Source: an uncultured virus (IMG/VR IMGVR_UViG_3300031851_000011) (taxonomy: Duplodnaviria > Heunggongvirae > Uroviricota > Caudoviricetes). Taken from it: a DNA stretch of 64,000 nt. Within the stretch, counting starts at the first letter, position 1; each line of letters starts with the position of its first letter. This document shows positions 1 to 64,000 of this stretch, piece after piece. The stretch lies in IMG/VR virus record IMGVR_UViG_3300031851_000011. One strand, 5' to 3'. The translations under genes were made by a program, and so were the position numbers. Under the pieces are notes generated by a model. It was not told where the DNA came from. It made no database searches and saw only the letters and a list, made by a program, of their open reading frames with translations.

Positions 1-42
1 ACAGCCCATAAGAAACTCTTTATCTTCCTTGTTTATTTCCAT
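1..42 (-). CDS. 5' end of a gene running off the window
   Basis: ATG at 42-40 downstream of a TTGACT (72-77) promoter-like element. Confidence 0.45.
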   Translation of the reverse strand, partial: MEINKEDKEFLMGC

Positions 43-123
43 GCTCTTATTATTATCCATTATTACCACAAAGTCAACTTAAAACGCCGTTATTTGGCTA
101 AATTTTGTTTAATGTGCGCCGAA

Positions 124-636
124 TCAAGGCAATTTAGCTTCCCCTGCATGAACCTCCCTATGACAATTAGCACACAGAACAACGCATTTTTTTATTTCTT
201 TTTCAATATGTTTAAAATTAGATAGTCTGCGCACAGAGGAAGTCTTCTGGCTGGGGTCTATATGATGGAAATCAAGCGCGGCAAGACATTTCTTATAACC
301 ACAAATCACACAACCATCTTTTTTAAATTCGTTTATAAAATCAAGCTTCTTGGCTGTCCATTTCTTTTGTGCTTTTATTTGGTGGTCGCGCTGATCTTGT
401 GATTTGGCATAATAACGCAATTGCGACCAACCCGTTTGCCTTATTAATTCTTCTGTTGACAAATGTGAATAAACCTTTATTAATAACTTGGCTATTTGAT
501 GTTTAGGATAATCTCCCGACAAGGATAAAAAATATTCCAATGCTTCTGGAAGATTTATATTTTGATTATCTGCTGTTGTATTAATTGATGCCTCGGTTGA
601 TGCCAAAGCCCATAGTTGTGATTCGTTTGTGTTCAT
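124..636 (-). CDS. HNH endonuclease with N-terminal extension
   Basis: CVICG..ALDFHHIDP..CVVLCANCHREVH; GTGTAA motif 8 nt upstream of ATG. Confidence 0.85.
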   Translation of the reverse strand: MNTNESQLWALASTEASINTTADNQNINLPEALEYFLSLSGDYPKHQIAKLLIKVYSHLSTEELIRQTGWSQLRYYAKSQDQRDHQIKAQKKWTAKKLDFINEFKKDGCVICGYKKCLAALDFHHIDPSQKTSSVRRLSNFKHIEKEIKKCVVLCANCHREVHAGEAKLP

Positions 637-1402
637 ATTATCTTTTACACCTGAAAGAGATAAGTGTTTCGGTTAAAACACATGGCGAAAAAGAGACAAA
701 AACAGATAAAATTTAAAAAAATTCTATAAAACTTATAAAAACTATAAAACTTTTGTTGTTTATACTACGCTTTTTTAAAAACTTAACACTTATTTGCAAA
801 ATATATCAACAACCCGCCATCAAAATAACCAAAAATCCCAAACCCACAACACCAAACACAAGAAAAATACAAAACATATCACAAAACAAACCCAATCATG
901 CCACCCTCGCAACATATCAACACTCTCAATGCAATACAAAATAACATATAGAAATATATAAAGTATCGTAAAGTTGACTGCCACAAAAAATGAGCTTTCC
1001 ATTGTTTTATAAGGGTTATTAGGGTTGACTTGTATTCAATTATAGAGTATAATGTGTTTTTATTTGTATTTTTATCGCGCCGCGCAGACCCTAACAAATA
1101 AACAAAAACCAAATAAAACTAAATAAACCAATAAATATTGATGATAAACGCCTATACTATTCTTGTCTATCTACTCTATTATATCTCTACTGTATTCTTC
1201 TTTATTTCTCTTGTGTTTAAAGGGGGTATAGGTTATTTAAAGTTATTTAAAAACAATTAAAATAGTCTTTATTTATTTCTATAATCTTACTACCTATACC
1301 CTCTCTATTTGGTCATATTGTCTTTCCTATATTTCTCTAACATTAAATACTTAAAAAAGTCAAGTAAACATGCAAGTAATAAGGAAAAGTATATTTAATA
1401 TA

Positions 1403-1609
1403 TTACTTACGAATTACCTTTAAATTAATTACTTCTTCTTCTAAGCCGCATTGATGACGGGCGATTATCTTTCCGCCGCTTTGACGGTTGTTAATCCTTG
1501 CCATATCAAAGGATGAGGTATCATTCGGGCGGTCAAGATCAGTAGAGTAACTACCTACCCAGCGATCTTTTTTGTCATAAACGTCATAGCGTATTATTTT
1601 TGTTTTCAT
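1403..1609 (-). CDS. hypothetical protein
   Basis: 68 aa ORF co-oriented at the end of the operon. Confidence 0.6.
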   Translation of the reverse strand: MKTKIIRYDVYDKKDRWVGSYSTDLDRPNDTSSFDMARINNRQSGGKIIARHQCGLEEEVINLKVIRK

Positions 1610-1637
1610 AAATTATAATGATTTGTTTTAAATTGTT

Positions 1638-2702
1638 TTAAATTGTTTTAAATTGGAATGAATTAATCTTATTGATAAACCAAGGTCTTGCTGTATTAGC
1701 TACCTCTGAACCAATATCTTTTTTGCATAAATTGTTGTGAGCCAAGGCATCACCCTCTTCGGAAATAATATCCTTAAAAATCCAACCCATTAATTCTCCT
1801 ATTTGTTTTGTTGTCATATTACCCTCACCGTATTCTTGTTCGATTACTCCCCAGCATTGCTCTAGGCGATCTTCTGTGACAACTTGTTTAACAAAATCTT
1901 TAATGTTGGCGGCTTTAATTGGATCAACGGAAGGTCTTTTAGAACCGCCGTGAGCAGAATGTTTTTCTCCCTTCGATTTAAACGAAGAATTGAATGGATG
2001 TCTATTTGAAAAAACAACGCCTTCACCAAGAAACACATCCCTATCAACGCATTTTTCTGGACACTCAGCTTCAAGCATGGCTTTAGCAACTGGACAACAC
2101 TTTTCTACTTCATCTATAATATTGTTTATTTCTTTGATTGCTAGTTCTGGATGATTAAGATCAACTGTTACCTCGTATTGTTTATAGTCTCTAATGTTAT
2201 AACACTTGTTAGAATGATCTCTAAATTCATCCAAATCACAGGGATCTAGGTAACATCCTTTTTCTGGACTAAAAGCCTCAAAAACAACAAATCTTTTAGA
2301 CAGTTCTGAAATGGCGACATTCTTCTGTATGCCTTCTCCTACCCATTCACCAAATACAACAACTTCAGTGATACCTGCTTTTTCGCATACTTTCCTGCAT
2401 GAATATTTATAAAAGTCTTGAAACGCCCGAATATATTCCGTGAAACCGAAATGTCCAAAATCTTGGGTTAAATAAGATGTTCTTTTTTGAGGAGTTATTT
2501 CGTTTGTGACAAAGTCGTAATGAATTCCAGCATTTGTCCCATGTAATTTAACAGTTCCTTTGAAAACAACGGTGGGCAAACATCTTGTTTCATCGTAAAT
2601 AGATTCGCCGTTTTCATCTTTACCAACGTATTGACTCTGCGATTTAATTGATACAATTGAATCTTTGAATTGACCTATTTTTTTAAATTTTTTAAATTTC
2701 AT
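1638..2702 (-). CDS. Rnl2-family ATP-dependent RNA ligase
   Basis: Motif I KLHGTN, VFGEWVG, FVVFE, GEGVVF, FKSKGEKH; C-terminal VTEDRL helix as in Rnl2. Confidence 0.85.
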   Translation of the reverse strand: MKFKKFKKIGQFKDSIVSIKSQSQYVGKDENGESIYDETRCLPTVVFKGTVKLHGTNAGIHYDFVTNEITPQKRTSYLTQDFGHFGFTEYIRAFQDFYKYSCRKVCEKAGITEVVVFGEWVGEGIQKNVAISELSKRFVVFEAFSPEKGCYLDPCDLDEFRDHSNKCYNIRDYKQYEVTVDLNHPELAIKEINNIIDEVEKCCPVAKAMLEAECPEKCVDRDVFLGEGVVFSNRHPFNSSFKSKGEKHSAHGGSKRPSVDPIKAANIKDFVKQVVTEDRLEQCWGVIEQEYGEGNMTTKQIGELMGWIFKDIISEEGDALAHNNLCKKDIGSEVANTARPWFINKINSFQFKTI

Positions 2703-3241
2703 ATTCTTTTATCTATTATTGGGGTAAGCAATAAGTCTGATTCATATACGCAGACCTTAGATGCCTTTAGGGATTCTTTCTTCGGCTCTTTAAAAGTAAC
2801 AAGTTTTGATTGTTTTATATACAGCCCATTATTCCAATCTTCTGTCATAACAACTAAACATAAATAATCATCAGAATGTTTTTCGGTTGTTATCTTGTCT
2901 TGCTTTTGGAATACCCATGAGACGGGGAATCTTGGATTTACAAAATGACTTTTAACATGGAGATTAACACCATCACTCACCAAATCAGCATCAAAACTTT
3001 TATGGTGTTTATTGTATATTTCAAGATCGGGCATTGATACACTCTTTCCTCTACTAACCAAGTAATTATAAACCATGTATTCCGCCACTTTACCCCTGTA
3101 TATGTCTAACTTGATTTTTTCAAGGTCGATCTGGTTTCGTCTTGCATATTCATCGGCAGAAGATCCAGCAGAATAATCGGCAAAAAGCTGACATCTTTTT
3201 AATGTATAAGAATCGGGCTTTTCTAATTTAATCTGTTTCAT
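2699..3241 (-). CDS. hypothetical, PD-(D/E)XK nuclease-like
   Basis: GKVAEYMV..PDLEIY..DADL..LHVKS pattern. Confidence 0.45.
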   Translation of the reverse strand: MKQIKLEKPDSYTLKRCQLFADYSAGSSADEYARRNQIDLEKIKLDIYRGKVAEYMVYNYLVSRGKSVSMPDLEIYNKHHKSFDADLVSDGVNLHVKSHFVNPRFPVSWVFQKQDKITTEKHSDDYLCLVVMTEDWNNGLYIKQSKLVTFKEPKKESLKASKVCVYESDLLLTPIIDKRI

Positions 3242-3277
3242 AAAGGTAGGGGAAAGTAGCGAAATACTACAAAAAGG

Positions 3278-3526
3278 TCAATCACTAAGTTTCATTGTAA
3301 CCGTAGGCGAGGTAGTAGCACTAGGTTGAGCTTGAATGACGCGCTTTGTGTCAACGACTTCAATATTCATACTCTCAAGCCAAACCCTACTAACGGGGAT
3401 GCATTGATGTTCGCCAATAAAATCCTTGAGTTGACTCATGGTTAAATTGGTAAAACTTTTACCACCTTTGGGACGACCTCGACCGCGTTTCTGTTGTTTC
3501 TCTATCATGTTTTTCATTTGTTGCAT
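3278..3526 (-). CDS. small AT-hook DNA-binding protein
   Basis: KRGRGRPKGG motif; start uncertain (3526 or 3508). Confidence 0.6.
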   Translation of the reverse strand: MQQMKNMIEKQQKRGRGRPKGGKSFTNLTMSQLKDFIGEHQCIPVSRVWLESMNIEVVDTKRVIQAQPSATTSPTVTMKLSD

Positions 3527-3548
3527 GTTAATTAAATATATACGAATA

Positions 3549-3749
3549 CTATCCAAGACGCGACAAGCAAGACTTCTGTTGAGGATTAACAGCGACAAGG
3601 CTTTCATCTTCCTCTATAATATCAGCTTTACGAAACAGGTCATCAAAAATGTGTGGTCTTGAACCCAAATCACAAGTAACAGTTTCGTAACGCTCGCCTC
3701 CTATTTCAATTGCGATAACCATTGTATCGTCTTCGTTGTTGTCGTTCAT
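3549..3749 (-). CDS. acidic hypothetical protein
   Basis: ATG 3749 lies 7 nt after a TTGACT-N17-TAAAAT promoter. Confidence 0.6.
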   Translation of the reverse strand: MNDNNEDDTMVIAIEIGGERYETVTCDLGSRPHIFDDLFRKADIIEEDESLVAVNPQQKSCLSRLG

Positions 3750-3756
3750 GGGTATT

Positions 3757-3785
3757 ATTTTAGTAGCTTTTGATGTTTTAGTCAA
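3757..3785 (-). promoter_or_regulatory. sigma70-type promoter
   Basis: TTGACT-N17-TAAAAT. Confidence 0.7.
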
Positions 3786-3799
3786 TAGTAAAATTGATT

Positions 3800-4483
3800 T
3801 TATATTAAAATTAATTCATTTATATCTAAAATTCGACTTTCACAACCATGCTCTTTAGGACTGTTGAGGATTGCCGAAATGTGAAAATGCCCACAGTAAT
3901 GTTTATTTGGTTGACAATGGTCGATTAAAAGATCATGATCTTTACGCTCTTTAACTAAATCGTCCCAAAGAGATTCATCTTTATTTAAATAAGTTTCGAT
4001 AAAACATTTCCGAGCGTTAAAAAGATAAGAGGGTGCAGAATGCGTGATAAGAACATCGCACTTCTCCGCTAAAAACAAGTCTAGGTTAAAAATTTCATCA
4101 CGCCACCAACTTACATCTTCAAGTCGATGGACGCGATCAATACTTACAGCACCCCCAACGAATTGAAACTTACGACCAAAAATGTTTTTTACGGTATAAT
4201 CCTTTAAGAAGCTCATGTTAGAAAAATTATAATCACCTTGAAAGTATTCGGGGTCATCGTGATTTCCTCTGATGCCCATGAACTCTATATTACGATCCTT
4301 CAATAATTCATTAACAGAAGAAAGTTTTTCTTGTTGTTTATAAAACGTTCCAAATCCAATACCGATGTCACCGACCGATATAATAACGCAATCGCGCAAA
4401 TCAAAAGTTTTTATATTTTGAATGGTATGTTTCCATTCGCCATGTATATCCCCTAATGCATATATTGAGTTATTATTTGTCAT
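3800..4483 (-). CDS. calcineurin-like metallophosphoesterase
   Basis: GDIHG, VGDIG, RGNHD, ITHSAP, CGHFH motifs. Confidence 0.9.
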   Translation of the reverse strand: MTNNNSIYALGDIHGEWKHTIQNIKTFDLRDCVIISVGDIGIGFGTFYKQQEKLSSVNELLKDRNIEFMGIRGNHDDPEYFQGDYNFSNMSFLKDYTVKNIFGRKFQFVGGAVSIDRVHRLEDVSWWRDEIFNLDLFLAEKCDVLITHSAPSYLFNARKCFIETYLNKDESLWDDLVKERKDHDLLIDHCQPNKHYCGHFHISAILNSPKEHGCESRILDINELILI

Positions 4484-4506
4484 AGAATTATAGAATTTGT
4501 TTTAGT

Positions 4507-4638
4507 TTATCTACCTTGACCCCTGTATTTCTTTTTATACAGCTTTGAGCTTTTCAGATTAGAAGTTTTTGTTTTGGCGTGAATGCCTTTATTTTTTATC
4601 TTTTTAGTTTTTTCTTTTGATGTTGTTTGTTTTTTCAT
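4507..4638 (-). CDS. 43 aa basic protein ending KKYRGQGR (below ORF track cutoff)
   Basis: Manual translation MKKQTTSKEKTKKIKNKGIHAKTKTSNLKSSKLYKKKYRGQGR; fills the gap in the operon. Confidence 0.7.
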   Translation of the reverse strand: MKKQTTSKEKTKKIKNKGIHAKTKTSNLKSSKLYKKKYRGQGR

Positions 4639-4641
4639 AAA

Positions 4642-4974
4642 TTACTTTGTTTGCTCATATGGAGCAGTTAAATCTTTTTTGGAGAAAAGTCTGTTGTATT
4701 GATGCCATTTATTAAAATGATCATGAAGGGTTGATATTTGTTTCACATCAAAGTCGTTGTCCATCATCATCAGAGGAAATTGTGTCCCTAAAACACATCC
4801 AGATTCTTGATCTATAACATAACGAATTTTGCCAAAACAAGAAGCGTAAAAATAGTTTTTGGATGTTTCGTAAATAGGAAAGCATTCACCTTCTCTAAAG
4901 GCAACTAAATCACGACAAAGAGTTGCATTGTCTTTGTCGTGATCAGATACCATAACCTGTATAGTTTTTTTCAT
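4642..4974 (-). CDS. hypothetical protein
   Basis: ATG 4974 abuts stop of upstream gene. Confidence 0.6.
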   Translation of the reverse strand: MKKTIQVMVSDHDKDNATLCRDLVAFREGECFPIYETSKNYFYASCFGKIRYVIDQESGCVLGTQFPLMMMDNDFDVKQISTLHDHFNKWHQYNRLFSKKDLTAPYEQTK

Positions 4975-4975
4975 T

Positions 4976-5299
4976 TTAGTCTTTGACAAAAACGCCGTCA
5001 ACCATATTACCTGTCCTACCCTTGATTTCGTTATAAGCAAGCAAAAGACAATCGTCAATATCTACTCGGAAAATAGAAGCCAACATAATAAGAGTAACAA
5101 TTGTATCTCCAATCCCGTCCTGAATTTCATCCATAAACTCACTTTTTGGATTGAGTAGATAACTTACCACATTATCTCTTGTCTCAAGAATTTCTTCAAA
5201 TGTCTTGTCTAGTTGTTTTAGTGGATTTGCGTTTTTTCCAAGTATGCCTTTTTCATAGCCCCATTCAATTATATTTAATTTAAGTTCTTCGTGTTCCAT
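4976..5299 (-). CDS. MazG-like NTP pyrophosphohydrolase
   Basis: QLDKTFEEILE..DGIGDTIVTL..AYNEIKGRTGNMVDGVFVKD. Confidence 0.85.
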   Translation of the reverse strand: MEHEELKLNIIEWGYEKGILGKNANPLKQLDKTFEEILETRDNVVSYLLNPKSEFMDEIQDGIGDTIVTLIMLASIFRVDIDDCLLLAYNEIKGRTGNMVDGVFVKD

Positions 5300-5311
5300 G
5301 GAATTGATTAT

Positions 5312-5851
5312 TCATGCTTTGATGGTTTTGTCAATAGGTTTATACCAATTAGGCGCAGTATTTAATCGCCAATTAGCAAATCGAGATTTGTCATGGTTGT
5401 AATATTCCCTGTATTTCTCCACGGCAGACAAAGAATCAAAATTAGGGAGACTGCGACAAAGACTATCGTCGGAAATGGCAATGGCAAAATCTGTTAGTTC
5501 TCCCATAGGGATCAAATTACTAAGACGAGCTAATTGCATGATCTTAGGCTCACAAGAATGAACTTTACCATACCTCTCTGTATATTCGGCACAAAGAGAA
5601 ATACCCAACTCGCACAGCCATAAGAAGTTTTTGCGAGTATCGCCACACCAGACGGTGCAGGGGTGATAATGATAACCACCACGGTAAGGCTTGCCAGAGG
5701 CTGTCAGCGGCATCTGAGAGGGCAACGCGCCGTGACGAATAACAGCAGAGCCAAGCATTTGAGCAGTCTCTAAGATCATTTTCACACAATGCTTGTCACA
5801 ATGATAGGAGGCGGCGATCATGGGCGATTCATCTAAAATAAAAATATTCAT
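5312..5851 (-). CDS. pyrimidine-dimer DNA glycosylase-like (DenV/Pyr_excise family)
   Basis: MNIFILD..HCDKHCVKMILETAQML, HPCTVW, EYTERYGKVH, YREYY. Confidence 0.8.
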   Translation of the reverse strand: MNIFILDESPMIAASYHCDKHCVKMILETAQMLGSAVIRHGALPSQMPLTASGKPYRGGYHYHPCTVWCGDTRKNFLWLCELGISLCAEYTERYGKVHSCEPKIMQLARLSNLIPMGELTDFAIAISDDSLCRSLPNFDSLSAVEKYREYYNHDKSRFANWRLNTAPNWYKPIDKTIKA

Positions 5852-5882
5852 ATCTAGTATTTAATTTAAAATGAACAAAAAA

Positions 5883-6827
5883 TCAAGCACAAACAAAAAG
5901 TTCTTTAGCAAACTTTCTACCCTTTTCTGTCATCTTACGCTTACCATCTAATTCAATAAGACCTTTTCTGATCAAAATGGTTTCGTATTCTTTTTGGATA
6001 ACAGAACGCTCAAAACCTGTGACACAAGCAAGGTTACCTAAAGTCATACCCTTATTATTCTCACTCAAAGCCTTGAGGATTAATTTCTCAGAGTGGTTGA
6101 TTCCGTATTTATGCACACCCATAATAGAACAAAAGTTATCCCAATAAGATTGAGTGATATGCTGGCAGTTTTTCGCCGCAACATAAGTATTGATGTCGAG
6201 AGCTTTAACCACAGCATCACGAGGGTTGCCACGAAAAGTTTCTTTGATGGAATTTCTAACAGCATAATCAACCGTAACATTATCAAGATTGTTTATAAAG
6301 ATGTCATAAAGCTCGTCGTAACTATATTCCTCAAAACAAATGTCTCTTAACCTGTCACGCAAAGGTTCTGCTAATTTTTGTTGGTCGGTTGTAGCCATGA
6401 CTGCACTAATTTTGCGAAAATCAAAGTTGTAAACACCGTCTTCAAACTCAACAGTCCTAACAGGATCATCTTTAACATCAAAAATACTAAGGAAGATTTG
6501 TTGCAATGATTTAGGCAAGTTGTGAACCTCGTCAAGAAAGAGCATAGCACCCGATTCTACCCATGTTGGATAAACTTGTTCAAAAAACGCCGCGCTATTA
6601 CTAATAGTGCTAGCATTAACCTCAAATATCTTGGGTGTAGTCCCATCACTACGACGAAGACCCTTGCGGAAAGTTCTAACAAAGAAGCTTTTGCCCCCTC
6701 CCTTACTAGTAACAAGATTTAAAAACGGAAGCCTGTCTGTTTTCTTGTATGCGTCTATATAAAGGCTAAGTGTCTGCTTGACGCTGTTCTGCCCGATTGC
6801 TTGATCAAATGTAGAATTAATGTTCAC
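5883..6827 (-). CDS. ruvB: RuvB-like Holliday junction branch-migration ATPase
   Basis: FDQAIGQ, variant Walker A GGGKS, LFLDEVH, MATT, PLRDRL, RGNPR, C-terminal winged helix. Confidence 0.8.
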   Translation of the reverse strand: MNINSTFDQAIGQNSVKQTLSLYIDAYKKTDRLPFLNLVTSKGGGKSFFVRTFRKGLRRSDGTTPKIFEVNASTISNSAAFFEQVYPTWVESGAMLFLDEVHNLPKSLQQIFLSIFDVKDDPVRTVEFEDGVYNFDFRKISAVMATTDQQKLAEPLRDRLRDICFEEYSYDELYDIFINNLDNVTVDYAVRNSIKETFRGNPRDAVVKALDINTYVAAKNCQHITQSYWDNFCSIMGVHKYGINHSEKLILKALSENNKGMTLGNLACVTGFERSVIQKEYETILIRKGLIELDGKRKMTEKGRKFAKELFVCA

Positions 6828-6834
6828 GCCAACT

Positions 6835-6862
6835 ATTATAGTGACGATTTAGATTAAGTCAA
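6835..6862 (-). promoter_or_regulatory. sigma70-type promoter of ruvB operon
   Basis: TTGACT-N16-TATAAT, 7 nt before GTG start. Confidence 0.75.
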
Positions 6863-7000
6863 CAAATTAATTTAATTAAAATTGAATTAAAAATATTAAG
6901 GAACAGAACGTTTTTTTGTTGCTTATAAGCATTTTTCACAAAATGAACTCATAAAATGACAATTAAAACAATTTTTAATCATTTTTCAAAAAAAGCCTAG

Positions 7001-7048
7001 AATTACACCCCTTATTTGCAACTTTTGCGTTTAAACTTGGGACTTTTT
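7001..7048. repeat. 48-bp direct repeat, copy 1
   Basis: AATTACACCCCTTATTTGCAACTTTTGCGTTTAAACTTGGGACTTTTT; 47/48 identical to 7752-7799. Confidence 0.95.
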
Positions 7049-7067
7049 AGCGAAAGCACGATGGATC

Positions 7068-7463
7068 TTATTGAGTTCGCTCGTAATATTTCGCTTTATA
7101 TTTTTTGTAGTTTAACCATCCACCCATGCGCACAGCAAGATAAATCACATGTCTAGCTAAAAACCCCACACCATAAGCCTCCATGTAGAAAAGGAAAAGT
7201 TTATCAGCCTGTTTCCTTGTGTATTCATGAGGAAAGTCTGAACGATAACTAGCATCGTGAAGAATACCAGCATAAATATAATGCGGCGACTTTGAAAAAA
7301 TACTTTAAAAAATTTTGGGTATGCTCAGACCATCGGAGAGAAACCCCGCGCTAACAACAAAGCGAGAACCCTTGTGACTGAAAAACACCATTTCTTCCAT
7401 TGACCAGAACATGCGTTCACCACCAATGAAGTCAGTGGATAGTATGTTTCTGGGTAGCGACAT
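7068..7463 (-). pseudogene. DUF1353-like gene with one in-frame TAA at codon 53
   Basis: VSAGFLSDGLSIPKIF*SIFSKSPHYIYAGILHDASY..RKQADKLF..IYLAVRMGG; stop at 7305-7307. Confidence 0.8.
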
Positions 7464-7676
7464 TTATTTTGCCACCTCAATTTTAATTCCATTTTTTTCA
7501 TGAACGGCTTTTGAGGAATCGATTTCCAAATTAGGTTTGCCATCTTCCCCTTCTGTAACTACATATTTAATACCCGTTTTAGGGCTGGTATATGTAGCTT
7601 TAAACCCACAAGATGTTAGGTAAAATGCAAAAAAGGAAATAATGGTTGCAAGAATAATTTTGTTTGTTAGATCCAT
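7464..7676 (-). CDS. putative lipoprotein
   Basis: Hydrophobic signal with lipobox LTSC (start MDLTNK). Confidence 0.6.
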   Translation of the reverse strand: MDLTNKIILATIISFFAFYLTSCGFKATYTSPKTGIKYVVTEGEDGKPNLEIDSSKAVHEKNGIKIEVAK

Positions 7677-7751
7677 TGTTTTATTGTTTGGGTTGAGGGT
7701 TTTGTTTGTAATTTTAATATGTTTGTGCCTAATCAAAGACTGCCTTTATTA

Positions 7752-7799
7752 AATTACACCCCTTATTTGTAACTTTTGCGTTTAAACTTGGGACTTTTT
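7752..7799. repeat. 48-bp direct repeat, copy 2
   Basis: Matches 7001-7048 with one C/T difference. Confidence 0.95.
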
Positions 7800-7801
7800 T
7801 G

Positions 7802-8146
7802 TTACTCAACTGCGTCCAAGGTAACTGTGCCATCTGGATTGATGGTGTAAGTTGGGTTGCTTGCAATAATTTCTGTTATTTCTGCAACCAAATCGTCACG
7901 CTTACCTGTGAGTTGACCAATAATAAAAGCAATAAAATCTTCACTTGCTTTAAAAAGCTCACCTGCATCTGTGCCAAGCGCCGCAATCTTTTCTTCTGCC
8001 GTATAAACTCCATCAGACCAAACAAGATTATAAGTTTGCATCCAATTGTTAACCATTTGCTCTGGAATGCGAGACGCTTGAACTTTGATTCTTTGAGCTA
8101 ATTGTTCTACGTTTGGTTTGATTTTTTGTGCGTTAAAGATTGACAT
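7802..8146 (-). CDS. hypothetical protein
   Basis: 114 aa ORF directly after sulfotransferase. Confidence 0.7.
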   Translation of the reverse strand: MSIFNAQKIKPNVEQLAQRIKVQASRIPEQMVNNWMQTYNLVWSDGVYTAEEKIAALGTDAGELFKASEDFIAFIIGQLTGKRDDLVAEITEIIASNPTYTINPDGTVTLDAVE

Positions 8147-8150
8147 AATT

Positions 8151-8966
8151 TTAATATTTAAATAATTTACTATACCATTTTGCGAAATTTCTGATTTCCT
8201 CTGCGATATCTTCGTTTAGAACATCAGACCAATCTGCATTTTTTGGCTTAGTTATACTTGATTTTACACTATGGTTGCCAAAAATACCAAAATAACTATC
8301 ATTTTCTACGATAGTTTTCTCAATTTTGTTGAAATCGTGTTGATATGTATCTTCACCAATGTATGAATAGAATTTTTGCATTTCTGCGTCAGGGTTGTCG
8401 CACAGGTCTTCGTATCGAATAAAAAGAATTTTGTCGTGGATGCCTCTTTCAAAAAGATCGAGCGTTCTCTGTAAAGCAAGACCAACTGGTTGACTATGCA
8501 ACCAATGATTAACCCTTTGTGATACTGTCATGTTTTCAATTTGGGCGGGATTGTCAATACCTTGTGGGCTGTGGCGATTATTTTCGTAAATACGCTCCAT
8601 GCTTGCAACGATACTACGCAAATCACGAACCAAACAAATCATTTTTGGTTGTTCACCAAGCCATTGTTCCACCCACTCATAATAATGAGTCCAACCGCGA
8701 TTCTTGTCGCACACAATAGGCTTATCTGTAATTGCATCGTAATAACCTTCTGCCATTGATTTGTTCATGCTCAAAAAAGCCTCCTGCATCAGTTTCTCAT
8801 CTTGGCTTTTTACTTCTGGAAGATCATAGTTTGTTCTTGCGCCGAATTGATATTCCAAAAGCGGAGAAGTGACAGAACCGTAAATTCTTGGATTCTGGTT
8901 TAAGACACATTGGAAGAGTTCGCTTCCAGAGCGTGGCATACTAGCATTAAATACAAATTGTTTCAT
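8151..8966 (-). CDS. PAPS-dependent sulfotransferase
   Basis: 5'PSB loop MPRSGS, CDKNR, LVRDLRSIVAS (3'PB), IRYEDLCDNP. Confidence 0.9.
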   Translation of the reverse strand: MKQFVFNASMPRSGSELFQCVLNQNPRIYGSVTSPLLEYQFGARTNYDLPEVKSQDEKLMQEAFLSMNKSMAEGYYDAITDKPIVCDKNRGWTHYYEWVEQWLGEQPKMICLVRDLRSIVASMERIYENNRHSPQGIDNPAQIENMTVSQRVNHWLHSQPVGLALQRTLDLFERGIHDKILFIRYEDLCDNPDAEMQKFYSYIGEDTYQHDFNKIEKTIVENDSYFGIFGNHSVKSSITKPKNADWSDVLNEDIAEEIRNFAKWYSKLFKY

Positions 8967-8972
8967 TACTAT

Positions 8973-9001
8973 AATATATATTATTAATCACAAAAAATCA
9001 A
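8973..9001 (-). promoter_or_regulatory. sigma70-type promoter
   Basis: TTGATT-N17-TATATT, 6 nt before ATG. Confidence 0.55.
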
Positions 9002-9071
9002 TAAAAAAAATATATTTGTGGAGTGCTGAATATTATTATTTTGATTACCCACAATGTTTTGGTTAAAAAAA

Positions 9072-11459
9072 TTAACTCAATCTAAACCTATAAAGAGCAC
9101 ATGCGACAGCCGCTGAGCCGCCTGATCCAGATGTGCATTGAAAATGAAGTGTGTCGCCAGCAGAAATAGCTTGTGATACACTTATTGTAGCAGAAGTGGC
9201 GGCAGATAAAGAAACTGTTTGACCTGTCGCTGATCCATTAATATAAAGTTCAATTGTTGCTGTTGTTGCGGCAACAGTGTTGATTGTTAAATCTGTAATA
9301 GCGCCGTCTTTTGGCAAACAAATTCGGTTGTTGCTTGACCCTGATGCACTATTACCAAAGGAGAATACAGAACCAACAGTAAGATTTGCGTTTTCCTCTG
9401 CCCAAATCAAAGCTTGACCTCCTAAAGCGACCGATTCAATTGCTCCCGCATTGTTGTAATAAAGTTCTACATCTTGACCATTCTTTTGGATAGCAAACAT
9501 TCCGCGAGCAAGTGTGCCATCGGCTTCACTGCCAGCAGTTGCGCCGCCGTCAGTTGGTGCGCTTGCACTATCTTCGATGGTCATAGCCACTTGACCATTA
9601 GGATGCATACGAATAGCACCAGCGCGAGTAGTTGTGCCGCTCCAATAACCAGCCTCAAATGTGTTAGCTACTGTGGTCTTCACACGATTACCAAATGCAG
9701 AAGAAGAATCCCCAGAAGCCGTGTTGTAATAACCAAAAGCAGAAGAATAATTTCCAGAAGCTTCGTTGCTATAACCAAATGCAGAAGAATAATCCGCAGA
9801 AGCTATATTGGATGTACCAATAACACTAGAAAATTGACCAGAAGCTGTGTTTTCATAACCAAATGCAGAAGAAGAATCCCCAGAAGCCGTGTTGTGATAA
9901 CCAAAAGCAGAAGTAAGTTCTCCAGAAGCCGTGTTGTTATAACCAAAAGCAGAAGAATAATCCCCAGAAGCATTGTTGGCTCGACCGAAAGCACTAGAAC
10001 CATATCCAGAAGCTGTGTTGAATTGACCAATAGCACTAGAACCGCCTAAAGAAGCTTCGTTTCGATAACCGAAAGCAGAAGAATAAAACCCAGAAGCCGT
10101 GTTGCGATAACCAATAGCAGAAGCAAGTAGTCCAGAAGCTTCGTTGCTATAACCAAAAGCAGAAGCAAGATTTCCAGAAGCTGTGTTCAGTACACCAACA
10201 GCCGTAGAAAGATCACCGCAAGAAACCGCCGCAGAGGCACCAGAGATTGCTCCTGTGCTAACATTGATCGTTGCTCCTGTTTGGTTATTTAGAATACCAA
10301 TTGCAACAGAAGCGTCACCAGTGCTGACAAAGTTGCGGAGACCAAATGCTAAAGAGTTGAGTGTGGATACTGTGTTTCGATAACCAAAAGCAGAAGAATA
10401 ATTTCCAGAAGCATTGTTCAAATAACCAAAAGCAGAAGTAGATTGACCAGAAGCTGTGTTTTGATAACCGAAAGCAGAAGCATAATATGCAGAAGCTGTG
10501 TTGTCTCGACCAAAAGCAGAAGTAACTTCTCCAGAAGCTGTGTTTTGATAACCAATAGCAGAAGAATAATCCCCAGAAGCATTGTTGCCTCGACCGAAAG
10601 CACTAGAACCATATGCAGAAGCTGTGTTGTTATAACCAAAAGCAGAAGAAAGGTCGTCAGAAGCTGTGTTGTTATAACCAAAAGCACTTGATCTTGAAAA
10701 ACCACTTGATGTGTTAAGGCATCCTACTGAGGATGCCGCGAAACCAGAAGCTGTGTTTTGATTACCAAATGCAACAGAAGAATAATTTCCAGAAGCTGTG
10801 TTTTGATAACCAAATGCAGAAGAACCACTTCCAGAAGATGTGTTTTGATTACCAAATGCAGAAGAACCACTTCCAGAAGATGTGTTGTCACGACCAACAG
10901 CAGAAGAATCACTTCCAGAAGCAACCTGCGTTACAGTATCGTGACTACTTTGAATATCCAAAGCCTCACCACCGCGACTATTTCCAGTAAAATCACCAGC
11001 AACAATCGCCGTCCCATCTTTTTTAATCAATAAATTAGAAGGTGTAACGGCGCGAGTTGTATCAGTTGCGGCGTGAGCTTCTGTGTTTGTCGCCAATTCA
11101 ACATGACCTTTTGTTGTGGTAGTTGCGCTAACAGCAACGTGGTCATCAACGTATTTTTTTGTTGATGGATGATAATCTGCGCTTGGTGTGTATGTTGCAG
11201 TTCTGGCGGTATTAAGATAATCGCCAGAATTGAAAGAGGCGATTGTTCCAATATCTGAATCTAATACATAGTTGCCAGTTGCGGCATCAAGAACATTAAT
11301 AGAGGTTCGCAAATCACCGCTAATTCCAGTGATGTATGTTTGCTGTGCAGTAGAAACGGGCTTGTCTAAATCGCTGGTGTTGTCATTTTTGTCTATAAAC
11401 AAAGACGCTTTGATTCCGCTGATCTGCCCTGTTGTTGCTGTTGTAAGTTCTATTGACAT
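9072..11459 (-). CDS. tail fibre/adhesin with YadA-head (Hep_Hag)-like repeats
   Basis: N-terminal fibre motifs (DKPVSTAQQ, STKKYVD, ATTTTKGHVELAT..AVTP) then more than 20 14-aa SSAFGYxNTASG repeats. Confidence 0.85.
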   Translation of the reverse strand: MSIELTTATTGQISGIKASLFIDKNDNTSDLDKPVSTAQQTYITGISGDLRTSINVLDAATGNYVLDSDIGTIASFNSGDYLNTARTATYTPSADYHPSTKKYVDDHVAVSATTTTKGHVELATNTEAHAATDTTRAVTPSNLLIKKDGTAIVAGDFTGNSRGGEALDIQSSHDTVTQVASGSDSSAVGRDNTSSGSGSSAFGNQNTSSGSGSSAFGYQNTASGNYSSVAFGNQNTASGFAASSVGCLNTSSGFSRSSAFGYNNTASDDLSSAFGYNNTASAYGSSAFGRGNNASGDYSSAIGYQNTASGEVTSAFGRDNTASAYYASAFGYQNTASGQSTSAFGYLNNASGNYSSAFGYRNTVSTLNSLAFGLRNFVSTGDASVAIGILNNQTGATINVSTGAISGASAAVSCGDLSTAVGVLNTASGNLASAFGYSNEASGLLASAIGYRNTASGFYSSAFGYRNEASLGGSSAIGQFNTASGYGSSAFGRANNASGDYSSAFGYNNTASGELTSAFGYHNTASGDSSSAFGYENTASGQFSSVIGTSNIASADYSSAFGYSNEASGNYSSAFGYYNTASGDSSSAFGNRVKTTVANTFEAGYWSGTTTRAGAIRMHPNGQVAMTIEDSASAPTDGGATAGSEADGTLARGMFAIQKNGQDVELYYNNAGAIESVALGGQALIWAEENANLTVGSVFSFGNSASGSSNNRICLPKDGAITDLTINTVAATTATIELYINGSATGQTVSLSAATSATISVSQAISAGDTLHFQCTSGSGGSAAVACALYRFRLS
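9690..10920. repeat. degenerate ~42-bp tandem repeat array in fibre gene
   Basis: Recurrent ccagaagctgtgtt..ataaccaaaagcagaag units in two blocks split near 10200-10380. Confidence 0.9.
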
Positions 11460-11574
11460 TGGGTATATTTAAAAAATTAATTTTTATACATCAACAATCA
11501 TTACACCTCTGTATGCAATTGGGGTTGGTAGACTGATGCGTATAAATGTCTTCACTAGTATTTACACCGCATTA

Positions 11575-12177
11575 TTAAAAATATTTGCTATATTCAAGCA
11601 TAACGTTCATATCAATTTTTTCGAAGGTTTTTAAAGGTAAAATTTCTTCAGGCATTTTAGACACTAATTTTGAATTCATTAGGTTATTTGTGGAAGACCA
11701 GTTATTGGTTAAAAATACATATTGATAAAAATAAAAGTAGGCGTTAGCGTTTTGTGCATATTCCTTGTTGTCAAAAAGGTTGTATTTAGAAGAGAAGTCC
11801 AATGCCCTCAATTCACAATCGCGCTCCAATGCTATATACTGTAAAATAGAACGCCAATTCTTCATCTCCCAAGAATCAGAATCCAAAGCCCACCAGAAAT
11901 CATCTTCACAGTTTGTGTATACTGGGTCTTTTTCGACATCCTGCATAAAATGGCAAAATTCATGCACAAAAACCTCGGTGGAAAGGTCGTTTTTAATAGC
12001 GACAACCATTTTTTTAGTGGCATCTTCGTAATAACCACGACACTTGCATCCATCGGCTATTACAGTATTGGATTTTCTGAAATCAAAAATACCGCCGTGT
12101 TCGCGGCGGTATTCATCTGCAAAAGTGTAAAAATTCCTAAATTCTTGGCTATAATCTTCTAGATTTAAGTGCTTCAC
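11575..12177 (-). CDS. putative zinc metallopeptidase
   Basis: HEFCH (HExxH) with downstream LERDCE; GTGTAA 8 nt before GTG start. Confidence 0.6.
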   Translation of the reverse strand: MKHLNLEDYSQEFRNFYTFADEYRREHGGIFDFRKSNTVIADGCKCRGYYEDATKKMVVAIKNDLSTEVFVHEFCHFMQDVEKDPVYTNCEDDFWWALDSDSWEMKNWRSILQYIALERDCELRALDFSSKYNLFDNKEYAQNANAYFYFYQYVFLTNNWSSTNNLMNSKLVSKMPEEILPLKTFEKIDMNVMLEYSKYF

Positions 12178-12206
12178 ATAGTATTTTACACTTATTTTAC
12201 ATGTAT

Positions 12207-12437
12207 TTAATGAGTTAGACTATGCGCCCATTCTTTTATACCCAATTTCATATCAATGATACCGTCAGATTCATATTCTCTCTGGAATTGTTGAAATTCT
12301 TCTTGGTTATCAAAAGAAGTCCAATGAGTCGGTAGGCTTTCATGCTGATCAGATAGATCAAGTATGTAATCAGAAAACTCTGGGCTATTTTCTCCAACCG
12401 CGACAACACCGTTTTTAAATAAGAAGGCTTTAATCAT
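12207..12437 (-). CDS. hypothetical protein
   Basis: ORF; start probably MIKAFLF because TTGACA-like -35 lies at 12470-12475. Confidence 0.55.
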   Translation of the reverse strand: MIKAFLFKNGVVAVGENSPEFSDYILDLSDQHESLPTHWTSFDNQEEFQQFQREYESDGIIDMKLGIKEWAHSLTH

Positions 12438-12497
12438 AATACGACTGATCGTATCGGTTTTCATTGGTTTGTCAATAAAAAAAGTGTAATAAAAGAC

Positions 12498-13097
12498 ATG
12501 GTAGAGTATGAGGAAATTAGGAACGAATTAAAAACTGGTGACATAGTTTTATTTGGTGGAAAAAGTTTTGTGAGTTGGTTGATTAAAAAGATAACCAAAA
12601 ATAAATACTCTCATATAGGAATGGTTTTGAAGATCGAAGGTTTTGATTTTGTCGCTCTTTGGGAAAGCACAACCTTGAATAATACACCCGACATCTTCCA
12701 AAAGAAACGTAAAGGAGTGCAAATTATACAACTAAGCAATAGAATAGAAAACTACAAAGGTAGAGTGGCTATTAGGTTGTTGGGGGGATATGATTTTACA
12801 GAAAAAGATAATGAGATTATTTCAGAGTTGCGGCGCGAGATTAACGACAAGCCATATGAAAAAAACTTATGGAGTTTAGCTAAATCAGCTATTGACTTAT
12901 CTTTTTTCGGCAAGAATAAAAAACAAGATCTAAGTAGCGTTTTTTGCAGTGAACTTGTTGCGGAGGCATATATGCGCCTTGGATTAATTGAAGACAATCA
13001 AGTTTCTAGCGAATACACTCCCGCCGACTTCTCAGAGAAGGGTAGAATAAAAATGATAAAGGGCGTGTTGGGGCAGGAAATAATACTTAAAAAGTAA
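12498..13097 (+). CDS. permuted papain-like NlpC/P60 (YiiX/YebB-like) enzyme
   Basis: LKTGDIVLF, YSHIGM (His) precedes FCSELVAEAY (Cys). Confidence 0.85.
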   Translation: MVEYEEIRNELKTGDIVLFGGKSFVSWLIKKITKNKYSHIGMVLKIEGFDFVALWESTTLNNTPDIFQKKRKGVQIIQLSNRIENYKGRVAIRLLGGYDFTEKDNEIISELRREINDKPYEKNLWSLAKSAIDLSFFGKNKKQDLSSVFCSELVAEAYMRLGLIEDNQVSSEYTPADFSEKGRIKMIKGVLGQEIILKK

Positions 13098-13221
13098 TTG
13101 TTCGCCCAGCGTTTAAATAAGCAACCCTTCAACAACAGGGTGGAACTGAAAACTATCGTTATTAGAAAGAAGGGTTAATAATACATTTATTCCGTTTACG
13201 ATTTGATGTGTAATAATTGTA

Positions 13222-14058
13222 ATGAGCGCCGACCCAACTTTCACAGGAGTTTTCGAAATTTGTCCCAGTAGAAATTACAATTTACCATTTAATTACATTT
13301 GGGATTCTGCAAGTGGTTATTGGCGACCAATGGAGGTTGGCGATATAGGGTCTTACTCTGATAGCGTATCTGCAAAGGCTAGCGATAGAATTTTAAAATT
13401 TGGGTCAAATCCAGATATAGCCATTGGTGTTAGCGTTGCTTCTCCAGAAACTATTTGGGATGGTTCTACAGAATATGTTTTCCCGCCTGATGCTGGAACG
13501 GGCATTCAAGTCAAGTCAGACGATAGTGGAGATTCTCAAGAAATCATTATTGAAGGTTTGGATGAGAACTTTAATGAGGCAAGCTGGACAGGTAGCTTAA
13601 ATGGACTAACTGAGGTGAACGTAGATGGAACTTGGTCTAGAGTCTTCAGGTCGTTCAATAATGACAATATTGATTTTGCAGGAGACATTAATATTCATGC
13701 GAATGGGGACGACAGTCTTTCCTATGCAAAAATACTAGCATCGAATAACCAAACCTTGATGGCTCTTTACACAATACCAGAAAACACAACAGGCTATCTA
13801 CTTCAATACGAAGCTTCGGCGCAAAATACTAGTAGCTCTTCTAGTATCGGATACACTCTTCATTTGAAAACAAGAGAATACGGGAAGGTGTTTAGAGTGC
13901 AAGAAGTAACTTCCATTACAACAGAAAATTCCCATGCTCAAATGTTAACCAATCCTATTGCTTTAGCTCCAAAAACAGATATTTTGGTGAATGTTATTAA
14001 TGCTAATGGAAATAATGGATCTGTTAATGCTGACTTTAGTATAGCCTTACATTCTTAA
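13222..14058 (+). CDS. putative virion structural protein
   Basis: KFGSNPD..ETIWDG beta-rich S/T/G/N-rich sequence; GTGTAA-N8-ATG upstream. Confidence 0.55.
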   Translation: MSADPTFTGVFEICPSRNYNLPFNYIWDSASGYWRPMEVGDIGSYSDSVSAKASDRILKFGSNPDIAIGVSVASPETIWDGSTEYVFPPDAGTGIQVKSDDSGDSQEIIIEGLDENFNEASWTGSLNGLTEVNVDGTWSRVFRSFNNDNIDFAGDINIHANGDDSLSYAKILASNNQTLMALYTIPENTTGYLLQYEASAQNTSSSSSIGYTLHLKTREYGKVFRVQEVTSITTENSHAQMLTNPIALAPKTDILVNVINANGNNGSVNADFSIALHS

Positions 14059-14061
14059 TTA

Positions 14062-14550
14062 TTAAGTTGAATCTTCTTGTGGAAGATCCGAGGGTAAAAT
14101 AAGACTATCAACCACACCCAATAACTGAGAAAATGGTAAATCGTTACCTGTGTGGGAATCAGTTTCCACAAAAAACCTGCCGCCACGTTCAAGAACCGAA
14201 TGGTTGAAAAGCATCCACGATGACCATGTATTAACTACTTCTTCGCCGTCTTCGTTTGTGAATGTCGAATCAGGTAATGAAACATCCACTGCGGATGTTA
14301 CATCATCAATCTCAATAAACAGAGGGAAGCTCGAAACCTCACCACCTTTAGAAACAATCAGTTTGGCGTGGTCGAGTGTGAAGAACTCTTCTTCAATATG
14401 GTAAGTGATATTTGTCCCATCACGGTCGGGTTGAACTCCCGCCATTAACGCATACAGCGCGAGGGGTTGGACTTCTTGGTCAGTTTGTAAAACCGACATT
14501 GGTAAGGTTGCTTTAATCATGGTGTTATGGGGTTTCTGTGAATTTTTCAA
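14062..14550 (-). CDS. hypothetical protein, partner of LamG protein
   Basis: Follows the LamG gene; true start probably MIKATL at 14520. Confidence 0.6.
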   Translation of the reverse strand: MKNSQKPHNTMIKATLPMSVLQTDQEVQPLALYALMAGVQPDRDGTNITYHIEEEFFTLDHAKLIVSKGGEVSSFPLFIEIDDVTSAVDVSLPDSTFTNEDGEEVVNTWSSWMLFNHSVLERGGRFFVETDSHTGNDLPFSQLLGVVDSLILPSDLPQEDST

Positions 14551-17266
14551 CGAGTTCTTTGTCGTCGCCTGTCAAGTCATCCTCGAAGGTAATCAATCGG
14601 TCATTTTCGGTCGATGATTTGAGCCGCATGTATGCCGCGTCATTGGATGCAAAGTCTGTGCCAAATTCGATTGCGTCGAGGTCTGGGTTGTTGTTGGTCG
14701 CTGGTGATGGGTTGTCGCCCTCTGCGATGTTGTATGCGTCTAGCTCGGTCTCTGCGCCGTTGTAGCCGTCTGTAATGGCTGGGTTGGTGAGTGTGTCGCC
14801 TAATACGTCTTTCGTTGGGTCTGATGTATCAGCAGGTATGCGGACACTTTGAACGTCTACTTGAGTGAGCGAATCCAGATCAATGGACGCGCCGTCAATC
14901 TCAAGATCAAAAATAATGCAGTTGCAGAATCCGCTAGCTACACCGTTGACGTTTCTTGCACCGATAAATACGTTGATTGATGTCGAACCTGTGCCGCCTG
15001 TGTTGCCCTTGAATATTCCGTCTTGCCACACATCACCAGTTGGGAACATTTCGACTGTTGTTTTTACTCTAGGTAAAAACGTGAGTGAAACAGTGTTAGA
15101 TGGTTGTCCAATTGTTGCCCCCGCCTGTGTGAGATAAAACCGTGTAGCTGAATTAGCATTCGCTCCAAGTGGTTGCGCTGTCACTGTCGGGTCAGCTATT
15201 GCAAACGAAATCTTGATTGAAGTGATAGAATCAACGGTGCGCCCTGTGTCTGCATAACTGGTTGCGCCGTTGAAACCCATCCGCTTGCTAAACCCGTTAT
15301 TATTATTCAGTGCGTTCGCCTCACCGTCTATCCTGCCAGCCCAAAAGCCCGCGCCCTCTGTGCCTGTGGATGCGTTGTTAATTGTGCCGTGGTTGCCGTT
15401 CCCGCTGATGTCGTGGGCGGTGTCTCCTGCGCCCTCTGTGAGTGGGTAGTGTGCTACATCGCCGATAATAACGCCAGACATGTAGCCGTCACAGTGTCGA
15501 GTTTCCCTCTTGCCTATAAGCAAGCTGTTGCTGTTTGTCGTGAGCGTGGCTGTTGATGCAACTGTTCTGATCTCAATACCATCAACGAAAATCCTAAAAT
15601 GGGTGGCATCTTTTATGCATTGTATGTGATACCATTGACCTGTGGAAAGTGTGTATCCGCTCAATGATCCTACAGCAGTGCCAGAATCATACCCAAAGAA
15701 CCTTAACCCGCCAGTGTAATCAACGGCGTAATTTGTCGTTGTTCCGACTCCTTTTGATATAAAGTTATGAAACCCTGTGTCGTTTAATTTTAAATAAAAC
15801 TGAATGTTTATTAGATCGAGAAAATCAAATGACGTTGAGTTACCACAATTAATGTAATCATCAACCCCGTCAAAGCTCGCCGCGTAGCTGTTTCGATACT
15901 CTGGTCGCCGTGGGTAGACACTGCCGCTGTATTGGAGAGGGTTTCCGAAGATGTCGTTCGTCTGGTCGCTTTCGTCACGTGGAATTATCACAACTGATCC
16001 TGTATCTGTTGATGGTGATTCGCCTCCGACTAGGTTTTTGTGGGCAGAATTTTCCATGTCGACATCCACTTGTAACACGTCCGAATCATCCCATATCTTG
16101 AACTCTTGAAACACAGCACCAGCGACACCATCACCACCAGAGGCACTTGGACCAACCCAAACTTGATTAACTGTTTTTTCCGTTGACGCAGAGTATGTGT
16201 ATTTAGTCATCAATGCATCATCTAGGTAGATATCCCACGTGTTTGATCCTGTTGAGACTATCTCAACCACGTGGTATCCTGCTGGTATAACATCCCTGAA
16301 ATATGTTCGGGAGTTTGTGTTACCACTAAACGTAAGTGTCTCATTAGTGGCTAAACTTGTTGATGAGCCAATCTTAATGTTCATTGATCCGTTGGTTGTG
16401 TTCAACGCGCAAAGCGTTTTACCCGATGTTGCGGATGTAATTTCGTATGGTTGATACCAGCCAACTCTTATCTTACTTGCTTCAAATGTTGGTATTACAC
16501 CTGTGTTAAAACGCACTCGGCTATTAGATGCGCTCAAAACAGTGGCTTTGCTGAATCCCTCCAGATTAAGCCTGTCTGCCTCTGGTGGCAACGTGTTATC
16601 AACGACGAAAGCCGCGCCGTTTTGCAGTGTGCCGTCATTGCCGTTGCCACTGGAGTCGTAGGCGGTCGTTCCGCTGGCGTGGTTTAGGTTGTATTGGTTG
16701 TCGTTTATGATGAAGTTTGACACGCTACCATTCAACCAGTTTGTTGTGCGACTGTAATGCGTGCCTATTGATCTTGCTGTGCTTGCAGATGGGCAAGAAC
16801 CCAATGTTACAGACGGTGAAGCAACACCATCCACCCAGCAAATCAAGTGCGAATTTTCGACAAACTCCCATTCAATGAAATGCCACACGTCCGCTGTGAT
16901 GGTTCCTGCACTTTGTGCAAAGACTACACTTGATCCACCTATGATCCTTAAAGACCCACCAGAGATATATACATAGCCATGATTTACACTATTGCCGTGA
17001 TTATAGATGCCTTGTTGCGTTGTTATCTCGTCAAATTTAATCCAGCATGACCCAGAGAAGTCCACTCCGATGGATTCTGAAAATGAGATGTAGTCATTAA
17101 CCCCGTCAAACTCGCAAACTTGCCCTTGCTGGACTGTTCGCGTTGATGCTGACGCGAGGCTGGAAACCGTTGGGAATAGTTTGAGGATACGGTTGTATGA
17201 TTGCTGTGCGCCAGCAATTACACCTCGGCTTATAACAGATAAGCCGCTTCTCAAAGATAAAAACAT
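14525..17266 (-). CDS. LamG/concanavalin-like repeat tail or receptor-binding protein
   Basis: FDGVNDYI and FDGVDDYI, W(H/Y)H motifs, AYDSSGNGNDGT and AHDISGNGNHGT. Confidence 0.8.
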   Translation of the reverse strand: MFLSLRSGLSVISRGVIAGAQQSYNRILKLFPTVSSLASASTRTVQQGQVCEFDGVNDYISFSESIGVDFSGSCWIKFDEITTQQGIYNHGNSVNHGYVYISGGSLRIIGGSSVVFAQSAGTITADVWHFIEWEFVENSHLICWVDGVASPSVTLGSCPSASTARSIGTHYSRTTNWLNGSVSNFIINDNQYNLNHASGTTAYDSSGNGNDGTLQNGAAFVVDNTLPPEADRLNLEGFSKATVLSASNSRVRFNTGVIPTFEASKIRVGWYQPYEITSATSGKTLCALNTTNGSMNIKIGSSTSLATNETLTFSGNTNSRTYFRDVIPAGYHVVEIVSTGSNTWDIYLDDALMTKYTYSASTEKTVNQVWVGPSASGGDGVAGAVFQEFKIWDDSDVLQVDVDMENSAHKNLVGGESPSTDTGSVVIIPRDESDQTNDIFGNPLQYSGSVYPRRPEYRNSYAASFDGVDDYINCGNSTSFDFLDLINIQFYLKLNDTGFHNFISKGVGTTTNYAVDYTGGLRFFGYDSGTAVGSLSGYTLSTGQWYHIQCIKDATHFRIFVDGIEIRTVASTATLTTNSNSLLIGKRETRHCDGYMSGVIIGDVAHYPLTEGAGDTAHDISGNGNHGTINNASTGTEGAGFWAGRIDGEANALNNNNGFSKRMGFNGATSYADTGRTVDSITSIKISFAIADPTVTAQPLGANANSATRFYLTQAGATIGQPSNTVSLTFLPRVKTTVEMFPTGDVWQDGIFKGNTGGTGSTSINVFIGARNVNGVASGFCNCIIFDLEIDGASIDLDSLTQVDVQSVRIPADTSDPTKDVLGDTLTNPAITDGYNGAETELDAYNIAEGDNPSPATNNNPDLDAIEFGTDFASNDAAYMRLKSSTENDRLITFEDDLTGDDKELVEKFTETP

Positions 17267-17269
17267 AAG

Positions 17270-17524
17270 TTAGGATTTGTAAATCACCGCATCACCAGAG
17301 CAATTAACAACAGAGAACTCACCAAGAATTAAATCTCCTTGAGGAATGATAGCTCCAGAAATATCGTTTATATTGCCAACGGTTTCTCCTAATACAGTAA
17401 CATCTGAACCAAGGGCTTTAATAGCCATATAGTCTCCAGTATTAAGAGATACGCCAGTTGTGTAAACACCGCCAAATGCGCCAATGCTTTTTAAAAGAGT
17501 TGATTGTGGGGAAGAGTCAGCCAT
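17270..17524 (-). CDS. small structural-like hypothetical protein
   Basis: 84 aa, GTGTAA-N8-ATG upstream, first gene before LamG. Confidence 0.65.
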   Translation of the reverse strand: MADSSPQSTLLKSIGAFGGVYTTGVSLNTGDYMAIKALGSDVTVLGETVGNINDISGAIIPQGDLILGEFSVVNCSGDAVIYKS

Positions 17525-17578
17525 ACTATATGTTACACAACAAGTGTAAAAAGACCAAAAAAAACCCCTATAGCAAAA

Positions 17579-18694
17579 TCAAATTTTTTCGTCGATCACA
17601 AAATCTTTAATAGACAAAAATTCCTGTGCGTTTTCGTGGAAGCTATCCCAAGAAGGGAGGTTGTCCTCATCGAATTCGTCGCTTGCGAAAGAGGCACTGG
17701 AAGTTATATCACTAACACTTTTCTTAGACCACATTTTACAACTCCAATAACGTGGACTGGTTTTGTCTTTTGCGGTATCGCATTTATGGCGCGATCTAAA
17801 ATTACGACGGCGATCAGGGTCATCTCTCTTGATCTCCATGTTTGGATCGCCAAATTTAACCATTATTGTATTACCTGTTTTTGGGTTTTTAACATAAACG
17901 CCAAACTTCTTTTTGCTACCAGAAGGTAAGCGAAATGGCTTATTTAATTTCTTTTTTTCCGCCTCAGAGTATTCTAAGTCTTCTGCTTCTTGGTTATGTT
18001 CGCTAACCTTCAGACCAGCTTGAATTAAGTCAAGCTTTGCAATCTCAAGTTGAATTTCATTAAAATCAAGAAAAACATTTGCTTGGTCTTCCATGTAATA
18101 TTTTTCAGAACCCTTTGCTACATCCTGATCGGCGGCGCGATAAGATTTTTTAACCTTGCCGCCCCTAACCATCTTAAGAAACATATTTACTCGCGCCATT
18201 GCCCACTGACCGCGTGTCTTGTTAGGACGGTGACTAGAACTAAACGCACCTGCACCACGACGATAGATTTTTTTAAGTTGAGAGAGTGATACTTTTTTGG
18301 AATATTTGGCGTTATGCTCCTTGACTTTGTTTTTTAGAGACTCAGTAACCTTGGCTGAAAAAGTAATTGATTTACCGCCCTTACCTGCTGATCCAGATTT
18401 ATTTTTACTAGAACCCTTTTTCTTTTCTGATGGTTTGGCTGGAGTTTGAGCGGCGCTTTTGCGACCAGATCTTTTAGCAGACTCAGATTCTTCTGCGAAA
18501 TCACTAAAGGTTATTTCATTACCATCAGATTCAACAACCACTGAAGCCTTAGATTTCTCAGCATTCCATTGAGAATTACAAATCGCGGCTCTTTGTTTCA
18601 CATTAGGAAACTCTTCAACCATTTTTGATTCTACCATACAAGAAGAAATAAAATCACTCTTGGTTTGTTTTTTTTGTGGTTCAGGAAGTGGCAT
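17579..18694 (-). CDS. multi-domain basic phage protein (QWAMARVN domain plus YWSC C-terminal domain)
   Basis: N-terminal FISSCM..QRAAIC; YRRGAGAF..QWAMARVN; VKFGDPNM..NFRSRHKC..RYWSCKMW, resembling DUF5824- and DUF6321-like modules. Confidence 0.6.
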   Translation of the reverse strand: MPLPEPQKKQTKSDFISSCMVESKMVEEFPNVKQRAAICNSQWNAEKSKASVVVESDGNEITFSDFAEESESAKRSGRKSAAQTPAKPSEKKKGSSKNKSGSAGKGGKSITFSAKVTESLKNKVKEHNAKYSKKVSLSQLKKIYRRGAGAFSSSHRPNKTRGQWAMARVNMFLKMVRGGKVKKSYRAADQDVAKGSEKYYMEDQANVFLDFNEIQLEIAKLDLIQAGLKVSEHNQEAEDLEYSEAEKKKLNKPFRLPSGSKKKFGVYVKNPKTGNTIMVKFGDPNMEIKRDDPDRRRNFRSRHKCDTAKDKTSPRYWSCKMWSKKSVSDITSSASFASDEFDEDNLPSWDSFHENAQEFLSIKDFVIDEKI

Positions 18695-18732
18695 ACTATA
18701 TTATACACAAAAAATTCTATATATGGTAGAGA

Positions 18733-19275
18733 TTACGTCCATAATGAGTTGTGATGCTTTACTATGATTTGCATAGCCTCAATATCCTTGTCTGATAAGA
18801 TTATTTCCAGTCTCGTAACTTCAGCATAGCAAGTGCTTTCTTCTTCGGAAAGCGGATTCATGCTGTAATTACCATCTTCCGTTTTTGTGAACATATCACG
18901 AATGCTCTTGCTCGGAGGGTATGCATCGTCGAGCTTCTGCTTTAACTCTACTCTACCCTCTTTGATCCATTTGTATGCTTTAAGTAAATCTTTATCGATC
19001 TTCATGACATGATCAACATACTCTTGAGTAACATAACCGAGTTTTAGCTCTTCTTCGTATATATGACCAAGAGGGTGAGTCCAATCGTTTTGGGTTTCGA
19101 CTTCAACATAATGAACAAGACACTCGAATAGCATCCTTGGAATAAGCTCTACCTTGTCACAATGCGTATCTGGAATAACATCTGTCAGCCATTCTTGGCT
19201 GGGACTAAAGAAGCACTTAATTTTATATACAAGATTTCTCCAAAAGTATGTGCTGAATATTTTTTTAATTTTCAT
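18733..19275 (-). CDS. hypothetical protein
   Basis: 180 aa ORF. Confidence 0.7.
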   Translation of the reverse strand: MKIKKIFSTYFWRNLVYKIKCFFSPSQEWLTDVIPDTHCDKVELIPRMLFECLVHYVEVETQNDWTHPLGHIYEEELKLGYVTQEYVDHVMKIDKDLLKAYKWIKEGRVELKQKLDDAYPPSKSIRDMFTKTEDGNYSMNPLSEEESTCYAEVTRLEIILSDKDIEAMQIIVKHHNSLWT

Positions 19276-19352
19276 TTGATTGTTTTAATTAATTAAAGTA
19301 AGCAACAGGATGAATCCACTTATTACGAAAAATGCAATTGTTAGCCTAAATC

Positions 19353-19718
19353 TCAATGATAGTTCTGTTCCGTGCATTTTGTTTGTTCGTATAGTTCAAT
19401 AATCTCTTGCTTCGTCAATATGATACTACTACAATTGCCACTTTGTGACCATGTTTTATTAACGACAAAACCATTATCGCAGGGGGTCATTGTAACTTCA
19501 TTTTTGCAAGCTTCCTCTTCGTCTAACACCTTTTTAATCTCATGTTTTACCCACAGGATGTCATTAAATAGATAATCAAAAATGTAATCGTGAATACATG
19601 AAGGAACTCCATCGATAAATTCCTCGTATATGCTATCGCATTTATTCTGTAATATACCGATTGTGTTTTTTCTTTCGTCTAGTTCTTCTAATTTGGTCAT
19701 AATAGTTGCATCTTTCAC
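19353..19718 (-). CDS. hypothetical protein
   Basis: ORF immediately after TTGACA..TATAAT promoter; start may be the internal ATG (MTKLEE). Confidence 0.6.
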   Translation of the reverse strand: MKDATIMTKLEELDERKNTIGILQNKCDSIYEEFIDGVPSCIHDYIFDYLFNDILWVKHEIKKVLDEEEACKNEVTMTPCDNGFVVNKTWSQSGNCSSIILTKQEIIELYEQTKCTEQNYH

Positions 19719-19783
19719 CCAATTATATGTGAAAAAAAACTTTTTGTCAAGACGATTTTGTAAATAAAAAAACCGTGCAGAAT

Positions 19784-20125
19784 TTAAAAATTGCGCTCTT
19801 TAAGCCTTTGATTCCACAACTGAGAATCTTCAATGACATGATTGTTGATATTTTTAAACCAACCCAAATGACCAACAAGAAGATGACAGTCGATTCCGTA
19901 TTTTTTGCGCCGACAAAGAGTTATTAAATTATCAGTATCTAATTCTAACTCAGGGTGAGTGTGAAATGGCTTAATGTGATGAACCTGAAGTTTTTTCACG
20001 CCGCCGCAACAAGCACAGACAGGGTTGCTTTTTAAAAATTCTTTGCGAACACTACTCCACTTTGGAGAACGTTTCGCTGACAGGGGGGCTTTACCTTGTA
20101 AGGTATCGGTAATTCTTTCAATCAT
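19784..20125 (-). CDS. HNH endonuclease
   Basis: CACCG..LQVHHIKP..NLITLC..CHLLVGH; ATG 20125 is 8 nt from GTGTAA. Confidence 0.85.
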   Translation of the reverse strand: MIERITDTLQGKAPLSAKRSPKWSSVRKEFLKSNPVCACCGGVKKLQVHHIKPFHTHPELELDTDNLITLCRRKKYGIDCHLLVGHLGWFKNINNHVIEDSQLWNQRLKERNF

Positions 20126-20236
20126 AAAGATCCTTACACCAAAACTAATGATGTAATTAACAGCGCGATATTCTATAAGACAAAAAAACTCACGCGCCAA
20201 AACAGCGGTGAGTATTTGATTAAAAATTAATTTAAA

Positions 20237-20344
20237 CTATTTTTTGTTATGATTGTAGACCGCTCGCAATGTCAAAGAGTAAAGAACTCCGAACATTATA
20301 ACCCAAAAACCAGCATGAATATATTGTGAGATTATGGCGAGCAT
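20237..20344 (-). CDS. 35 aa membrane peptide
   Basis: Manual translation MLAIISQYIHAGFWVIMFGVLYSLTLRAVYNHNKK. Confidence 0.35.
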   Translation of the reverse strand: MLAIISQYIHAGFWVIMFGVLYSLTLRAVYNHNKK

Positions 20345-20357
20345 GATTCAGTGTTAG

Positions 20358-20744
20358 TTAGTATTCAACAGAGATGGTTGGCTTGCGTACTTCGTAAGAT
20401 TCACCAAGACCGAGGGTTTCTAAAGCCGCTTTAAATTTGCCAGCATCCGCGAATGGAGGTAAGTGACCTTTTTTATGCTCCATTAAAGATTGACTCATGT
20501 AAGCCATGTCTTCACGCATGTATTTCATTTCATAAGCAAACTCTTTTCTCATGTAACCTAGGTCGTCATAAGTGGGTTTAGCCTCCTGCTCTTGTGTAGC
20601 TGGTTCATCGTAAGAAGAGGCGTAAGATATTTCATACGTCCCATCTTCAAGTTGTGAACTTTCTGCTTGGAAACCTAGTTTATTTCCATCATCAACCGCT
20701 GATTGAGCAACAGCCTCACTTAGTATCTTAAAAGTCTTCTTCAT
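20358..20744 (-). CDS. hypothetical protein
   Basis: 128 aa; GTGTAA 10 nt upstream. Confidence 0.7.
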   Translation of the reverse strand: MKKTFKILSEAVAQSAVDDGNKLGFQAESSQLEDGTYEISYASSYDEPATQEQEAKPTYDDLGYMRKEFAYEMKYMREDMAYMSQSLMEHKKGHLPPFADAGKFKAALETLGLGESYEVRKPTISVEY

Positions 20745-20759
20745 GGGTTTAAAATTACA

Positions 20760-20975
20760 CTATTTATTTAAGTTGTCCACCTTTTTTAAAAACTCCTGAT
20801 AGGTTATTTTTGCAAAATCGTCAGTAAATGAATCTTTCAGGTTGTCAACGGCTTCTTCCACAACCCATTCTGAAAAAGTTTTCTTTTCAAAAATGCGCCG
20901 AAAGTTATCGCGCCCTTGCTTGCTATAACCGCGAGATTTAATTTCATCGTTTGTTATTGGATTTCGACTAGCCAT
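20760..20975 (-). CDS. hypothetical protein
   Basis: MASRNPITNDEIKS; TTGTTA-N17-TATAAT 5 nt upstream. Confidence 0.7.
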   Translation of the reverse strand: MASRNPITNDEIKSRGYSKQGRDNFRRIFEKKTFSEWVVEEAVDNLKDSFTDDFAKITYQEFLKKVDNLNK

Positions 20976-21048
20976 AAATCATTATATTGCAAAAAAAGAA
21001 AAATAACAACAAGAAGTGTAAACATGTATGTATTTAAAAAGCTTTAAA

Positions 21049-21077
21049 TTGATATTAAATAAAAAACAGCTTATAAT
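21049..21077 (+). promoter_or_regulatory. sigma70-type promoter, divergent from the promoter at 20981-21009
   Basis: TTGATA-N17-TATAAT, 5 nt before GTG 21083. Confidence 0.7.
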
Positions 21078-21082
21078 TAGTA

Positions 21083-21376
21083 GTGAAAACAATAGTTAAG
21101 AAAATAATAACTCTGGAAACAAAAAGACACGATTTTGATAACCAGTTTGCTTATATTGAAATTTGGTCAAACACCGTTCTAAAAGATTGTTACTTTTGTG
21201 AAAAGGAATTTTTGTTTAAGGACGGATCTTTAAAAGATGGTGCTGTAAAGTATTTTCACAGCTTAAATCAAGAAGACCCAGAAAAGACAATAAAAACAAT
21301 TTCATGCGAAAAATTTAAAGAGTTCGGAGATTTATATTACATAGACGGAGGCGGCGAAATTAAAAGATATTTCTAG
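21083..21376 (+). CDS. hypothetical protein
   Basis: 97 aa ORF with promoter. Confidence 0.6.
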   Translation: MKTIVKKIITLETKRHDFDNQFAYIEIWSNTVLKDCYFCEKEFLFKDGSLKDGAVKYFHSLNQEDPEKTIKTISCEKFKEFGDLYYIDGGGEIKRYF

Positions 21377-21379
21377 GGA

Positions 21380-22558
21380 ATGAGTGACACTTCGAAAACA
21401 CCAGAATCAAAAACATATAAACCAATTTTATATGTTCATCCTTTCTATCCTACTTTTTCTATTAAATCAGTCGAAGAAGGAGAAGCGCCGAAATATCAAG
21501 TTAGGTTTAACCAAGCTTATGTTTATGACCACCAAAACGATATAATTCACCCACCGATAGAGATTTCTGGGATGAATTCAACGTTCGAGATAGGGGATGG
21601 GGCAAAGAAATTTTACGTTTCCTTGTCTCTAGATGAAGGAAGAGCAGTAAACGCCGCATTAATGGAAACGGCGGGCGATGTTCCAGCATCTAGCGAAGAC
21701 GCTAAATACTTTCTTGTGTGCGAGATAGAAACAGACTTGACAATTAAGTCGTTCAAACTGAGAGAAAATATTCATTGGGGTTTCTCAAAACCGTCAGTTT
21801 TGACTGACCTCAACCAAGCTACGTATACTAAAAAGATAGCTAAACACAATGACGGAATTAAGGATTCTGAAGACGTAGACATTAATGAAACCGTAACCAA
21901 AATAGAGCTTAGTGACAATGGCTTTGTCTACACAGACGAAGAAGAGGAAGAGAACGAAATACCGTTTCCAGCCAACACAAAATCTACCCTCACCCCAGAG
22001 AGTCCATTACCTATGGAAGGTCGCAAGATAGCGGAACACAATGACGGCGGGGCGAACGGAGGAGTTACTAAAAGGATTTACGAACGTGTTACAACCATAG
22101 AGCTTGGTTCCGATGGCTTTATCTACACAGACGAGAAAGGGGACGAGAACGAAATACCGTTTCCAGCCACCACAAAATCTGTTGTCACCCCTGAAGATTT
22201 ATCCCCTATGGACGGTCACAAGATAGCGACACACAATGACGGCGGGGCGGGGGGAGGAGTTGATCAAGACATTGACGAAACTGTTACAACCATAGAGCCA
22301 CATGCGGGAAACAGCATGTCGCTAAGTTCTGATTATTTTACATACATAGACGAGAAGGGAGACGAAACACAGGTGTTCTTTCCAGACGCAGGAGGTTTAC
22401 CTGCGGGATCGGCTGGAGATATGCTGTATCACAACGGCGTTGATTGGGTGACATTGGCGGCTCCAACTCCAGCCGAGTTAGCCGCATTTTATGGCGACCC
22501 TGTTTTACACCACGATGGGACCGCTCCGTATTGGGGACAAGATGATTACTATTTGTAA
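21380..22558 (+). CDS. acidic repeat protein, probably virion-associated
   Basis: Three ~60-65 aa repeats KIAxHNDG..ETVTTIE..FxYxDE; C-terminal GSAGDMLYHNGVDWV fibre-like motif. Confidence 0.65.
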   Translation: MSDTSKTPESKTYKPILYVHPFYPTFSIKSVEEGEAPKYQVRFNQAYVYDHQNDIIHPPIEISGMNSTFEIGDGAKKFYVSLSLDEGRAVNAALMETAGDVPASSEDAKYFLVCEIETDLTIKSFKLRENIHWGFSKPSVLTDLNQATYTKKIAKHNDGIKDSEDVDINETVTKIELSDNGFVYTDEEEEENEIPFPANTKSTLTPESPLPMEGRKIAEHNDGGANGGVTKRIYERVTTIELGSDGFIYTDEKGDENEIPFPATTKSVVTPEDLSPMDGHKIATHNDGGAGGGVDQDIDETVTTIEPHAGNSMSLSSDYFTYIDEKGDETQVFFPDAGGLPAGSAGDMLYHNGVDWVTLAAPTPAELAAFYGDPVLHHDGTAPYWGQDDYYL

Positions 22559-23259
22559 TTCAATAACCTATACAGCAAGGTGTTTTCTTTTTCTTGTTGA
22601 TTTATCTTGTTATACATGCGGCAATTTCTGTCAAACAAATGCACTAAACTAGGGTTAGCGTTCATTACGCATTCTGGGTCTAAATCCATCAGTAATTTTT
22701 GCACACGATAGCTTCCAAAGAACTCCATTCTTGTTTCGTAACCATTAATTACTTCGATATTTTGTATCCAAGATTCTCGTTTCGCTTTTTTAAGGAGATT
22801 AACGCCGAAAGGTAATTTACCCCAAGTTGGTTTTGGTTGTTGGATTACTTTATGATTGTGTTGCGACCACCTTTTATAAAAGGCGCATTCTGTTGACGCG
22901 CCAAGAATTGCGTTATTGATACCCATTCTATATTGCATGGGAACCCCAACAATAAAACCGCTTTTATTTTTAATAGTTTGAAAAAGGTGATCGAACTTTT
23001 TGAAGGAAATAACGTCTTTATCTAACCAAATCCCACCATATTTAACCAAAAGTTCAATGCGTATAAAATCACTGATATCAATAACATGAGTGGCATTGTT
23101 GAAACAGTCTGGAAGATCAAGATGATCACGTATAGATTTTTCATCTAGTTCGAAAAGGTGGTAGCCATTATCCGAACAAACTTGTCTAAGCCGTTTTTCA
23201 AGATCAATGATTAAATCTGTTTTTTGCCCCTGCCAATATGTAAATACGTTTTTTTTCAT
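22549..23259 (-). CDS. GT32-like / capsular polysaccharide synthesis glycosyltransferase
   Basis: FTYWQG, SDFIRIELLVKYGGIWLDKD. Confidence 0.85.
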   Translation of the reverse strand: MKKNVFTYWQGQKTDLIIDLEKRLRQVCSDNGYHLFELDEKSIRDHLDLPDCFNNATHVIDISDFIRIELLVKYGGIWLDKDVISFKKFDHLFQTIKNKSGFIVGVPMQYRMGINNAILGASTECAFYKRWSQHNHKVIQQPKPTWGKLPFGVNLLKKAKRESWIQNIEVINGYETRMEFFGSYRVQKLLMDLDPECVMNANPSLVHLFDRNCRMYNKINQQEKENTLLYRLLNYK

Positions 23260-23927
23260 TGAGCTTCTTTAATAGGATGATATATTTGTTTCTCGCCAGA
23301 GAAATTCATTGTCGAATGATGAACGAATGGTAGGTCGATTTGCCCAATCCTTGCTCCTTCGATACTTGCGACTGTAGGAAATCTCATTTCACTAATTATA
23401 TTCTTTGAATAAACTTTGTCCCATCTTTTTTTACATACAGCGTCTAATACACATCGCCTCATTAAGAAACAACCCAACGAAACTAAACCACAAGCTTGTT
23501 CTCCCTTATTCAATTCTAATAGCGGAATTTCTCTCCACCACCACCAGTTGTCTGGAGTCCACTTTGGGTCTTCTTGGCTTCTGCACCTCCATTTGCCTCT
23601 TAGATGAAATGGTTCTTTCATGTATTGAGCGCCAACTAGATCGAACTCTTCTGGAACTTCAGGAATCGCGCAATTAACTAAAGTATCCCATTCAATCACG
23701 GCAACATTTTCTGTTTCAACTAGATTAGAGTTTTCCAGCCACCACTTTCTAAGTGGTTGATCGCCATTGCGCCAATTATATCTTTTGCCTTTTGGGTGAT
23801 CTTCTCCAACAACTATATGCACATTGCATTGTGGGTTGTTTTGTTTGAAGACCTCTAGATGCGGAGTTAAGACTTCGCCGCTGGCTTTGTTTTTATGGCT
23901 TAATATTAGGCAAGTATAGTTAAACAT
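23256..23927 (-). CDS. putative GT-A fold glycosyltransferase
   Basis: VAVIEWDTLV (ExD), SEMRFPT, YHPIK; DUF3405-like; inside GT cluster. Confidence 0.5.
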   Translation of the reverse strand: MFNYTCLILSHKNKASGEVLTPHLEVFKQNNPQCNVHIVVGEDHPKGKRYNWRNGDQPLRKWWLENSNLVETENVAVIEWDTLVNCAIPEVPEEFDLVGAQYMKEPFHLRGKWRCRSQEDPKWTPDNWWWWREIPLLELNKGEQACGLVSLGCFLMRRCVLDAVCKKRWDKVYSKNIISEMRFPTVASIEGARIGQIDLPFVHHSTMNFSGEKQIYHPIKEAQ

Positions 23928-23941
23928 ATTATTAGCAAGTA

Positions 23942-24682
23942 TTATTTATAAAGCAATATATTGCGTGTTTTCCACAGGTGCAAGAATCTTTGTGATTCGC
24001 GTCTATGAGGAATATTTTTATGAGTTTCAATTCTTTCTTCTAATTTTTCAATAACATTTTTGTTCCACTTGTAGTGTTGAACAATTAATACTTCATCATT
24101 AAAAGTAGAAACGGATTTTGCTTTTTCTGTAAGGTAGTGACTGCCGCCAGTTACATTTAAATCACCTCTTGTGATTGGAATTTTTCTGGTTTCGGCTCGC
24201 AATACAGATCGTGTTATGTCGTAAGTCAGCGGAAACTGTTCTGACAAAGTTGTGTCTTGTTTAATTTCTGGCAAAGACCCATCAATTGCAATTCTATCAA
24301 CCATTATGCCGCGACAACAGTTTTCACGATTGGTAATCATTTCTTCAATTTTGGTTTTTAGGTTTCCAGAATGACATTCTATATGTTCATCTATATCTAC
24401 ATTAATAATCCAATCATCGCTAGCGACCGCTAATTGTCTTAGTAATTTATGTTTATGCTCTTCGGAAAATTTAGCATTCCACTCGCCATAAGCAAAAAAC
24501 AAGCTAACATTATGAGCGCAATACTTTTTTTCAAAGTATTGTTCGTCAATATCTTCGTTTGCGTTGAAAATCAAATAACAATGATCTACGCCTTGGTCTT
24601 GATAGTATTTTAAAAAATGAGACACATATGCTTCATCGTAATAAGCGTGGCACATAGTAAGTGTTGCAATCATAAGTATTTT
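23942..24682 (-). CDS. GT2-like (Glyco_tranf_2_4) glycosyltransferase
   Basis: HFLKYYQDQGVD, WIINVDIDE, QHYKW. Confidence 0.75.
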   Translation of the reverse strand, partial: KILMIATLTMCHAYYDEAYVSHFLKYYQDQGVDHCYLIFNANEDIDEQYFEKKYCAHNVSLFFAYGEWNAKFSEEHKHKLLRQLAVASDDWIINVDIDEHIECHSGNLKTKIEEMITNRENCCRGIMVDRIAIDGSLPEIKQDTTLSEQFPLTYDITRSVLRAETRKIPITRGDLNVTGGSHYLTEKAKSVSTFNDEVLIVQHYKWNKNVIEKLEERIETHKNIPHRRESQRFLHLWKTRNILLYK

Positions 24683-25407
24683 CTCCTCCAAGGTTGTCTA
24701 GCCGAAAAATGACGAATGATTGTGTCTTTGGGCTGTGTTTTGTTGATGAATAGTGATTGAATCCTTGCGGCGCGTCTATTGTCAATTTCATCTTCTAATA
24801 GAGTGCAATCCCAAATTGGAGGTTTAACGTCAACGTGTTCTCGCAACTCTTCCAAAGAATACACTCCTGTATCGACAGAGTGAAATCCATAATCTCCCTG
24901 ATTCAAGTAAGACTGTTTACAAGAAGCATCAATCCCAGCCAAAGTATACCAAGCCGCCTGTTCTCTGAAAAACTTCCAGTGTCTTGTATGCTTATGAGTT
25001 TGATATAGGTTTTCGTCCAGAATGTCGTTTACAAGCTTCTTGCTCCAATCATTGATATTGATGCAGTAGTTTCCCATGCAATGGCTGTTACAGCTATCTA
25101 TGGCGTAAGAAAAGCTCTTGTCGGTCTTGTATTCAAGCTCTGGCTTAACAACAACCATGTCAGCATCGAAATTAACAATCGAGTCGCCGTCATTTAAAAT
25201 ACCTTTTTTAATCCACTCCTGCACAAGATAAAATTTCATCCAAGTGATATTACCTCGAAAATCGGGAATATCCCAATCGTGGTTTACTTCAATATATTGA
25301 ATGCCGTGACGATCACAGTAGTCGTTGTTTTTGGGCGCAATATAATCTTGATACATTTGCTGTATAGCATTGTTGTATCGCGCTATAACAAATAGATGCT
25401 TATCCAT
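24670..25407 (-). CDS. GT34-like glycosyltransferase
   Basis: YCDRHGIQY, WMKF, NFDADMVV, REQAAW, IIRHFS. Confidence 0.7.
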   Translation of the reverse strand: MDKHLFVIARYNNAIQQMYQDYIAPKNNDYCDRHGIQYIEVNHDWDIPDFRGNITWMKFYLVQEWIKKGILNDGDSIVNFDADMVVVKPELEYKTDKSFSYAIDSCNSHCMGNYCININDWSKKLVNDILDENLYQTHKHTRHWKFFREQAAWYTLAGIDASCKQSYLNQGDYGFHSVDTGVYSLEELREHVDVKPPIWDCTLLEDEIDNRRAARIQSLFINKTQPKDTIIRHFSARQPWRRKYL

Positions 25408-26053
25408 AATACTTCCTCATGTATTGGGTTCTGGATTGCGAATGGTCGGGCTGAGAGTGCAAGCCATTAAAAAAACCATCTTGACTCCTGAGCCTTCTCC
25501 TCATAAAGCTTGGCACGACTTTTTTATCTAAGAAAGAAGAGATAATAATATCGTCTTCTATCCTTGGGTTTTCGGTGCAAGCGTCAAATAAATCTTGTGG
25601 TATTCTTAAGTTTTGCTTTTTAGCAAATAAAAACCCGCCCTTTATGATATCAACTGTCTGATCTTGTCGAGCAAGGAAGATGTGTTTTTGGTCAAAGTAG
25701 TCTTTTGAATCGTCTATAATTCTAACGCCACTGTAACCAATAGCGTCACAATCATTTTTGTCAAGATAATCAATAGAATCCTCAATCATGCGGTTATCTG
25801 TAAAGAGCAGATCATCATCCAAGGAAAATACATAATCTGCGCTGGCGTAATTCGCCATGAACCACCTCCCCCAACACATCAAATTTTTCGAAGAGTTGAT
25901 TTGAAGTTCTACAGGATATTCTGTTTTATCTTCTGGATTATTATTCCATAAAAAAATATCAACATCGACAGATTGTTTACGCAAATTGTCGATAATCTTG
26001 CGTAGATTGTCTTGCCTTTCATAAGATGATAATAATGCTGTGGCAAGTTTCAT
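25400..26053 (-). CDS. GT2/GT64-like glycosyltransferase
   Basis: SYERQDNL, LWNNNP, VFSLDDDL, EDDIIIS. Confidence 0.75.
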   Translation of the reverse strand: MKLATALLSSYERQDNLRKIIDNLRKQSVDVDIFLWNNNPEDKTEYPVELQINSSKNLMCWGRWFMANYASADYVFSLDDDLLFTDNRMIEDSIDYLDKNDCDAIGYSGVRIIDDSKDYFDQKHIFLARQDQTVDIIKGGFLFAKKQNLRIPQDLFDACTENPRIEDDIIISSFLDKKVVPSFMRRRLRSQDGFFNGLHSQPDHSQSRTQYMRKYYG

Positions 26054-26562
26054 TATAATAACTCCATAGGTTCACTATATTCCTTATAAGGAATGAACAT
26101 ATGCTCGCAGTTGTTGAGCGCGTCTTGTAGTGTGATCATTGTCATTAGATCTTCTCGACCCCTTCTCGTATACCCCTTGTATAGACAATCCTTTGCTTTT
26201 GATACTGTATCCGATAGATCGCATAATTTTTGACCAGCTTTATACAAGTCAGAATTTTTAAAACATGCAAAGAACGCACCAAAATCAAAAGCAATCCAAT
26301 CAGGTTTTTCTTCATCATTACACCAACCCTTTTTCCCCTGTACGTTTTTCAACTCCAATAGAATAAAACCTTCTTTAGTGCTATCTTTGAGACCTTTGAC
26401 ATCGTATGTCTGCGAGTCCACAACAAAATCAACATGACCCATATCATCAGCTTTGGAGGTCTTCTTTACATCTTTACCTAAGACTTTACAGCTATCGTAA
26501 AAACGACGTTCGCCACTTTGACCTAGGTGTTGTGATTTGTGAATGTGTCGCGGTGACGACAT
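26053..26562 (-). CDS. PD-(D/E)XK family nuclease
   Basis: GQSGERRF, HVDFVV..YDVKG, LELKNVQGKKGW. Confidence 0.7.
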   Translation of the reverse strand: MSSPRHIHKSQHLGQSGERRFYDSCKVLGKDVKKTSKADDMGHVDFVVDSQTYDVKGLKDSTKEGFILLELKNVQGKKGWCNDEEKPDWIAFDFGAFFACFKNSDLYKAGQKLCDLSDTVSKAKDCLYKGYTRRGREDLMTMITLQDALNNCEHMFIPYKEYSEPMELL

Positions 26563-26572
26563 ATTTTTTGCT

Positions 26573-26893
26573 TTATGTGAAATCATAAGAATATTCTCCT
26601 GAGAAAAATTTGTTAGAGTTAAATGCTTTATCGTCAATCAAAGCGTCGAATGACATTTTATCCAAAAGAAGCTTCGTATATTTGGCTCCCCACTCTTCAA
26701 GCTGGCGTGTTGTGAGGTCTGTATAATCCTTACCAGACGTTCCTCCACGCGCCGTCCAGTAGATTATTTCCACTCCTTTGTCATACAGTTCATTAACAAA
26801 ATCAATGCGGTCGGTATACGGTTTAGCCATATTATAGTCACCATCTGTTAGACTGCATATTGTGCCGTCGATATCTACACAAACTCTTTTCAT
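26573..26893 (-). CDS. small HAD phosphatase (capsule-biosynthesis phosphatase-like)
   Basis: VDIDGT, WTARG, K..D..IDDK. Confidence 0.8.
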   Translation of the reverse strand: MKRVCVDIDGTICSLTDGDYNMAKPYTDRIDFVNELYDKGVEIIYWTARGGTSGKDYTDLTTRQLEEWGAKYTKLLLDKMSFDALIDDKAFNSNKFFSGEYSYDFT

Positions 26894-27396
26894 TTTATTT
26901 TTTTTATAATATTAGTTGAACTTATGCCTTCTACGAATGATTCAAAGCGAACATCAATACGGCAATTTCTGATTACTTCCTGCTCCTCCTTGTTTAGAGA
27001 GTTTATATTATAGTCCCCACCCTTAAACCAAATATCAGGCTTGATTTCCCTCAAGTATCGTTCAATGTTTGTTTCTGGAAAAATAAACACATAATCAACG
27101 CAAGCTAGGCTAGCTATGATGTAAGCCCTTTGATCGGCGGGAATAATCGGGCGGCTGTCACCCTTGAGACATTTGACGCTTTCATCGCTATTGATACCCA
27201 CAATCAATTTGCCGCCAATAATAGATGATTTGATCGAATTTAATAATCGGGCGTGACCAGCATGAAACAAATCAAAACAACCATTTGTTAAAGCGAGGGG
27301 AGGACAGATCCCAAATCCTCTCATGTCGTGGATTTGTTTAACTTCTTTTGTTAAATCTTCGTAAGATAGTATCTTATTGTGTTTCAAACTGTGCAT
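26890..27396 (-). CDS. hldC: D-glycero-beta-D-manno-heptose 1-phosphate adenylyltransferase (RfaE domain II)
   Basis: TNGCFDLFHAGH, VGINSDESV..LKG..RPI, KGGDY, FVEGISSTNIIKKI. Confidence 0.88.
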   Translation of the reverse strand: MHSLKHNKILSYEDLTKEVKQIHDMRGFGICPPLALTNGCFDLFHAGHARLLNSIKSSIIGGKLIVGINSDESVKCLKGDSRPIIPADQRAYIIASLACVDYVFIFPETNIERYLREIKPDIWFKGGDYNINSLNKEEQEVIRNCRIDVRFESFVEGISSTNIIKKIK

Positions 27397-28169
27397 ACTC
27401 CTTTTTTGGCTACAACGACACTACAGCATTTTTGAGAAAAGTCAAGAGCTTTTTCTACATCTAACGTTTTCATGTATTCATAAACAAAAGCCGCCAAGAA
27501 AGTGTCCCCCGCGCCAGAAACATCGAAAACCTGAGTAGCTTGACATGGATAGTCTTTGTTTTTGTAGCTACATCCTTTAGAGCCTTTGGTGATAATTAAT
27601 TGAGATTCATAGTCTTCATATAATTCACTGAAACCGTTTTCAGTAAACTCCTTTTCATTAATTTTTATAAAATCGAAACCAGAAAAATCAGAAGAACTGC
27701 GAGGATGTTTTTTTGTATCTATAAATAATTTAGCTTTGCTAGATTCCCGCGTTTTGTCAGCGATATAGTTTATATCATCATAACTCAAAAAACCCTTGTT
27801 GTAATCAGAAACAACGACAGCATCATAAATAGAAAAATCAATACTTTTAATGTTTTTAAATTTATTGCGCACATGATTTTCATCGTAAGAGTCTGTATCA
27901 ATACGCATAAGCATTTGATTCGACGATTCGTCAACAAAGCGAGTCTTGTGACCCTTGGTTAAGTTTGAATGTAAATGGCATTCAACGTCACTATCTTTTT
28001 TAAGTCCTGAAATAGCACAAATATTAAGTGTGACATTTCCAGCCATGCCTAGATGCGCCGTTTGTCGATTGGGGACAAAAACAGGAACGGGGGCTTCTGG
28101 GCAAATTCTATCAATAGACCCATAAACAAAAACATCTTTACAAGATTCCCCTATAACTAAAATATTCAT
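27384..28169 (-). CDS. hldA: heptose 7-phosphate kinase (RfaE domain I, PfkB family)
   Basis: RICPEAPVPV, GMAGNV, KTRF, VSDYNKG, DVSGAGDTF, VVAKKG. Confidence 0.88.
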   Translation of the reverse strand: MNILVIGESCKDVFVYGSIDRICPEAPVPVFVPNRQTAHLGMAGNVTLNICAISGLKKDSDVECHLHSNLTKGHKTRFVDESSNQMLMRIDTDSYDENHVRNKFKNIKSIDFSIYDAVVVSDYNKGFLSYDDINYIADKTRESSKAKLFIDTKKHPRSSSDFSGFDFIKINEKEFTENGFSELYEDYESQLIITKGSKGCSYKNKDYPCQATQVFDVSGAGDTFLAAFVYEYMKTLDVEKALDFSQKCCSVVVAKKGVCTV

Positions 28170-28558
28170 TTTTGAGAATCACCCTTGCCGATTCGATAGG
28201 AATCTTCATTAAAATGCTGTGTGCTAACCTCAAATACCATGCCTTTACCACTCTCACATTCAACACAGGTTAGTTTATGAGGGATGCTCGGCTCTAAATG
28301 AACTGTGTCACCCACATTTAAAATCGTTTTTGAAATATCAGCCGACTTAAGATCAAAATATTCCATTTCAAATACTCCCTGAACGACCATCCAAGTTTCC
28401 TCTTTTTTGATATGATAGTGCATGGAAAAAGAAGAGCCTTGATTAAACTCAAGTATTTTGCCGCAATACTTTTCATTGTTAACCACCCAAAGCTCACGAC
28501 CCCATGCCTTGTCATGCTGTTCAACCTTGCTGAATATTGGTTTTTTTGCCATACCCAT
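28166..28558 (-). CDS. cupin (sugar isomerase-like)
   Basis: KAWGRELW, SMHYHIKKEETW, PHKL, EVST..DSYR. Confidence 0.75.
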   Translation of the reverse strand: MGMAKKPIFSKVEQHDKAWGRELWVVNNEKYCGKILEFNQGSSFSMHYHIKKEETWMVVQGVFEMEYFDLKSADISKTILNVGDTVHLEPSIPHKLTCVECESGKGMVFEVSTQHFNEDSYRIGKGDSQK

Positions 28559-28616
28559 TATATATCAATATAGATAAAAAATCTAATTTTAAGAATCAAC
28601 TTAAAGAAAGTATTGT

Positions 28617-28916
28617 TTAAACTTTAATTGTTGTCGGCGCGAAGCTTTCTAACTCTTCACACAAGGAAAGAATTTCAGACTTTTTCATATTAGGGGCTAA
28701 ACTTCTTAATTTAGAAAGCTCTTTTTGAAAGAAAATAAACTCTTGATCTTGATCTATAATTTCTTTTGTGTGGGAATTTAAAATACATTCCTCAAAAACC
28801 TCAAAATAAAGTGGGTCGATTTGTTGCTCGATAGGGCAAAAATTAGTATTGCGCAACACATAGCGCAAAATATCATCTCTGGTGATTTTATGCAGGTTAA
28901 AAAAATCGTGTATCAT
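28617..28916 (-). CDS. hypothetical protein
   Basis: 99 aa ORF. Confidence 0.65.
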   Translation of the reverse strand: MIHDFFNLHKITRDDILRYVLRNTNFCPIEQQIDPLYFEVFEECILNSHTKEIIDQDQEFIFFQKELSKLRSLAPNMKKSEILSLCEELESFAPTTIKV

Positions 28917-28948
28917 GTTAATGATAATAAAACAATTTTAAGCAAATG

Positions 28949-29617
28949 TCAAATACAAGATTCAACTAATATCGCTTCGGCTTCTCTACGCTTAAGTAAA
29001 CCATCTAAGCCTTTTCCTCGCCATATACGCTTCATGGCGCGTATTTCACGAGCGATAGACTTGTAGTCTTTCTGAGGGACAAGAGAGCGAATATTGCGCA
29101 TTTCAGAGCGTCTAGAACCTTTCATGGAAGCACCTCTATTGAACACAATAGAAACAAGCGCACCAAAAGCATCAGGATGAAGATCCTCGCATTGTGGGAA
29201 GGCTTTCAGCGTGTAATTTATAAATTTTGGGACAGTTGTTTCTTGGAAGACCTGAACAGCAGAATCCCAAGGTATCTTTATATCCGATATGCGTTTCGCG
29301 TGTGATTCGGCAACACTACCCCTGTAACCAACAACAGAAGTAATTCTTTTTAAATCTTTTTTAGAAAGGAAGTTCTTCCAGTCTTTTTTGACGGTTTCGG
29401 CTGAATTATAACCTAAATCATAACCGATGCCAATCGTCACACCGCTGGAAGCCTGTGGATAAGTTGGATGGTCTAAAAAACGATTATAATAACCTTTGTT
29501 GCCCACCTCGTATTGAAGAATTAGTTTTAGTGATTTTTCGGAAAGGGTATATATATCTTTTACCTCCTCTTTTTGTTTTTTAGAGAAAAGATTTTTAAAC
29601 CACGAAAATAAACTCAT
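28949..29617 (-). CDS. endolysin, GH24/pesticin-like lysozyme
   Basis: YEVG, SGVTIGIGYDLG, ALVSIVFNRG, GLLKRREAEA. Confidence 0.85.
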   Translation of the reverse strand: MSLFSWFKNLFSKKQKEEVKDIYTLSEKSLKLILQYEVGNKGYYNRFLDHPTYPQASSGVTIGIGYDLGYNSAETVKKDWKNFLSKKDLKRITSVVGYRGSVAESHAKRISDIKIPWDSAVQVFQETTVPKFINYTLKAFPQCEDLHPDAFGALVSIVFNRGASMKGSRRSEMRNIRSLVPQKDYKSIAREIRAMKRIWRGKGLDGLLKRREAEAILVESCI

Positions 29618-29931
29618 TTTTTTATAAACTTAGAAGGGTTTTTTTCAAATTTTTTAGCAAGAGCTATTAGACCCTGAATGATTTCTGGACTAACAACACC
29701 AATAACGCCATAACAGATAGCTTTTGTGAAATCAGAGAAAGGGGCGCCGTTCAGAATAAACCAAGCAATACCACTGGATATAGCCGCGCTGAAGATTTTT
29801 CTGAAGAGGGAAAGGAGAGAATGTTTGTTAGGGTCAATCATAATTCTGGCTAGCATACCAAAAGCTCCAACGACGGGGACAAGCCACCCACCCTCACAAA
29901 GAAATTCTCGCAATAAAAGTTTAAAGTCCAT
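29614..29931 (-). CDS. putative holin
   Basis: Three hydrophobic segments, basic C-terminus, overlaps endolysin start. Confidence 0.7.
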   Translation of the reverse strand: MDFKLLLREFLCEGGWLVPVVGAFGMLARIMIDPNKHSLLSLFRKIFSAAISSGIAWFILNGAPFSDFTKAICYGVIGVVSPEIIQGLIALAKKFEKNPSKFIKK

Positions 29932-29967
29932 TATGAACATTTTTACACTTATATTGTATCTATTATG

Positions 29968-30783
29968 TCATATTTTTTTCACATAATCTTCTACAGACCT
30001 CCATTCAATATCTCCAATAGCATCTATTAGTCTAGTATTGTCGGATTTTGTTTTATATTGATAGTGTTGTTTTAGCTTTTTAGGCATTTTAATTGTTTCA
30101 ATTGTAGCTCCATACTTATCGCAAAAAATATTTGCTACATCAAGAAAAGATATATTTGAACCTGTGCCAACATTGAAAACCCCACTAGCATCAGAATGCA
30201 GTAGCCTGTAATGAGCCTCACAAACATCTTCGACACAAACAAAATCTCTTTTCATCTTTTCGCTGTTTTTAAAAACTTTTATTTTGCCGTTTTTTTGAGC
30301 TTGCTGTGAAAATTTGTGGATTGGGCTAGCTTGATCACCTTTGTGTTCTTCGTGTTTCCCATAAACATTAAAATAACGTAGACCCTGATACGGGTGTGTT
30401 GAATTTAAAAGCCAGCAATCAAACATATACTTGCTGAATCCGTAAGGGTTAAGCGGAGAACAAAACTGGTCTTCTTGAAAGGTCTTACTGTTCCCGTAAA
30501 CACTAGCACTGCTAGAATACTGAAATTTTATGTTATTCGCAGAACAAAGATTGTATATAACCTTAGAGAATTCAAAGTTCTCTTTTATTATTTTAGCTAT
30601 ATTTGTTTCGGTGGTTGACGAGTTTGCCGCTAAGTGGATCACCGCATCAAAACCATTTAGGTTTGGGTTGAAACTGCGGCGTTGTTTTAAATCATAACCC
30701 TCTACATCAATACCGCGTTTTGCTAAAAATTTACATAAATTTTTACCAATAAAACCTTCGCTACCTGTTACCAAAACTCTCAT
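29968..30783 (-). CDS. hldD: ADP-L-glycero-D-manno-heptose 6-epimerase
   Basis: TGSEGFIG, SSTTE, YSSSASVYG, PLNPYGFSKYMFD, GLRYFNVYG..E.HKG.QAS, YQYKT. Confidence 0.88.
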   Translation of the reverse strand: MRVLVTGSEGFIGKNLCKFLAKRGIDVEGYDLKQRRSFNPNLNGFDAVIHLAANSSTTETNIAKIIKENFEFSKVIYNLCSANNIKFQYSSSASVYGNSKTFQEDQFCSPLNPYGFSKYMFDCWLLNSTHPYQGLRYFNVYGKHEEHKGDQASPIHKFSQQAQKNGKIKVFKNSEKMKRDFVCVEDVCEAHYRLLHSDASGVFNVGTGSNISFLDVANIFCDKYGATIETIKMPKKLKQHYQYKTKSDNTRLIDAIGDIEWRSVEDYVKKI

Positions 30784-30819
30784 AACCTATTATGAGGTTA
30801 AAAGATAGAAAATCCAAAC

Positions 30820-31311
30820 TTAATCTTCTTGGACGAACTTCATTCCCAGCAAACCTTTTATTTTACGGTTTGACTCATCTTCAGATACTTGAATATTTTT
30901 TAAATCCAACCGAGCAACAGCAAAATCTAAATCGGTATAATCATGATAACCTTGACCCGCCATTTCAGTTTCGTATTCTAACTCACCCTCTGCTATATCC
31001 CTGTCAGCGCACCTGTAAGACTTGCCGACTTTTTTATCTTGATGCATGTATATGAATTTGTTGACACGGGCGAATGACCATTGCATGTTGCTTTTACTTG
31101 CACAATACACCCAATCTGTCACAGCTTGACCTCTATTAAAGACAGTCTCCAACTGTTCTGGACTTATTTTTTTATCAAAATGTTCATTGTGCAACCTAGC
31201 CTTCGCTTCTAAAAGTTTAGACACGCGCTCATCAAGACTTAGACCCTCAAGTTTTTCTTTGGGGTGCGCCTCTAGAAATTTTCTGGCTTCTAACGAAAAA
31301 TCAACGTCCAT
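30820..31311 (-). CDS. paralog of central domain of 17579-18694
   Basis: QWSFARVNKF..KSYRCADRDIAEG. Confidence 0.7.
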   Translation of the reverse strand: MDVDFSLEARKFLEAHPKEKLEGLSLDERVSKLLEAKARLHNEHFDKKISPEQLETVFNRGQAVTDWVYCASKSNMQWSFARVNKFIYMHQDKKVGKSYRCADRDIAEGELEYETEMAGQGYHDYTDLDFAVARLDLKNIQVSEDESNRKIKGLLGMKFVQED

Positions 31312-31327
31312 ATACAAATGCTTACAC

Positions 31328-31531
31328 TTAATTTAAACCAAGGTCTTTATAAGTTTCAGACTTTTGATCTTCCGACATCTCAGACACTTCATCAACAATT
31401 TTTCCCATGACCACACTTGACACGATGTGGACAGCTTCTTGAAAAGAGATGTCCTCCATTACTTTTGCATGAAGTGCCGACAAGAGTTTTTTGTCCTCAC
31501 CGCTATCTTTGCTATTTTTTGAATCACTCAT
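31328..31531 (-). CDS. hypothetical protein
   Basis: 67 aa ORF in operon. Confidence 0.6.
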   Translation of the reverse strand: MSDSKNSKDSGEDKKLLSALHAKVMEDISFQEAVHIVSSVVMGKIVDEVSEMSEDQKSETYKDLGLN

Positions 31532-31533
31532 AA

Positions 31534-31755
31534 TTAATTTACTTTTTGTTTTGCGCTTGAATCTACTTCTTTATTGATATAGATTCGTAAGTCAGCTTCT
31601 TTAGAAGAATTGTCTGTCTTGAACCCATTTCTAAAAATTACTATCCTTTGGCGTTTTCCATCAACTTCAACAAAACCAGAGTAATACTGTTTGTTTCCAT
31701 CGTCGTTGCGCCAAAGACTACCACACTCTCTTTCTTTCCAATTTGATTTGCTCAT
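31534..31755 (-). CDS. small beta-rich protein, DUF736-like
   Basis: GSLW, YYSG, VIFRN, ADLRIY. Confidence 0.55.
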   Translation of the reverse strand: MSKSNWKERECGSLWRNDDGNKQYYSGFVEVDGKRQRIVIFRNGFKTDNSSKEADLRIYINKEVDSSAKQKVN

Positions 31756-31756
31756 T

Positions 31757-31921
31757 TTAATATTTGTTTTTCAATTTTTCAATAAGTCTTGCTTTGTAAT
31801 TTGATGGTGTGGCTGTATAATGTTTTTTGAATACATTGTAGGTTCTGCGTTGGATGCTGTTGCAGTTGTTTTTATCATACTGCAACACTCTTCGAATTTC
31901 TTTTGCTTTTTTGCCGCTCAT
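31757..31921 (-). CDS. 54 aa basic protein (below ORF track cutoff)
   Basis: Manual translation MSGKKAKEIRRVLQYD..KLKNKY; stop abuts next ATG. Confidence 0.65.
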   Translation of the reverse strand: MSGKKAKEIRRVLQYDKNNCNSIQRRTYNVFKKHYTATPSNYKARLIEKLKNKY

Positions 31922-31931
31922 AACAAGTTAA

Positions 31932-31955
31932 AGTTGGGGGCTTGCACCCCCAACT
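31932..31955 (-). terminator. hairpin terminator
   Basis: AGTTGGGGG-T-GCAA-G-CCCCCAACT followed by TT. Confidence 0.65.
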
Positions 31956-31965
31956 ATATTAGGTT

Positions 31966-32175
31966 TTAGCCAAGGGTTACTTTTTCAATACTCGACTTAG
32001 CCAGCTTGAGACTGCGTCCACTATTGCGGTCGTGGACAACAATGTAGAAAGGACTCTCAGAGGTAAACTGAGCATTGATAACACCTCCTTGAGTTGTGTA
32101 TAGACCGAAGAATCGACCCCCTGACTTTCGGATCGAATTTAACGCCGATCTTTGTTTTCTATTTAGTTGCTTCAT
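31966..32175 (-). CDS. hypothetical protein
   Basis: TTGACT-N17-TATCAT (32182-32210) 6 nt upstream, hairpin downstream. Confidence 0.7.
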   Translation of the reverse strand: MKQLNRKQRSALNSIRKSGGRFFGLYTTQGGVINAQFTSESPFYIVVHDRNSGRSLKLAKSSIEKVTLG

Positions 32176-32223
32176 GCTTGTATGATAGCTGTTTTTGGAT
32201 TAAAAGTCAACAATTGTTTTGGT

Positions 32224-34575
32224 TTATTTTAACTTTTTTGTTGATAGTTTTTTTAGATGAATTTCACCCTCCCCGCTGAGAGATTCTTTTGCTACAGATT
32301 GTTTGATTTTTTTGTCAAATGCATCGTTAAGAGATTGTAAAGCGTTGTTTTTGAAATCAACACCTTGAACAAAGTTTTTAATAAATTTAAAATCATATAT
32401 CAGCTTGATGTTATTCATTGAAAGAATGTCGCTCATGTTTTTTAATTTGCTCCACAGGACTCTACGCAAGTCGCGCTCTGTAAGTTCTTCAAGAAAAATA
32501 TTGCTTGAGAAGTATTTAGACAAGTGGACGCGAATTTTAGACTTGGGTGGAGACTGACCTCCAGCAAAACCCATGCTTTTTTCCTCCAGAGTGTCTCCTG
32601 TTATAAAAAATTTACAGTTTGAGAAATCTGCCACGTCACCAGAGTTCATGTATATTTTACCTTCTTTAAATATCTCCGTAAACAATGAATGCGTTGACTC
32701 GTTCATTTTATGGAAGTCATCAATAATAATTATGCAGTTTGGCTCAATCAAAACCTTTTCACAAAGTGATGTGTTGTTATGGATTTGTGGGACTATCTTG
32801 TAGTTAGCATAATGATCTGAGAAATGAACGCCATTATAAGATAACACGGTCGCGCCACTCATTTCCAGAGACTCTTGCAACAGTTTGGTAAACATTGTCT
32901 TACCACTATGTTTAAACCCATTAAGGCAGAAAATTGGAATACCTCCAGAAGAGTTTTCAAAACCCAAGTTTGATAGCTTAATTGACTTTTCTAGTTTTTT
33001 GATTTGCTTTCTATTGCCCACAAAATTAGATCGAGCGTGATCGAAAAAAGATTCTATAACATGCTTCTTGTTTAGCGGGTTTTCTTTCTTGTCGAAAAAC
33101 GATTTTAATTGTTTAAGTGTTACTTGAGCGGGTTCTTTTTGTTTATCAGCCACCCAATCAGAGAACTTGGACTCAAACTCTGCAAAAAGATCTTCTGTGC
33201 TGTCACCATCTTCTTGAATGATTTGGTTCTTAAGTGTTTTGATATCACCTTCCATACTCCAAAATTCAACCTTAGCCTGAGCGCCGCAATGGTCGATCAC
33301 ATCCACAGCTTTGTCTGGGTAACATTTATTAGGCATAAATCTTTCGCAGTATTCAATAACGTTGCCCAAAAAAGATTTTGAATATTCAACATTATGAAAT
33401 TCCTCATAAAACTCAACAAGAGATGGGAGAATTTTATTCATTTGAAACTTGGAAGGCTCTCTGATTGTAACACGCTCAAATCGACGATCCAAAGCACTAT
33501 CTTTCTTGATAGTCTGAGTATATTCATTAATTGTGGTAGCCCCAATGCAACTAATAGTTCCACGAGCTAATTCTGGCTTAAGGATATTGGAAGCTTCAAG
33601 AGAGTTTTCTTGAGTCCCTCCTGCACCAACAAGAGTATGTATTTCATCAATAAACAGAATGAGGTTGTCATACTTCTTCATTTCATTCACAAAGTTCTCT
33701 AGGCGTTCTTCAAACTGACCACGATACTGTGTGCCAGCAACCATACTAGAAAGACTCAAAGAATAAATAACCTTGTTAGAAAGTAGCTCTGGTGCTTTAC
33801 CGTTGACAATAGAAGATGCCAAACCCTCGACCACGCTAGTTTTTCCACATCCAGCAGGTCCGACCAAAATGGCATTAGGTTTCTTTTTCCTGCACAGGAT
33901 GGTAGCAAGTTCTTCTATCTTTCCGTCGAAATCAATAACAGCGTCAAAATCACCACTTACAGCCTTTATGTTTAAATTCTCAGCAAACTGGGACAAAACA
34001 TCATTGTCGTTAAACATGTCAAGAACTTCAAGCTGTTCGGGTTGTTCTTGGACTTCAGTATCCTCAAGAAACGGTTTTGGAGAAAATAATTCTGTATCTT
34101 CGTCTTTCAGATACGCTGTTGTCCTATAAATTAAATCTTCAGCAGTATCATTGTGCAAACCGCCTTCAAAAAAGAAACTTTTGATTGCAGAGGTGGAGAA
34201 ATTGTAATCTAAAAAACCAAGGAAGATAACCTCTGGGGCGACGTAATCTAGGTTGAAAACATTAAAAGAAATATCTTCACAGTGCGCCAAAAACTTTTTT
34301 AGTTTTGGGGTGAACTTAATCTCTTTATCGTAATCCTCGTATTGTTTTTTACGCTCAAGATTTAAAAACGAAGTCTTAGACAATTCCTCCATGAGATCAG
34401 AATCTCCGACAATCGTTGCACAACCAAGATTGAAATTAGAGAAAAATATAGCGGAAAATAGTTCTATGTCTACGCTTTTGAAAGAAAGTTTTTTGGCGGC
34501 TTCTTTGCTTTTGTTAAAAATGCCGAGTGTCTGTTGTAAGTAGTTTTTAAGTTCCATGTTTTTTAAGGTCTCCAA
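32224..34575 (-). CDS. ClpA/ClpC-like Hsp100 ATPase
   Basis: Clp_N-like repeats; AAA1 GPAGCGKT, GTQYRGQFEER, FIDEIH, LKPELARG, DSALDRRF, PDKAVD; degenerate AAA2. Confidence 0.9.
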   Translation of the reverse strand: METLKNMELKNYLQQTLGIFNKSKEAAKKLSFKSVDIELFSAIFFSNFNLGCATIVGDSDLMEELSKTSFLNLERKKQYEDYDKEIKFTPKLKKFLAHCEDISFNVFNLDYVAPEVIFLGFLDYNFSTSAIKSFFFEGGLHNDTAEDLIYRTTAYLKDEDTELFSPKPFLEDTEVQEQPEQLEVLDMFNDNDVLSQFAENLNIKAVSGDFDAVIDFDGKIEELATILCRKKKPNAILVGPAGCGKTSVVEGLASSIVNGKAPELLSNKVIYSLSLSSMVAGTQYRGQFEERLENFVNEMKKYDNLILFIDEIHTLVGAGGTQENSLEASNILKPELARGTISCIGATTINEYTQTIKKDSALDRRFERVTIREPSKFQMNKILPSLVEFYEEFHNVEYSKSFLGNVIEYCERFMPNKCYPDKAVDVIDHCGAQAKVEFWSMEGDIKTLKNQIIQEDGDSTEDLFAEFESKFSDWVADKQKEPAQVTLKQLKSFFDKKENPLNKKHVIESFFDHARSNFVGNRKQIKKLEKSIKLSNLGFENSSGGIPIFCLNGFKHSGKTMFTKLLQESLEMSGATVLSYNGVHFSDHYANYKIVPQIHNNTSLCEKVLIEPNCIIIIDDFHKMNESTHSLFTEIFKEGKIYMNSGDVADFSNCKFFITGDTLEEKSMGFAGGQSPPKSKIRVHLSKYFSSNIFLEELTERDLRRVLWSKLKNMSDILSMNNIKLIYDFKFIKNFVQGVDFKNNALQSLNDAFDKKIKQSVAKESLSGEGEIHLKKLSTKKLK

Positions 34576-37114
34576 GTTTCATGAGGACGGAAGAATTTAT
34601 TATTTTTATATTTTCAGCGAATGATGTATTACTATCACTTCTTCTTCCAAAAACAACAATTATATCCTCCTTCTTTAAGGGCTTGTCTTGATTGTCTTCT
34701 ATGAATTCTGTTAGGTTTTCAGAGTTGCGATTATCCATTAATAAGAATTTATGATCACTAGTATTGTCACTACCAAAAATCATCATATACTTATTACCAT
34801 TCCTTGAAGTTCTTGTAAAGCAATCTTTCACCTGACAAACACATTTAAAACTAGAACCCTGAGATAAACTATTAGATTCTTTTAGGTTTGTTAGCATACC
34901 ATACTCGTCACTAAAGCAATCTGTTAGACCGAAAGAGTAACTGTAACCAAGAAGCGAATTTTCATACCACCAATAAGTAAATTTGTGATGTTTTTTGTTT
35001 TCGTTATAAATGCTTCGATAGTTATCAAACTTCTTTTTGAAAGTCTCAAATCGACTTGGCTTCATAATCGGGCGATTATCATCGCCTAGGGTTTGCTTGT
35101 CAACGATGTCAGCAATCGAATCCAATACATCAAAATTATACTTATCTCCCAACTTATCTAGATTTCTTTTTTCCCTGTCTGTTAGAAGGTTAAATGATTG
35201 AGCCTCAAGAACTAGACGAATTCTATTGTCAGTATTACTGTCCATAGTTCCAGCTTGAATCAGAGCGGCGAGAACAGAAATGTTGATCCCACATTCTTTA
35301 GCCGCAACAAATGCGTGATACTTATTGTCAAAAGAATTGCCACGAAATGAAACAAGACTCCTCAAAGAACGCAGAGAAATGCCTTTAATACTATTCAAGC
35401 CGTATCGAATGTCGTCTCCCTCAATCTGGAAGTTTAAACCTGACTTAAAAAGATCTGGGGGTAGAAGTTTGATTCCAAAATCTGGCAATTCTTGATTAAC
35501 TGAAGAAATGGTTTGCAGAGGATCGGGTTCAAACTCTGCTGACTCCAACACGCTCAAGAAAAACTCTTTTGGGTGGTTGAACTTAAGATACACAGTCTTA
35601 GCCGCTAGGGTCGCATACGCAAAACTGTGAGATTTATTGAATGAATAGTGCGCGGCGGCTTCCAACGCTGACCAGAAGAAATCAGCAACTCTTTCTTCCA
35701 TACCCTTTTCTTGAGCGGCATTGTAAATTTTCTCTTTCCAAGGTTGCATTTTTTCAACCATTTTCTTACCAACAATCCTGCGAACATCATCAGCATCTTG
35801 TAGAGAAAAACCAAAAACTTGAGAAATACATTGCATCAAGGTTTCTTGATATAAAAATACATTTTTACTTTCACGAAGAAGTTCATCCATGACGGGGTCA
35901 ATACCCAACTCTTCGGGAGATCGTTTCTGCCTAATGTAATCGTCAACAAATTGAAGACTGGACGGGCGAGCAAGAGCTACAACGTCAGATAGTTCATTCA
36001 AGTCCATCGGTTTAACATTTTGGCAAACTTGAAAGTTGGTATCAGCAGAAATCTGGAAAAGACCCACTGGGTGATTGAAATCCTGCAAAACCCTGTAAAT
36101 ATTAAAGTCGTTAGGGTCAATATCTTCTAATTTTACACCAAGCTTCTGGCATGTTTTGTGAGCAATTGTTAGAGTTCTCAAGCCAAGTATATCAAACTTA
36201 ACCATAAGATCAGCAACGTCATGCATATTGTAGCCAGTAACCACATCGCCATCTTTCGTTAGCTGTAAAGGAACTACATCTTCAATATTCTGACTGCAAA
36301 TTGCAATACCAGATGGGTGAACACCTGTGTTTTTTATTAGGTTTTCTATAGCTATGGCATTTTCAATAGTTGTTCTGTGAGAAGAACACCACTCATCAAA
36401 TTTTTCGCTTTCTTCCCTAGCGTTCTTTAGGGATAAAACTTGACCGTGTAATTTAGGTATTAAGTCACTAACATTTTTAGCTTCGTCTTCTTTAGCTTCA
36501 TCGAAATATTTTGTCGCCTCGCGAATACAAAGCTTAGAACTGAAGGTATTAAAGGTTAGTATTTTAGCGGTGCGACCAGCGTGAGTTTTTTCAATATATT
36601 CGATTACCTTCCCTCGCTTCTCATAAGAAATATCATTATCGATATCTGGAAGAACACTACCAACAAGAAACTCTTTGCCGTTATTGTCTGTCACTTTACG
36701 CGCTCGACTCTTGGAAACAAATCGCTCAAAAAATAAACCATGTGGGATTGGATCAATGTCCGTTACACCCAAAAGAAACAAGACAAGAGAACCCGCCGCA
36801 CTTCCGCGACCTCCACCGACAGGGATGTCGTTATCATGACAGAAGTTAATCACATCCCAATTCAATAAAATATAATCAATGAACCCAAGCGTATTGAGGG
36901 TGTTTAATTCAAACTTAACGCGATCAATATAGTTTTTCTCTTTTTCTAGACCCTTTGCGACCATACCCTGATAACAAAGCTTACGAACAATTTCGTAATT
37001 CGAACTGCCTTTTTTAAGATCCAATTCTTCAAGAACGGATTCATCTACGGGAGTCTGAGGAAGTTCAACACCCGCTGGTTCTACGCAATCATAAACAGTG
37101 AAGTCTTTAAACAT
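34547..37114 (-). CDS. dnaE: DNA polymerase III alpha catalytic subunit lacking most of PHP domain
   Basis: GRGSAAGSL, FERF, PDIDND, GVHPSG, KFDILGL, YSFNKSH, IRYGLNSIKG. Confidence 0.95.
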   Translation of the reverse strand: MFKDFTVYDCVEPAGVELPQTPVDESVLEELDLKKGSSNYEIVRKLCYQGMVAKGLEKEKNYIDRVKFELNTLNTLGFIDYILLNWDVINFCHDNDIPVGGGRGSAAGSLVLFLLGVTDIDPIPHGLFFERFVSKSRARKVTDNNGKEFLVGSVLPDIDNDISYEKRGKVIEYIEKTHAGRTAKILTFNTFSSKLCIREATKYFDEAKEDEAKNVSDLIPKLHGQVLSLKNAREESEKFDEWCSSHRTTIENAIAIENLIKNTGVHPSGIAICSQNIEDVVPLQLTKDGDVVTGYNMHDVADLMVKFDILGLRTLTIAHKTCQKLGVKLEDIDPNDFNIYRVLQDFNHPVGLFQISADTNFQVCQNVKPMDLNELSDVVALARPSSLQFVDDYIRQKRSPEELGIDPVMDELLRESKNVFLYQETLMQCISQVFGFSLQDADDVRRIVGKKMVEKMQPWKEKIYNAAQEKGMEERVADFFWSALEAAAHYSFNKSHSFAYATLAAKTVYLKFNHPKEFFLSVLESAEFEPDPLQTISSVNQELPDFGIKLLPPDLFKSGLNFQIEGDDIRYGLNSIKGISLRSLRSLVSFRGNSFDNKYHAFVAAKECGINISVLAALIQAGTMDSNTDNRIRLVLEAQSFNLLTDREKRNLDKLGDKYNFDVLDSIADIVDKQTLGDDNRPIMKPSRFETFKKKFDNYRSIYNENKKHHKFTYWWYENSLLGYSYSFGLTDCFSDEYGMLTNLKESNSLSQGSSFKCVCQVKDCFTRTSRNGNKYMMIFGSDNTSDHKFLLMDNRNSENLTEFIEDNQDKPLKKEDIIVVFGRRSDSNTSFAENIKIINSSVLMKLGDLKKHGT

Positions 37115-37181
37115 TGTTTGGTGAATTTTTTATTGGTTATCTATATTTATTTGTCTAAGGCAAATGATCATTGAATGCGCA

Positions 37182-37799
37182 CTATAGTTCTAATGCTTTC
37201 TTCAATTTTAAAAACACCTCGAAGCACATCTTTGTGTCGTAGAGAGAATTATGCAACAACTTTTCATTAAAGTCAATGCCAAACAGCTTCAATAACTGCA
37301 ACTGACTAACGCTCTTCCCCCTTGCTCCGCGCTGGTGCATTAGCTTATATTGCCACGCTAAGAAGTCTGAGCTTGGTTTCCGAATATCTTCTCGGTATGC
37401 CCTGCCCAAAGCGCGTGTGTCGTAAATACGATCCAAGTAGCTATAGTCTGGAGTCTCCCCCAACATGTTTTGCATAATCGCGACCATATAAACATCAAAA
37501 CCCAGCAGGTTTTGACCAACCACTATGTATTCGGGGTTTAAAAGATATTTCTTCAATGCTCCCCATACATCAGCCAAAGGTTGTTTCTCCCTGTTGTATT
37601 TTGCGTCACTAAAGCCAGTCATCTTTTTGATCATCGGAGAAAGATTCAAGTCGTCATAATCAACATAAAGATCATGTTCAGAGATTATTTTTTTACCTTG
37701 AGCCTCCACCCATGAAATCTGCCAAGGTCGAGAATAACAAAGATTCAAGCCTTCTGTTTCTGTGTCAAAGACAATATATTTTTGGTCGTATTTAAGCAT
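37182..37799 (-). CDS. DEDDh 3'-5' exonuclease (epsilon-like)
   Basis: VFDTETEGL, GQNLLGFD, HNSLYD. Confidence 0.9.
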   Translation of the reverse strand: MLKYDQKYIVFDTETEGLNLCYSRPWQISWVEAQGKKIISEHDLYVDYDDLNLSPMIKKMTGFSDAKYNREKQPLADVWGALKKYLLNPEYIVVGQNLLGFDVYMVAIMQNMLGETPDYSYLDRIYDTRALGRAYREDIRKPSSDFLAWQYKLMHQRGARGKSVSQLQLLKLFGIDFNEKLLHNSLYDTKMCFEVFLKLKKALEL

Positions 37800-38496
37800 T
37801 GGATTGTTCTTTCCAGCTTTGCCAACAAAATTCTTGAGAGCAAAAATGGTTTAGGTTAGGGTTGCTAAAGGTTGGGCTTTTGCCTTGAGAGCGGGAACAG
37901 ACGGCGCGAAGCATTTGAAACGCTTTGAAGTCTTCTCTGTTTTCGTAGCAAATGGTTTTGACTAAAGTTTTATTGTTGATTTTTAATTTTTCAAGTGTGC
38001 GATTAATTTGAAAATCAAACGGATGGTTGTTATCCTCAACCATATAAAAATGATCAACTCCATCCAAGTCGATATTGCTCATACCAAAATGAAAAACATT
38101 GTTGTAGACGAAGGAATCGTAAAATGGGACACCGACTCTAATGTTCTGTAGTTTGTCTTTTGTTTCAGAGAAAGCCAAGACACTGGATTCGCTTGTATAG
38201 GTGTTTGTGTAAAGATTTTTTATGTCTCGCAAACCTTGGTTATTTTTAGCAAACATAACCAGCTTGCTGAAACGCTCGTTTTCATCAAAAGAGTCAGAAA
38301 TAACAGGCAATCGGATGCCGAAAACAAGTTTGATTTCTTGTTCAAGGCATTTTTGATTCAGTTCTCGAAAACCATAAAAGTTGTCCTCAACAACACAAAT
38401 CTGATCAAGATTAGCTTCTTTAACTAATTCAAGAATATGGTCGATGGTTAATATCGATTTGCCGACGCTGAACTGGGTTTTAAACAAAGGTAACAT
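37792..38496 (-). CDS. stand-alone PHP domain of DNA polymerase III alpha
   Basis: KTQFSVGKSIL, EDNFYGF, KLVFG, FAKNNQGLRDI; metal-ligand His residues lost. Confidence 0.8.
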   Translation of the reverse strand: MLPLFKTQFSVGKSILTIDHILELVKEANLDQICVVEDNFYGFRELNQKCLEQEIKLVFGIRLPVISDSFDENERFSKLVMFAKNNQGLRDIKNLYTNTYTSESSVLAFSETKDKLQNIRVGVPFYDSFVYNNVFHFGMSNIDLDGVDHFYMVEDNNHPFDFQINRTLEKLKINNKTLVKTICYENREDFKAFQMLRAVCSRSQGKSPTFSNPNLNHFCSQEFCWQSWKEQSNA

Positions 38497-38500
38497 AATA

Positions 38501-38545
38501 ATATCCTATAAACGAGAATATAGGATATATTGACAAACAAGTCAA
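38501..38545 (-). promoter_or_regulatory. promoter with overlapping 10-bp inverted repeat
   Basis: TTGACT-N17-TATATT; ATATCCTATA-N8-TATAGGATAT at 38501-38528. Confidence 0.65.
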
Positions 38546-38583
38546 GAAAGAAAAAGTAATTATAAAATTAACACAATGTAAAG

Positions 38584-39774
38584 CTAGAGCAAGTTACCCT
38601 GTTTTAGTTCTTTTTTTTTATTTTTTAATACCGAAAAATCCACTATAGGAAGTTCATGGTGAACCCACTTATCTTCAAATATAAAAACATCTAACCCATC
38701 AATAGTCCAACCATGCTTTTGCAGAAGTCCTCCATAAAAACTCATCTGAAGAGCATATTTAGTCAGCTTGTTGGCTGGCATATTATTAAACGGAGGTAGC
38801 GGCTTGCTATGAGACTCAATAACTTCAGCGTTGATGTTAACTTTATAATCTTGAATTCTAGCTATTTTTTTCTTGGAGTCTATGACGCAGAGTCGGTCTA
38901 CCAAACCACCCCAGCCCGTAGCAGAGTCTGTGATAAGTGCTTCCGCAACAATCTCTTCCGCGTTATGTTCTTTGTCGAGCTTGTTTGTAATCCTACGCAA
39001 AGATTTGATTGTTTGCTTTAAAAAAGGATGCTTGGGCATAGCGTAGTTTTCGTTATTACCCTTGCCTGATTTCTTGCGAGCATCAGTTATGATTTTACCA
39101 GATTTTTCAAAATTAATATAATGTTCAAGAGCGGCGTGAACAACTGTTCCAAATCCAGCGGCGACCATCCCGTTAGAGTTCCACATTTCTGATATTTCTT
39201 CAGCAGGGACTCCCCAATACCGAGAGCATTGACGAGATATTCTTTCTGCGTCAAATGGTTTAAAAAATCGTTTGATGAATGTAGTTCCTCCCTGAAGCAC
39301 TTTATACTCGCCGTTTTCACAGCGCATATTGTAAATATGCTGAGTATCATTAAAATCAACAATCACATTAGGCTCAGAAAAAGAATGTTTTGTGATAATT
39401 ACATCTGTTGATGGATAGGCTTCTTTTGGTATGTTAAAACACACATCAACACCGATTATCTCAGATCCTTCAGAATGTTCTGAATCAACGACACCATCTT
39501 TCTTATACCAGACTTGCTCTACTTTAGCGGTAACAGAGCTAAAATTTTCATGACACCATGACTGAATGACAAAAGATACCCCCTCTTTTTTTCTAGGAAC
39601 ATAACCCAACTTTAGACCCTTGTATTCTAAACGTATAGCCTTGCTGTCAAAACTATTAGTTGGTTCTGCAATTAGCTCCATTGAAGATCCTTCTTCTATC
39701 TTTTCGTATTTTAAATCGGGGTTGCTTTCCAGAGCAAACGAGATCCCTGCGATACCTACTGTAACTTTAGTCAT
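38584..39774 (-). CDS. HIRAN domain + PD-(D/E)XK nuclease fusion
   Basis: AGISF..EPTNSFDSKAI..LGYVPR; GTVVHAALE, GLVDRL, IQDYK, YALQMSFY. Confidence 0.8.
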   Translation of the reverse strand: MTKVTVGIAGISFALESNPDLKYEKIEEGSSMELIAEPTNSFDSKAIRLEYKGLKLGYVPRKKEGVSFVIQSWCHENFSSVTAKVEQVWYKKDGVVDSEHSEGSEIIGVDVCFNIPKEAYPSTDVIITKHSFSEPNVIVDFNDTQHIYNMRCENGEYKVLQGGTTFIKRFFKPFDAERISRQCSRYWGVPAEEISEMWNSNGMVAAGFGTVVHAALEHYINFEKSGKIITDARKKSGKGNNENYAMPKHPFLKQTIKSLRRITNKLDKEHNAEEIVAEALITDSATGWGGLVDRLCVIDSKKKIARIQDYKVNINAEVIESHSKPLPPFNNMPANKLTKYALQMSFYGGLLQKHGWTIDGLDVFIFEDKWVHHELPIVDFSVLKNKKKELKQGNLL

Positions 39775-40837
39775 AATGAAATTTATATAGTTTTTTGAAC
39801 TTAGCCAAACTCTTGGCAAAAGCTTTATTTCCGCCCTGCCGCTTTTCAGCATACGCATTATGCATATTTTGAGCAATTGATATTACAGCCTCACAAGAGG
39901 ACTTATGGTCATGAGATTCACATCTGGTCTTATATAATTTTATATCCTCCGAACTCATTTCTCCAAAATCATTTTCGTGAGGGGGGACAAAGAAAATCAT
40001 TTCAAAATCTACAGACTCAAGAAGTTTAAAAATAGATTTTACAGCACCTTCAAATCCCGCATTCTTTTCGCTGTCAAAGTCGTTGTTGAAAGAAATGTAA
40101 ATTCTCTCTAACCCAAGTGTTGATAGACGAGAAACAAATTTAGGAGATAGGCTAACACCGAAAGAAACAAGGCTGTTGTGAATCCCCTCTTGATATAAAG
40201 AAAGACAATCACCAATAGATTCTACAATATGAACAGACTTACTTGATTCTATAGCAGATGGAACAGATCTATCAAGATGATAAGGATAAAACCAAGTATT
40301 TTTCTTACCCATATGAATCCATTTTGGGGCATCAAAGTCCACAGCCTTTCGACCAGAAAATCCATGAACCCTGCCATCAGATCTAACGATAGGAAATACA
40401 AACCGACGATACATTTTTCCAGAAGTAGCCAGCCCACTCTTAAATATTTTAAGAGTTTTTTCTGATATCTTTGGATTTATTTTTTGGTATAAATCATATT
40501 GCGGCAAAAGTTTTTGCAAGCAAGTGATTGAATAGCTTTTTTCTTCGTTCAAAAGATGTTTCTTGGGTTGATGAGTTTTATTGATTAAATTCCTCGCGTT
40601 CGTTAAATACTTCTTAACTTCAACAGAATCTTTACAGCCTATAGTTTGTTCTATTAGAGCATCGATGGGCAAATACATTGTGTCTTCAACAAAGTCCTTC
40701 CATACTCCACTATCTTTGTAGATTTGAAGTGCTGTTGGATTGTCTCCCCCTCTATAAAGAGCGTTTGTCTGCCAATAAGCGCCACAGTCTTTGAGTTTGT
40801 ATCCAAGGTTTTGAAGTATTTCTTGTATGTTATGCAT
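39767..40837 (-). CDS. dnaG: DnaG-like DNA primase
   Basis: RFVFPI..GFSGR, PKW, IVESIGD, SFG, FNND TOPRIM. Confidence 0.85.
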   Translation of the reverse strand: MHNIQEILQNLGYKLKDCGAYWQTNALYRGGDNPTALQIYKDSGVWKDFVEDTMYLPIDALIEQTIGCKDSVEVKKYLTNARNLINKTHQPKKHLLNEEKSYSITCLQKLLPQYDLYQKINPKISEKTLKIFKSGLATSGKMYRRFVFPIVRSDGRVHGFSGRKAVDFDAPKWIHMGKKNTWFYPYHLDRSVPSAIESSKSVHIVESIGDCLSLYQEGIHNSLVSFGVSLSPKFVSRLSTLGLERIYISFNNDFDSEKNAGFEGAVKSIFKLLESVDFEMIFFVPPHENDFGEMSSEDIKLYKTRCESHDHKSSCEAVISIAQNMHNAYAEKRQGGNKAFAKSLAKFKKLYKFHYD

Positions 40838-42392
40838 CGCCGCGCAGTATTTCTGGTAGACTTGTGTCCTCTTCTGGAGTGGTAGAGTTTGGTTCAAGAG
40901 ATATACCATTGCGGAAATTAGCTATATCTTGCAGATCTCCACATTCCTCAACCGCGAAGTTGTTAATTTTAAGGTTGATGAAATTACGTTTACTTGTCCC
41001 GTCTGGCATATTTACAGGATTTATGTGACGCAAAGCATCCTTGCCTAAATGTCGAGCCTTCAAAGGAACAAGCTTATGAGTCCCAAATTGTTCTCCATCC
41101 TCAGTGATTTCATCTACAACCTTCTGTCTTAAAAGGAAAAGCCAAGAACAAAAATGAGTAATTGCATCAGACAGAGAGACAACACTTTCGTCATCGACAA
41201 TGCTCTCTACGCCACGGTTGGTTGTTATGCCAAGTCGGTTTGATTGAACAGATGTAAGCATTGACACACAAGGCTCGCCATCAAAACACAGGTCACGATG
41301 AATAGTTTGCTTGAACTTGTGAACCATATAAGCCACTTGCGCCCAACCATCATTTTTACCCATGTTGGCAAAATCTGTCTTGATGTAGTCGAAACTGAAG
41401 ATCATCTCGTTACCTCGACCGATCTTAGAATAATAAATACGCTTGAGTTGAGAACACATTTCGTCAGCATCCATTCCAGCAACATTCACATAATAAAGCT
41501 TCATGCCATGACCTTCTTTGATTTTTTTAAATGTTTCACGAACCTTTCTGACAACATCTTCTGCACTCCAGTTGTTGTAACCAGTAGTTCGCCATTTTCC
41601 AGTCTCAAGAAGCCACATAGGGACACCACTCATTGCAGAACATTGGCGCATAATAAGTTCCTCTTCACTCATTTCCCCATTATCGAAATGAACCACTGGA
41701 ACTCCATGCTCCGCACCTGTTCGGGTGCAATAGTCTAAAGCTAAACTAGTCTTACCTTGACCAGATCTAGCTACAATAACAGTAATGTTACCTGCTCGCA
41801 AAATAGGTCCATAAATTTCATTGATACGCCTATGTGGACCTGTTAAGCCAAATTCTTCTTGAGGGTTGTTTCCGCGCTCCTCAATCATGTCTTCCATGAT
41901 TTCGAAAAGATCAACAACATTAGAGTTACCCGCTTCAAAATTTTGAAGGTCTTTGTTATAGATATTGTCAGCTTTATCAAGAATATCTTGGTAGCCCATT
42001 GTCGGATCTACCTTTTTTACAAATTTGGCTGTTTTAGAACATGAGTCGTAAATTGTTCGGCAGAGCGACTTCTTCTTAAGTTCTGCAACGCAGGTTAGAA
42101 ATACATCTTCTGTTATTTTAAAGTAAGCGAGAGAGTGAATAAATTCACTGATTTCAATATTGTCTGGAAAACTAACGCTTAGACCTTTCATTTTCTCAAT
42201 GAGAATTGTATCGTCAATTGCCTCGCCTTTATTGAGAGATGCTCGGATCAACTTGAATATAGAGATGTTAACTTTAGAGTCTTCACTATAAAAGTCATCA
42301 TCTGTAATAAGTGAGGCGATTTCTTCCCACTTGTGCTGATGCTGTAGTAATCCACTGAGGACTTTCTTTTCTATGTCAAAGGAGTAAATCAT
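40830..42392 (-). CDS. dnaB: replicative DNA helicase
   Basis: EKKVLSGLL, ARSGQGKT, NGEMSEEE, FDYIK, QSNR, KARH. Confidence 0.92.
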   Translation of the reverse strand: MIYSFDIEKKVLSGLLQHQHKWEEIASLITDDDFYSEDSKVNISIFKLIRASLNKGEAIDDTILIEKMKGLSVSFPDNIEISEFIHSLAYFKITEDVFLTCVAELKKKSLCRTIYDSCSKTAKFVKKVDPTMGYQDILDKADNIYNKDLQNFEAGNSNVVDLFEIMEDMIEERGNNPQEEFGLTGPHRRINEIYGPILRAGNITVIVARSGQGKTSLALDYCTRTGAEHGVPVVHFDNGEMSEEELIMRQCSAMSGVPMWLLETGKWRTTGYNNWSAEDVVRKVRETFKKIKEGHGMKLYYVNVAGMDADEMCSQLKRIYYSKIGRGNEMIFSFDYIKTDFANMGKNDGWAQVAYMVHKFKQTIHRDLCFDGEPCVSMLTSVQSNRLGITTNRGVESIVDDESVVSLSDAITHFCSWLFLLRQKVVDEITEDGEQFGTHKLVPLKARHLGKDALRHINPVNMPDGTSKRNFINLKINNFAVEECGDLQDIANFRNGISLEPNSTTPEEDTSLPEILRGDA

Positions 42393-42613
42393 TCTGCTGT
42401 TTGTTCGGAGTATATTTGTATTGTTTTTTCTAAGGCTATTTTTACACACGCATTAGACATTCTGCTTGTCAAGGTCGGTTGACCCTCTTCATTTATATAA
42501 AATAAAAAATAACCTTTGTTCGCCCCATCTTCAGAGCCTGTTGAATCATAAAGTTTGCTTATGATTGAAACTGGTATTTTTAATTCTTGTTCTTCTATTA
42601 TTTCTCCTGTCAT
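42389..42613 (-). CDS. hypothetical protein
   Basis: 74 aa, overlaps both neighbours. Confidence 0.7.
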   Translation of the reverse strand: MTGEIIEEQELKIPVSIISKLYDSTGSEDGANKGYFLFYINEEGQPTLTSRMSNACVKIALEKTIQIYSEQTAE

Positions 42614-43017
42614 ATTGCTCCTAATTCTTTAAGTAATTCTGTAGATATTGAATCACATTGCAAGACCCGAATCATGGTAATGTTGTTTTTTTCACAATAA
42701 ATTTCTTTATCGTTATCCCTGCACAGTTGTTTTAAATAATTTTGCTTAGATTTGCCGTGAAAATGTTTGTTGTATTTATAATGTTGCTCTCCATCAACCT
42801 CAAGAGCAATCTTCCTAGAGGCATTATAAAAATCTATAGTCATTCTAGTGCCAACAACAGGCAGTTCCTCAAAGACCATGTCACAAAACCAATGAGGTTG
42901 TAATAAATCTTTTACGCTCTTCTGTAGCTTGCTTCTGCTACCCAACTCCCAATCAATTTTATATTTATGAGAGCTAGGTAGCTTTTTTTTAGCACCGTAT
43001 GATGTGTAAAAAATCAT
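42610..43017 (-). CDS. Vsr/DUF559-like endonuclease
   Basis: FEELPV, IDFY, IALEVDGEQH, RDNDK. Confidence 0.8.
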   Translation of the reverse strand: MIFYTSYGAKKKLPSSHKYKIDWELGSRSKLQKSVKDLLQPHWFCDMVFEELPVVGTRMTIDFYNASRKIALEVDGEQHYKYNKHFHGKSKQNYLKQLCRDNDKEIYCEKNNITMIRVLQCDSISTELLKELGAI

Positions 43018-44153
43018 GCACTTAAGATATTTTTTTCAACAAACTTGCGTAAATGCAAAGTCAATTTTTCACTATCCTCTAGGATGGTATATATCTTATT
43101 CATTCCTTGAATCTTATCTGGAAATTCAAAGCCGCCCGATTTGATGTATTCGGCAAGCTCTTCTTCAACAGCAAACCAAGATCCACTCTTAGAAAAGAAA
43201 CCCCAAGAAAGAAGCAGGTCTACAATCTCACGTTCAATCCAGACACTCTTTCCTCCATTACGCCCATATTTGATTGGATACTTAATTAAGCGACCCGTTG
43301 TTTCATTGTCAGACTTTCTCACTCTAGCTTTAACATAATGTCCAATACCTTTATTGGTATCACTCATTTGTTGGTCTGGTTTCTCAAGAATTTTATCTTT
43401 TTGGAACTGACGTTCAAATTCAAAAACCCAATTAGGGTAATGGGATAGAGCATGAGCGCCTGAAGCACTGGTAGTGCTGTTCGGATCAAGGCTTTCGTAT
43501 TGACCCTTAATGGTCGAACGGACTTGAGAAATCAAGATGCAAAGATGACCGAACTTGCCCATACCCAAGCTGACACGACGAAGAAAATCGGAAGACAGTA
43601 ACGCTCCTCCAGCGACTTTGTTAGCCTCACTTGTGCTTTTCTTAGCATCATCTTTCGGGATTAAACTATCCATGCTGTCGATAATCATACAAAACCGAGT
43701 TTTATTTGGGTTATTTGACATTATTCCGCGAATGAAATCAAAAACAAAATCGTAAATGTTTGATTGCAGAACAAGGCATGTGCCGTCAACCCATTCTGAT
43801 ACATCGTAAACAAACTTAACTCCAGATCGAGCCTTCATTTTTTTACCAAGTCTACCTTCGGCTTGAATAAATAAACCTCTTGAGTTTTCTTGAGAATCAA
43901 GCATTTCATACATAACCTGCAATGCTTCACTTGTTTTACCGCACTCATTACCACCACAGAAACGAAGTAAACCAGCGAGGAATCCGCCGCCAATTTCTGA
44001 ATCCATAATCATAGAACCACTCGAAATGAAGTCATCCTCTGCGATGGATTCTTCAAAGTTCAAATGGTGTTCTTTATTGCTCTTCATGAATCCACTTGCG
44101 AAATCACGAACATCTGCTTTTGTCTTTTCTTGTTTTTTAGTTTTCACGCTCAT
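43014..44153 (-). CDS. recA: RecA/UvsX-like recombinase
   Basis: ISSGS..D..IGGG, GNECGKT, IIDSMDSL, ISQVR, SGAHAL. Confidence 0.9.
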   Translation of the reverse strand: MSVKTKKQEKTKADVRDFASGFMKSNKEHHLNFEESIAEDDFISSGSMIMDSEIGGGFLAGLLRFCGGNECGKTSEALQVMYEMLDSQENSRGLFIQAEGRLGKKMKARSGVKFVYDVSEWVDGTCLVLQSNIYDFVFDFIRGIMSNNPNKTRFCMIIDSMDSLIPKDDAKKSTSEANKVAGGALLSSDFLRRVSLGMGKFGHLCILISQVRSTIKGQYESLDPNSTTSASGAHALSHYPNWVFEFERQFQKDKILEKPDQQMSDTNKGIGHYVKARVRKSDNETTGRLIKYPIKYGRNGGKSVWIEREIVDLLLSWGFFSKSGSWFAVEEELAEYIKSGGFEFPDKIQGMNKIYTILEDSEKLTLHLRKFVEKNILSA

Positions 44154-44595
44154 TTAAAAATTTTCTAATTGATCTAATTCTAGGCTTTACTATATCTTCT
44201 CCTATTTTATCCGAACCTTCCACAAATATTTCTTTGTTTTCTGGATTGTAATAAAATTCTCTATGCTTTTTGGTTAAATAATCTCTACCCGCTTTGGAGC
44301 GTAGGTAAGTGATGCCGCCAGAAAATTTAAATGGCGGTTTAACCTTTGACAAGAAATCAATATCATTGTCAAACAAAGTAAATATGTTTGTTGCAATGGT
44401 TATATCTAGTCGGAAATTAGTTGATTTTTCTCCACCGAGCATTCGACGAATAAAAGCCAAACGCTCTCTATAGAAAGGGTTAGCTTTTTTTCTGGGTTTG
44501 GCGGCTTTCATAACCTCTCCACAATGCTTGCAGGTTGAGGATCTAGCACCAATCAACTGCTTGCATTTGGGACATTCTTTTTGACCTCTTGGCAT
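44137..44595 (-). CDS. zinc-ribbon protein
   Basis: CPKC..CKHC; TTGACA-N17-CATAAT (44604-44632) 8 nt upstream. Confidence 0.7.
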   Translation of the reverse strand: MPRGQKECPKCKQLIGARSSTCKHCGEVMKAAKPRKKANPFYRERLAFIRRMLGGEKSTNFRLDITIATNIFTLFDNDIDFLSKVKPPFKFSGGITYLRSKAGRDYLTKKHREFYYNPENKEIFVEGSDKIGEDIVKPRIRSIRKFLNEREN

Positions 44596-44685
44596 ACATA
44601 AGTATTATGCGACAAGTTGAAAAATTTGTCAACATGTTTTTGGAAATTTAAAAACCTGTTCTCTGTTAAGAGAGGTTTGTTTACT

Positions 44686-44955
44686 TTATCTCAAAAGTAT
44701 GCCAACAACTCCTGATGCCGCGACAGCAGATCCAATAGCCGTTGTTTTATTAGAAAAGGCTTCGCCCTGTGCCTTGGTTGCAGTTGAATGATCAACAGAT
44801 ATTGCTGTCCATGTTATTGATCCATCAGCGCCTTGTATATACTGAACTTGATCCATATCTGCATTAAATTTAGCAATCAGCTTTCCATCTTGATAAAATT
44901 TAGTGCTTGCACAAGAAACCAAGAAAAACAAAGGAAAAATTAGTATTGTTTTCAT
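44686..44955 (-). CDS. putative lipoprotein
   Basis: MKTILIFPLFFLVSC lipobox; hydrophobic C-terminus. Confidence 0.65.
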   Translation of the reverse strand: MKTILIFPLFFLVSCASTKFYQDGKLIAKFNADMDQVQYIQGADGSITWTAISVDHSTATKAQGEAFSNKTTAIGSAVAASGVVGILLR

Positions 44956-45992
44956 GATAAGTCTTTATTAAGCATTTTTTTGACAAGACCATAAAAGTCT
45001 GTTTTTCTAACCCATTTAAGCTCTTCTTCTGCTCTTGTGGGATCACCTAGCAATAATGAAACTTCTGCTGGTCGATAGTATTTTGGATTGATCGTTACAA
45101 GCACCTTATCTCCGTGAATGTATTTTTGATCCAGACCTTGACCCTCCCAACGACACTCTTCAGCACCGAAACCAGAAAAGCCAAAAGCCGCTTCAACAAA
45201 ATCCCTAATAGAATATGTCTCACCAGAGGCTAGAACGTATTCACTTAAATCTTCATAAGAGTTTGCTTGTTGATTTAACATCTTCCAAATGCCGTCAACG
45301 AAATCTTCAGCGTCCGACCAGTCTCGTTTTGCATCTAGATTACCAAGTTGCAATGGCGTGATTTCTTTGCCTTCCCTGATCTCTTTTATAATGTTAGCCA
45401 CGCCCTTGGTTACTTTGCGAGTAAGAAACTCCTCGCCCCTCCTTGTTCCCTCGTGATTGAATAACCATCCTTGGATGGCGTATAAATTGTAACTTTCACG
45501 CCACACCTTTACCAGATGCCTTGCGGAAGCCTTAGAAGCTCCGTATGGGCTTCTTGGTCGCAGAGGGTGAGTCTCGTCTTGCGGAGAGAATTCAACGTCT
45601 CCAAACTCCTCGGACGAGCCAGCATTATAATACCTGCACTCTGGACAGTGCTTGCGAATAGCCTCAAGCTGATACAGGACTGCCATGCAGTTTGTATTCA
45701 TGTGGTTTTCTGGCATGTCCCAGCTAACACCAACAAAAGAGTTTGCCGCAAAGTTGATAAAGTAGTCGGGTTTTTCATCCGAGATAACACGATCAACATT
45801 GGATTGATCTGTAATGTCTAGATCAATCAGTTTGAAGCGGTTGTTATTAACCAAGTGTTTTATATTCTCATGGTTTTTAACTGAGAGTCGGCGGACACCA
45901 GCGATAATATCGATGTCCGTATTTGCTAACAAATAGTCAACCATATGGCTTCCATCTTGACCTGTTACCCCTGTGATTATTACTTTTTTCAT
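44952..45992 (-). CDS. gmd: GDP-mannose 4,6-dehydratase
   Basis: ITGVTGQDGS, SSEEFG, PRSPYGASK, LFNHE, GNLDAKRDW, YRPAEV. Confidence 0.93.
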   Translation of the reverse strand: MKKVIITGVTGQDGSHMVDYLLANTDIDIIAGVRRLSVKNHENIKHLVNNNRFKLIDLDITDQSNVDRVISDEKPDYFINFAANSFVGVSWDMPENHMNTNCMAVLYQLEAIRKHCPECRYYNAGSSEEFGDVEFSPQDETHPLRPRSPYGASKASARHLVKVWRESYNLYAIQGWLFNHEGTRRGEEFLTRKVTKGVANIIKEIREGKEITPLQLGNLDAKRDWSDAEDFVDGIWKMLNQQANSYEDLSEYVLASGETYSIRDFVEAAFGFSGFGAEECRWEGQGLDQKYIHGDKVLVTINPKYYRPAEVSLLLGDPTRAEEELKWVRKTDFYGLVKKMLNKDLS

Positions 45993-46900
45993 TATCCCTT
46001 GTTTTTAATATCATACAAACCAGAACGAATAAATTCAAGTAAAGATTTAATTATGCGAATTTCTGTTTCTTGATTGTTGAAGTTTTCTGAAATAAACTTA
46101 GCACCGTTTTTTGCAATAGATTCGCATTCTTCGTCGTTTTCGCGACACCAATCTAAAACAATATTAAGATCAGAGAAGTCTGGTTGAACCTCTATATAGT
46201 GAACCCCGCTTTCTAGGAAATCTTCGCAAAGCCAAGAGTGAAACCTAGGCTTGGGCATTATGGGAACAGAATTAGAGGCTAGTATCCAATTAAGAGAAGA
46301 GGACTTATCGTTGCCGTCAAGAATTGGCAAAAACTTTCTCTTTAAAAAGTCCTGCCTTGTGCAAAATCCCTTTAGCCATTCTTTTTTATAAAGGTATGGT
46401 GCAGACTTGTAGTTTTGAGAATAGTCGGAAAATGCAACATCGTGTTCTGAAAAGTATTTGGACACAAAACCGATGCGGTCATTGCAATGAATATCGTGTC
46501 CTGTGTCCGCGCCCCTCCAGAAAACTTCGTTTTTTTTATCATTCCATTCAATGTCTTGAGAAAGATCTAAATTCCAGTGTCTACCGCTATTTAAGTTGGC
46601 AATAACTCCCTTACTTAATTTATTGAAAGTGTCGCGAGTTTTAACTAGAACAGGGTAGTTGACTCCAGTATAAGGCTTGTCTCCACAGCAAAACCAAAGC
46701 TTTTCTAAGTTGTTTAGACTGACGTATTTTATTATGTCAGGGTCATAGTGCGCTCTAGACAGACATTGCTTATTTCGAGCGTCAACACAAAATGGATGGT
46801 CAAACAATTCGTGAGGAGAGAAGTCAAAAGGTTCTTCTTTGAAGTTTAAATTTTCATATCCTAGGTAGTAGGATATCCTCTGTTCGTCCGATAAAATCAT
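45992..46900 (-). CDS. GT90 (CAP10/LpsA-like) glycosyltransferase
   Basis: W..KK..VFWRGA.TG, LDGND.SS.L.W...SNS, GVHYIEV..DFSDL, IAKNG. Confidence 0.85.
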   Translation of the reverse strand: MILSDEQRISYYLGYENLNFKEEPFDFSPHELFDHPFCVDARNKQCLSRAHYDPDIIKYVSLNNLEKLWFCCGDKPYTGVNYPVLVKTRDTFNKLSKGVIANLNSGRHWNLDLSQDIEWNDKKNEVFWRGADTGHDIHCNDRIGFVSKYFSEHDVAFSDYSQNYKSAPYLYKKEWLKGFCTRQDFLKRKFLPILDGNDKSSSLNWILASNSVPIMPKPRFHSWLCEDFLESGVHYIEVQPDFSDLNIVLDWCRENDEECESIAKNGAKFISENFNNQETEIRIIKSLLEFIRSGLYDIKNKG

Positions 46901-47760
46901 CCTACTGGCACTAAGTTATTAAAATCAAAATCATCATCAATATCCTTATCTCCAACTTTGTAGAATCGGTAAACATCATTTAGATATTTCTCTTCGCGTA
47001 TACATTGTTTGACGGCATCTGTCAAATCACCAGTAATGATGTGATTTTTTACAGCTTCAAAATCTTGAATATCTAATTCTATCTTAGCCAACTCATCAAA
47101 AAACTTTTTTCTGATAGCATATCGTCTATTGATAAAATCGCGGTCATGTTCACACTTTAAGATAAGGTGGTTAGTGTTGGGGAATAAATAATATTTTAAA
47201 TTGTGGTCAACAAATTCATGTTTGTCGCGGTGAAGGTGGCGCACATTTTGCCAATACTCGTCTTTCCAAAAAGGAAGTGAAGATATTTCAAGGCTGTTGG
47301 TAATACCAGAAACCCCACTATGAGGGTTGTGAACGTAAGCTGTGCGCTCGTTGAATTTAAAAAGGAAATGTTTGTTGCGGCAAAATACTCCATCAATAAG
47401 ATTTTCATCGAAGCGTTTAACAAGATCAGGTAGTTGTTCGGCAAAATCCAAATGCATACGCTCTAGAGTGTCAATTGTCATAAACCAGTCACCATATTTT
47501 ATTGGACCGTGATAAAGACCAATATTTCGGCTGAAGTCTGTTCGATTGCACCAAGGGACACATATTAACTCATTGTCTTCACAGTTCTCAGATAGGTATT
47601 GATATCCTTCGTCTTCCAAGTCTTTGTTCTTAGACTGTTCAAAGGGATCGGTGTGATAAACCCATACCATCCCATCAAAGTATTTCTTGATAGGCTCAAT
47701 AAGTTCCTTTAAGTGATTACCGTTGCCAGCGTTAGTCATTCCTGTTAGCCAAAGTTTCAT
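46897..47760 (-). CDS. putative GT2-like glycosyltransferase
   Basis: DFSRN, DWFMTIDTLE, NPH; in operon with GT90 and gmd. Confidence 0.55.
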   Translation of the reverse strand: MKLWLTGMTNAGNGNHLKELIEPIKKYFDGMVWVYHTDPFEQSKNKDLEDEGYQYLSENCEDNELICVPWCNRTDFSRNIGLYHGPIKYGDWFMTIDTLERMHLDFAEQLPDLVKRFDENLIDGVFCRNKHFLFKFNERTAYVHNPHSGVSGITNSLEISSLPFWKDEYWQNVRHLHRDKHEFVDHNLKYYLFPNTNHLILKCEHDRDFINRRYAIRKKFFDELAKIELDIQDFEAVKNHIITGDLTDAVKQCIREEKYLNDVYRFYKVGDKDIDDDFDFNNLVPVG

Positions 47761-47852
47761 CCTATATGTTGTACTTAAATTTTTTGTGGATCGTAAAAAG
47801 AAAATGGAGTTGTCTAATTTTTAAGTAAGATAATTACTTCTCACTTAATTAA

Positions 47853-49523
47853 CTAACCCTCACAAGAAGAGCAATTCATGATAGACCTCGCCAGTTCTTG
47901 ACTAGGATTCATGCTTCGCTGATAGTAAAAACCCTTTAACCCCATTTCCCACCCAAGGATCATTAATTCGCTAACTTCTTTTGGTGAAGCCTTGGGGTGA
48001 ATCATCAGATTTAAAGACTGACCTTGGTCAATATACTTTTGACGTTGAGAAGCTTGAATTACAATTTCTTTTTGTGAAATTTCACCGAAAGTCTTGAACA
48101 CATCTTTCTCGTGATCGCTAAGAAAATCTAAATGTTTGACAGAACCATCATTATGTAATATTGATTTCCAAATAGCTTGCGTGTTTTTACCCTTAGACTC
48201 CAATAATGACTCCAAGTGTGGACTTCTAATTGTAAATTTACCCTTGGCTGAGTTCTTTGTATAGTAATTAACCGTGGGTTCAATGCCTTGAGAAACCTGT
48301 CCCAATATAAGCGAGCTTGTGGTTGTTGGAGCGACAGCCATAGTGGTTGTATTTCTACGACCATAACCTTCAAGAACTTCTGGTTCTCCAAAAATATCAG
48401 CCAGTTCCTTTGTCGCTTTGTCTGCTTTCTCCCTGATTGTTTTAAATATTTCTGAATTTTTTAATTTAGCTTCCATGCTTTCAAAGGCAATCATATTGCT
48501 TTGAAGGTAAGAATGCCAACCGAGAACGCCCATGCCTAAAGCCCTATGACGACGAGCAAACCTGTGATCAGCCTCCATATATGGCAAATCTTTGGTTTTG
48601 TTGATATATTCTTCCATAACAGAGTCAAGGAAGTAAACCATCGTTTCGACAGCGTCGGTCTCTTTTATCTCATCCCACCTCTCCAGATTAAGAGAAGAAA
48701 GACAACAAACAAACGACTCTTCTGGAGAGGAGGGTAGAGAAATTTCATTACACAGGTTAGAAGCATATATCTTCATGTCCTTATCCTTGTAAGCATCGGG
48801 CGCATTCTTATTTGCCGTGTCTTGGAAGAAAAGATATGGGTATCCAGACTCAAATTTTTTCTGAACAATCTTAGCCCAAATTTTACGCTTGCTGACATCT
48901 CCGTTTTGCATATCTTCCATCCATTTGTCTGTGATGGTGACCGCAAACGATAAGTCCTGAATAGGATGACCGTCAGATCTGATGCGCAAAAACTCTTCTA
49001 TGTCGGGGTGTTCAACAGGCAGGTAGGCGGCAAAAGATCCTCGTCGGACACTGCTTTGAGAAACTACAGAGGTGACCTTGTCGAACAACTCCATAAAATG
49101 GACAGACCCTGTGGAAGTGCCTCCAGTGCTAATAGATGAACCTCTAGAGCGAAGATCACCGAAGTAACCAGAAGTTCCTGCTCCATTTTTAGTTTGGATT
49201 CCGACCTCTGATTGTTTCGTTAGGATACCCTCCATTGTATCGGGGACAAAAACGCCGTTACAAGAAACAGGCAAACCTCTTACTCTTCCATAGTTAGCCC
49301 AAACAGGGCTAGAAAGCGAGTAAAAACCAAGAGACATGTAATGTTCAAACTTTTGACATAAATCACCAAACCTTTCCTTGTGTTTGTCGGGTGCGCGGGA
49401 TGTAAAGTCTTTCTGAAAAGATTCCCCGACACTGAGTATTCTCTCCTGTAAGCTTTCGCCTTCAAGATACCCTCTGTCTAAGATTTGTTTTGATATTTCG
49501 TTGTTCCAATAATATTTTTTCAT
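47853..49523 (-). CDS. nrdA: ribonucleotide reductase class I alpha, no ATP cone
   Basis: VSC, RRGS, NLCNEI, CCLSS, APTTTSS, YY, C-terminal CSSCEG. Confidence 0.95.
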   Translation of the reverse strand: MKKYYWNNEISKQILDRGYLEGESLQERILSVGESFQKDFTSRAPDKHKERFGDLCQKFEHYMSLGFYSLSSPVWANYGRVRGLPVSCNGVFVPDTMEGILTKQSEVGIQTKNGAGTSGYFGDLRSRGSSISTGGTSTGSVHFMELFDKVTSVVSQSSVRRGSFAAYLPVEHPDIEEFLRIRSDGHPIQDLSFAVTITDKWMEDMQNGDVSKRKIWAKIVQKKFESGYPYLFFQDTANKNAPDAYKDKDMKIYASNLCNEISLPSSPEESFVCCLSSLNLERWDEIKETDAVETMVYFLDSVMEEYINKTKDLPYMEADHRFARRHRALGMGVLGWHSYLQSNMIAFESMEAKLKNSEIFKTIREKADKATKELADIFGEPEVLEGYGRRNTTTMAVAPTTTSSLILGQVSQGIEPTVNYYTKNSAKGKFTIRSPHLESLLESKGKNTQAIWKSILHNDGSVKHLDFLSDHEKDVFKTFGEISQKEIVIQASQRQKYIDQGQSLNLMIHPKASPKEVSELMILGWEMGLKGFYYQRSMNPSQELARSIMNCSSCEG

Positions 49524-50494
49524 GCAAATACGCTGTCTAGGTCAAATGTTTGTGATTTTTTTGAATATTCTACAGGTCGAGAATGGAAAAAGTCTGTTGA
49601 ATTGTTTCCCATTAACTCCTCTTCAAACCACATTGTATCTTGAATGATATTATTGTCAACATCAAATGCTTTAGGAAATGAAATTTGTTGTAAAGAGTCG
49701 TTTATACGCTCTTTAATGAATTCTTTGAGAAGAGGCGCACTCAGTCCTTGCTCATCAATACCATTGACCATCCAGTCTATGATTTTAGATTCGGCAAAAT
49801 AAGCTTGCTCCGCTTCATGCATGATTCTATCTTCCAACTCTTTATCAAAAAGCTCTGGATGCTCTTCTTTAATAGTGTTGATGAGCTTGATACCAACCTG
49901 AGCGTGGATATTCTCCTCGTTCCTTGTGTAACGAACCTGCTGTTCTGTATCTTTTAAGACGTTCTTGTTTCTTGAAAACCAATTGATAATATAAAACTGG
50001 CTCATGAGAGATACGTTCTCAACAAAAAGAGTAAATAGTATTAAAGAATAAACATACTGCTTCTTGCTGTCTTTGTAATATCTGTGATTATACTTTCGCA
50101 GATAGTTAACCCGACCCTCGATAAAATCAAGCTTGAGGTTTTCTTCAAATACATCCTCAAGACCAAGAACTTTAAGTAGTCTCTCGTAAGCGTTATTGTG
50201 GATTACCTCTACGTTAGCCATAACATAGCCCAGATCTGTAAGAGATGGGTGTGGTAAGTTGTCTCCTAGTTTCGCCCAAAATTTCTTAACGGCGACTTCG
50301 ATTTGACCAATGGCAGAAAGAGTTCTAACAATAATCTCTCTTTGTTGATCGTCCATCGTGGTGTTGAAATCTTGAACATCAGAAGAGAAGCTAAACTCTT
50401 TGTCTGTCCAAAAGCCATTATGCATGACTTCAATAAATTCTTCTGCCCACGGGTAATAATTCGGCTTCCTTGATACTTGTTCTTCGAAAATCAT
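49520..50494 (-). CDS. nrdB: ribonucleotide reductase class I beta
   Basis: EVIHNNAY, VENVSL, EENIH, DFF. Confidence 0.95.
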   Translation of the reverse strand: MIFEEQVSRKPNYYPWAEEFIEVMHNGFWTDKEFSFSSDVQDFNTTMDDQQREIIVRTLSAIGQIEVAVKKFWAKLGDNLPHPSLTDLGYVMANVEVIHNNAYERLLKVLGLEDVFEENLKLDFIEGRVNYLRKYNHRYYKDSKKQYVYSLILFTLFVENVSLMSQFYIINWFSRNKNVLKDTEQQVRYTRNEENIHAQVGIKLINTIKEEHPELFDKELEDRIMHEAEQAYFAESKIIDWMVNGIDEQGLSAPLLKEFIKERINDSLQQISFPKAFDVDNNIIQDTMWFEEELMGNNSTDFFHSRPVEYSKKSQTFDLDSVFA

Positions 50495-50754
50495 TGTGTT
50501 TATGTTTACACGAATGTAACCCGTGTCGAAGAAAAAAGCAAGGTAAATCTCGCCTAATAGTAGATATAATTTTTACACTGGAGTTTTCTTCTTATAAAGA
50601 AATAAATATAGTGTCTTACAGTGTTTTATATATGAACGTAGTGAATAATTAAAACACAATTCTTTAACCTGACTTTAACTTCAGCGTCTCGCTTAGATAC
50701 TTATTATAAAAACCTCGTCCAAAAAATCTACAAAAACTTCACTTTTTTTTCATC

Positions 50755-50782
50755 TTGACTTTTTTACTATATTGCACATAAT
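50755..50782 (+). promoter_or_regulatory. sigma70-type promoter of sigma factor gene
   Basis: TTGACT-N16-CATAAT. Confidence 0.6.
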
Positions 50783-50793
50783 AGTATACGTAT

Positions 50794-51399
50794 ATGGACT
50801 TAACTAAATCAACAGATCAAGAGTTAGCCGCACAAGTGAGAGAAACCGCTTGTGATGAAGATGCGTTAAAAGAATTAATCTTTAGGCATTCTGGTATTTT
50901 TATGGATATGCTAAAAGCATATGGCGGTAAAAGTTTTAACCAAAACCAATTGAATGACTTTATAGACCAGAAAGACTCTGTTATATATGAAGCCGCCCAG
51001 AAGTACGATCCAGAAAGGTCGAAGTTTTCTACCTTCTTGGCTAACACGACTAAATACTTATGTTTGTCGGAGAAAACTAAATTCCAAAAACACAGTATAA
51101 TGACAAGTCTGGAAGAGACGGAATTTTGTCAGAGTGATAACTCTCCCACTCCAGACGAAGATTGTTTGCAAAACGAATCCATGGAGAAAATTAAAGACAT
51201 GATAACTAATTATCATGACAAGCGTGTGCAACAAATATTCAAGATGCGATACTTTGAAACTAACAATAACAAGCTTACGCCATGGAAGAAAATAGCCAAA
51301 ACCTTAGATCTTTCAGCGCAAAGCTGTATAAACATTCACGACAAAACACTTAAAATTTTCCAAAACCGAGTAAAAAATGAACAAACAATTGAATTTTGA
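50794..51399 (+). CDS. phage RNA polymerase sigma factor (sigma70 family)
   Basis: Region 2 AAQKYDPERSKFSTF; region 4 IFKMRY..TPWKKIAKTLDLS HTH. Confidence 0.85.
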   Translation: MDLTKSTDQELAAQVRETACDEDALKELIFRHSGIFMDMLKAYGGKSFNQNQLNDFIDQKDSVIYEAAQKYDPERSKFSTFLANTTKYLCLSEKTKFQKHSIMTSLEETEFCQSDNSPTPDEDCLQNESMEKIKDMITNYHDKRVQQIFKMRYFETNNNKLTPWKKIAKTLDLSAQSCINIHDKTLKIFQNRVKNEQTIEF

Positions 51400-52465
51400 T
51401 GCGCCCCTAAACTCCCTTAGCTTGGGCAATGTGAGCTTTAACTTTATGCGAGAGCTTCACAGAAAAGGCGTAGACGTAAACCTTTTCCCTGTTGGGGATA
51501 AAGCAGAGCTAGCCGCCTATGATAAAAAATCTGATAAACTTGTTGAGTATATCAAGAAATCAGGTCAATCCAGATACTCTAACTTAAACCCTAACACGCC
51601 GACACTTCGAGTTTGGCACATTAATGGCAGTGAACGCTGGATAGGAAAGGAACAATACCTATACACGTTTTACGAACTTGATAGCCCAACCGAGGCTGAG
51701 ATCAATATTGTTAAAGCCCAGAAGCATGTTTTCTTTTCTTCTTCTGACGCTTGCGATTCTTTTAAATCTGCTGGGTGTGATAACGTATCTCACGTCCCAC
51801 TAGGATTCGACCCTGATTTTTGTAAAACCGATAAGGAGTATATGGACGATGTTACTCATTTTGGTTTGGTCGGCAAATTTGAACGGCGCAAAAATACATC
51901 TCTAATCATCCAGTCTTGGTTGAAGCGTTTTGGAAACAATCCAAAATACCAACTTACTTGTTTGGTTAATAATCCATTTTTTGCAAAAGAGACTATGGAT
52001 GAGATGTTGCAGTATAGCTTAATGAATCAAAGTTGGAGTAATATAAACTTCCTACCACATCTTACTACCAACTCAGAGGTTAACGAACTCACCAACTCAA
52101 TTGACATTGATTTATCAGGTCTTTCAAATGGCGAGGGTTGGAATCTGCCAGCGTTTAATGCGACGGCTCTCGGCAAGTGGAGTATAGTTTCAAACTGTTC
52201 GTCTCACAAAGATTGGGCGAAAAAAGATAATTGTATTCTTGTTGAGCCAGAACACAAACAGCCATGCTACGACAACATATTTTTCCACGAAGGTCTTCTT
52301 TTTAACCAAGGCAGTTATTATAAAATCTCCGAAGAAAAAATCTTTTCAGCTTTTGAAACGGCTGTCGTTATGGCGAAACAACCGAACAAAGAAGGCGAAA
52401 AACTGAAAAGCGAGTTCACCTACGAGAAGAGTATCGATAAAATTTTAAGTGTAATCTTTCAATAG
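51377..52465 (+). CDS. GT4-like (GT-B) glycosyltransferase
   Basis: VPLGFD, GKFERRKN, GEGWNLPAFNATALG. Confidence 0.85.
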   Translation: MNKQLNFDAPLNSLSLGNVSFNFMRELHRKGVDVNLFPVGDKAELAAYDKKSDKLVEYIKKSGQSRYSNLNPNTPTLRVWHINGSERWIGKEQYLYTFYELDSPTEAEINIVKAQKHVFFSSSDACDSFKSAGCDNVSHVPLGFDPDFCKTDKEYMDDVTHFGLVGKFERRKNTSLIIQSWLKRFGNNPKYQLTCLVNNPFFAKETMDEMLQYSLMNQSWSNINFLPHLTTNSEVNELTNSIDIDLSGLSNGEGWNLPAFNATALGKWSIVSNCSSHKDWAKKDNCILVEPEHKQPCYDNIFFHEGLLFNQGSYYKISEEKIFSAFETAVVMAKQPNKEGEKLKSEFTYEKSIDKILSVIFQ

Positions 52466-52466
52466 T

Positions 52467-52853
52467 ATGCCTATCTACCTATATCAAAACCCAGAAACCG
52501 AAGAGGTTAAAGAAATCATTCAAACAATGAATGAAGAACACGTATATCAAGAAGACGGCGTAGACTGGAAGCGTATTTTCACAAAACCCAACGCTTCGAT
52601 TCAATCTCTAGCAAGCCTAGATCCATTTAACAAACGAGACTTTATCGATAAGACTGGAAATATGAAAGGCACGGTCGGAGACATGATGGGTCTTGCAGAA
52701 GAAATGTCAGCACAGAGATCAGAAAAAACAGGCACAGAAGATCCCGTGAAGCGCAAATTCTTTGATAATTACGAAAAAAATATTGGTAAAAAACACTTGG
52801 CAGACAAACCCAAGAGAATTGAACGCAACGGCATTAGCGTTGATTTAGATTAA
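52467..52853 (+). CDS. FmdB-like protein without Cys ligands
   Basis: MPIYLY..E....M..KRIF pattern. Confidence 0.55.
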   Translation: MPIYLYQNPETEEVKEIIQTMNEEHVYQEDGVDWKRIFTKPNASIQSLASLDPFNKRDFIDKTGNMKGTVGDMMGLAEEMSAQRSEKTGTEDPVKRKFFDNYEKNIGKKHLADKPKRIERNGISVDLD

Positions 52854-53800
52854 GAAACCACTCCTGAACTTGTTATAGTTGTTCCATCGATAGTAATATC
52901 AACAGTATCTGAACCAATAACAAAATTACCCGTTTGAACATACGAACCAGTTTGTGATTCTAAATCTCCTACTCGGACTTCCAGATCGTCTACTCGGACT
53001 TCCAGATCGTCTATTAGGTTTTCCAAATAGTTTTTAGCTGAATCAATAGCGTCATTAACGTATCCTAATAAAGCCACTTGTTCGCCATTATACCTCATTG
53101 CTGATCCAGTAAAATCAAAAGTTGATCCAGTAACATCAAAATTACCTGATCCGTTTATATCACCGATTATTGTCGTGTCTCCACTAACAGTAAAATCATC
53201 GTTAAAATCTGCGGGTGCGTTAACAGTAAAATTATTTTCAAAATCTGCGGTTCCGTTAAATATTGAACTTCCACTTACATCAATATTATCCTCAAAAACT
53301 GTACCATTAATAAATCTTTGACCGCTGTCAAACTCAACATAAAGAGTATTACTTGCCTCTATTTCCCTGTTTGCATTGTTGTCTCCCAACATCATGCTTC
53401 CTGTGACACCACTTGGAAACGTGACAGTATTGCCACCAATCAAAACGTTACCTGAAGAAGCGGGTTGAAAATAAGAGTCCTTCGAAAATAATATTGTATT
53501 ATCTTCTCCTCCAATCAAGTTGCCGTCTCCATTAACTACAAAGTTGCCTTCTCCACTTATAGTTGAGTTTGTTCCACCAATAAGCATACCTCTATCTCTA
53601 TCGAACACAATGCTTGGTGACATTTGAGGTATTCTTCTAAAATTAATTGTTAAGTCGCCGCTAATGTCAAAATCGCCAGTTAAGAATCGGCTCAACTCAA
53701 CTTTGAAACCAGTAGTTAGGTCTGTAAACGCCAAATCACCACTATTACTAAAAAAAGTGGGCATTTGCAACTGTTGAGGTTGAATTTTATTGAAGTTCAT
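52850..53800 (-). CDS. virion fibre-like protein with beta-helix and coiled coil
   Basis: IGG.N repeats, V.G.A.F repeats, DDLEVRV x2. Confidence 0.6.
   Translation of the reverse strand: MNFNKIQPQQLQMPTFFSNSGDLAFTDLTTGFKVELSRFLTGDFDISGDLTINFRRIPQMSPSIVFDRDRGMLIGGTNSTISGEGNFVVNGDGNLIGGEDNTILFSKDSYFQPASSGNVLIGGNTVTFPSGVTGSMMLGDNNANREIEASNTLYVEFDSGQRFINGTVFEDNIDVSGSSIFNGTADFENNFTVNAPADFNDDFTVSGDTTIIGDINGSGNFDVTGSTFDFTGSAMRYNGEQVALLGYVNDAIDSAKNYLENLIDDLEVRVDDLEVRVGDLESQTGSYVQTGNFVIGSDTVDITIDGTTITSSGVVS
52970..53013. repeat. 21-bp perfect tandem duplication
   Basis: ctactcggacttccagatcgt x2, one heptad. Confidence 0.85.
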
Positions 53801-53836
53801 GATACAATAGGTTACTTAACAAATTACACGTAAATC

Positions 53837-54406
53837 ATGAAATATCGTATTTATAAACCAAACCCTAAAAACACTGGTTGCGCCGCAACTGTTGATATTG
53901 CTAAAATCGGAGACGACTCTGTCAGCAACCTTTTTATCTCAATGATCCAGCAAAAAGGCTGGGATAATGCTAAGAAAACAGGGTCTTTTAGTGGAGGTAA
54001 AGATATTAATTTCAAATTAAGTGTGGCGGAAGCTGGCGAAATGGTCTCTTCGATCAAATCACGCATTCCGTTTGTCGCTTTTCACAAATTCAAGGACGAC
54101 TCAACAATCATCCGATTTGTTCCTTGGGAGCAGAATCGCAATGTCAAAGAAAAAAACGGAGACGTAAATTATAAAACTCCAGCATGGTCTTTGAGTGTTA
54201 AGCGGAACGGTAGTGATGTATTCAGGTTGCCAATTAGTTCTGGTGAATCTCAAGTCCTCAATGTCCTTCTAAAGAAATTTATTGCCGACTCTCTAATTGA
54301 TACTAGTGAACAAGATGTAAGGGAGAGGGCTAAAAAAGCATCAGCACCCGCTAAGAGAACAAATACAAATGCACCAGAAGAGGATAACAACGATCCTCCT
54401 TTCTAA
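53837..54406 (+). CDS. putative single-stranded DNA-binding protein
   Basis: beta-rich core, acidic tail EEDNNDPPF. Confidence 0.45.
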   Translation: MKYRIYKPNPKNTGCAATVDIAKIGDDSVSNLFISMIQQKGWDNAKKTGSFSGGKDINFKLSVAEAGEMVSSIKSRIPFVAFHKFKDDSTIIRFVPWEQNRNVKEKNGDVNYKTPAWSLSVKRNGSDVFRLPISSGESQVLNVLLKKFIADSLIDTSEQDVRERAKKASAPAKRTNTNAPEEDNNDPPF

Positions 54407-56148
54407 TGTCTAAAAAAATCAAAGTATTAGTTCATTCAAATTACTCTCGTCTTGTCACGGGGTTTGGGAAGAATATGAAAAACATTCTTCTCGCTCTCCA
54501 TGACAGCGATGAGTTTGAGGTTATTGAGGCGGCTAATGGGGTTGGGTTTGGTAATGACCTTATGACTCCTTGGAAGAGTTATGGAACTCACCCCACGGCA
54601 GATGTCTTACAAAAAATAAAAGGAGACCCAGCCAAAGAACGCGCCGCTTCTTATGGCTACTACATGATTGACAAAATTGTTGAAGAAGAAAATCCCGATA
54701 TCTATCTTGGTATTGAAGATATATGGGCTTTCTCTCAATTTGAAAAAAAGAAATGGTGGAAAGATGTTAAAACCATTCTGTGGACAACTTTAGATAGTTT
54801 ACCTATACTTGATCAAGCATATCACATGCACGGCGTATGTGACAAGATGTTGGTGTGGGCTACGTTTGCTCAAAAAGCAATGGAGGAGAATGGCTACGAA
54901 GGTGTGGAAACTATTCACGGGGCTATAGATTACAAAGATTATTATCCCCTTCCTGCTATCGAGCGAAACGCACTAAGAGAAAAACACAATCTAAGTGAAG
55001 ACTACGTCATTGGTTTTGTATTCAAAAATCAACTTAGAAAATCTGTCCCAAACATCCTTGAAGGATTTAGGCTTTTTCAAGAAAGTCACCCCGAATTAAA
55101 AACGAAACTTTTACTACACACCGATTGGGCAGAAAAAGATGCTGGTTGGGATATTGAAAAATACATCGTCGAAAAAAAGATCAACCCTAAAGATGTCTTA
55201 GCTACCTACCTGTGCCACAAATGCGGTCAGTTTTTTCTAGCTCCGTATTCTGGTGAAGATAAAAATTGCGGTGTTTGCGGTTCAACGAAAAGCGTCAAAA
55301 CAAAAAACAGTGGCAAGGGAGTAAATGAGAACCAACTCAACCAAATCTACAACATTATGGATGTTTATTGCCATCCATTTACCAGCGGCGGTCAAGAGCT
55401 TCCCATTCAAGAAGCTAAATCGGCTGGCTTAATCACTCTTGCCACATCTTATTCTTGTGGTCTTGATTCATGTTCTCAAGAAGATGGCGGAATGCCATTA
55501 GATTGGGATGAATATCGTGAACCTCATACGAACTTCATTAAAGCGACAACAAGACCTTCTAGTATATCTTCCAATTTACATAAAGTTTTCAGAATGGATG
55601 ATGAAATGAAAAAACACTTTTTGAAAAACGGCAGAAAATGTCTGGATGACCGCTTTTCCGTTGATGTTACAGTAGAGAAGTTAAAGACAACATTCAGGGA
55701 GGTTTACAAAGCTGAAAAAATTAAAGTCGAACAAGAGCAAGATAATAGCCTTGCCCCACCAGAATTGTCCGACATGTTAGATGGAGAAATTGATGACCGC
55801 ATTTTGTTTGTTATGCCAGAATCTGCTGGCGATGTATTCATAGCAACATCACTATTACCTTCTCTGAAAAAAACATATCCCAACAAAGACATTTACTTCG
55901 CTACCCAAGAACAGTTCCAACCGATACTCAAAGGCAATCCATACATATACAAAGTTTTAAATTTCCATACTGCCATGGAAAACTTACCGATGATGGAAGG
56001 CGCGAGTAACCACAAAGGATACTTCCACTTATGTTTCTTGCCTCACATCGGAACTCAACGGATGTTGGATTATCTGCACCAAGGAGATGCCGATAAAATA
56101 ATGTTCGATATTCACTCTGAAAATTATAATAAGCAATGCACCTCTTAG
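54406..56148 (+). CDS. GT4-like glycosyltransferase with CxxC-CxxC insert, fused to GT9 N-terminal domain
   Basis: TGFG, KNQLRK, GGQELPIQEA; CHKC..CGVC; ILFVMPESAGDVFIATSLLPSLKKTYP..ILKGNPYIYKV. Confidence 0.8.
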   Translation: MSKKIKVLVHSNYSRLVTGFGKNMKNILLALHDSDEFEVIEAANGVGFGNDLMTPWKSYGTHPTADVLQKIKGDPAKERAASYGYYMIDKIVEEENPDIYLGIEDIWAFSQFEKKKWWKDVKTILWTTLDSLPILDQAYHMHGVCDKMLVWATFAQKAMEENGYEGVETIHGAIDYKDYYPLPAIERNALREKHNLSEDYVIGFVFKNQLRKSVPNILEGFRLFQESHPELKTKLLLHTDWAEKDAGWDIEKYIVEKKINPKDVLATYLCHKCGQFFLAPYSGEDKNCGVCGSTKSVKTKNSGKGVNENQLNQIYNIMDVYCHPFTSGGQELPIQEAKSAGLITLATSYSCGLDSCSQEDGGMPLDWDEYREPHTNFIKATTRPSSISSNLHKVFRMDDEMKKHFLKNGRKCLDDRFSVDVTVEKLKTTFREVYKAEKIKVEQEQDNSLAPPELSDMLDGEIDDRILFVMPESAGDVFIATSLLPSLKKTYPNKDIYFATQEQFQPILKGNPYIYKVLNFHTAMENLPMMEGASNHKGYFHLCFLPHIGTQRMLDYLHQGDADKIMFDIHSENYNKQCTS

Positions 56149-57266
56149 AACGATATAGTTTATCTACGGGTTTAAAAATTGAAAACCCTGAAATTAACGC
56201 ACAATTCTACCCCGTGGTATCAGATAAGTATGTCGTGTTTCATACTTCTGCAAAGGATAATTTGCGCGACTATGATTATTGGAACGAGGTGAAATTGATG
56301 CTTCAACCGCTGTTTAAAAAACACGGAATAACAACAGTTCAAATAGGGCTAGAAAAAGATCCAACAATTAATTGTGATATTGATTTACGTGGTCAAACAA
56401 CCATAAACCAAATGGCTTATGTTATCAGGCGCTGTGATTACTTTATAGGTGTTGATTCTTTTCCCGCCCATCTTGCTGGTCACTACAACAAAAAGATGTT
56501 ATCTGTTTATGCAAACTCTTACGTTGCTTGTGTGCGACCATATTGGGGTAACCCCGAAAATCAAAAGCTAATTGAAACTCACCGCCCGAATGGTGAGAAG
56601 CCATCTTTCTCATTTGAAGAAAACCCAAAGACAATCAACCGACTTAAGCCAGACGAGATATCCAAAGAATTTTGCGACCTTGTTGATCCTGAATTTAAAG
56701 CACAAATCCCTTCGGTTTCTTACATAGGACCTAAATACACTATAGAGCAATTCGAGATCGTTCCAGATTTTCCATATCAAATCAAACACCCTAATTTATT
56801 TATACGCATGGACATGCTTCACAATGAAGACAACCTCGCTCAATCGCTAGAGGCTAGCCCTGCATCGATAATTACAAATAAACCCATTGATAAAGAATTA
56901 CTTAATAGTTCGAGAATTAAATTAATTAACTACGTTGCAGATGAATTTGACGAGAATTTTGTTAATAATATTCGCGAGAGAGGTATCGATATGCACCTCA
57001 TTTGCACAAATAAAATTAATTTAAAACAACAGCGAGTTAAGTTCTTTGATTACAAAGTGATACCTTATGATGAAGAATCTAAATTAAGCGAGTCAAAAGA
57101 AAAGATAAGCGAAGAGGTTATCAAAAATAGTCGTATTGCCAGTAGAAAAAAAGTATTTAAAAACAATCAACAATACAATAGCCACTATGAATCGAACTCT
57201 TTTGAAAATATTGATGATATTTTTCTTGACTTAGATTGGATTATGTTATATAATATTTGCAAATGA
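56136..57266 (+). CDS. GT9 heptosyltransferase C-terminal domain plus unknown domain
   Basis: MHLLERY, YVVFH, VQIG, DLRGQTTINQMAYVI, FIGVDSFPAHLA. Confidence 0.8.
   Translation: MHLLERYSLSTGLKIENPEINAQFYPVVSDKYVVFHTSAKDNLRDYDYWNEVKLMLQPLFKKHGITTVQIGLEKDPTINCDIDLRGQTTINQMAYVIRRCDYFIGVDSFPAHLAGHYNKKMLSVYANSYVACVRPYWGNPENQKLIETHRPNGEKPSFSFEENPKTINRLKPDEISKEFCDLVDPEFKAQIPSVSYIGPKYTIEQFEIVPDFPYQIKHPNLFIRMDMLHNEDNLAQSLEASPASIITNKPIDKELLNSSRIKLINYVADEFDENFVNNIRERGIDMHLICTNKINLKQQRVKFFDYKVIPYDEESKLSESKEKISEEVIKNSRIASRKKVFKNNQQYNSHYESNSFENIDDIFLDLDWIMLYNICK
57226..57254 (+). promoter_or_regulatory. sigma70-type promoter
   Basis: TTGACT-N17-TATAAT, 8 nt before ATG 57263. Confidence 0.8.
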
Positions 57267-57604
57267 AAAACGAACTAAAACTAGACGGTAAAATCAAACT
57301 AATTGGAGAAACTGTTACATTTGACAGCGGCTTCTCTAAGCGCGAATTTGTCATCACTACAAATGACGACAAGTATCCTCAAGATGTTAAATTTGAACTT
57401 ATTAAAGACAATTGCGGCAAGCTTGATGATTTGAATGACGGTCAGTCAGTTGAGGTATTCTTCAATGTGCGAGGCAATGAGTATAATGGCAATCATTATG
57501 TCAGTCTGTCAGCTTGGAGGATTGATAGCCTAAAAGCATCAAGCAACGCTGGATCTCAGCCAGAGTCATCAAATGATGATGTAGACGACGACATTCCATT
57601 CTAA
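57263..57604 (+). CDS. DUF3127 OB-fold ssDNA-binding-like protein
   Basis: FSKREFVI..KYPQ..FE, FNVRGNEYNG..SLSAWRI, DDDIPF tail. Confidence 0.85.
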   Translation: MKNELKLDGKIKLIGETVTFDSGFSKREFVITTNDDKYPQDVKFELIKDNCGKLDDLNDGQSVEVFFNVRGNEYNGNHYVSLSAWRIDSLKASSNAGSQPESSNDDVDDDIPF

Positions 57605-57640
57605 AAATAATTTTCGGGTAGGAATCCGAGTCGCGACTCA

Positions 57641-57671
57641 AAAGGGGGTGCTATAAGCATCCCCTTTTTTT
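57641..57671 (+). terminator. intrinsic terminator
   Basis: AAAGGGGGTGCT..AGCATCCCCTTTTTTT. Confidence 0.8.
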
Positions 57672-57690
57672 ATTTCTGTTAAATTAATTC

Positions 57691-57719
57691 TTGACTGTTT
57701 AATCAATTTATTATATCAT
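57691..57719 (+). promoter_or_regulatory. sigma70-type promoter
   Basis: TTGACT-N17-TATCAT, 6 nt before ATG 57726. Confidence 0.75.
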
Positions 57720-57725
57720 AGCAAC

Positions 57726-58532
57726 ATGCCAGCAAAAAAGAAAGCTCCAAAAAGTAAATCAGAAGCAAAACAAAAAAACCCATATTCCCGCGACCAACTA
57801 GGTTTGCTGGAAAATATAGAATACAAGCATAATGTAGATGGTTCTATTGATTGGAGATCAATGATCCCCAATGAGTTTCTTTACGTTCGCTCTGAGTGGT
57901 TTACTAGAAAGGGTTTGGATGTTCCTAAATCGCCCGAAGGCTTGCAGGATAATCAACTTGCCATTATGCTTGGAGGCATTAAATACCTAGCAAAAATACG
58001 CGGGTTTTCTAAGGTTTTGTTTGACGTATCTCATGTTCGCAAAGACTACATTTCATGTAAATGCACCATTCACTGGAATCATAACTTTGAAAGCATCGGC
58101 TCATCTGAATTTCCTCAAAAAGAAGATGTTGTTTATCAAGAATATGCTAATGCTACATCTGAAAATACAAATAGCTTTTGTTTAAAGTTCTTGGAAACCA
58201 TTGCTTGTAACCGCGCCTTTGTTCGTTGTGTGCGTAATTTCTTAAATATTCATATTGTTGGAGTTGACGAACTTGACAATTCCAGCGGTGTTCCTCAATT
58301 CGAGACGCTAGATAATGAAGATCCAAATGCATCACTATCGCCTCAGTCACAGCTTGACCAAACGGTTGCAGATAAATTTGCAGTAGACTTCGACGAATTC
58401 AAATCTACAAAACTTCGAGAGTTTTGGGAGAATAATTCTTATCGAAATAATAATACGGCAGATTGGAAATCATTCTCTGATATACCAGCAAAAGACGCCA
58501 GACAAATTCTCAACCTGATAAAAAAGTCTTAA
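57726..58532 (+). CDS. hypothetical, possible Rad52/Sak-like annealase
   Basis: LGGIKYLA, ANAT..LETIACNRAFVRCVR helix motif; next to SSB-like gene. Confidence 0.4.
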   Translation: MPAKKKAPKSKSEAKQKNPYSRDQLGLLENIEYKHNVDGSIDWRSMIPNEFLYVRSEWFTRKGLDVPKSPEGLQDNQLAIMLGGIKYLAKIRGFSKVLFDVSHVRKDYISCKCTIHWNHNFESIGSSEFPQKEDVVYQEYANATSENTNSFCLKFLETIACNRAFVRCVRNFLNIHIVGVDELDNSSGVPQFETLDNEDPNASLSPQSQLDQTVADKFAVDFDEFKSTKLREFWENNSYRNNNTADWKSFSDIPAKDARQILNLIKKS

Positions 58533-61039
58533 ACTCCAAACAGGTTTCTTTGACCCGCTGTTGTTCGGGGTGATGTTGACTTCAGATTAGTAGCTTTTTT
58601 ATAGAAGTCGCTAACAATTACCTGATCGTCAATCGGTATCAAGTCCCTTGTTGATCTTGATATTGTCGTTGTCACGCCACCCCCCCCAGCCAAGCTTATA
58701 GACAGTGAGTTTATTGTTATATCATCAAATTCTGGTATTTCTAGCCCGTAAATAGTCTCAGAAGAGCTTTTTTGAGGGCTTGATGGTGTAGAATTGTTAA
58801 TATTGTTTGCAAAAGCTTTGATTTCTCCAAGCATTCCGTTTTTAGTGTTTAAATCGGCTGTGTCTAATGGATCTCCTGTACTTCCATTAATAATGGAATA
58901 GCTCTTATACTCAAAATCAGCAGAAGCATCTTCTCCAGTATCTGTGTTTTTTGCGTCGTAGTTATCTGAAGGATCGGCATCAGGATCGGCATCACCTTTC
59001 GCTTCTGCATCAATTTCCATTTTGCTTTTATTTCTATAAGTAATCCTAATTACATCATCTGGAACATCTATCGGATTGCCATTAGCATCGTTTTCTCGCA
59101 CCCCTAAAGCACTTGTAACAGGAGCTACTTTTTCATAAAGTTTTTTTGACAACTCTATTGATTGTCTTATATTTTCATCGGCAATTCTTTGGTAGCCAAT
59201 ATAAATATCGCTTAGTTTTGCAGGTTCAAAAAACATTTCTATATTAGTTTCGTTCAACCATTTTTTGAATTTAAGAGTATCGGCTTGTTCCACGAATTTT
59301 ATGTTAACAACTGGTCTTTGCTTTAAACCAATGAAAATATATTCTTTGGTAAACCCAGGTCTGTTTACGTCACCAACACCTGCATCATCTTTTTCCTTAA
59401 GGTTATTTTTTTTCAATAACTCATCTATGGTTACGTCCTTTTCACCAAAGAATTCTAATAATGGTCTCATGAATGACAAATCTTCTACGTCCATTATTTT
59501 GTCTCCCACCTTAAATGGACCTAGTATTTGCAAATTAGTACCATCAAAATTCTTCTTTAGGGCTTGTTGTTCTGTATAAGTTGCAGATACAAACAATGAT
59601 CTATGCATCGACTCAAAGAAAGATTCAATAACTTGTATTAAACCTAGGTCTTGTGGTTTGTTTAAAGTGGCTTGAGCCACAACTTGATTACCGTCTTCGT
59701 CTTCAACTATACTTTGAGATTGTGATTTTGCATCATACCATTTCGCTTCTTCTCTTTTAAAACCAGTATCTCTATTCACTTTATCCGCTTTATCGGCTCC
59801 TTTTATATCTTTCCATATAACTTCTTTTTCTCTATGTGCCTTTATTTTTTTTATTTTTTCTTCATTTTCTTCACCATCTTCACCATCTTCACCAATTTTT
59901 AATAAATCAGGTAGAAATTCTCTAAAATTTTGGCTCTTAAACATTAACCAAAAAAAGACAGCATCAAATGAAAACCCGTTCAAACTTTTAGTAGCCCATA
60001 GAGCATAAAAAACTTTAAAAAATTCTTCATGGTCTTCCGACATCAATCCCGTTAATGCTATTCTATAGAAATTAGTAGCTCTATCTTTCCGACCCGCATT
60101 ATCATTTTGAATTATCTTTCGATCACCCCCTTCATAATCTCCAATTAAAGAATTAACTATAACCTTGTTTATTTTTGATTCTGTAAAAGAAACATTTTGT
60201 ATCTTTTCAGTTTCGGGGTTATCCACTTTATTGGGAACTTGTATCTTAGAAGCCTCTAGAGAATCTATGAAGTTAATACTTCCATCTTCAGCGTTTATAT
60301 ACCAATAGTATCCCAAGCTAGATGCAATAGAAGAAACAACGGCAGAAGCCCTACCTGAAGTATTGAAAATCGTTGAATCGTTGTCTGGGAGACCATTGAT
60401 TGTCAAGTTCATAAGTTTCATCGCCTCTTTAAATTCTGAAAGTTTGAAACCATATAATAAAGAATAATTTGATATATTTTCACTTTCGTCATCTTGTTTT
60501 GCTACATCTGTATTGAAACTCAAACCTTCCTCCTCCTCCTTATTATGATAACCCAATGAATAAGGCTCATTGTCGTGTTTTCCAGCATACACAGAATAAG
60601 TTTTGCCAATAACAATTAATCCGCCATCCTTCTCTGGATTTAGTGCTGGTGCTGGCTCGATACTACTTAAAGGATGTTCACTATGTTTGTATATCTTTCC
60701 CTCAAAAACTAATTCGCTTTCTGGTGAAGCTGATACACCTCTAACCGCAAATACATGAGAATCTAATATTAATGAAGTTTTGTCTCTAAATTTGACTGAT
60801 TTTTTTAAAACGTTATTTGAATCTTGAGAGTTAGTCTCTTCAACGGCAATAAAAAGGCTCATTATTTGTTGTACGTCACTATTAGAGAAATCAAATCTTT
60901 CGCCCAAAGCCCCGCTCATAGCCCCAAGGCTTGCGGTTCCTTTAGGTGTAACAGTATCCTTTATAGAGTTTACCGTTGCCGTGTGACCCCCTCCATTGTT
61001 TCCTAAGTTTAACTCCAGTCCATTTATTACCTCGCTCAT
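58529..61039 (-). CDS. large virion protein (baseplate hub/tail-like)
   Basis: ASSLGYYWYI..INFID and C-terminal INSLSISLAGGGGVTTTIS; last gene of structural operon. Confidence 0.55.
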   Translation of the reverse strand: MSEVINGLELNLGNNGGGHTATVNSIKDTVTPKGTASLGAMSGALGERFDFSNSDVQQIMSLFIAVEETNSQDSNNVLKKSVKFRDKTSLILDSHVFAVRGVSASPESELVFEGKIYKHSEHPLSSIEPAPALNPEKDGGLIVIGKTYSVYAGKHDNEPYSLGYHNKEEEEGLSFNTDVAKQDDESENISNYSLLYGFKLSEFKEAMKLMNLTINGLPDNDSTIFNTSGRASAVVSSIASSLGYYWYINAEDGSINFIDSLEASKIQVPNKVDNPETEKIQNVSFTESKINKVIVNSLIGDYEGGDRKIIQNDNAGRKDRATNFYRIALTGLMSEDHEEFFKVFYALWATKSLNGFSFDAVFFWLMFKSQNFREFLPDLLKIGEDGEDGEENEEKIKKIKAHREKEVIWKDIKGADKADKVNRDTGFKREEAKWYDAKSQSQSIVEDEDGNQVVAQATLNKPQDLGLIQVIESFFESMHRSLFVSATYTEQQALKKNFDGTNLQILGPFKVGDKIMDVEDLSFMRPLLEFFGEKDVTIDELLKKNNLKEKDDAGVGDVNRPGFTKEYIFIGLKQRPVVNIKFVEQADTLKFKKWLNETNIEMFFEPAKLSDIYIGYQRIADENIRQSIELSKKLYEKVAPVTSALGVRENDANGNPIDVPDDVIRITYRNKSKMEIDAEAKGDADPDADPSDNYDAKNTDTGEDASADFEYKSYSIINGSTGDPLDTADLNTKNGMLGEIKAFANNINNSTPSSPQKSSSETIYGLEIPEFDDITINSLSISLAGGGGVTTTISRSTRDLIPIDDQVIVSDFYKKATNLKSTSPRTTAGQRNLFGV

Positions 61040-61806
61040 AAATTGTAAGAAGTTGTTTCTTTTTTATAAATTTCTGCTGTTGCGCTCTTGCCAACTTCAA
61101 CTAAACTTACACCAGTATAAGTGAAAATGAAGCTAGACATTGGCTGTTCTGTACCATTTATGTAAGCGTCTACTTGGTTTGGGATGAATTTCTGACCAAA
61201 TGAATCAGCCGCCCCGCTGTTATATTCAAAAATATTTTCGGGTTTTTTTAAAGCAAAGAATTTTCCAGTTACTTGTGGGTCTAACCCAGTAAATTCATCA
61301 TAAGATGGGAATTTTTGACCATTGCAAAAAACATCCCATCCAGAAAACAAATCACCACTATATGTTGAACCACCAGCCAACAAACCCTGAGTAATTAAAT
61401 CTTCCGTTAAATCATTAAGCGCCCCCGTTGGGTTACCCCCTGTATGCATTGTCAATACACCAGTATCGACCTCAGTTTTATCATATAAAACAACTCCAGA
61501 ACGATTAACAGGTAATGTTTCATCTAGGAATATTTTTCCTTTACTAGCTTGCTTGCTGAAATCCAAATAGTAATCACCAGATGGTGCTTCTATATATACT
61601 TGACTTGTCCCAGTGTAATAAAATGGTTGCGCCTGAAAAAGAGTTTGCGAATTTAAAGAAACCCTTGACATGTTAATTCCAGATATAACAGAGTAATCAA
61701 TATTATAATATTGAGATTTAGAAGCTGTATTATTACGCTCCTCTAACTTGTATCTACTACCAGACAAGCTAGCAGAGCCTGTTGACATTATGTAATTATA
61801 GTTCAT
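61036..61806 (-). CDS. putative virion structural protein
   Basis: S/T/G/Y-rich, VFCNGQK and YINGTEQ motifs. Confidence 0.55.
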   Translation of the reverse strand: MNYNYIMSTGSASLSGSRYKLEERNNTASKSQYYNIDYSVISGINMSRVSLNSQTLFQAQPFYYTGTSQVYIEAPSGDYYLDFSKQASKGKIFLDETLPVNRSGVVLYDKTEVDTGVLTMHTGGNPTGALNDLTEDLITQGLLAGGSTYSGDLFSGWDVFCNGQKFPSYDEFTGLDPQVTGKFFALKKPENIFEYNSGAADSFGQKFIPNQVDAYINGTEQPMSSFIFTYTGVSLVEVGKSATAEIYKKETTSYNL

Positions 61807-63167
61807 CTTAATCCTTTGTAGTAAATATAGTCGCTTTTCAACGCCTCAATTGATTCATTAAATACTATACCTGAGTATTGACCTGTTGATCCTGTTACAC
61901 TTTCATAAAGAGCGGTCTTATCAACTCCACTCACTACGCCCAACACACCCGTTTGCTCAACTTGTTGGTATATCGAATAACTTCCTGTTGATAGTTTAGT
62001 TTCAAGATTCAATGCTATATCACCCGTTAAGGTATAGTTTCCGCCTTGCAGACCTAGCGTATCAAATGCACATTCTCCAGTTGGCGCATAGTCGTTAGAA
62101 TTAGATGGATCAAGATAACCCAACTTTTCTTTGTAAGATGTCTTTAACCCATCATTATCGTAATTATAAAAAACATACATTTCGTCGCCCTCACTTCCAG
62201 ATACGGTCGTAGCACCAGTCAAAACTCCCGTGTAGCTAATCCTACCTGTTGAAACAGTCAAATTTCCAGCGGATTGCAGTGTTGTACCTGTAGAACCTGT
62301 TGCATAATTTACTGTGTCTGTATATCCAGTAATAAAATTTTGAACAGTCTGTATTCCCGTATTGTAAAAATAATCACCCAAAATACCACTAGTTAATTTC
62401 TTTAAGTTATGGGCTGATATACTGCCAGAGAAAATAGCCAATTCATTCAATGAGGCATTGACCGTTGGCACAGACGCACTTGAAGACTTAAAATATTGAG
62501 GTGATCCGCCTACATATAAATCTGTCGGTTGAGCAATTTCTGAAGAATTAAAATTAAAAGTTTCCTTATCAACAACATCATTGAATAAATCAAATTTTGA
62601 AAAAACAACATTTCCCCGATCAAAAGACAAACCAATTATGTTTCTTTCGGACATCTCTATGGAATTGGTTGACACAATAGATGGTCCGCTAGGTTGATAA
62701 GCCTCGAAAAACATATTGCCTCTATCATTTACGCCAAAGTTAAATCCTCGCGAACCTGTTACATCTACAGAACCCACAGTTTCTTCAAACCTTTCATAAG
62801 ATCCTAAAATGACTCCATTTTCAACTTCAGCATTCCATTGAAAGTCAACCAACAAAGACATGCTTTTAATATCCAATCCCTCAATGGGTATCTTTAGATT
62901 GCTTTGATCCAATCTTCCTCGCCCACTTACTGCTCCAGTAATCAAGCCCGACACACCAACCTCTGTAGCTCCTGTAGCGCTGACAATTGTTGCTGTATGC
63001 TTGCCCGTATCATAAGCAGGGTATTGGTTGTTTAGAATCCCCGTATAAGTGCCGCTTGATTCTGGGTTTATCTCTCCATTATATTCGGCAAAATCATAAT
63101 AAGCCGCCAACCTCTCATTGCTTTGAAATTGAGATGTAAGTATGTAATGTAATCCACTCGCGCTCAT
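61803..63167 (-). CDS. LamG-like virion structural protein
   Basis: LAAYYDF, GFNFGVN, LYVGG, LNELAIF; T/G-rich. Confidence 0.6.
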   Translation of the reverse strand: MSASGLHYILTSQFQSNERLAAYYDFAEYNGEINPESSGTYTGILNNQYPAYDTGKHTATIVSATGATEVGVSGLITGAVSGRGRLDQSNLKIPIEGLDIKSMSLLVDFQWNAEVENGVILGSYERFEETVGSVDVTGSRGFNFGVNDRGNMFFEAYQPSGPSIVSTNSIEMSERNIIGLSFDRGNVVFSKFDLFNDVVDKETFNFNSSEIAQPTDLYVGGSPQYFKSSSASVPTVNASLNELAIFSGSISAHNLKKLTSGILGDYFYNTGIQTVQNFITGYTDTVNYATGSTGTTLQSAGNLTVSTGRISYTGVLTGATTVSGSEGDEMYVFYNYDNDGLKTSYKEKLGYLDPSNSNDYAPTGECAFDTLGLQGGNYTLTGDIALNLETKLSTGSYSIYQQVEQTGVLGVVSGVDKTALYESVTGSTGQYSGIVFNESIEALKSDYIYYKGLR

Positions 63168-64000
63168 TAATAAAATTTTGAAATGTTGTAGCTTATATTA
63201 TTTACACCAATAGAGTGGCTATCTGATTGATCATAACTTCCTTTCATATATCGTGAAACTAGACTCTTAAGATCCTGTAATCGATCTTCTTGTTCATCTG
63301 CTGTGGCAGATATTGAATATTCTCCAAGTGTTCTTTCAGAAACAAGCTGTGATGCGAATCCTTTAATAGTGGGAACTACATTAGAAAGCTGTAATGGGAG
63401 TTTATCTGTTATAGATAAAACAACATTATTCAATCCAGCATCTAAATCTATAGACGTGTCAAATTGTATGCTATAAGTTATTTTGTTATTAACAGGATCT
63501 TTTTGAACACTACTGCTTTTTACAGTATTGTTTAAATCAATATTTGATACCGTAAAGTCTGTGTTCCCAAGTTGAAAATCTAACCAGCCCTGATAGGCTA
63601 TATTGTAAGTATCTATACCGTCATAGGTGGCATCAATTTCTTGAAATCTTGCTGAGTTCTCATATAATCCAGTGTTAATAACGGAGCTTATACCATTAAA
63701 AAACAACTCCCCTTCTGCTGACACTATAAAGTTCGCGTTATCTTTATCTGCTTGAACTGACGACTTATATTTATGCCCGATATTACCTATCTGGTCTATA
63801 TTGTCTAGATCCATGTAAGAAAATGAAAAATCTATGGTATTAGCTCCAGTATTGATATTGTAAGAATAGGTATTGGGCTGGTTTCTAATAAACGAGAATG
63901 CATCAGAGTCGTAGGATGACATTGAAGCCGCTACATCTTGGATCAGAGCGTTTGTAGCGTCTTGAGGGGTAAACAACCCAGTATGCACCTGCTCACCGTC
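63167..64000 (-). CDS. virion structural protein, 5' truncated
   Basis: Open frame continues to window edge; repeated NTIDFSFSY / NKITYSIQF / NNISYNISKF strands. Confidence 0.55.
   Translation of the reverse strand, partial: DGEQVHTGLFTPQDATNALIQDVAASMSSYDSDAFSFIRNQPNTYSYNINTGANTIDFSFSYMDLDNIDQIGNIGHKYKSSVQADKDNANFIVSAEGELFFNGISSVINTGLYENSARFQEIDATYDGIDTYNIAYQGWLDFQLGNTDFTVSNIDLNNTVKSSSVQKDPVNNKITYSIQFDTSIDLDAGLNNVVLSITDKLPLQLSNVVPTIKGFASQLVSERTLGEYSISATADEQEDRLQDLKSLVSRYMKGSYDQSDSHSIGVNNISYNISKFY

Follow-up and report, generated by a model that had tools for sequence, protein, structure and literature searches.

A phage gene pair carrying complementary halves of a GT9 glycosyltransferase

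A GT9 enzyme divided between two overlapping phage genes

ORF1 and ORF2, two overlapping plus-strand genes of an uncultured Caudoviricetes virus (IMGVR_UViG_3300031851_000011), hold complementary halves of one GT9 glycosyltransferase. They were studied in a 64,000-nucleotide stretch of DNA, referred to here as the window, and an abundant clade of uncultured marine and freshwater phages shares the pair as a core feature. ORF1 (54406..56148, 580 aa) comprises a GT4-type GT-B enzyme with a four-cysteine finger, a linker and the GT9 acceptor lobe, as assigned from its model, from fold and profile matches and from a match of the GT4 part to phrog_2170 (E 4.6e-18). ORF2 (56136..57266, 376 aa; PF01075 match, model pLDDT 96.4, fold matches) contributes what is probably the last acceptor-lobe helix of the GT9 enzyme, its linker and its donor lobe, followed by a further domain, X. 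The genes overlap by 13 nt (56136..56148, + strand) and ORF2 has its own ATG, as the first-pass annotation had it; contigs of four runs show the overlap indel-free. On balance, we lean towards a reading in which both proteins are chains of a single phage glycosylation enzyme that has two active sites.

Upstream lies a Whirly-like gene (53837..54406, + strand; PF08536 E 0.014, below cut-off), a candidate ssDNA-binding protein, and downstream a Sak/Rad52-like gene (57726..58532, + strand; Atlas 0.90 and 0.88), a candidate annealing protein. They flank the pair in 78/80 and 77/80 loci, respectively. Profile searches returned no solved relative of either, and no cultured phage encoding ORF2 or the Sak/Rad52-like gene was found. 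DnaE matches were at most 33% identical, and a promoter scan gave 14 sites against 15.1 expected. The pair sits between the probable ssDNA-binding and annealing genes, away from structural genes. The genome also carries GT2, GT32, GT90 and GT4 genes.

The two GT9 halves and their catalytic residues

The acceptor lobe occupies aa 465-580 of ORF1 (55798..56148, + strand), beginning RILFVMPESAGD at residue 465, with LKKTYP at 487 and GNPYIYKV at 510. Its proposed identity was borne out by profile comparisons: residues 465-530 matched positions 1-66 of TIGR02195 (heptosyltransferase II; E 8.8e-5) and positions 1-57 of TIGR02193 and TIGR02201, and profile-profile alignment (hhalign) with E. coli WaaC/F/Q/U gave 95.8% probability (E 8e-9), placing D476 (55831-55833), the catalytic-base equivalent, on D13. 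Searching PDB sequences, with single sequences and with profiles, gave weak GT9 matches only (3TOV, E 0.12-0.64). The tail of the lobe (TQ..YxHNG) is conserved, yet it is unstructured when ORF1 is folded alone (pLDDT 42-52 for 551-580).

The donor part (ORF2 aa 1-185; 56136..56690, + strand) was identified by fold, hhalign and conservation. Residues 18-154 matched PF01075 92-238 at E 3.5e-10, with 40.1 bits against a gathering cut-off of 22, and residues 1-183 of the model superposed on WaaC 138-320 (Z 16.2, rmsd 2.8, 150 aligned). WaaC, WaaF and 3TOV were all matched at Z 15-16. The top fold matches were GT9-type (Z 13.8-16.2), with MurG appearing only at a Foldseek E of 2e-3. The motifs HLLERY (2-7), DLRGQTT (83) and GVDSFPAHLA (105) lie where the first-pass annotation placed them. 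It also had ORF2 starting at the linker, and here the picture shifts: in the model, ORF2 opens with a helix (3-11), followed by a 20-residue loop and a strand (32-36). We take the WaaC lobe boundary to be at about residue 152, which would make the HAVER-type helix the last of the acceptor lobe. Because the break falls just before this helix, ORF2 probably donates the last acceptor-lobe helix rather than starting within the loop linker.

In WaaC, losing D13, K192 or D261 cuts activity about 900- to 4700-fold, according to the available text of PMC5713226. The equivalents here are D476 for D13, R44 for K192, D107 for D261 and H112 for H266, whilst F109 replaces G263; D107 was placed by hhalign and R44 by motif register adjoining the aligned stretch. 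Among 74 pairs, D476 is conserved in 73, K or R at position 44 in 68 and D107 in 69; in a wider set of 123, K/R44 is kept in 98 and D107 in 97. H112 (50/74) and G475 (38/74) are less conserved, and the WaaC G263 position is never glycine in this family. All four of D476, K/R44, D107 and H112 are present in 47/74 pairs, including this one, with at least one missing in the other 27.

The pair shares with the LPS core heptosyltransferases WaaC/WaaF/WaaQ (CAZy GT9; PF01075; PDB 2H1F, 1PSW, 3TOV) the GT-B fold, the order of elements and, in this copy, the D13, K192, D261 and H266 equivalents. It differs in being viral, in being two genes, in the fusion of the acceptor lobe behind a GT4, in the extra domain X, in the replacement of G263 and in the loss of K7, whose position is hydrophobic or small in this family. 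Scores against the LPS core equivalogs TIGR02193/02195/02201 also fell far short of the cut-offs of 135-185, at 18-34 bits with each half scanned alone.

The GT4 part, its metal finger and domain X

The GT4 domain pair (aa 1-435; 54406..55710, + strand) has a two-Rossmann GT-B fold in the model, matching 3OY2 (Z 32.3) and BshA (Z 32.0) over 342-370 residues; its PF00534 match fell below the Pfam cut-off. It carries a TGFG loop, an NQLRK motif, which we take to bind phosphate, and GGQELPIQE (328-336), presumably acting at the donor site, with the motif residues kept in 74/74. The GT4 donor-binding motif is E-x7-E. Here it is replaced by an atypical G-x7-E, in which G328 and E336 are each found in 74/74, with Q330-E331 invariant instead among the 74 aligned pairs.

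The best GT4 fold match, 3OY2, is chlorovirus B736L/A546L. According to the accessible text of PMC9614988, chloroviruses encode multidomain, multi-GT proteins (A111/114R, A064R) together with GMD/GMER for capsid glycans, and B736L has no established activity. That system differs in belonging to a eukaryotic virus, in having neither a split GT9 nor a metal finger, and in showing only 13% identity.

The CHKC-x14-CGVC insertion described earlier is present at C270-C291 as a CxxC-x14-CxxC metal finger in the GT4 C-lobe (55213..55278, + strand). It forms a beta-hairpin in the model, and all four cysteines are conserved in 74/74 and 121/121 aligned sequences. TibC/AAH (PDB 4RAP, 4RB4), which shares the GT9-like heptosyltransferase fold (Z 13.9), is a protein-modifying enzyme with a four-cysteine metal finger inserted in its GT-B C-lobe, as far as the available text of PMC4358343 describes it. 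Its iron finger lies inside the heptosyltransferase C-lobe, whereas the viral finger lies inside the GT4. Moreover, TibC/AAH is a single-chain dodecamer with an N-terminal beta-barrel and is 11-14% identical; the barrel was seen in neither model, nor was the four-cysteine motif in ORF2.

The tail of ORF2, earlier left unassigned at about 180 aa, is present and closer to 190 aa. It forms an alpha/beta domain, X (aa 190-376; 56703..57266, + strand), defined by model and conservation, in which G198, R224, D226 and Y372 are invariant. R224 and D226 are found in 74/74 pairs, and in 122/123 and 121/123 of the wider set, respectively. No family match was obtained in Pfam, PHROGs, NCBIfam or PDB sequences, and the Atlas returned unnamed viral clusters only (best 0.84). 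A fold search with whole ORF2 was filled by the GT9 lobe, its single match on X being a designed protein (Z 9.2). Domain X alone gave 825 clusters at 50% identity.

Sugar donors

Three minus-strand genes of the window resemble ADP-heptose genes, each matching below cut-off: an HldD-like ADP-heptose 6-epimerase (29968..30783; TIGR02197 E 3.3e-69), an HldA-like heptose-7-phosphate kinase (27384..28169; TIGR02198 E 5e-39) and an HldC-like heptose-1-phosphate nucleotidyltransferase (26890..27396; TIGR02199 E 7.3e-42). GmhA (SIS_2) was found in 0/15 related records. Since the phage carries HldA/C/D-like genes, we cautiously favour heptose, most likely as ADP-heptose, as its GT9 donor. The term heptosyltransferase is thus plausible for this copy, which also keeps the catalytic residues. 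Heptose is unlikely to be the donor family-wide, however, because both complete relatives lack HldA-like and HldD-like genes, and the glycine of their G-D motif is gone. That motif occurs in the window and in 16/16 records with an HldD-like gene but in 0/21 without one, an association that comes largely from one clade and mostly from fragmentary records.

A GDP-mannose 4,6-dehydratase (GMD)-like gene (44952..45992, - strand; Pfam and NCBIfam matches) is a candidate source of a GDP-sugar donor and was present in 15/15 related records.

The acceptor

The acceptor is probably something other than DNA. A glycan on virion proteins is our best guess, tentatively held; the position of the pair, away from structural genes, counts against it.

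One alternative places the acceptor in the host envelope: working on the cytoplasmic side, the pair would alter a glycolipid (LPS core or similar), giving superinfection exclusion or receptor change, by analogy with cellular WaaC/WaaF/WaaQ, which work beside GT4-type WaaG/WaaB. The nearest solved relatives of the GT9 halves are LPS core heptosyltransferases, WaaG and WaaB are among the GT4 fold relatives, and ADP-heptose genes lie within the window. Nevertheless, we consider an envelope acceptor unlikely: scores are far under the equivalog cut-offs, the K7 position has changed, the pair belongs to the core of every related locus instead of being accessory, and a membrane anchor is evident in neither the ORF1 nor the ORF2 model.

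The same two-chain enzyme might instead act on phage DNA or a nucleotide precursor, with the finger and the replication/recombination operon serving DNA binding. Such a role would be modelled on the T4 alpha- and beta-glucosyltransferases (AGT/BGT), which are likewise phage GT-B enzymes, or on the contig 53 pathway of Pyle et al. (subclass III GT53), in which, according to the available text, a GT-B enzyme with kinase/HAD and cytidylyltransferase functions puts heptose on 5hmC (10.1101/2023.12.21.572611). It would fit the conserved Whirly-like and Sak/Rad52-like flanks, the sole cultured-phage match (S-EIVl), which is two genes away from a primase, and the presence of T4 AGT among the GT4 fold matches, albeit low (Z 19.9, rank 37).

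Restriction sites argue against it. In the window, CCGG and GGCC occur 0 times against 62 and 83 expected, and GTAC 12 times against 110; in the two complete relatives, 22/54 and 18/51 six-base palindromes are absent. Shielding of modified DNA from type II restriction should leave little site avoidance, a rationale set out in the accessible part of PMC12602166. In line with this, glucosylated T4 (50 kb) lacked such avoidance (0/16 and 0/40) whilst unmodified T7 showed it. The known enzymes also require 5hmC, which is supplied either by a hydroxymethylase or by a C5 methyltransferase plus TET. Among 15 related records, two of them complete, the thymidylate-synthase-family hydroxymethylase (PF00303) was found in none (control positive in 10/14), C5 methyltransferase (PF00145) in one and TET/JBP (PF12851) in none (control silent as well), counts that describe the relatives rather than this phage's own genome outside the window. 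A Pfam scan of one complete relative (129 of its 147 ORFs between 90 and 900 aa, E at most 1e-4) revealed neither base-modification nor heptose genes. Genome-wide DNA glycosylation is thus disfavoured, since the window has no CCGG or GGCC, a T7-type avoidance that T4 does not show, and the hydroxymethylase was not found in the related records; we regard a DNA or nucleotide acceptor as quite improbable. The restriction-site result removes DNA protection as the default annotation and directs experiments to virion or host glycans.

Do the halves act as one enzyme?

Across the gene boundary the two GT9 halves co-vary, with a Spearman correlation of 0.86 and a partial correlation of 0.81 given GT4, whilst the acceptor lobe and its own fused GT4 have a partial correlation of 0.045 given the donor lobe; linkage alone also makes neighbouring DNA co-vary, and the pairs are non-independent. 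Wherever the acceptor lobes were 75% or more identical (168 pairs), the donor lobes were at least 67% identical. In one pair of loci (L005/L014) the GT4 parts are 98% identical and the two GT9 parts 51% and 39%. Domain X varies with GT4 (partial correlation 0.54 once both flanking genes are taken into account). The ORF1 linker between GT4 and the acceptor lobe (55711..55797, + strand; pLDDT <50 at 444-450) is variable, about 30 aa here against about 90 aa in the 630-aa clade, and comparison of related loci marks it as a recombination breakpoint region. These patterns support the view that the GT9 halves are swapped together by recombination and would behave as one enzyme.

A 997-aa protein, P0337, carries all four domains in the same order in one chain, the lone fused case among the best 150 of 825 representatives. 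It is a single protein on a single 4.3-kb contig, sits on a long branch nested within the tree, is missing the tail and the helix of the junction, and carries E in place of D476 and Y in place of H112. Its locus was sought in metagenome contigs, with 37 pattern matches and none confirmed. No longer ORF2 form (714-2035 aa) appeared among 4603 candidates, a search shown to be insensitive by the existence of P0337.

Complex prediction, which had been proposed as a check, scored ORF1-ORF2 at 0.55 against 0.00 for the best of three controls, a type of pass that, per the tool, is wrong more often than right unless interaction is likely beforehand. Runs agreed in at least 34% of contacts, with partner pLDDT at least 85. 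The score mark was reached by 116/157 solved complexes and 2/215 mismatches, with values of 0.60 or less in 18/157 and in both mismatches. The score may reflect resemblance to solved GT9s, and counts as weak support. The proposal that the halves make one GT-B enzyme is supported by co-variation, joint recombination, the fused relative and the complementary folds, and we consider it very probable that ORF1 and ORF2 form a two-chain GT9.

The GT9 could alternatively be turning into a pseudo-enzyme docking module, with GT4 as the sole essential catalyst and ORF2 acting through X as an adaptor or substrate-targeting subunit. The analogy is PnsB1, a GT9-fold structural subunit of the plastid NDH complex, which was itself among the ORF2 matches (fold Z 13.8; sequence E 0.0017). 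The GT4 motifs and R224/D226 of X are invariant whilst GT9 donor residues vary, and P0337 has lost D476. Against this, most pairs, this one included, keep all four residues, D476 is nearly universal, the G-D form accompanies HldD-like genes, and whole GT9 cassettes are exchanged as though specificity mattered. We judge a pseudo-enzyme decidedly unlikely.

In the two-chain GT9 that we favour, the first helix and linker of ORF2 would dock into the ORF1 C-terminal lobe to form an inverting GT-B cleft, with D476 as base and R44/D107 holding the nucleotide sugar. Docking would also tether the GT4, and domain X could add a second contact with it, giving a crossed arrangement. Here the HldA/C/D-like genes would supply ADP-heptose to the GT9, and the conserved GMD pathway would supply a GDP-sugar to the GT4; the product would be a glycan on structural proteins of the virion, made together with the genome's other GT2, GT32, GT90 and GT4 genes. 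Sequential glycosylation, put forward in the first-pass annotation and read here as GT4 followed by GT9, is a hypothesis. The GT9 part would be a swappable cassette whose sugar specificity changes or is lost between lineages. The full combination, with both interfaces (GT9 lobes; X with the metal-finger GT4), a heptose virion glycan, and a coat diversified by whole-cassette exchange and by gain and loss of ADP-heptose genes, is doubtful; if true, the phage particle would be heptosylated and the GT9 would be a naturally split one. Should the halves reassemble, this natural two-chain GT9 would be a tool for studying GT-B open-close motion and lobe-wise acceptor and donor specificity, because the lobes can be mixed. 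Identifying the product would explain the retention of GMD, and of ADP-heptose genes in some lineages, because this abundant clade has the pair at its core.

Two genes rather than one

ORF1 and ORF2 are two real genes, as the first-pass annotation had suggested from the overlap. ORF2 is separate in 79/80 related phage loci and fused in none, and 18/20 further loci in MAG contigs are split. Junction gaps run from -14 to +5 and occupy all three frames, three loci have a gene inserted between ORF1 and ORF2 (359-922 nt), the conserved HL motif directly follows the ATG in 117/119 full-length representatives, and contigs from four studies span the junction with zero indels. A sequencing error or recent pseudogenising mutation is refuted by the split loci and indel-free contigs, and together with programmed frameshifting or readthrough into one chain, which could point to P0337 and to the 4/76 distinct loci where ORF2 is in frame directly after the ORF1 stop, is extremely improbable given these same junctions, inserted genes and start codons.

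Split GT-B enzymes are already known, whilst a split GT9, or this clade's pair, was not found described in our paper searches, which covered literature outside subscription journals and supplements (e.g. the tables of Pyle et al.). Nine apparent mentions of GT9 in the available text of Pyle et al. are the enzyme name GT94. Alg14/Alg13 and EpsE/EpsF are also GT-B enzymes encoded as two genes, sometimes re-fused, as described in the accessible part of PMC8993221. Those are MurG-related (GT1/GT28-like) lipid-linked-sugar enzymes, unlike the GT9 here, in which the break precedes the linker by one helix and both halves carry an additional fused domain.

Domain organization of the two genes

ORF1 (54406-56148, + strand; 580 aa) encodes a GT4 with a four-cysteine finger, a linker and the GT9 acceptor lobe, and ORF2 (56136-57266, +; 376 aa) encodes the GT9 donor part followed by domain X (aa 190-376). 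The motifs and coordinates of the first-pass annotation were all correct when rechecked on the sequence. Residues 1-435 of ORF1 were modelled as a GT4-type GT-B fold (pLDDT 87.8), matching chlorovirus B736L (Z 32.3) and BshA (Z 32.0). Residues 465-530 resembled the first 57-66 positions of three heptosyltransferase models, and profile alignment placed D476 on WaaC D13 (95.8%). ORF2 residues 1-183 aligned structurally with WaaC 138-320, WaaF 129-348 and 3TOV 134-344 (Z 15.4-16.2).

The annotation had put the break at the inter-domain linker. In the alignment, WaaC residue 139 is the H of HAVER, making HLLERY of ORF2 its counterpart. In the ORF2 model HLLERY forms a helix, and a 20-residue loop connects it to the donor lobe. 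As the WaaC lobe boundary lies near residue 152, the break falls one helix earlier than proposed, near the linker but not exactly at it. The first helix of ORF2 would complete the acceptor lobe of ORF1. Residues 551-580 of ORF1 were unstructured when it was modelled alone (pLDDT 42-52), and T550, Q551 and H558 are conserved in 69-71 of 74 loci; a segment disordered alone yet conserved is as expected if it were to fold on a partner. A 630-aa form of ORF1 (related loci L047-L048, L051-L083 and L085) has a 60-aa helical linker insert at the GT4/acceptor-lobe boundary (pattern Y/H..IL...D..G..HW...L), which looks like a small separate domain.

The split is real and conserved

The best 120 of 3112 ORF1 relatives were 552-588 aa long, and 77 ORF2 relatives 241-407 aa. 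In the best 80 of 552 confirmed viral loci, GT4 and acceptor lobe always lay within one ORF (80/80); the donor part was a separate ORF in 79 and fused in none, the contig of the remaining locus terminating inside ORF1. A separate ORF2-type gene was also found in 18 of 20 prokaryote-bin loci, the exceptions being one at a contig edge and one (L119) whose GT4 ORF ends 167 nt short of the edge and includes no acceptor lobe. Contigs of four runs from four studies, one possibly the source of this DNA, bridged the junction gap-free, as judged on assembled contigs and not reads. The split is thus real, as first proposed, and holds across homologous genomes.

Among 76 distinct sequences (duplicates and one truncated locus dropped), the ORF1-ORF2 gap was -4 nt in 34, -1 in 17, +1 in 7, 0 in 4, -14 and +2 in 3 each, -13 and -8 in 2 each, and +5, 359, 453 and 922 nt in one each. 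Three loci carry inserts between the genes: a cupin, a 98-aa ORF and another GT4. The varied gaps and inserted genes rule out sequencing error, recent decay or a common frameshift signal. Two related loci show local defects, an apparent duplication within the acceptor lobe (L109, 6555-7070) and a stop inside GT4 with a broken downstream gene (L116, 4995-5358); both are probably long-read errors.

Viral proteins with multiple GT domains are known, and GT9 genes are also present in other viruses. Alg14/13 and EpsE/F are reported to be likewise split GT-B enzymes with re-fused forms (PMC8993221). In the literature searched, no description was found of a split GT9 in which one half is fused to a finger-GT4 and the other to domain X.

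Active sites and metal finger

In WaaC, D13A, D261A and K192A are reported to lower activity 4688-, 2027- and 926-fold (PMC5713226). Among 74 ORF1-ORF2 pairs, D476 (WaaC D13) is conserved in 73, D107 (D261) in 69, and the R44 position (K192) is K or R in 68. H112 is conserved in 50 and the glycine preceding D476 in 38, while the WaaC G263 position is never G. All four of D476, K/R44, D107 and H112 are kept in 47 pairs, including that of the window.

The GT4 shows no variation at N208, R211, K212, E336 or any of the four cysteines. The first Glu of the E-x7-E motif is replaced by G328 in all 74 and Q330-E331 is invariant, hinting at an unusual GT4 donor. TibC offers a parallel: its GT-B lobe harbours an inserted four-cysteine finger, which binds iron and has a role in assembly (PMC4358343). 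The finger of ORF1 sits in the GT4, and given TibC neither 'zinc' nor 'DNA-binding' is a fixed label for it.

Evidence for a two-chain GT9

In part, we infer that the two GT9 halves act as one enzyme. Pairwise identities over 74 paired loci (the window plus 73; the pairs are not independent) gave a correlation of rho 0.86 between acceptor and donor lobes, or 0.81 given GT4. The acceptor lobe and its own fused GT4 correlated at 0.045 given the donor lobe; domain X and GT4 did so at 0.71 given the donor lobe and, over 71 loci, at 0.54 with both flanking genes taken into account. Wherever acceptor lobes were at least 75% identical (168 pairs), donor lobes were at least 67% identical. GT4s were at least 75% identical in 218 pairs; in 19 of these the acceptor lobes fell below 55%, and 17 of the 19 also had donor lobes below 40%. 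Mosaic loci were also found: L005 and L014 have GT4s identical almost throughout and GT9 parts only 51% and 39% identical, and L009 combines GT4 from one group with GT9 from another. Together these indicate that the GT9 is exchanged by recombination as a single cassette spanning the gene boundary; no exchange separating its halves was seen among the 74. Adjacency by itself, however, favours co-transfer.

A domain X profile search gave 825 representatives, the best 150 comprising 118 complete donor-lobe-X proteins, 31 partial ones and one four-domain chain. The latter (P0337, 997 aa) unites all four parts (GT4, acceptor lobe, donor lobe and X) and is a singleton known from one 4.3-kb contig. 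In a midpoint-rooted tree it takes a nested position with a long branch; it lacks the junction tail and helix, and has E and Y at the D476 and H112 positions. It is most likely a re-fusion.

Complex prediction, suggested in the annotation as a check, passed with both full chains at 0.55 (runs 0.55, 0.61 and 0.53; best control 0.00), with contact agreement of at least 34% and partner pLDDT of at least 85. Of 157 solved complexes 116 attained the mark, as did 2 of 215 mismatches; 18 of the 157 and both of these mismatches did so at 0.60 or below, and the pass could stem from likeness to solved GT9s. The predicted complex thus lends weak support to a two-chain GT9.

Phage context and donor sugar

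The window comes from a large tailed phage, with RecA-, DnaB-, DnaE-, RNR- and ClpA-like and structural-looking genes. Two IMG/VR contigs (114 and 58 kb) contain identical copies of both ORFs; the genomes of complete relatives measure 147-148 kb, and the sequencing runs containing the stretch are marine. A search of cultured-phage sequences found no carrier of ORF2 and a single weak ORF1 match, to cyanophage S-EIVl (22.5%, GT4 part only). All 20 prokaryote-genome matches lay in metagenome-assembled bins of unrelated taxa, and since 19 adjoin the Whirly-like or annealing-like genes that also flank the pair in the phage loci, we read them as binned phage contigs. Nine are Bacteroidota, only a weak host hint.

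The window carries HldA-, HldC- and HldD-like (candidate ADP-heptose) genes and a GDP-mannose 4,6-dehydratase-like (GMD) gene, all best matches yet below equivalog cut-offs. A partial ADP-heptose pathway lies at 26573-30783 (-): HAD phosphatase, HldC-like, HldA-like, cupin and HldD-like. Of 15 related records, all had GMD, 4 an HldA-like gene and 9 an HldD-like gene (neither of these two in the two complete records), and none a GmhA-type SIS gene. The HldD-like gene occurred in 9 of 10 records with the glycine-D476 motif and 0 of 5 without, and in 32 further fragments (of 49 loci; 16-43% complete) in 7 of 16 and 0 of 16. From sequence, heptose would fit as donor of the glycine-D476 form, but every HldD-positive record belongs to a single clade, and the pattern may reflect three independent losses. 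Viral heptose-biosynthesis enzymes have been reported (PMC11461863).

Candidate acceptors

A hydroxymethylase search and a site-avoidance test both oppose DNA, leaving a protein- or lipid-linked glycan. The phage encodes GT2, GT32, GT90, two GT4, GMD and a sulfotransferase, a repertoire akin to that for chlorovirus capsid glycans (PMC9614988), and there are known cases of glycosylated phage virions (cited in PMC12619734). By this analogy a virion glycan is our tentative preference. Host LPS, the lipid-linked option, appears unlikely.

DNA, slightly less probable still, was first suggested by the flanking Whirly-like (78/80 loci) and Sak/Rad52-like (77/80; 57726-58532, +) genes, both labels being leads, and phage heptosylation of 5hmC is a precedent (10.1101/2023.12.21.572611). 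However, hydroxymethylase-family genes were found in 0 of 15 records and a C5 methyltransferase in one; a TET search gave 0 of 15, its control likewise silent. Restriction sites are also avoided. In the window CCGG (0 observed, 62 expected) and GGCC (0, 83) are wholly missing and GTAC (12, 110) is strongly depleted. The complete relatives G001 and G002 likewise avoid sites, including many six-base palindromes; in G001 CCGG (0, 238) and GTAC (1, 174) are affected and 22 of 54 six-base palindromes fall below 0.2 of expectation. At least one four-base palindrome is absent from 32 of 59 loci of at least 15 kb. Glucosylated T4 (50 kb) showed no such loss (six-base mean 0.97), whereas T7 did (0.60); one account treats modification and avoidance as alternatives (PMC12602166). 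Because GTAC contains all four bases, no base seems fully shielded, which does not bear on sparse or site-specific modification. A GT9 serving for docking only is about as improbable as DNA. The avoided palindrome sets differ between relatives, a host-restriction fingerprint that could aid host prediction.

Neighbouring genes

Whirly proteins are chiefly familiar from plant organelles. The Whirly-like protein here (53837-54406, +) has an acidic SSB-type tail ending in PF and is possibly the clade's ssDNA-binding protein. A second, DUF3127-type SSB (57263-57604, +) between ORF2 and the annealing-like gene is restricted to the window phage and near-identical copies. A sigma-70 site (11/12) lies at 57226-57254, and a strong hairpin spans 57640-57668; no Shine-Dalgarno motif precedes the window genes starting at 51377, 52467, 53837, 54406, 56136 and 57726. 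A second GT4 (51377-52465, +), of the same PHROG family as that of ORF1 and found in 47 loci, is flanked by a sigma-like gene and a small zinc-ribbon regulator, its donor motif terminating in N, not E. The DnaE-type polymerase appears to be in pieces on the - strand, a stand-alone PHP (37792-38496), an exonuclease (37182-37799) and an 855-aa alpha subunit (34547-37114), an order common to many loci.
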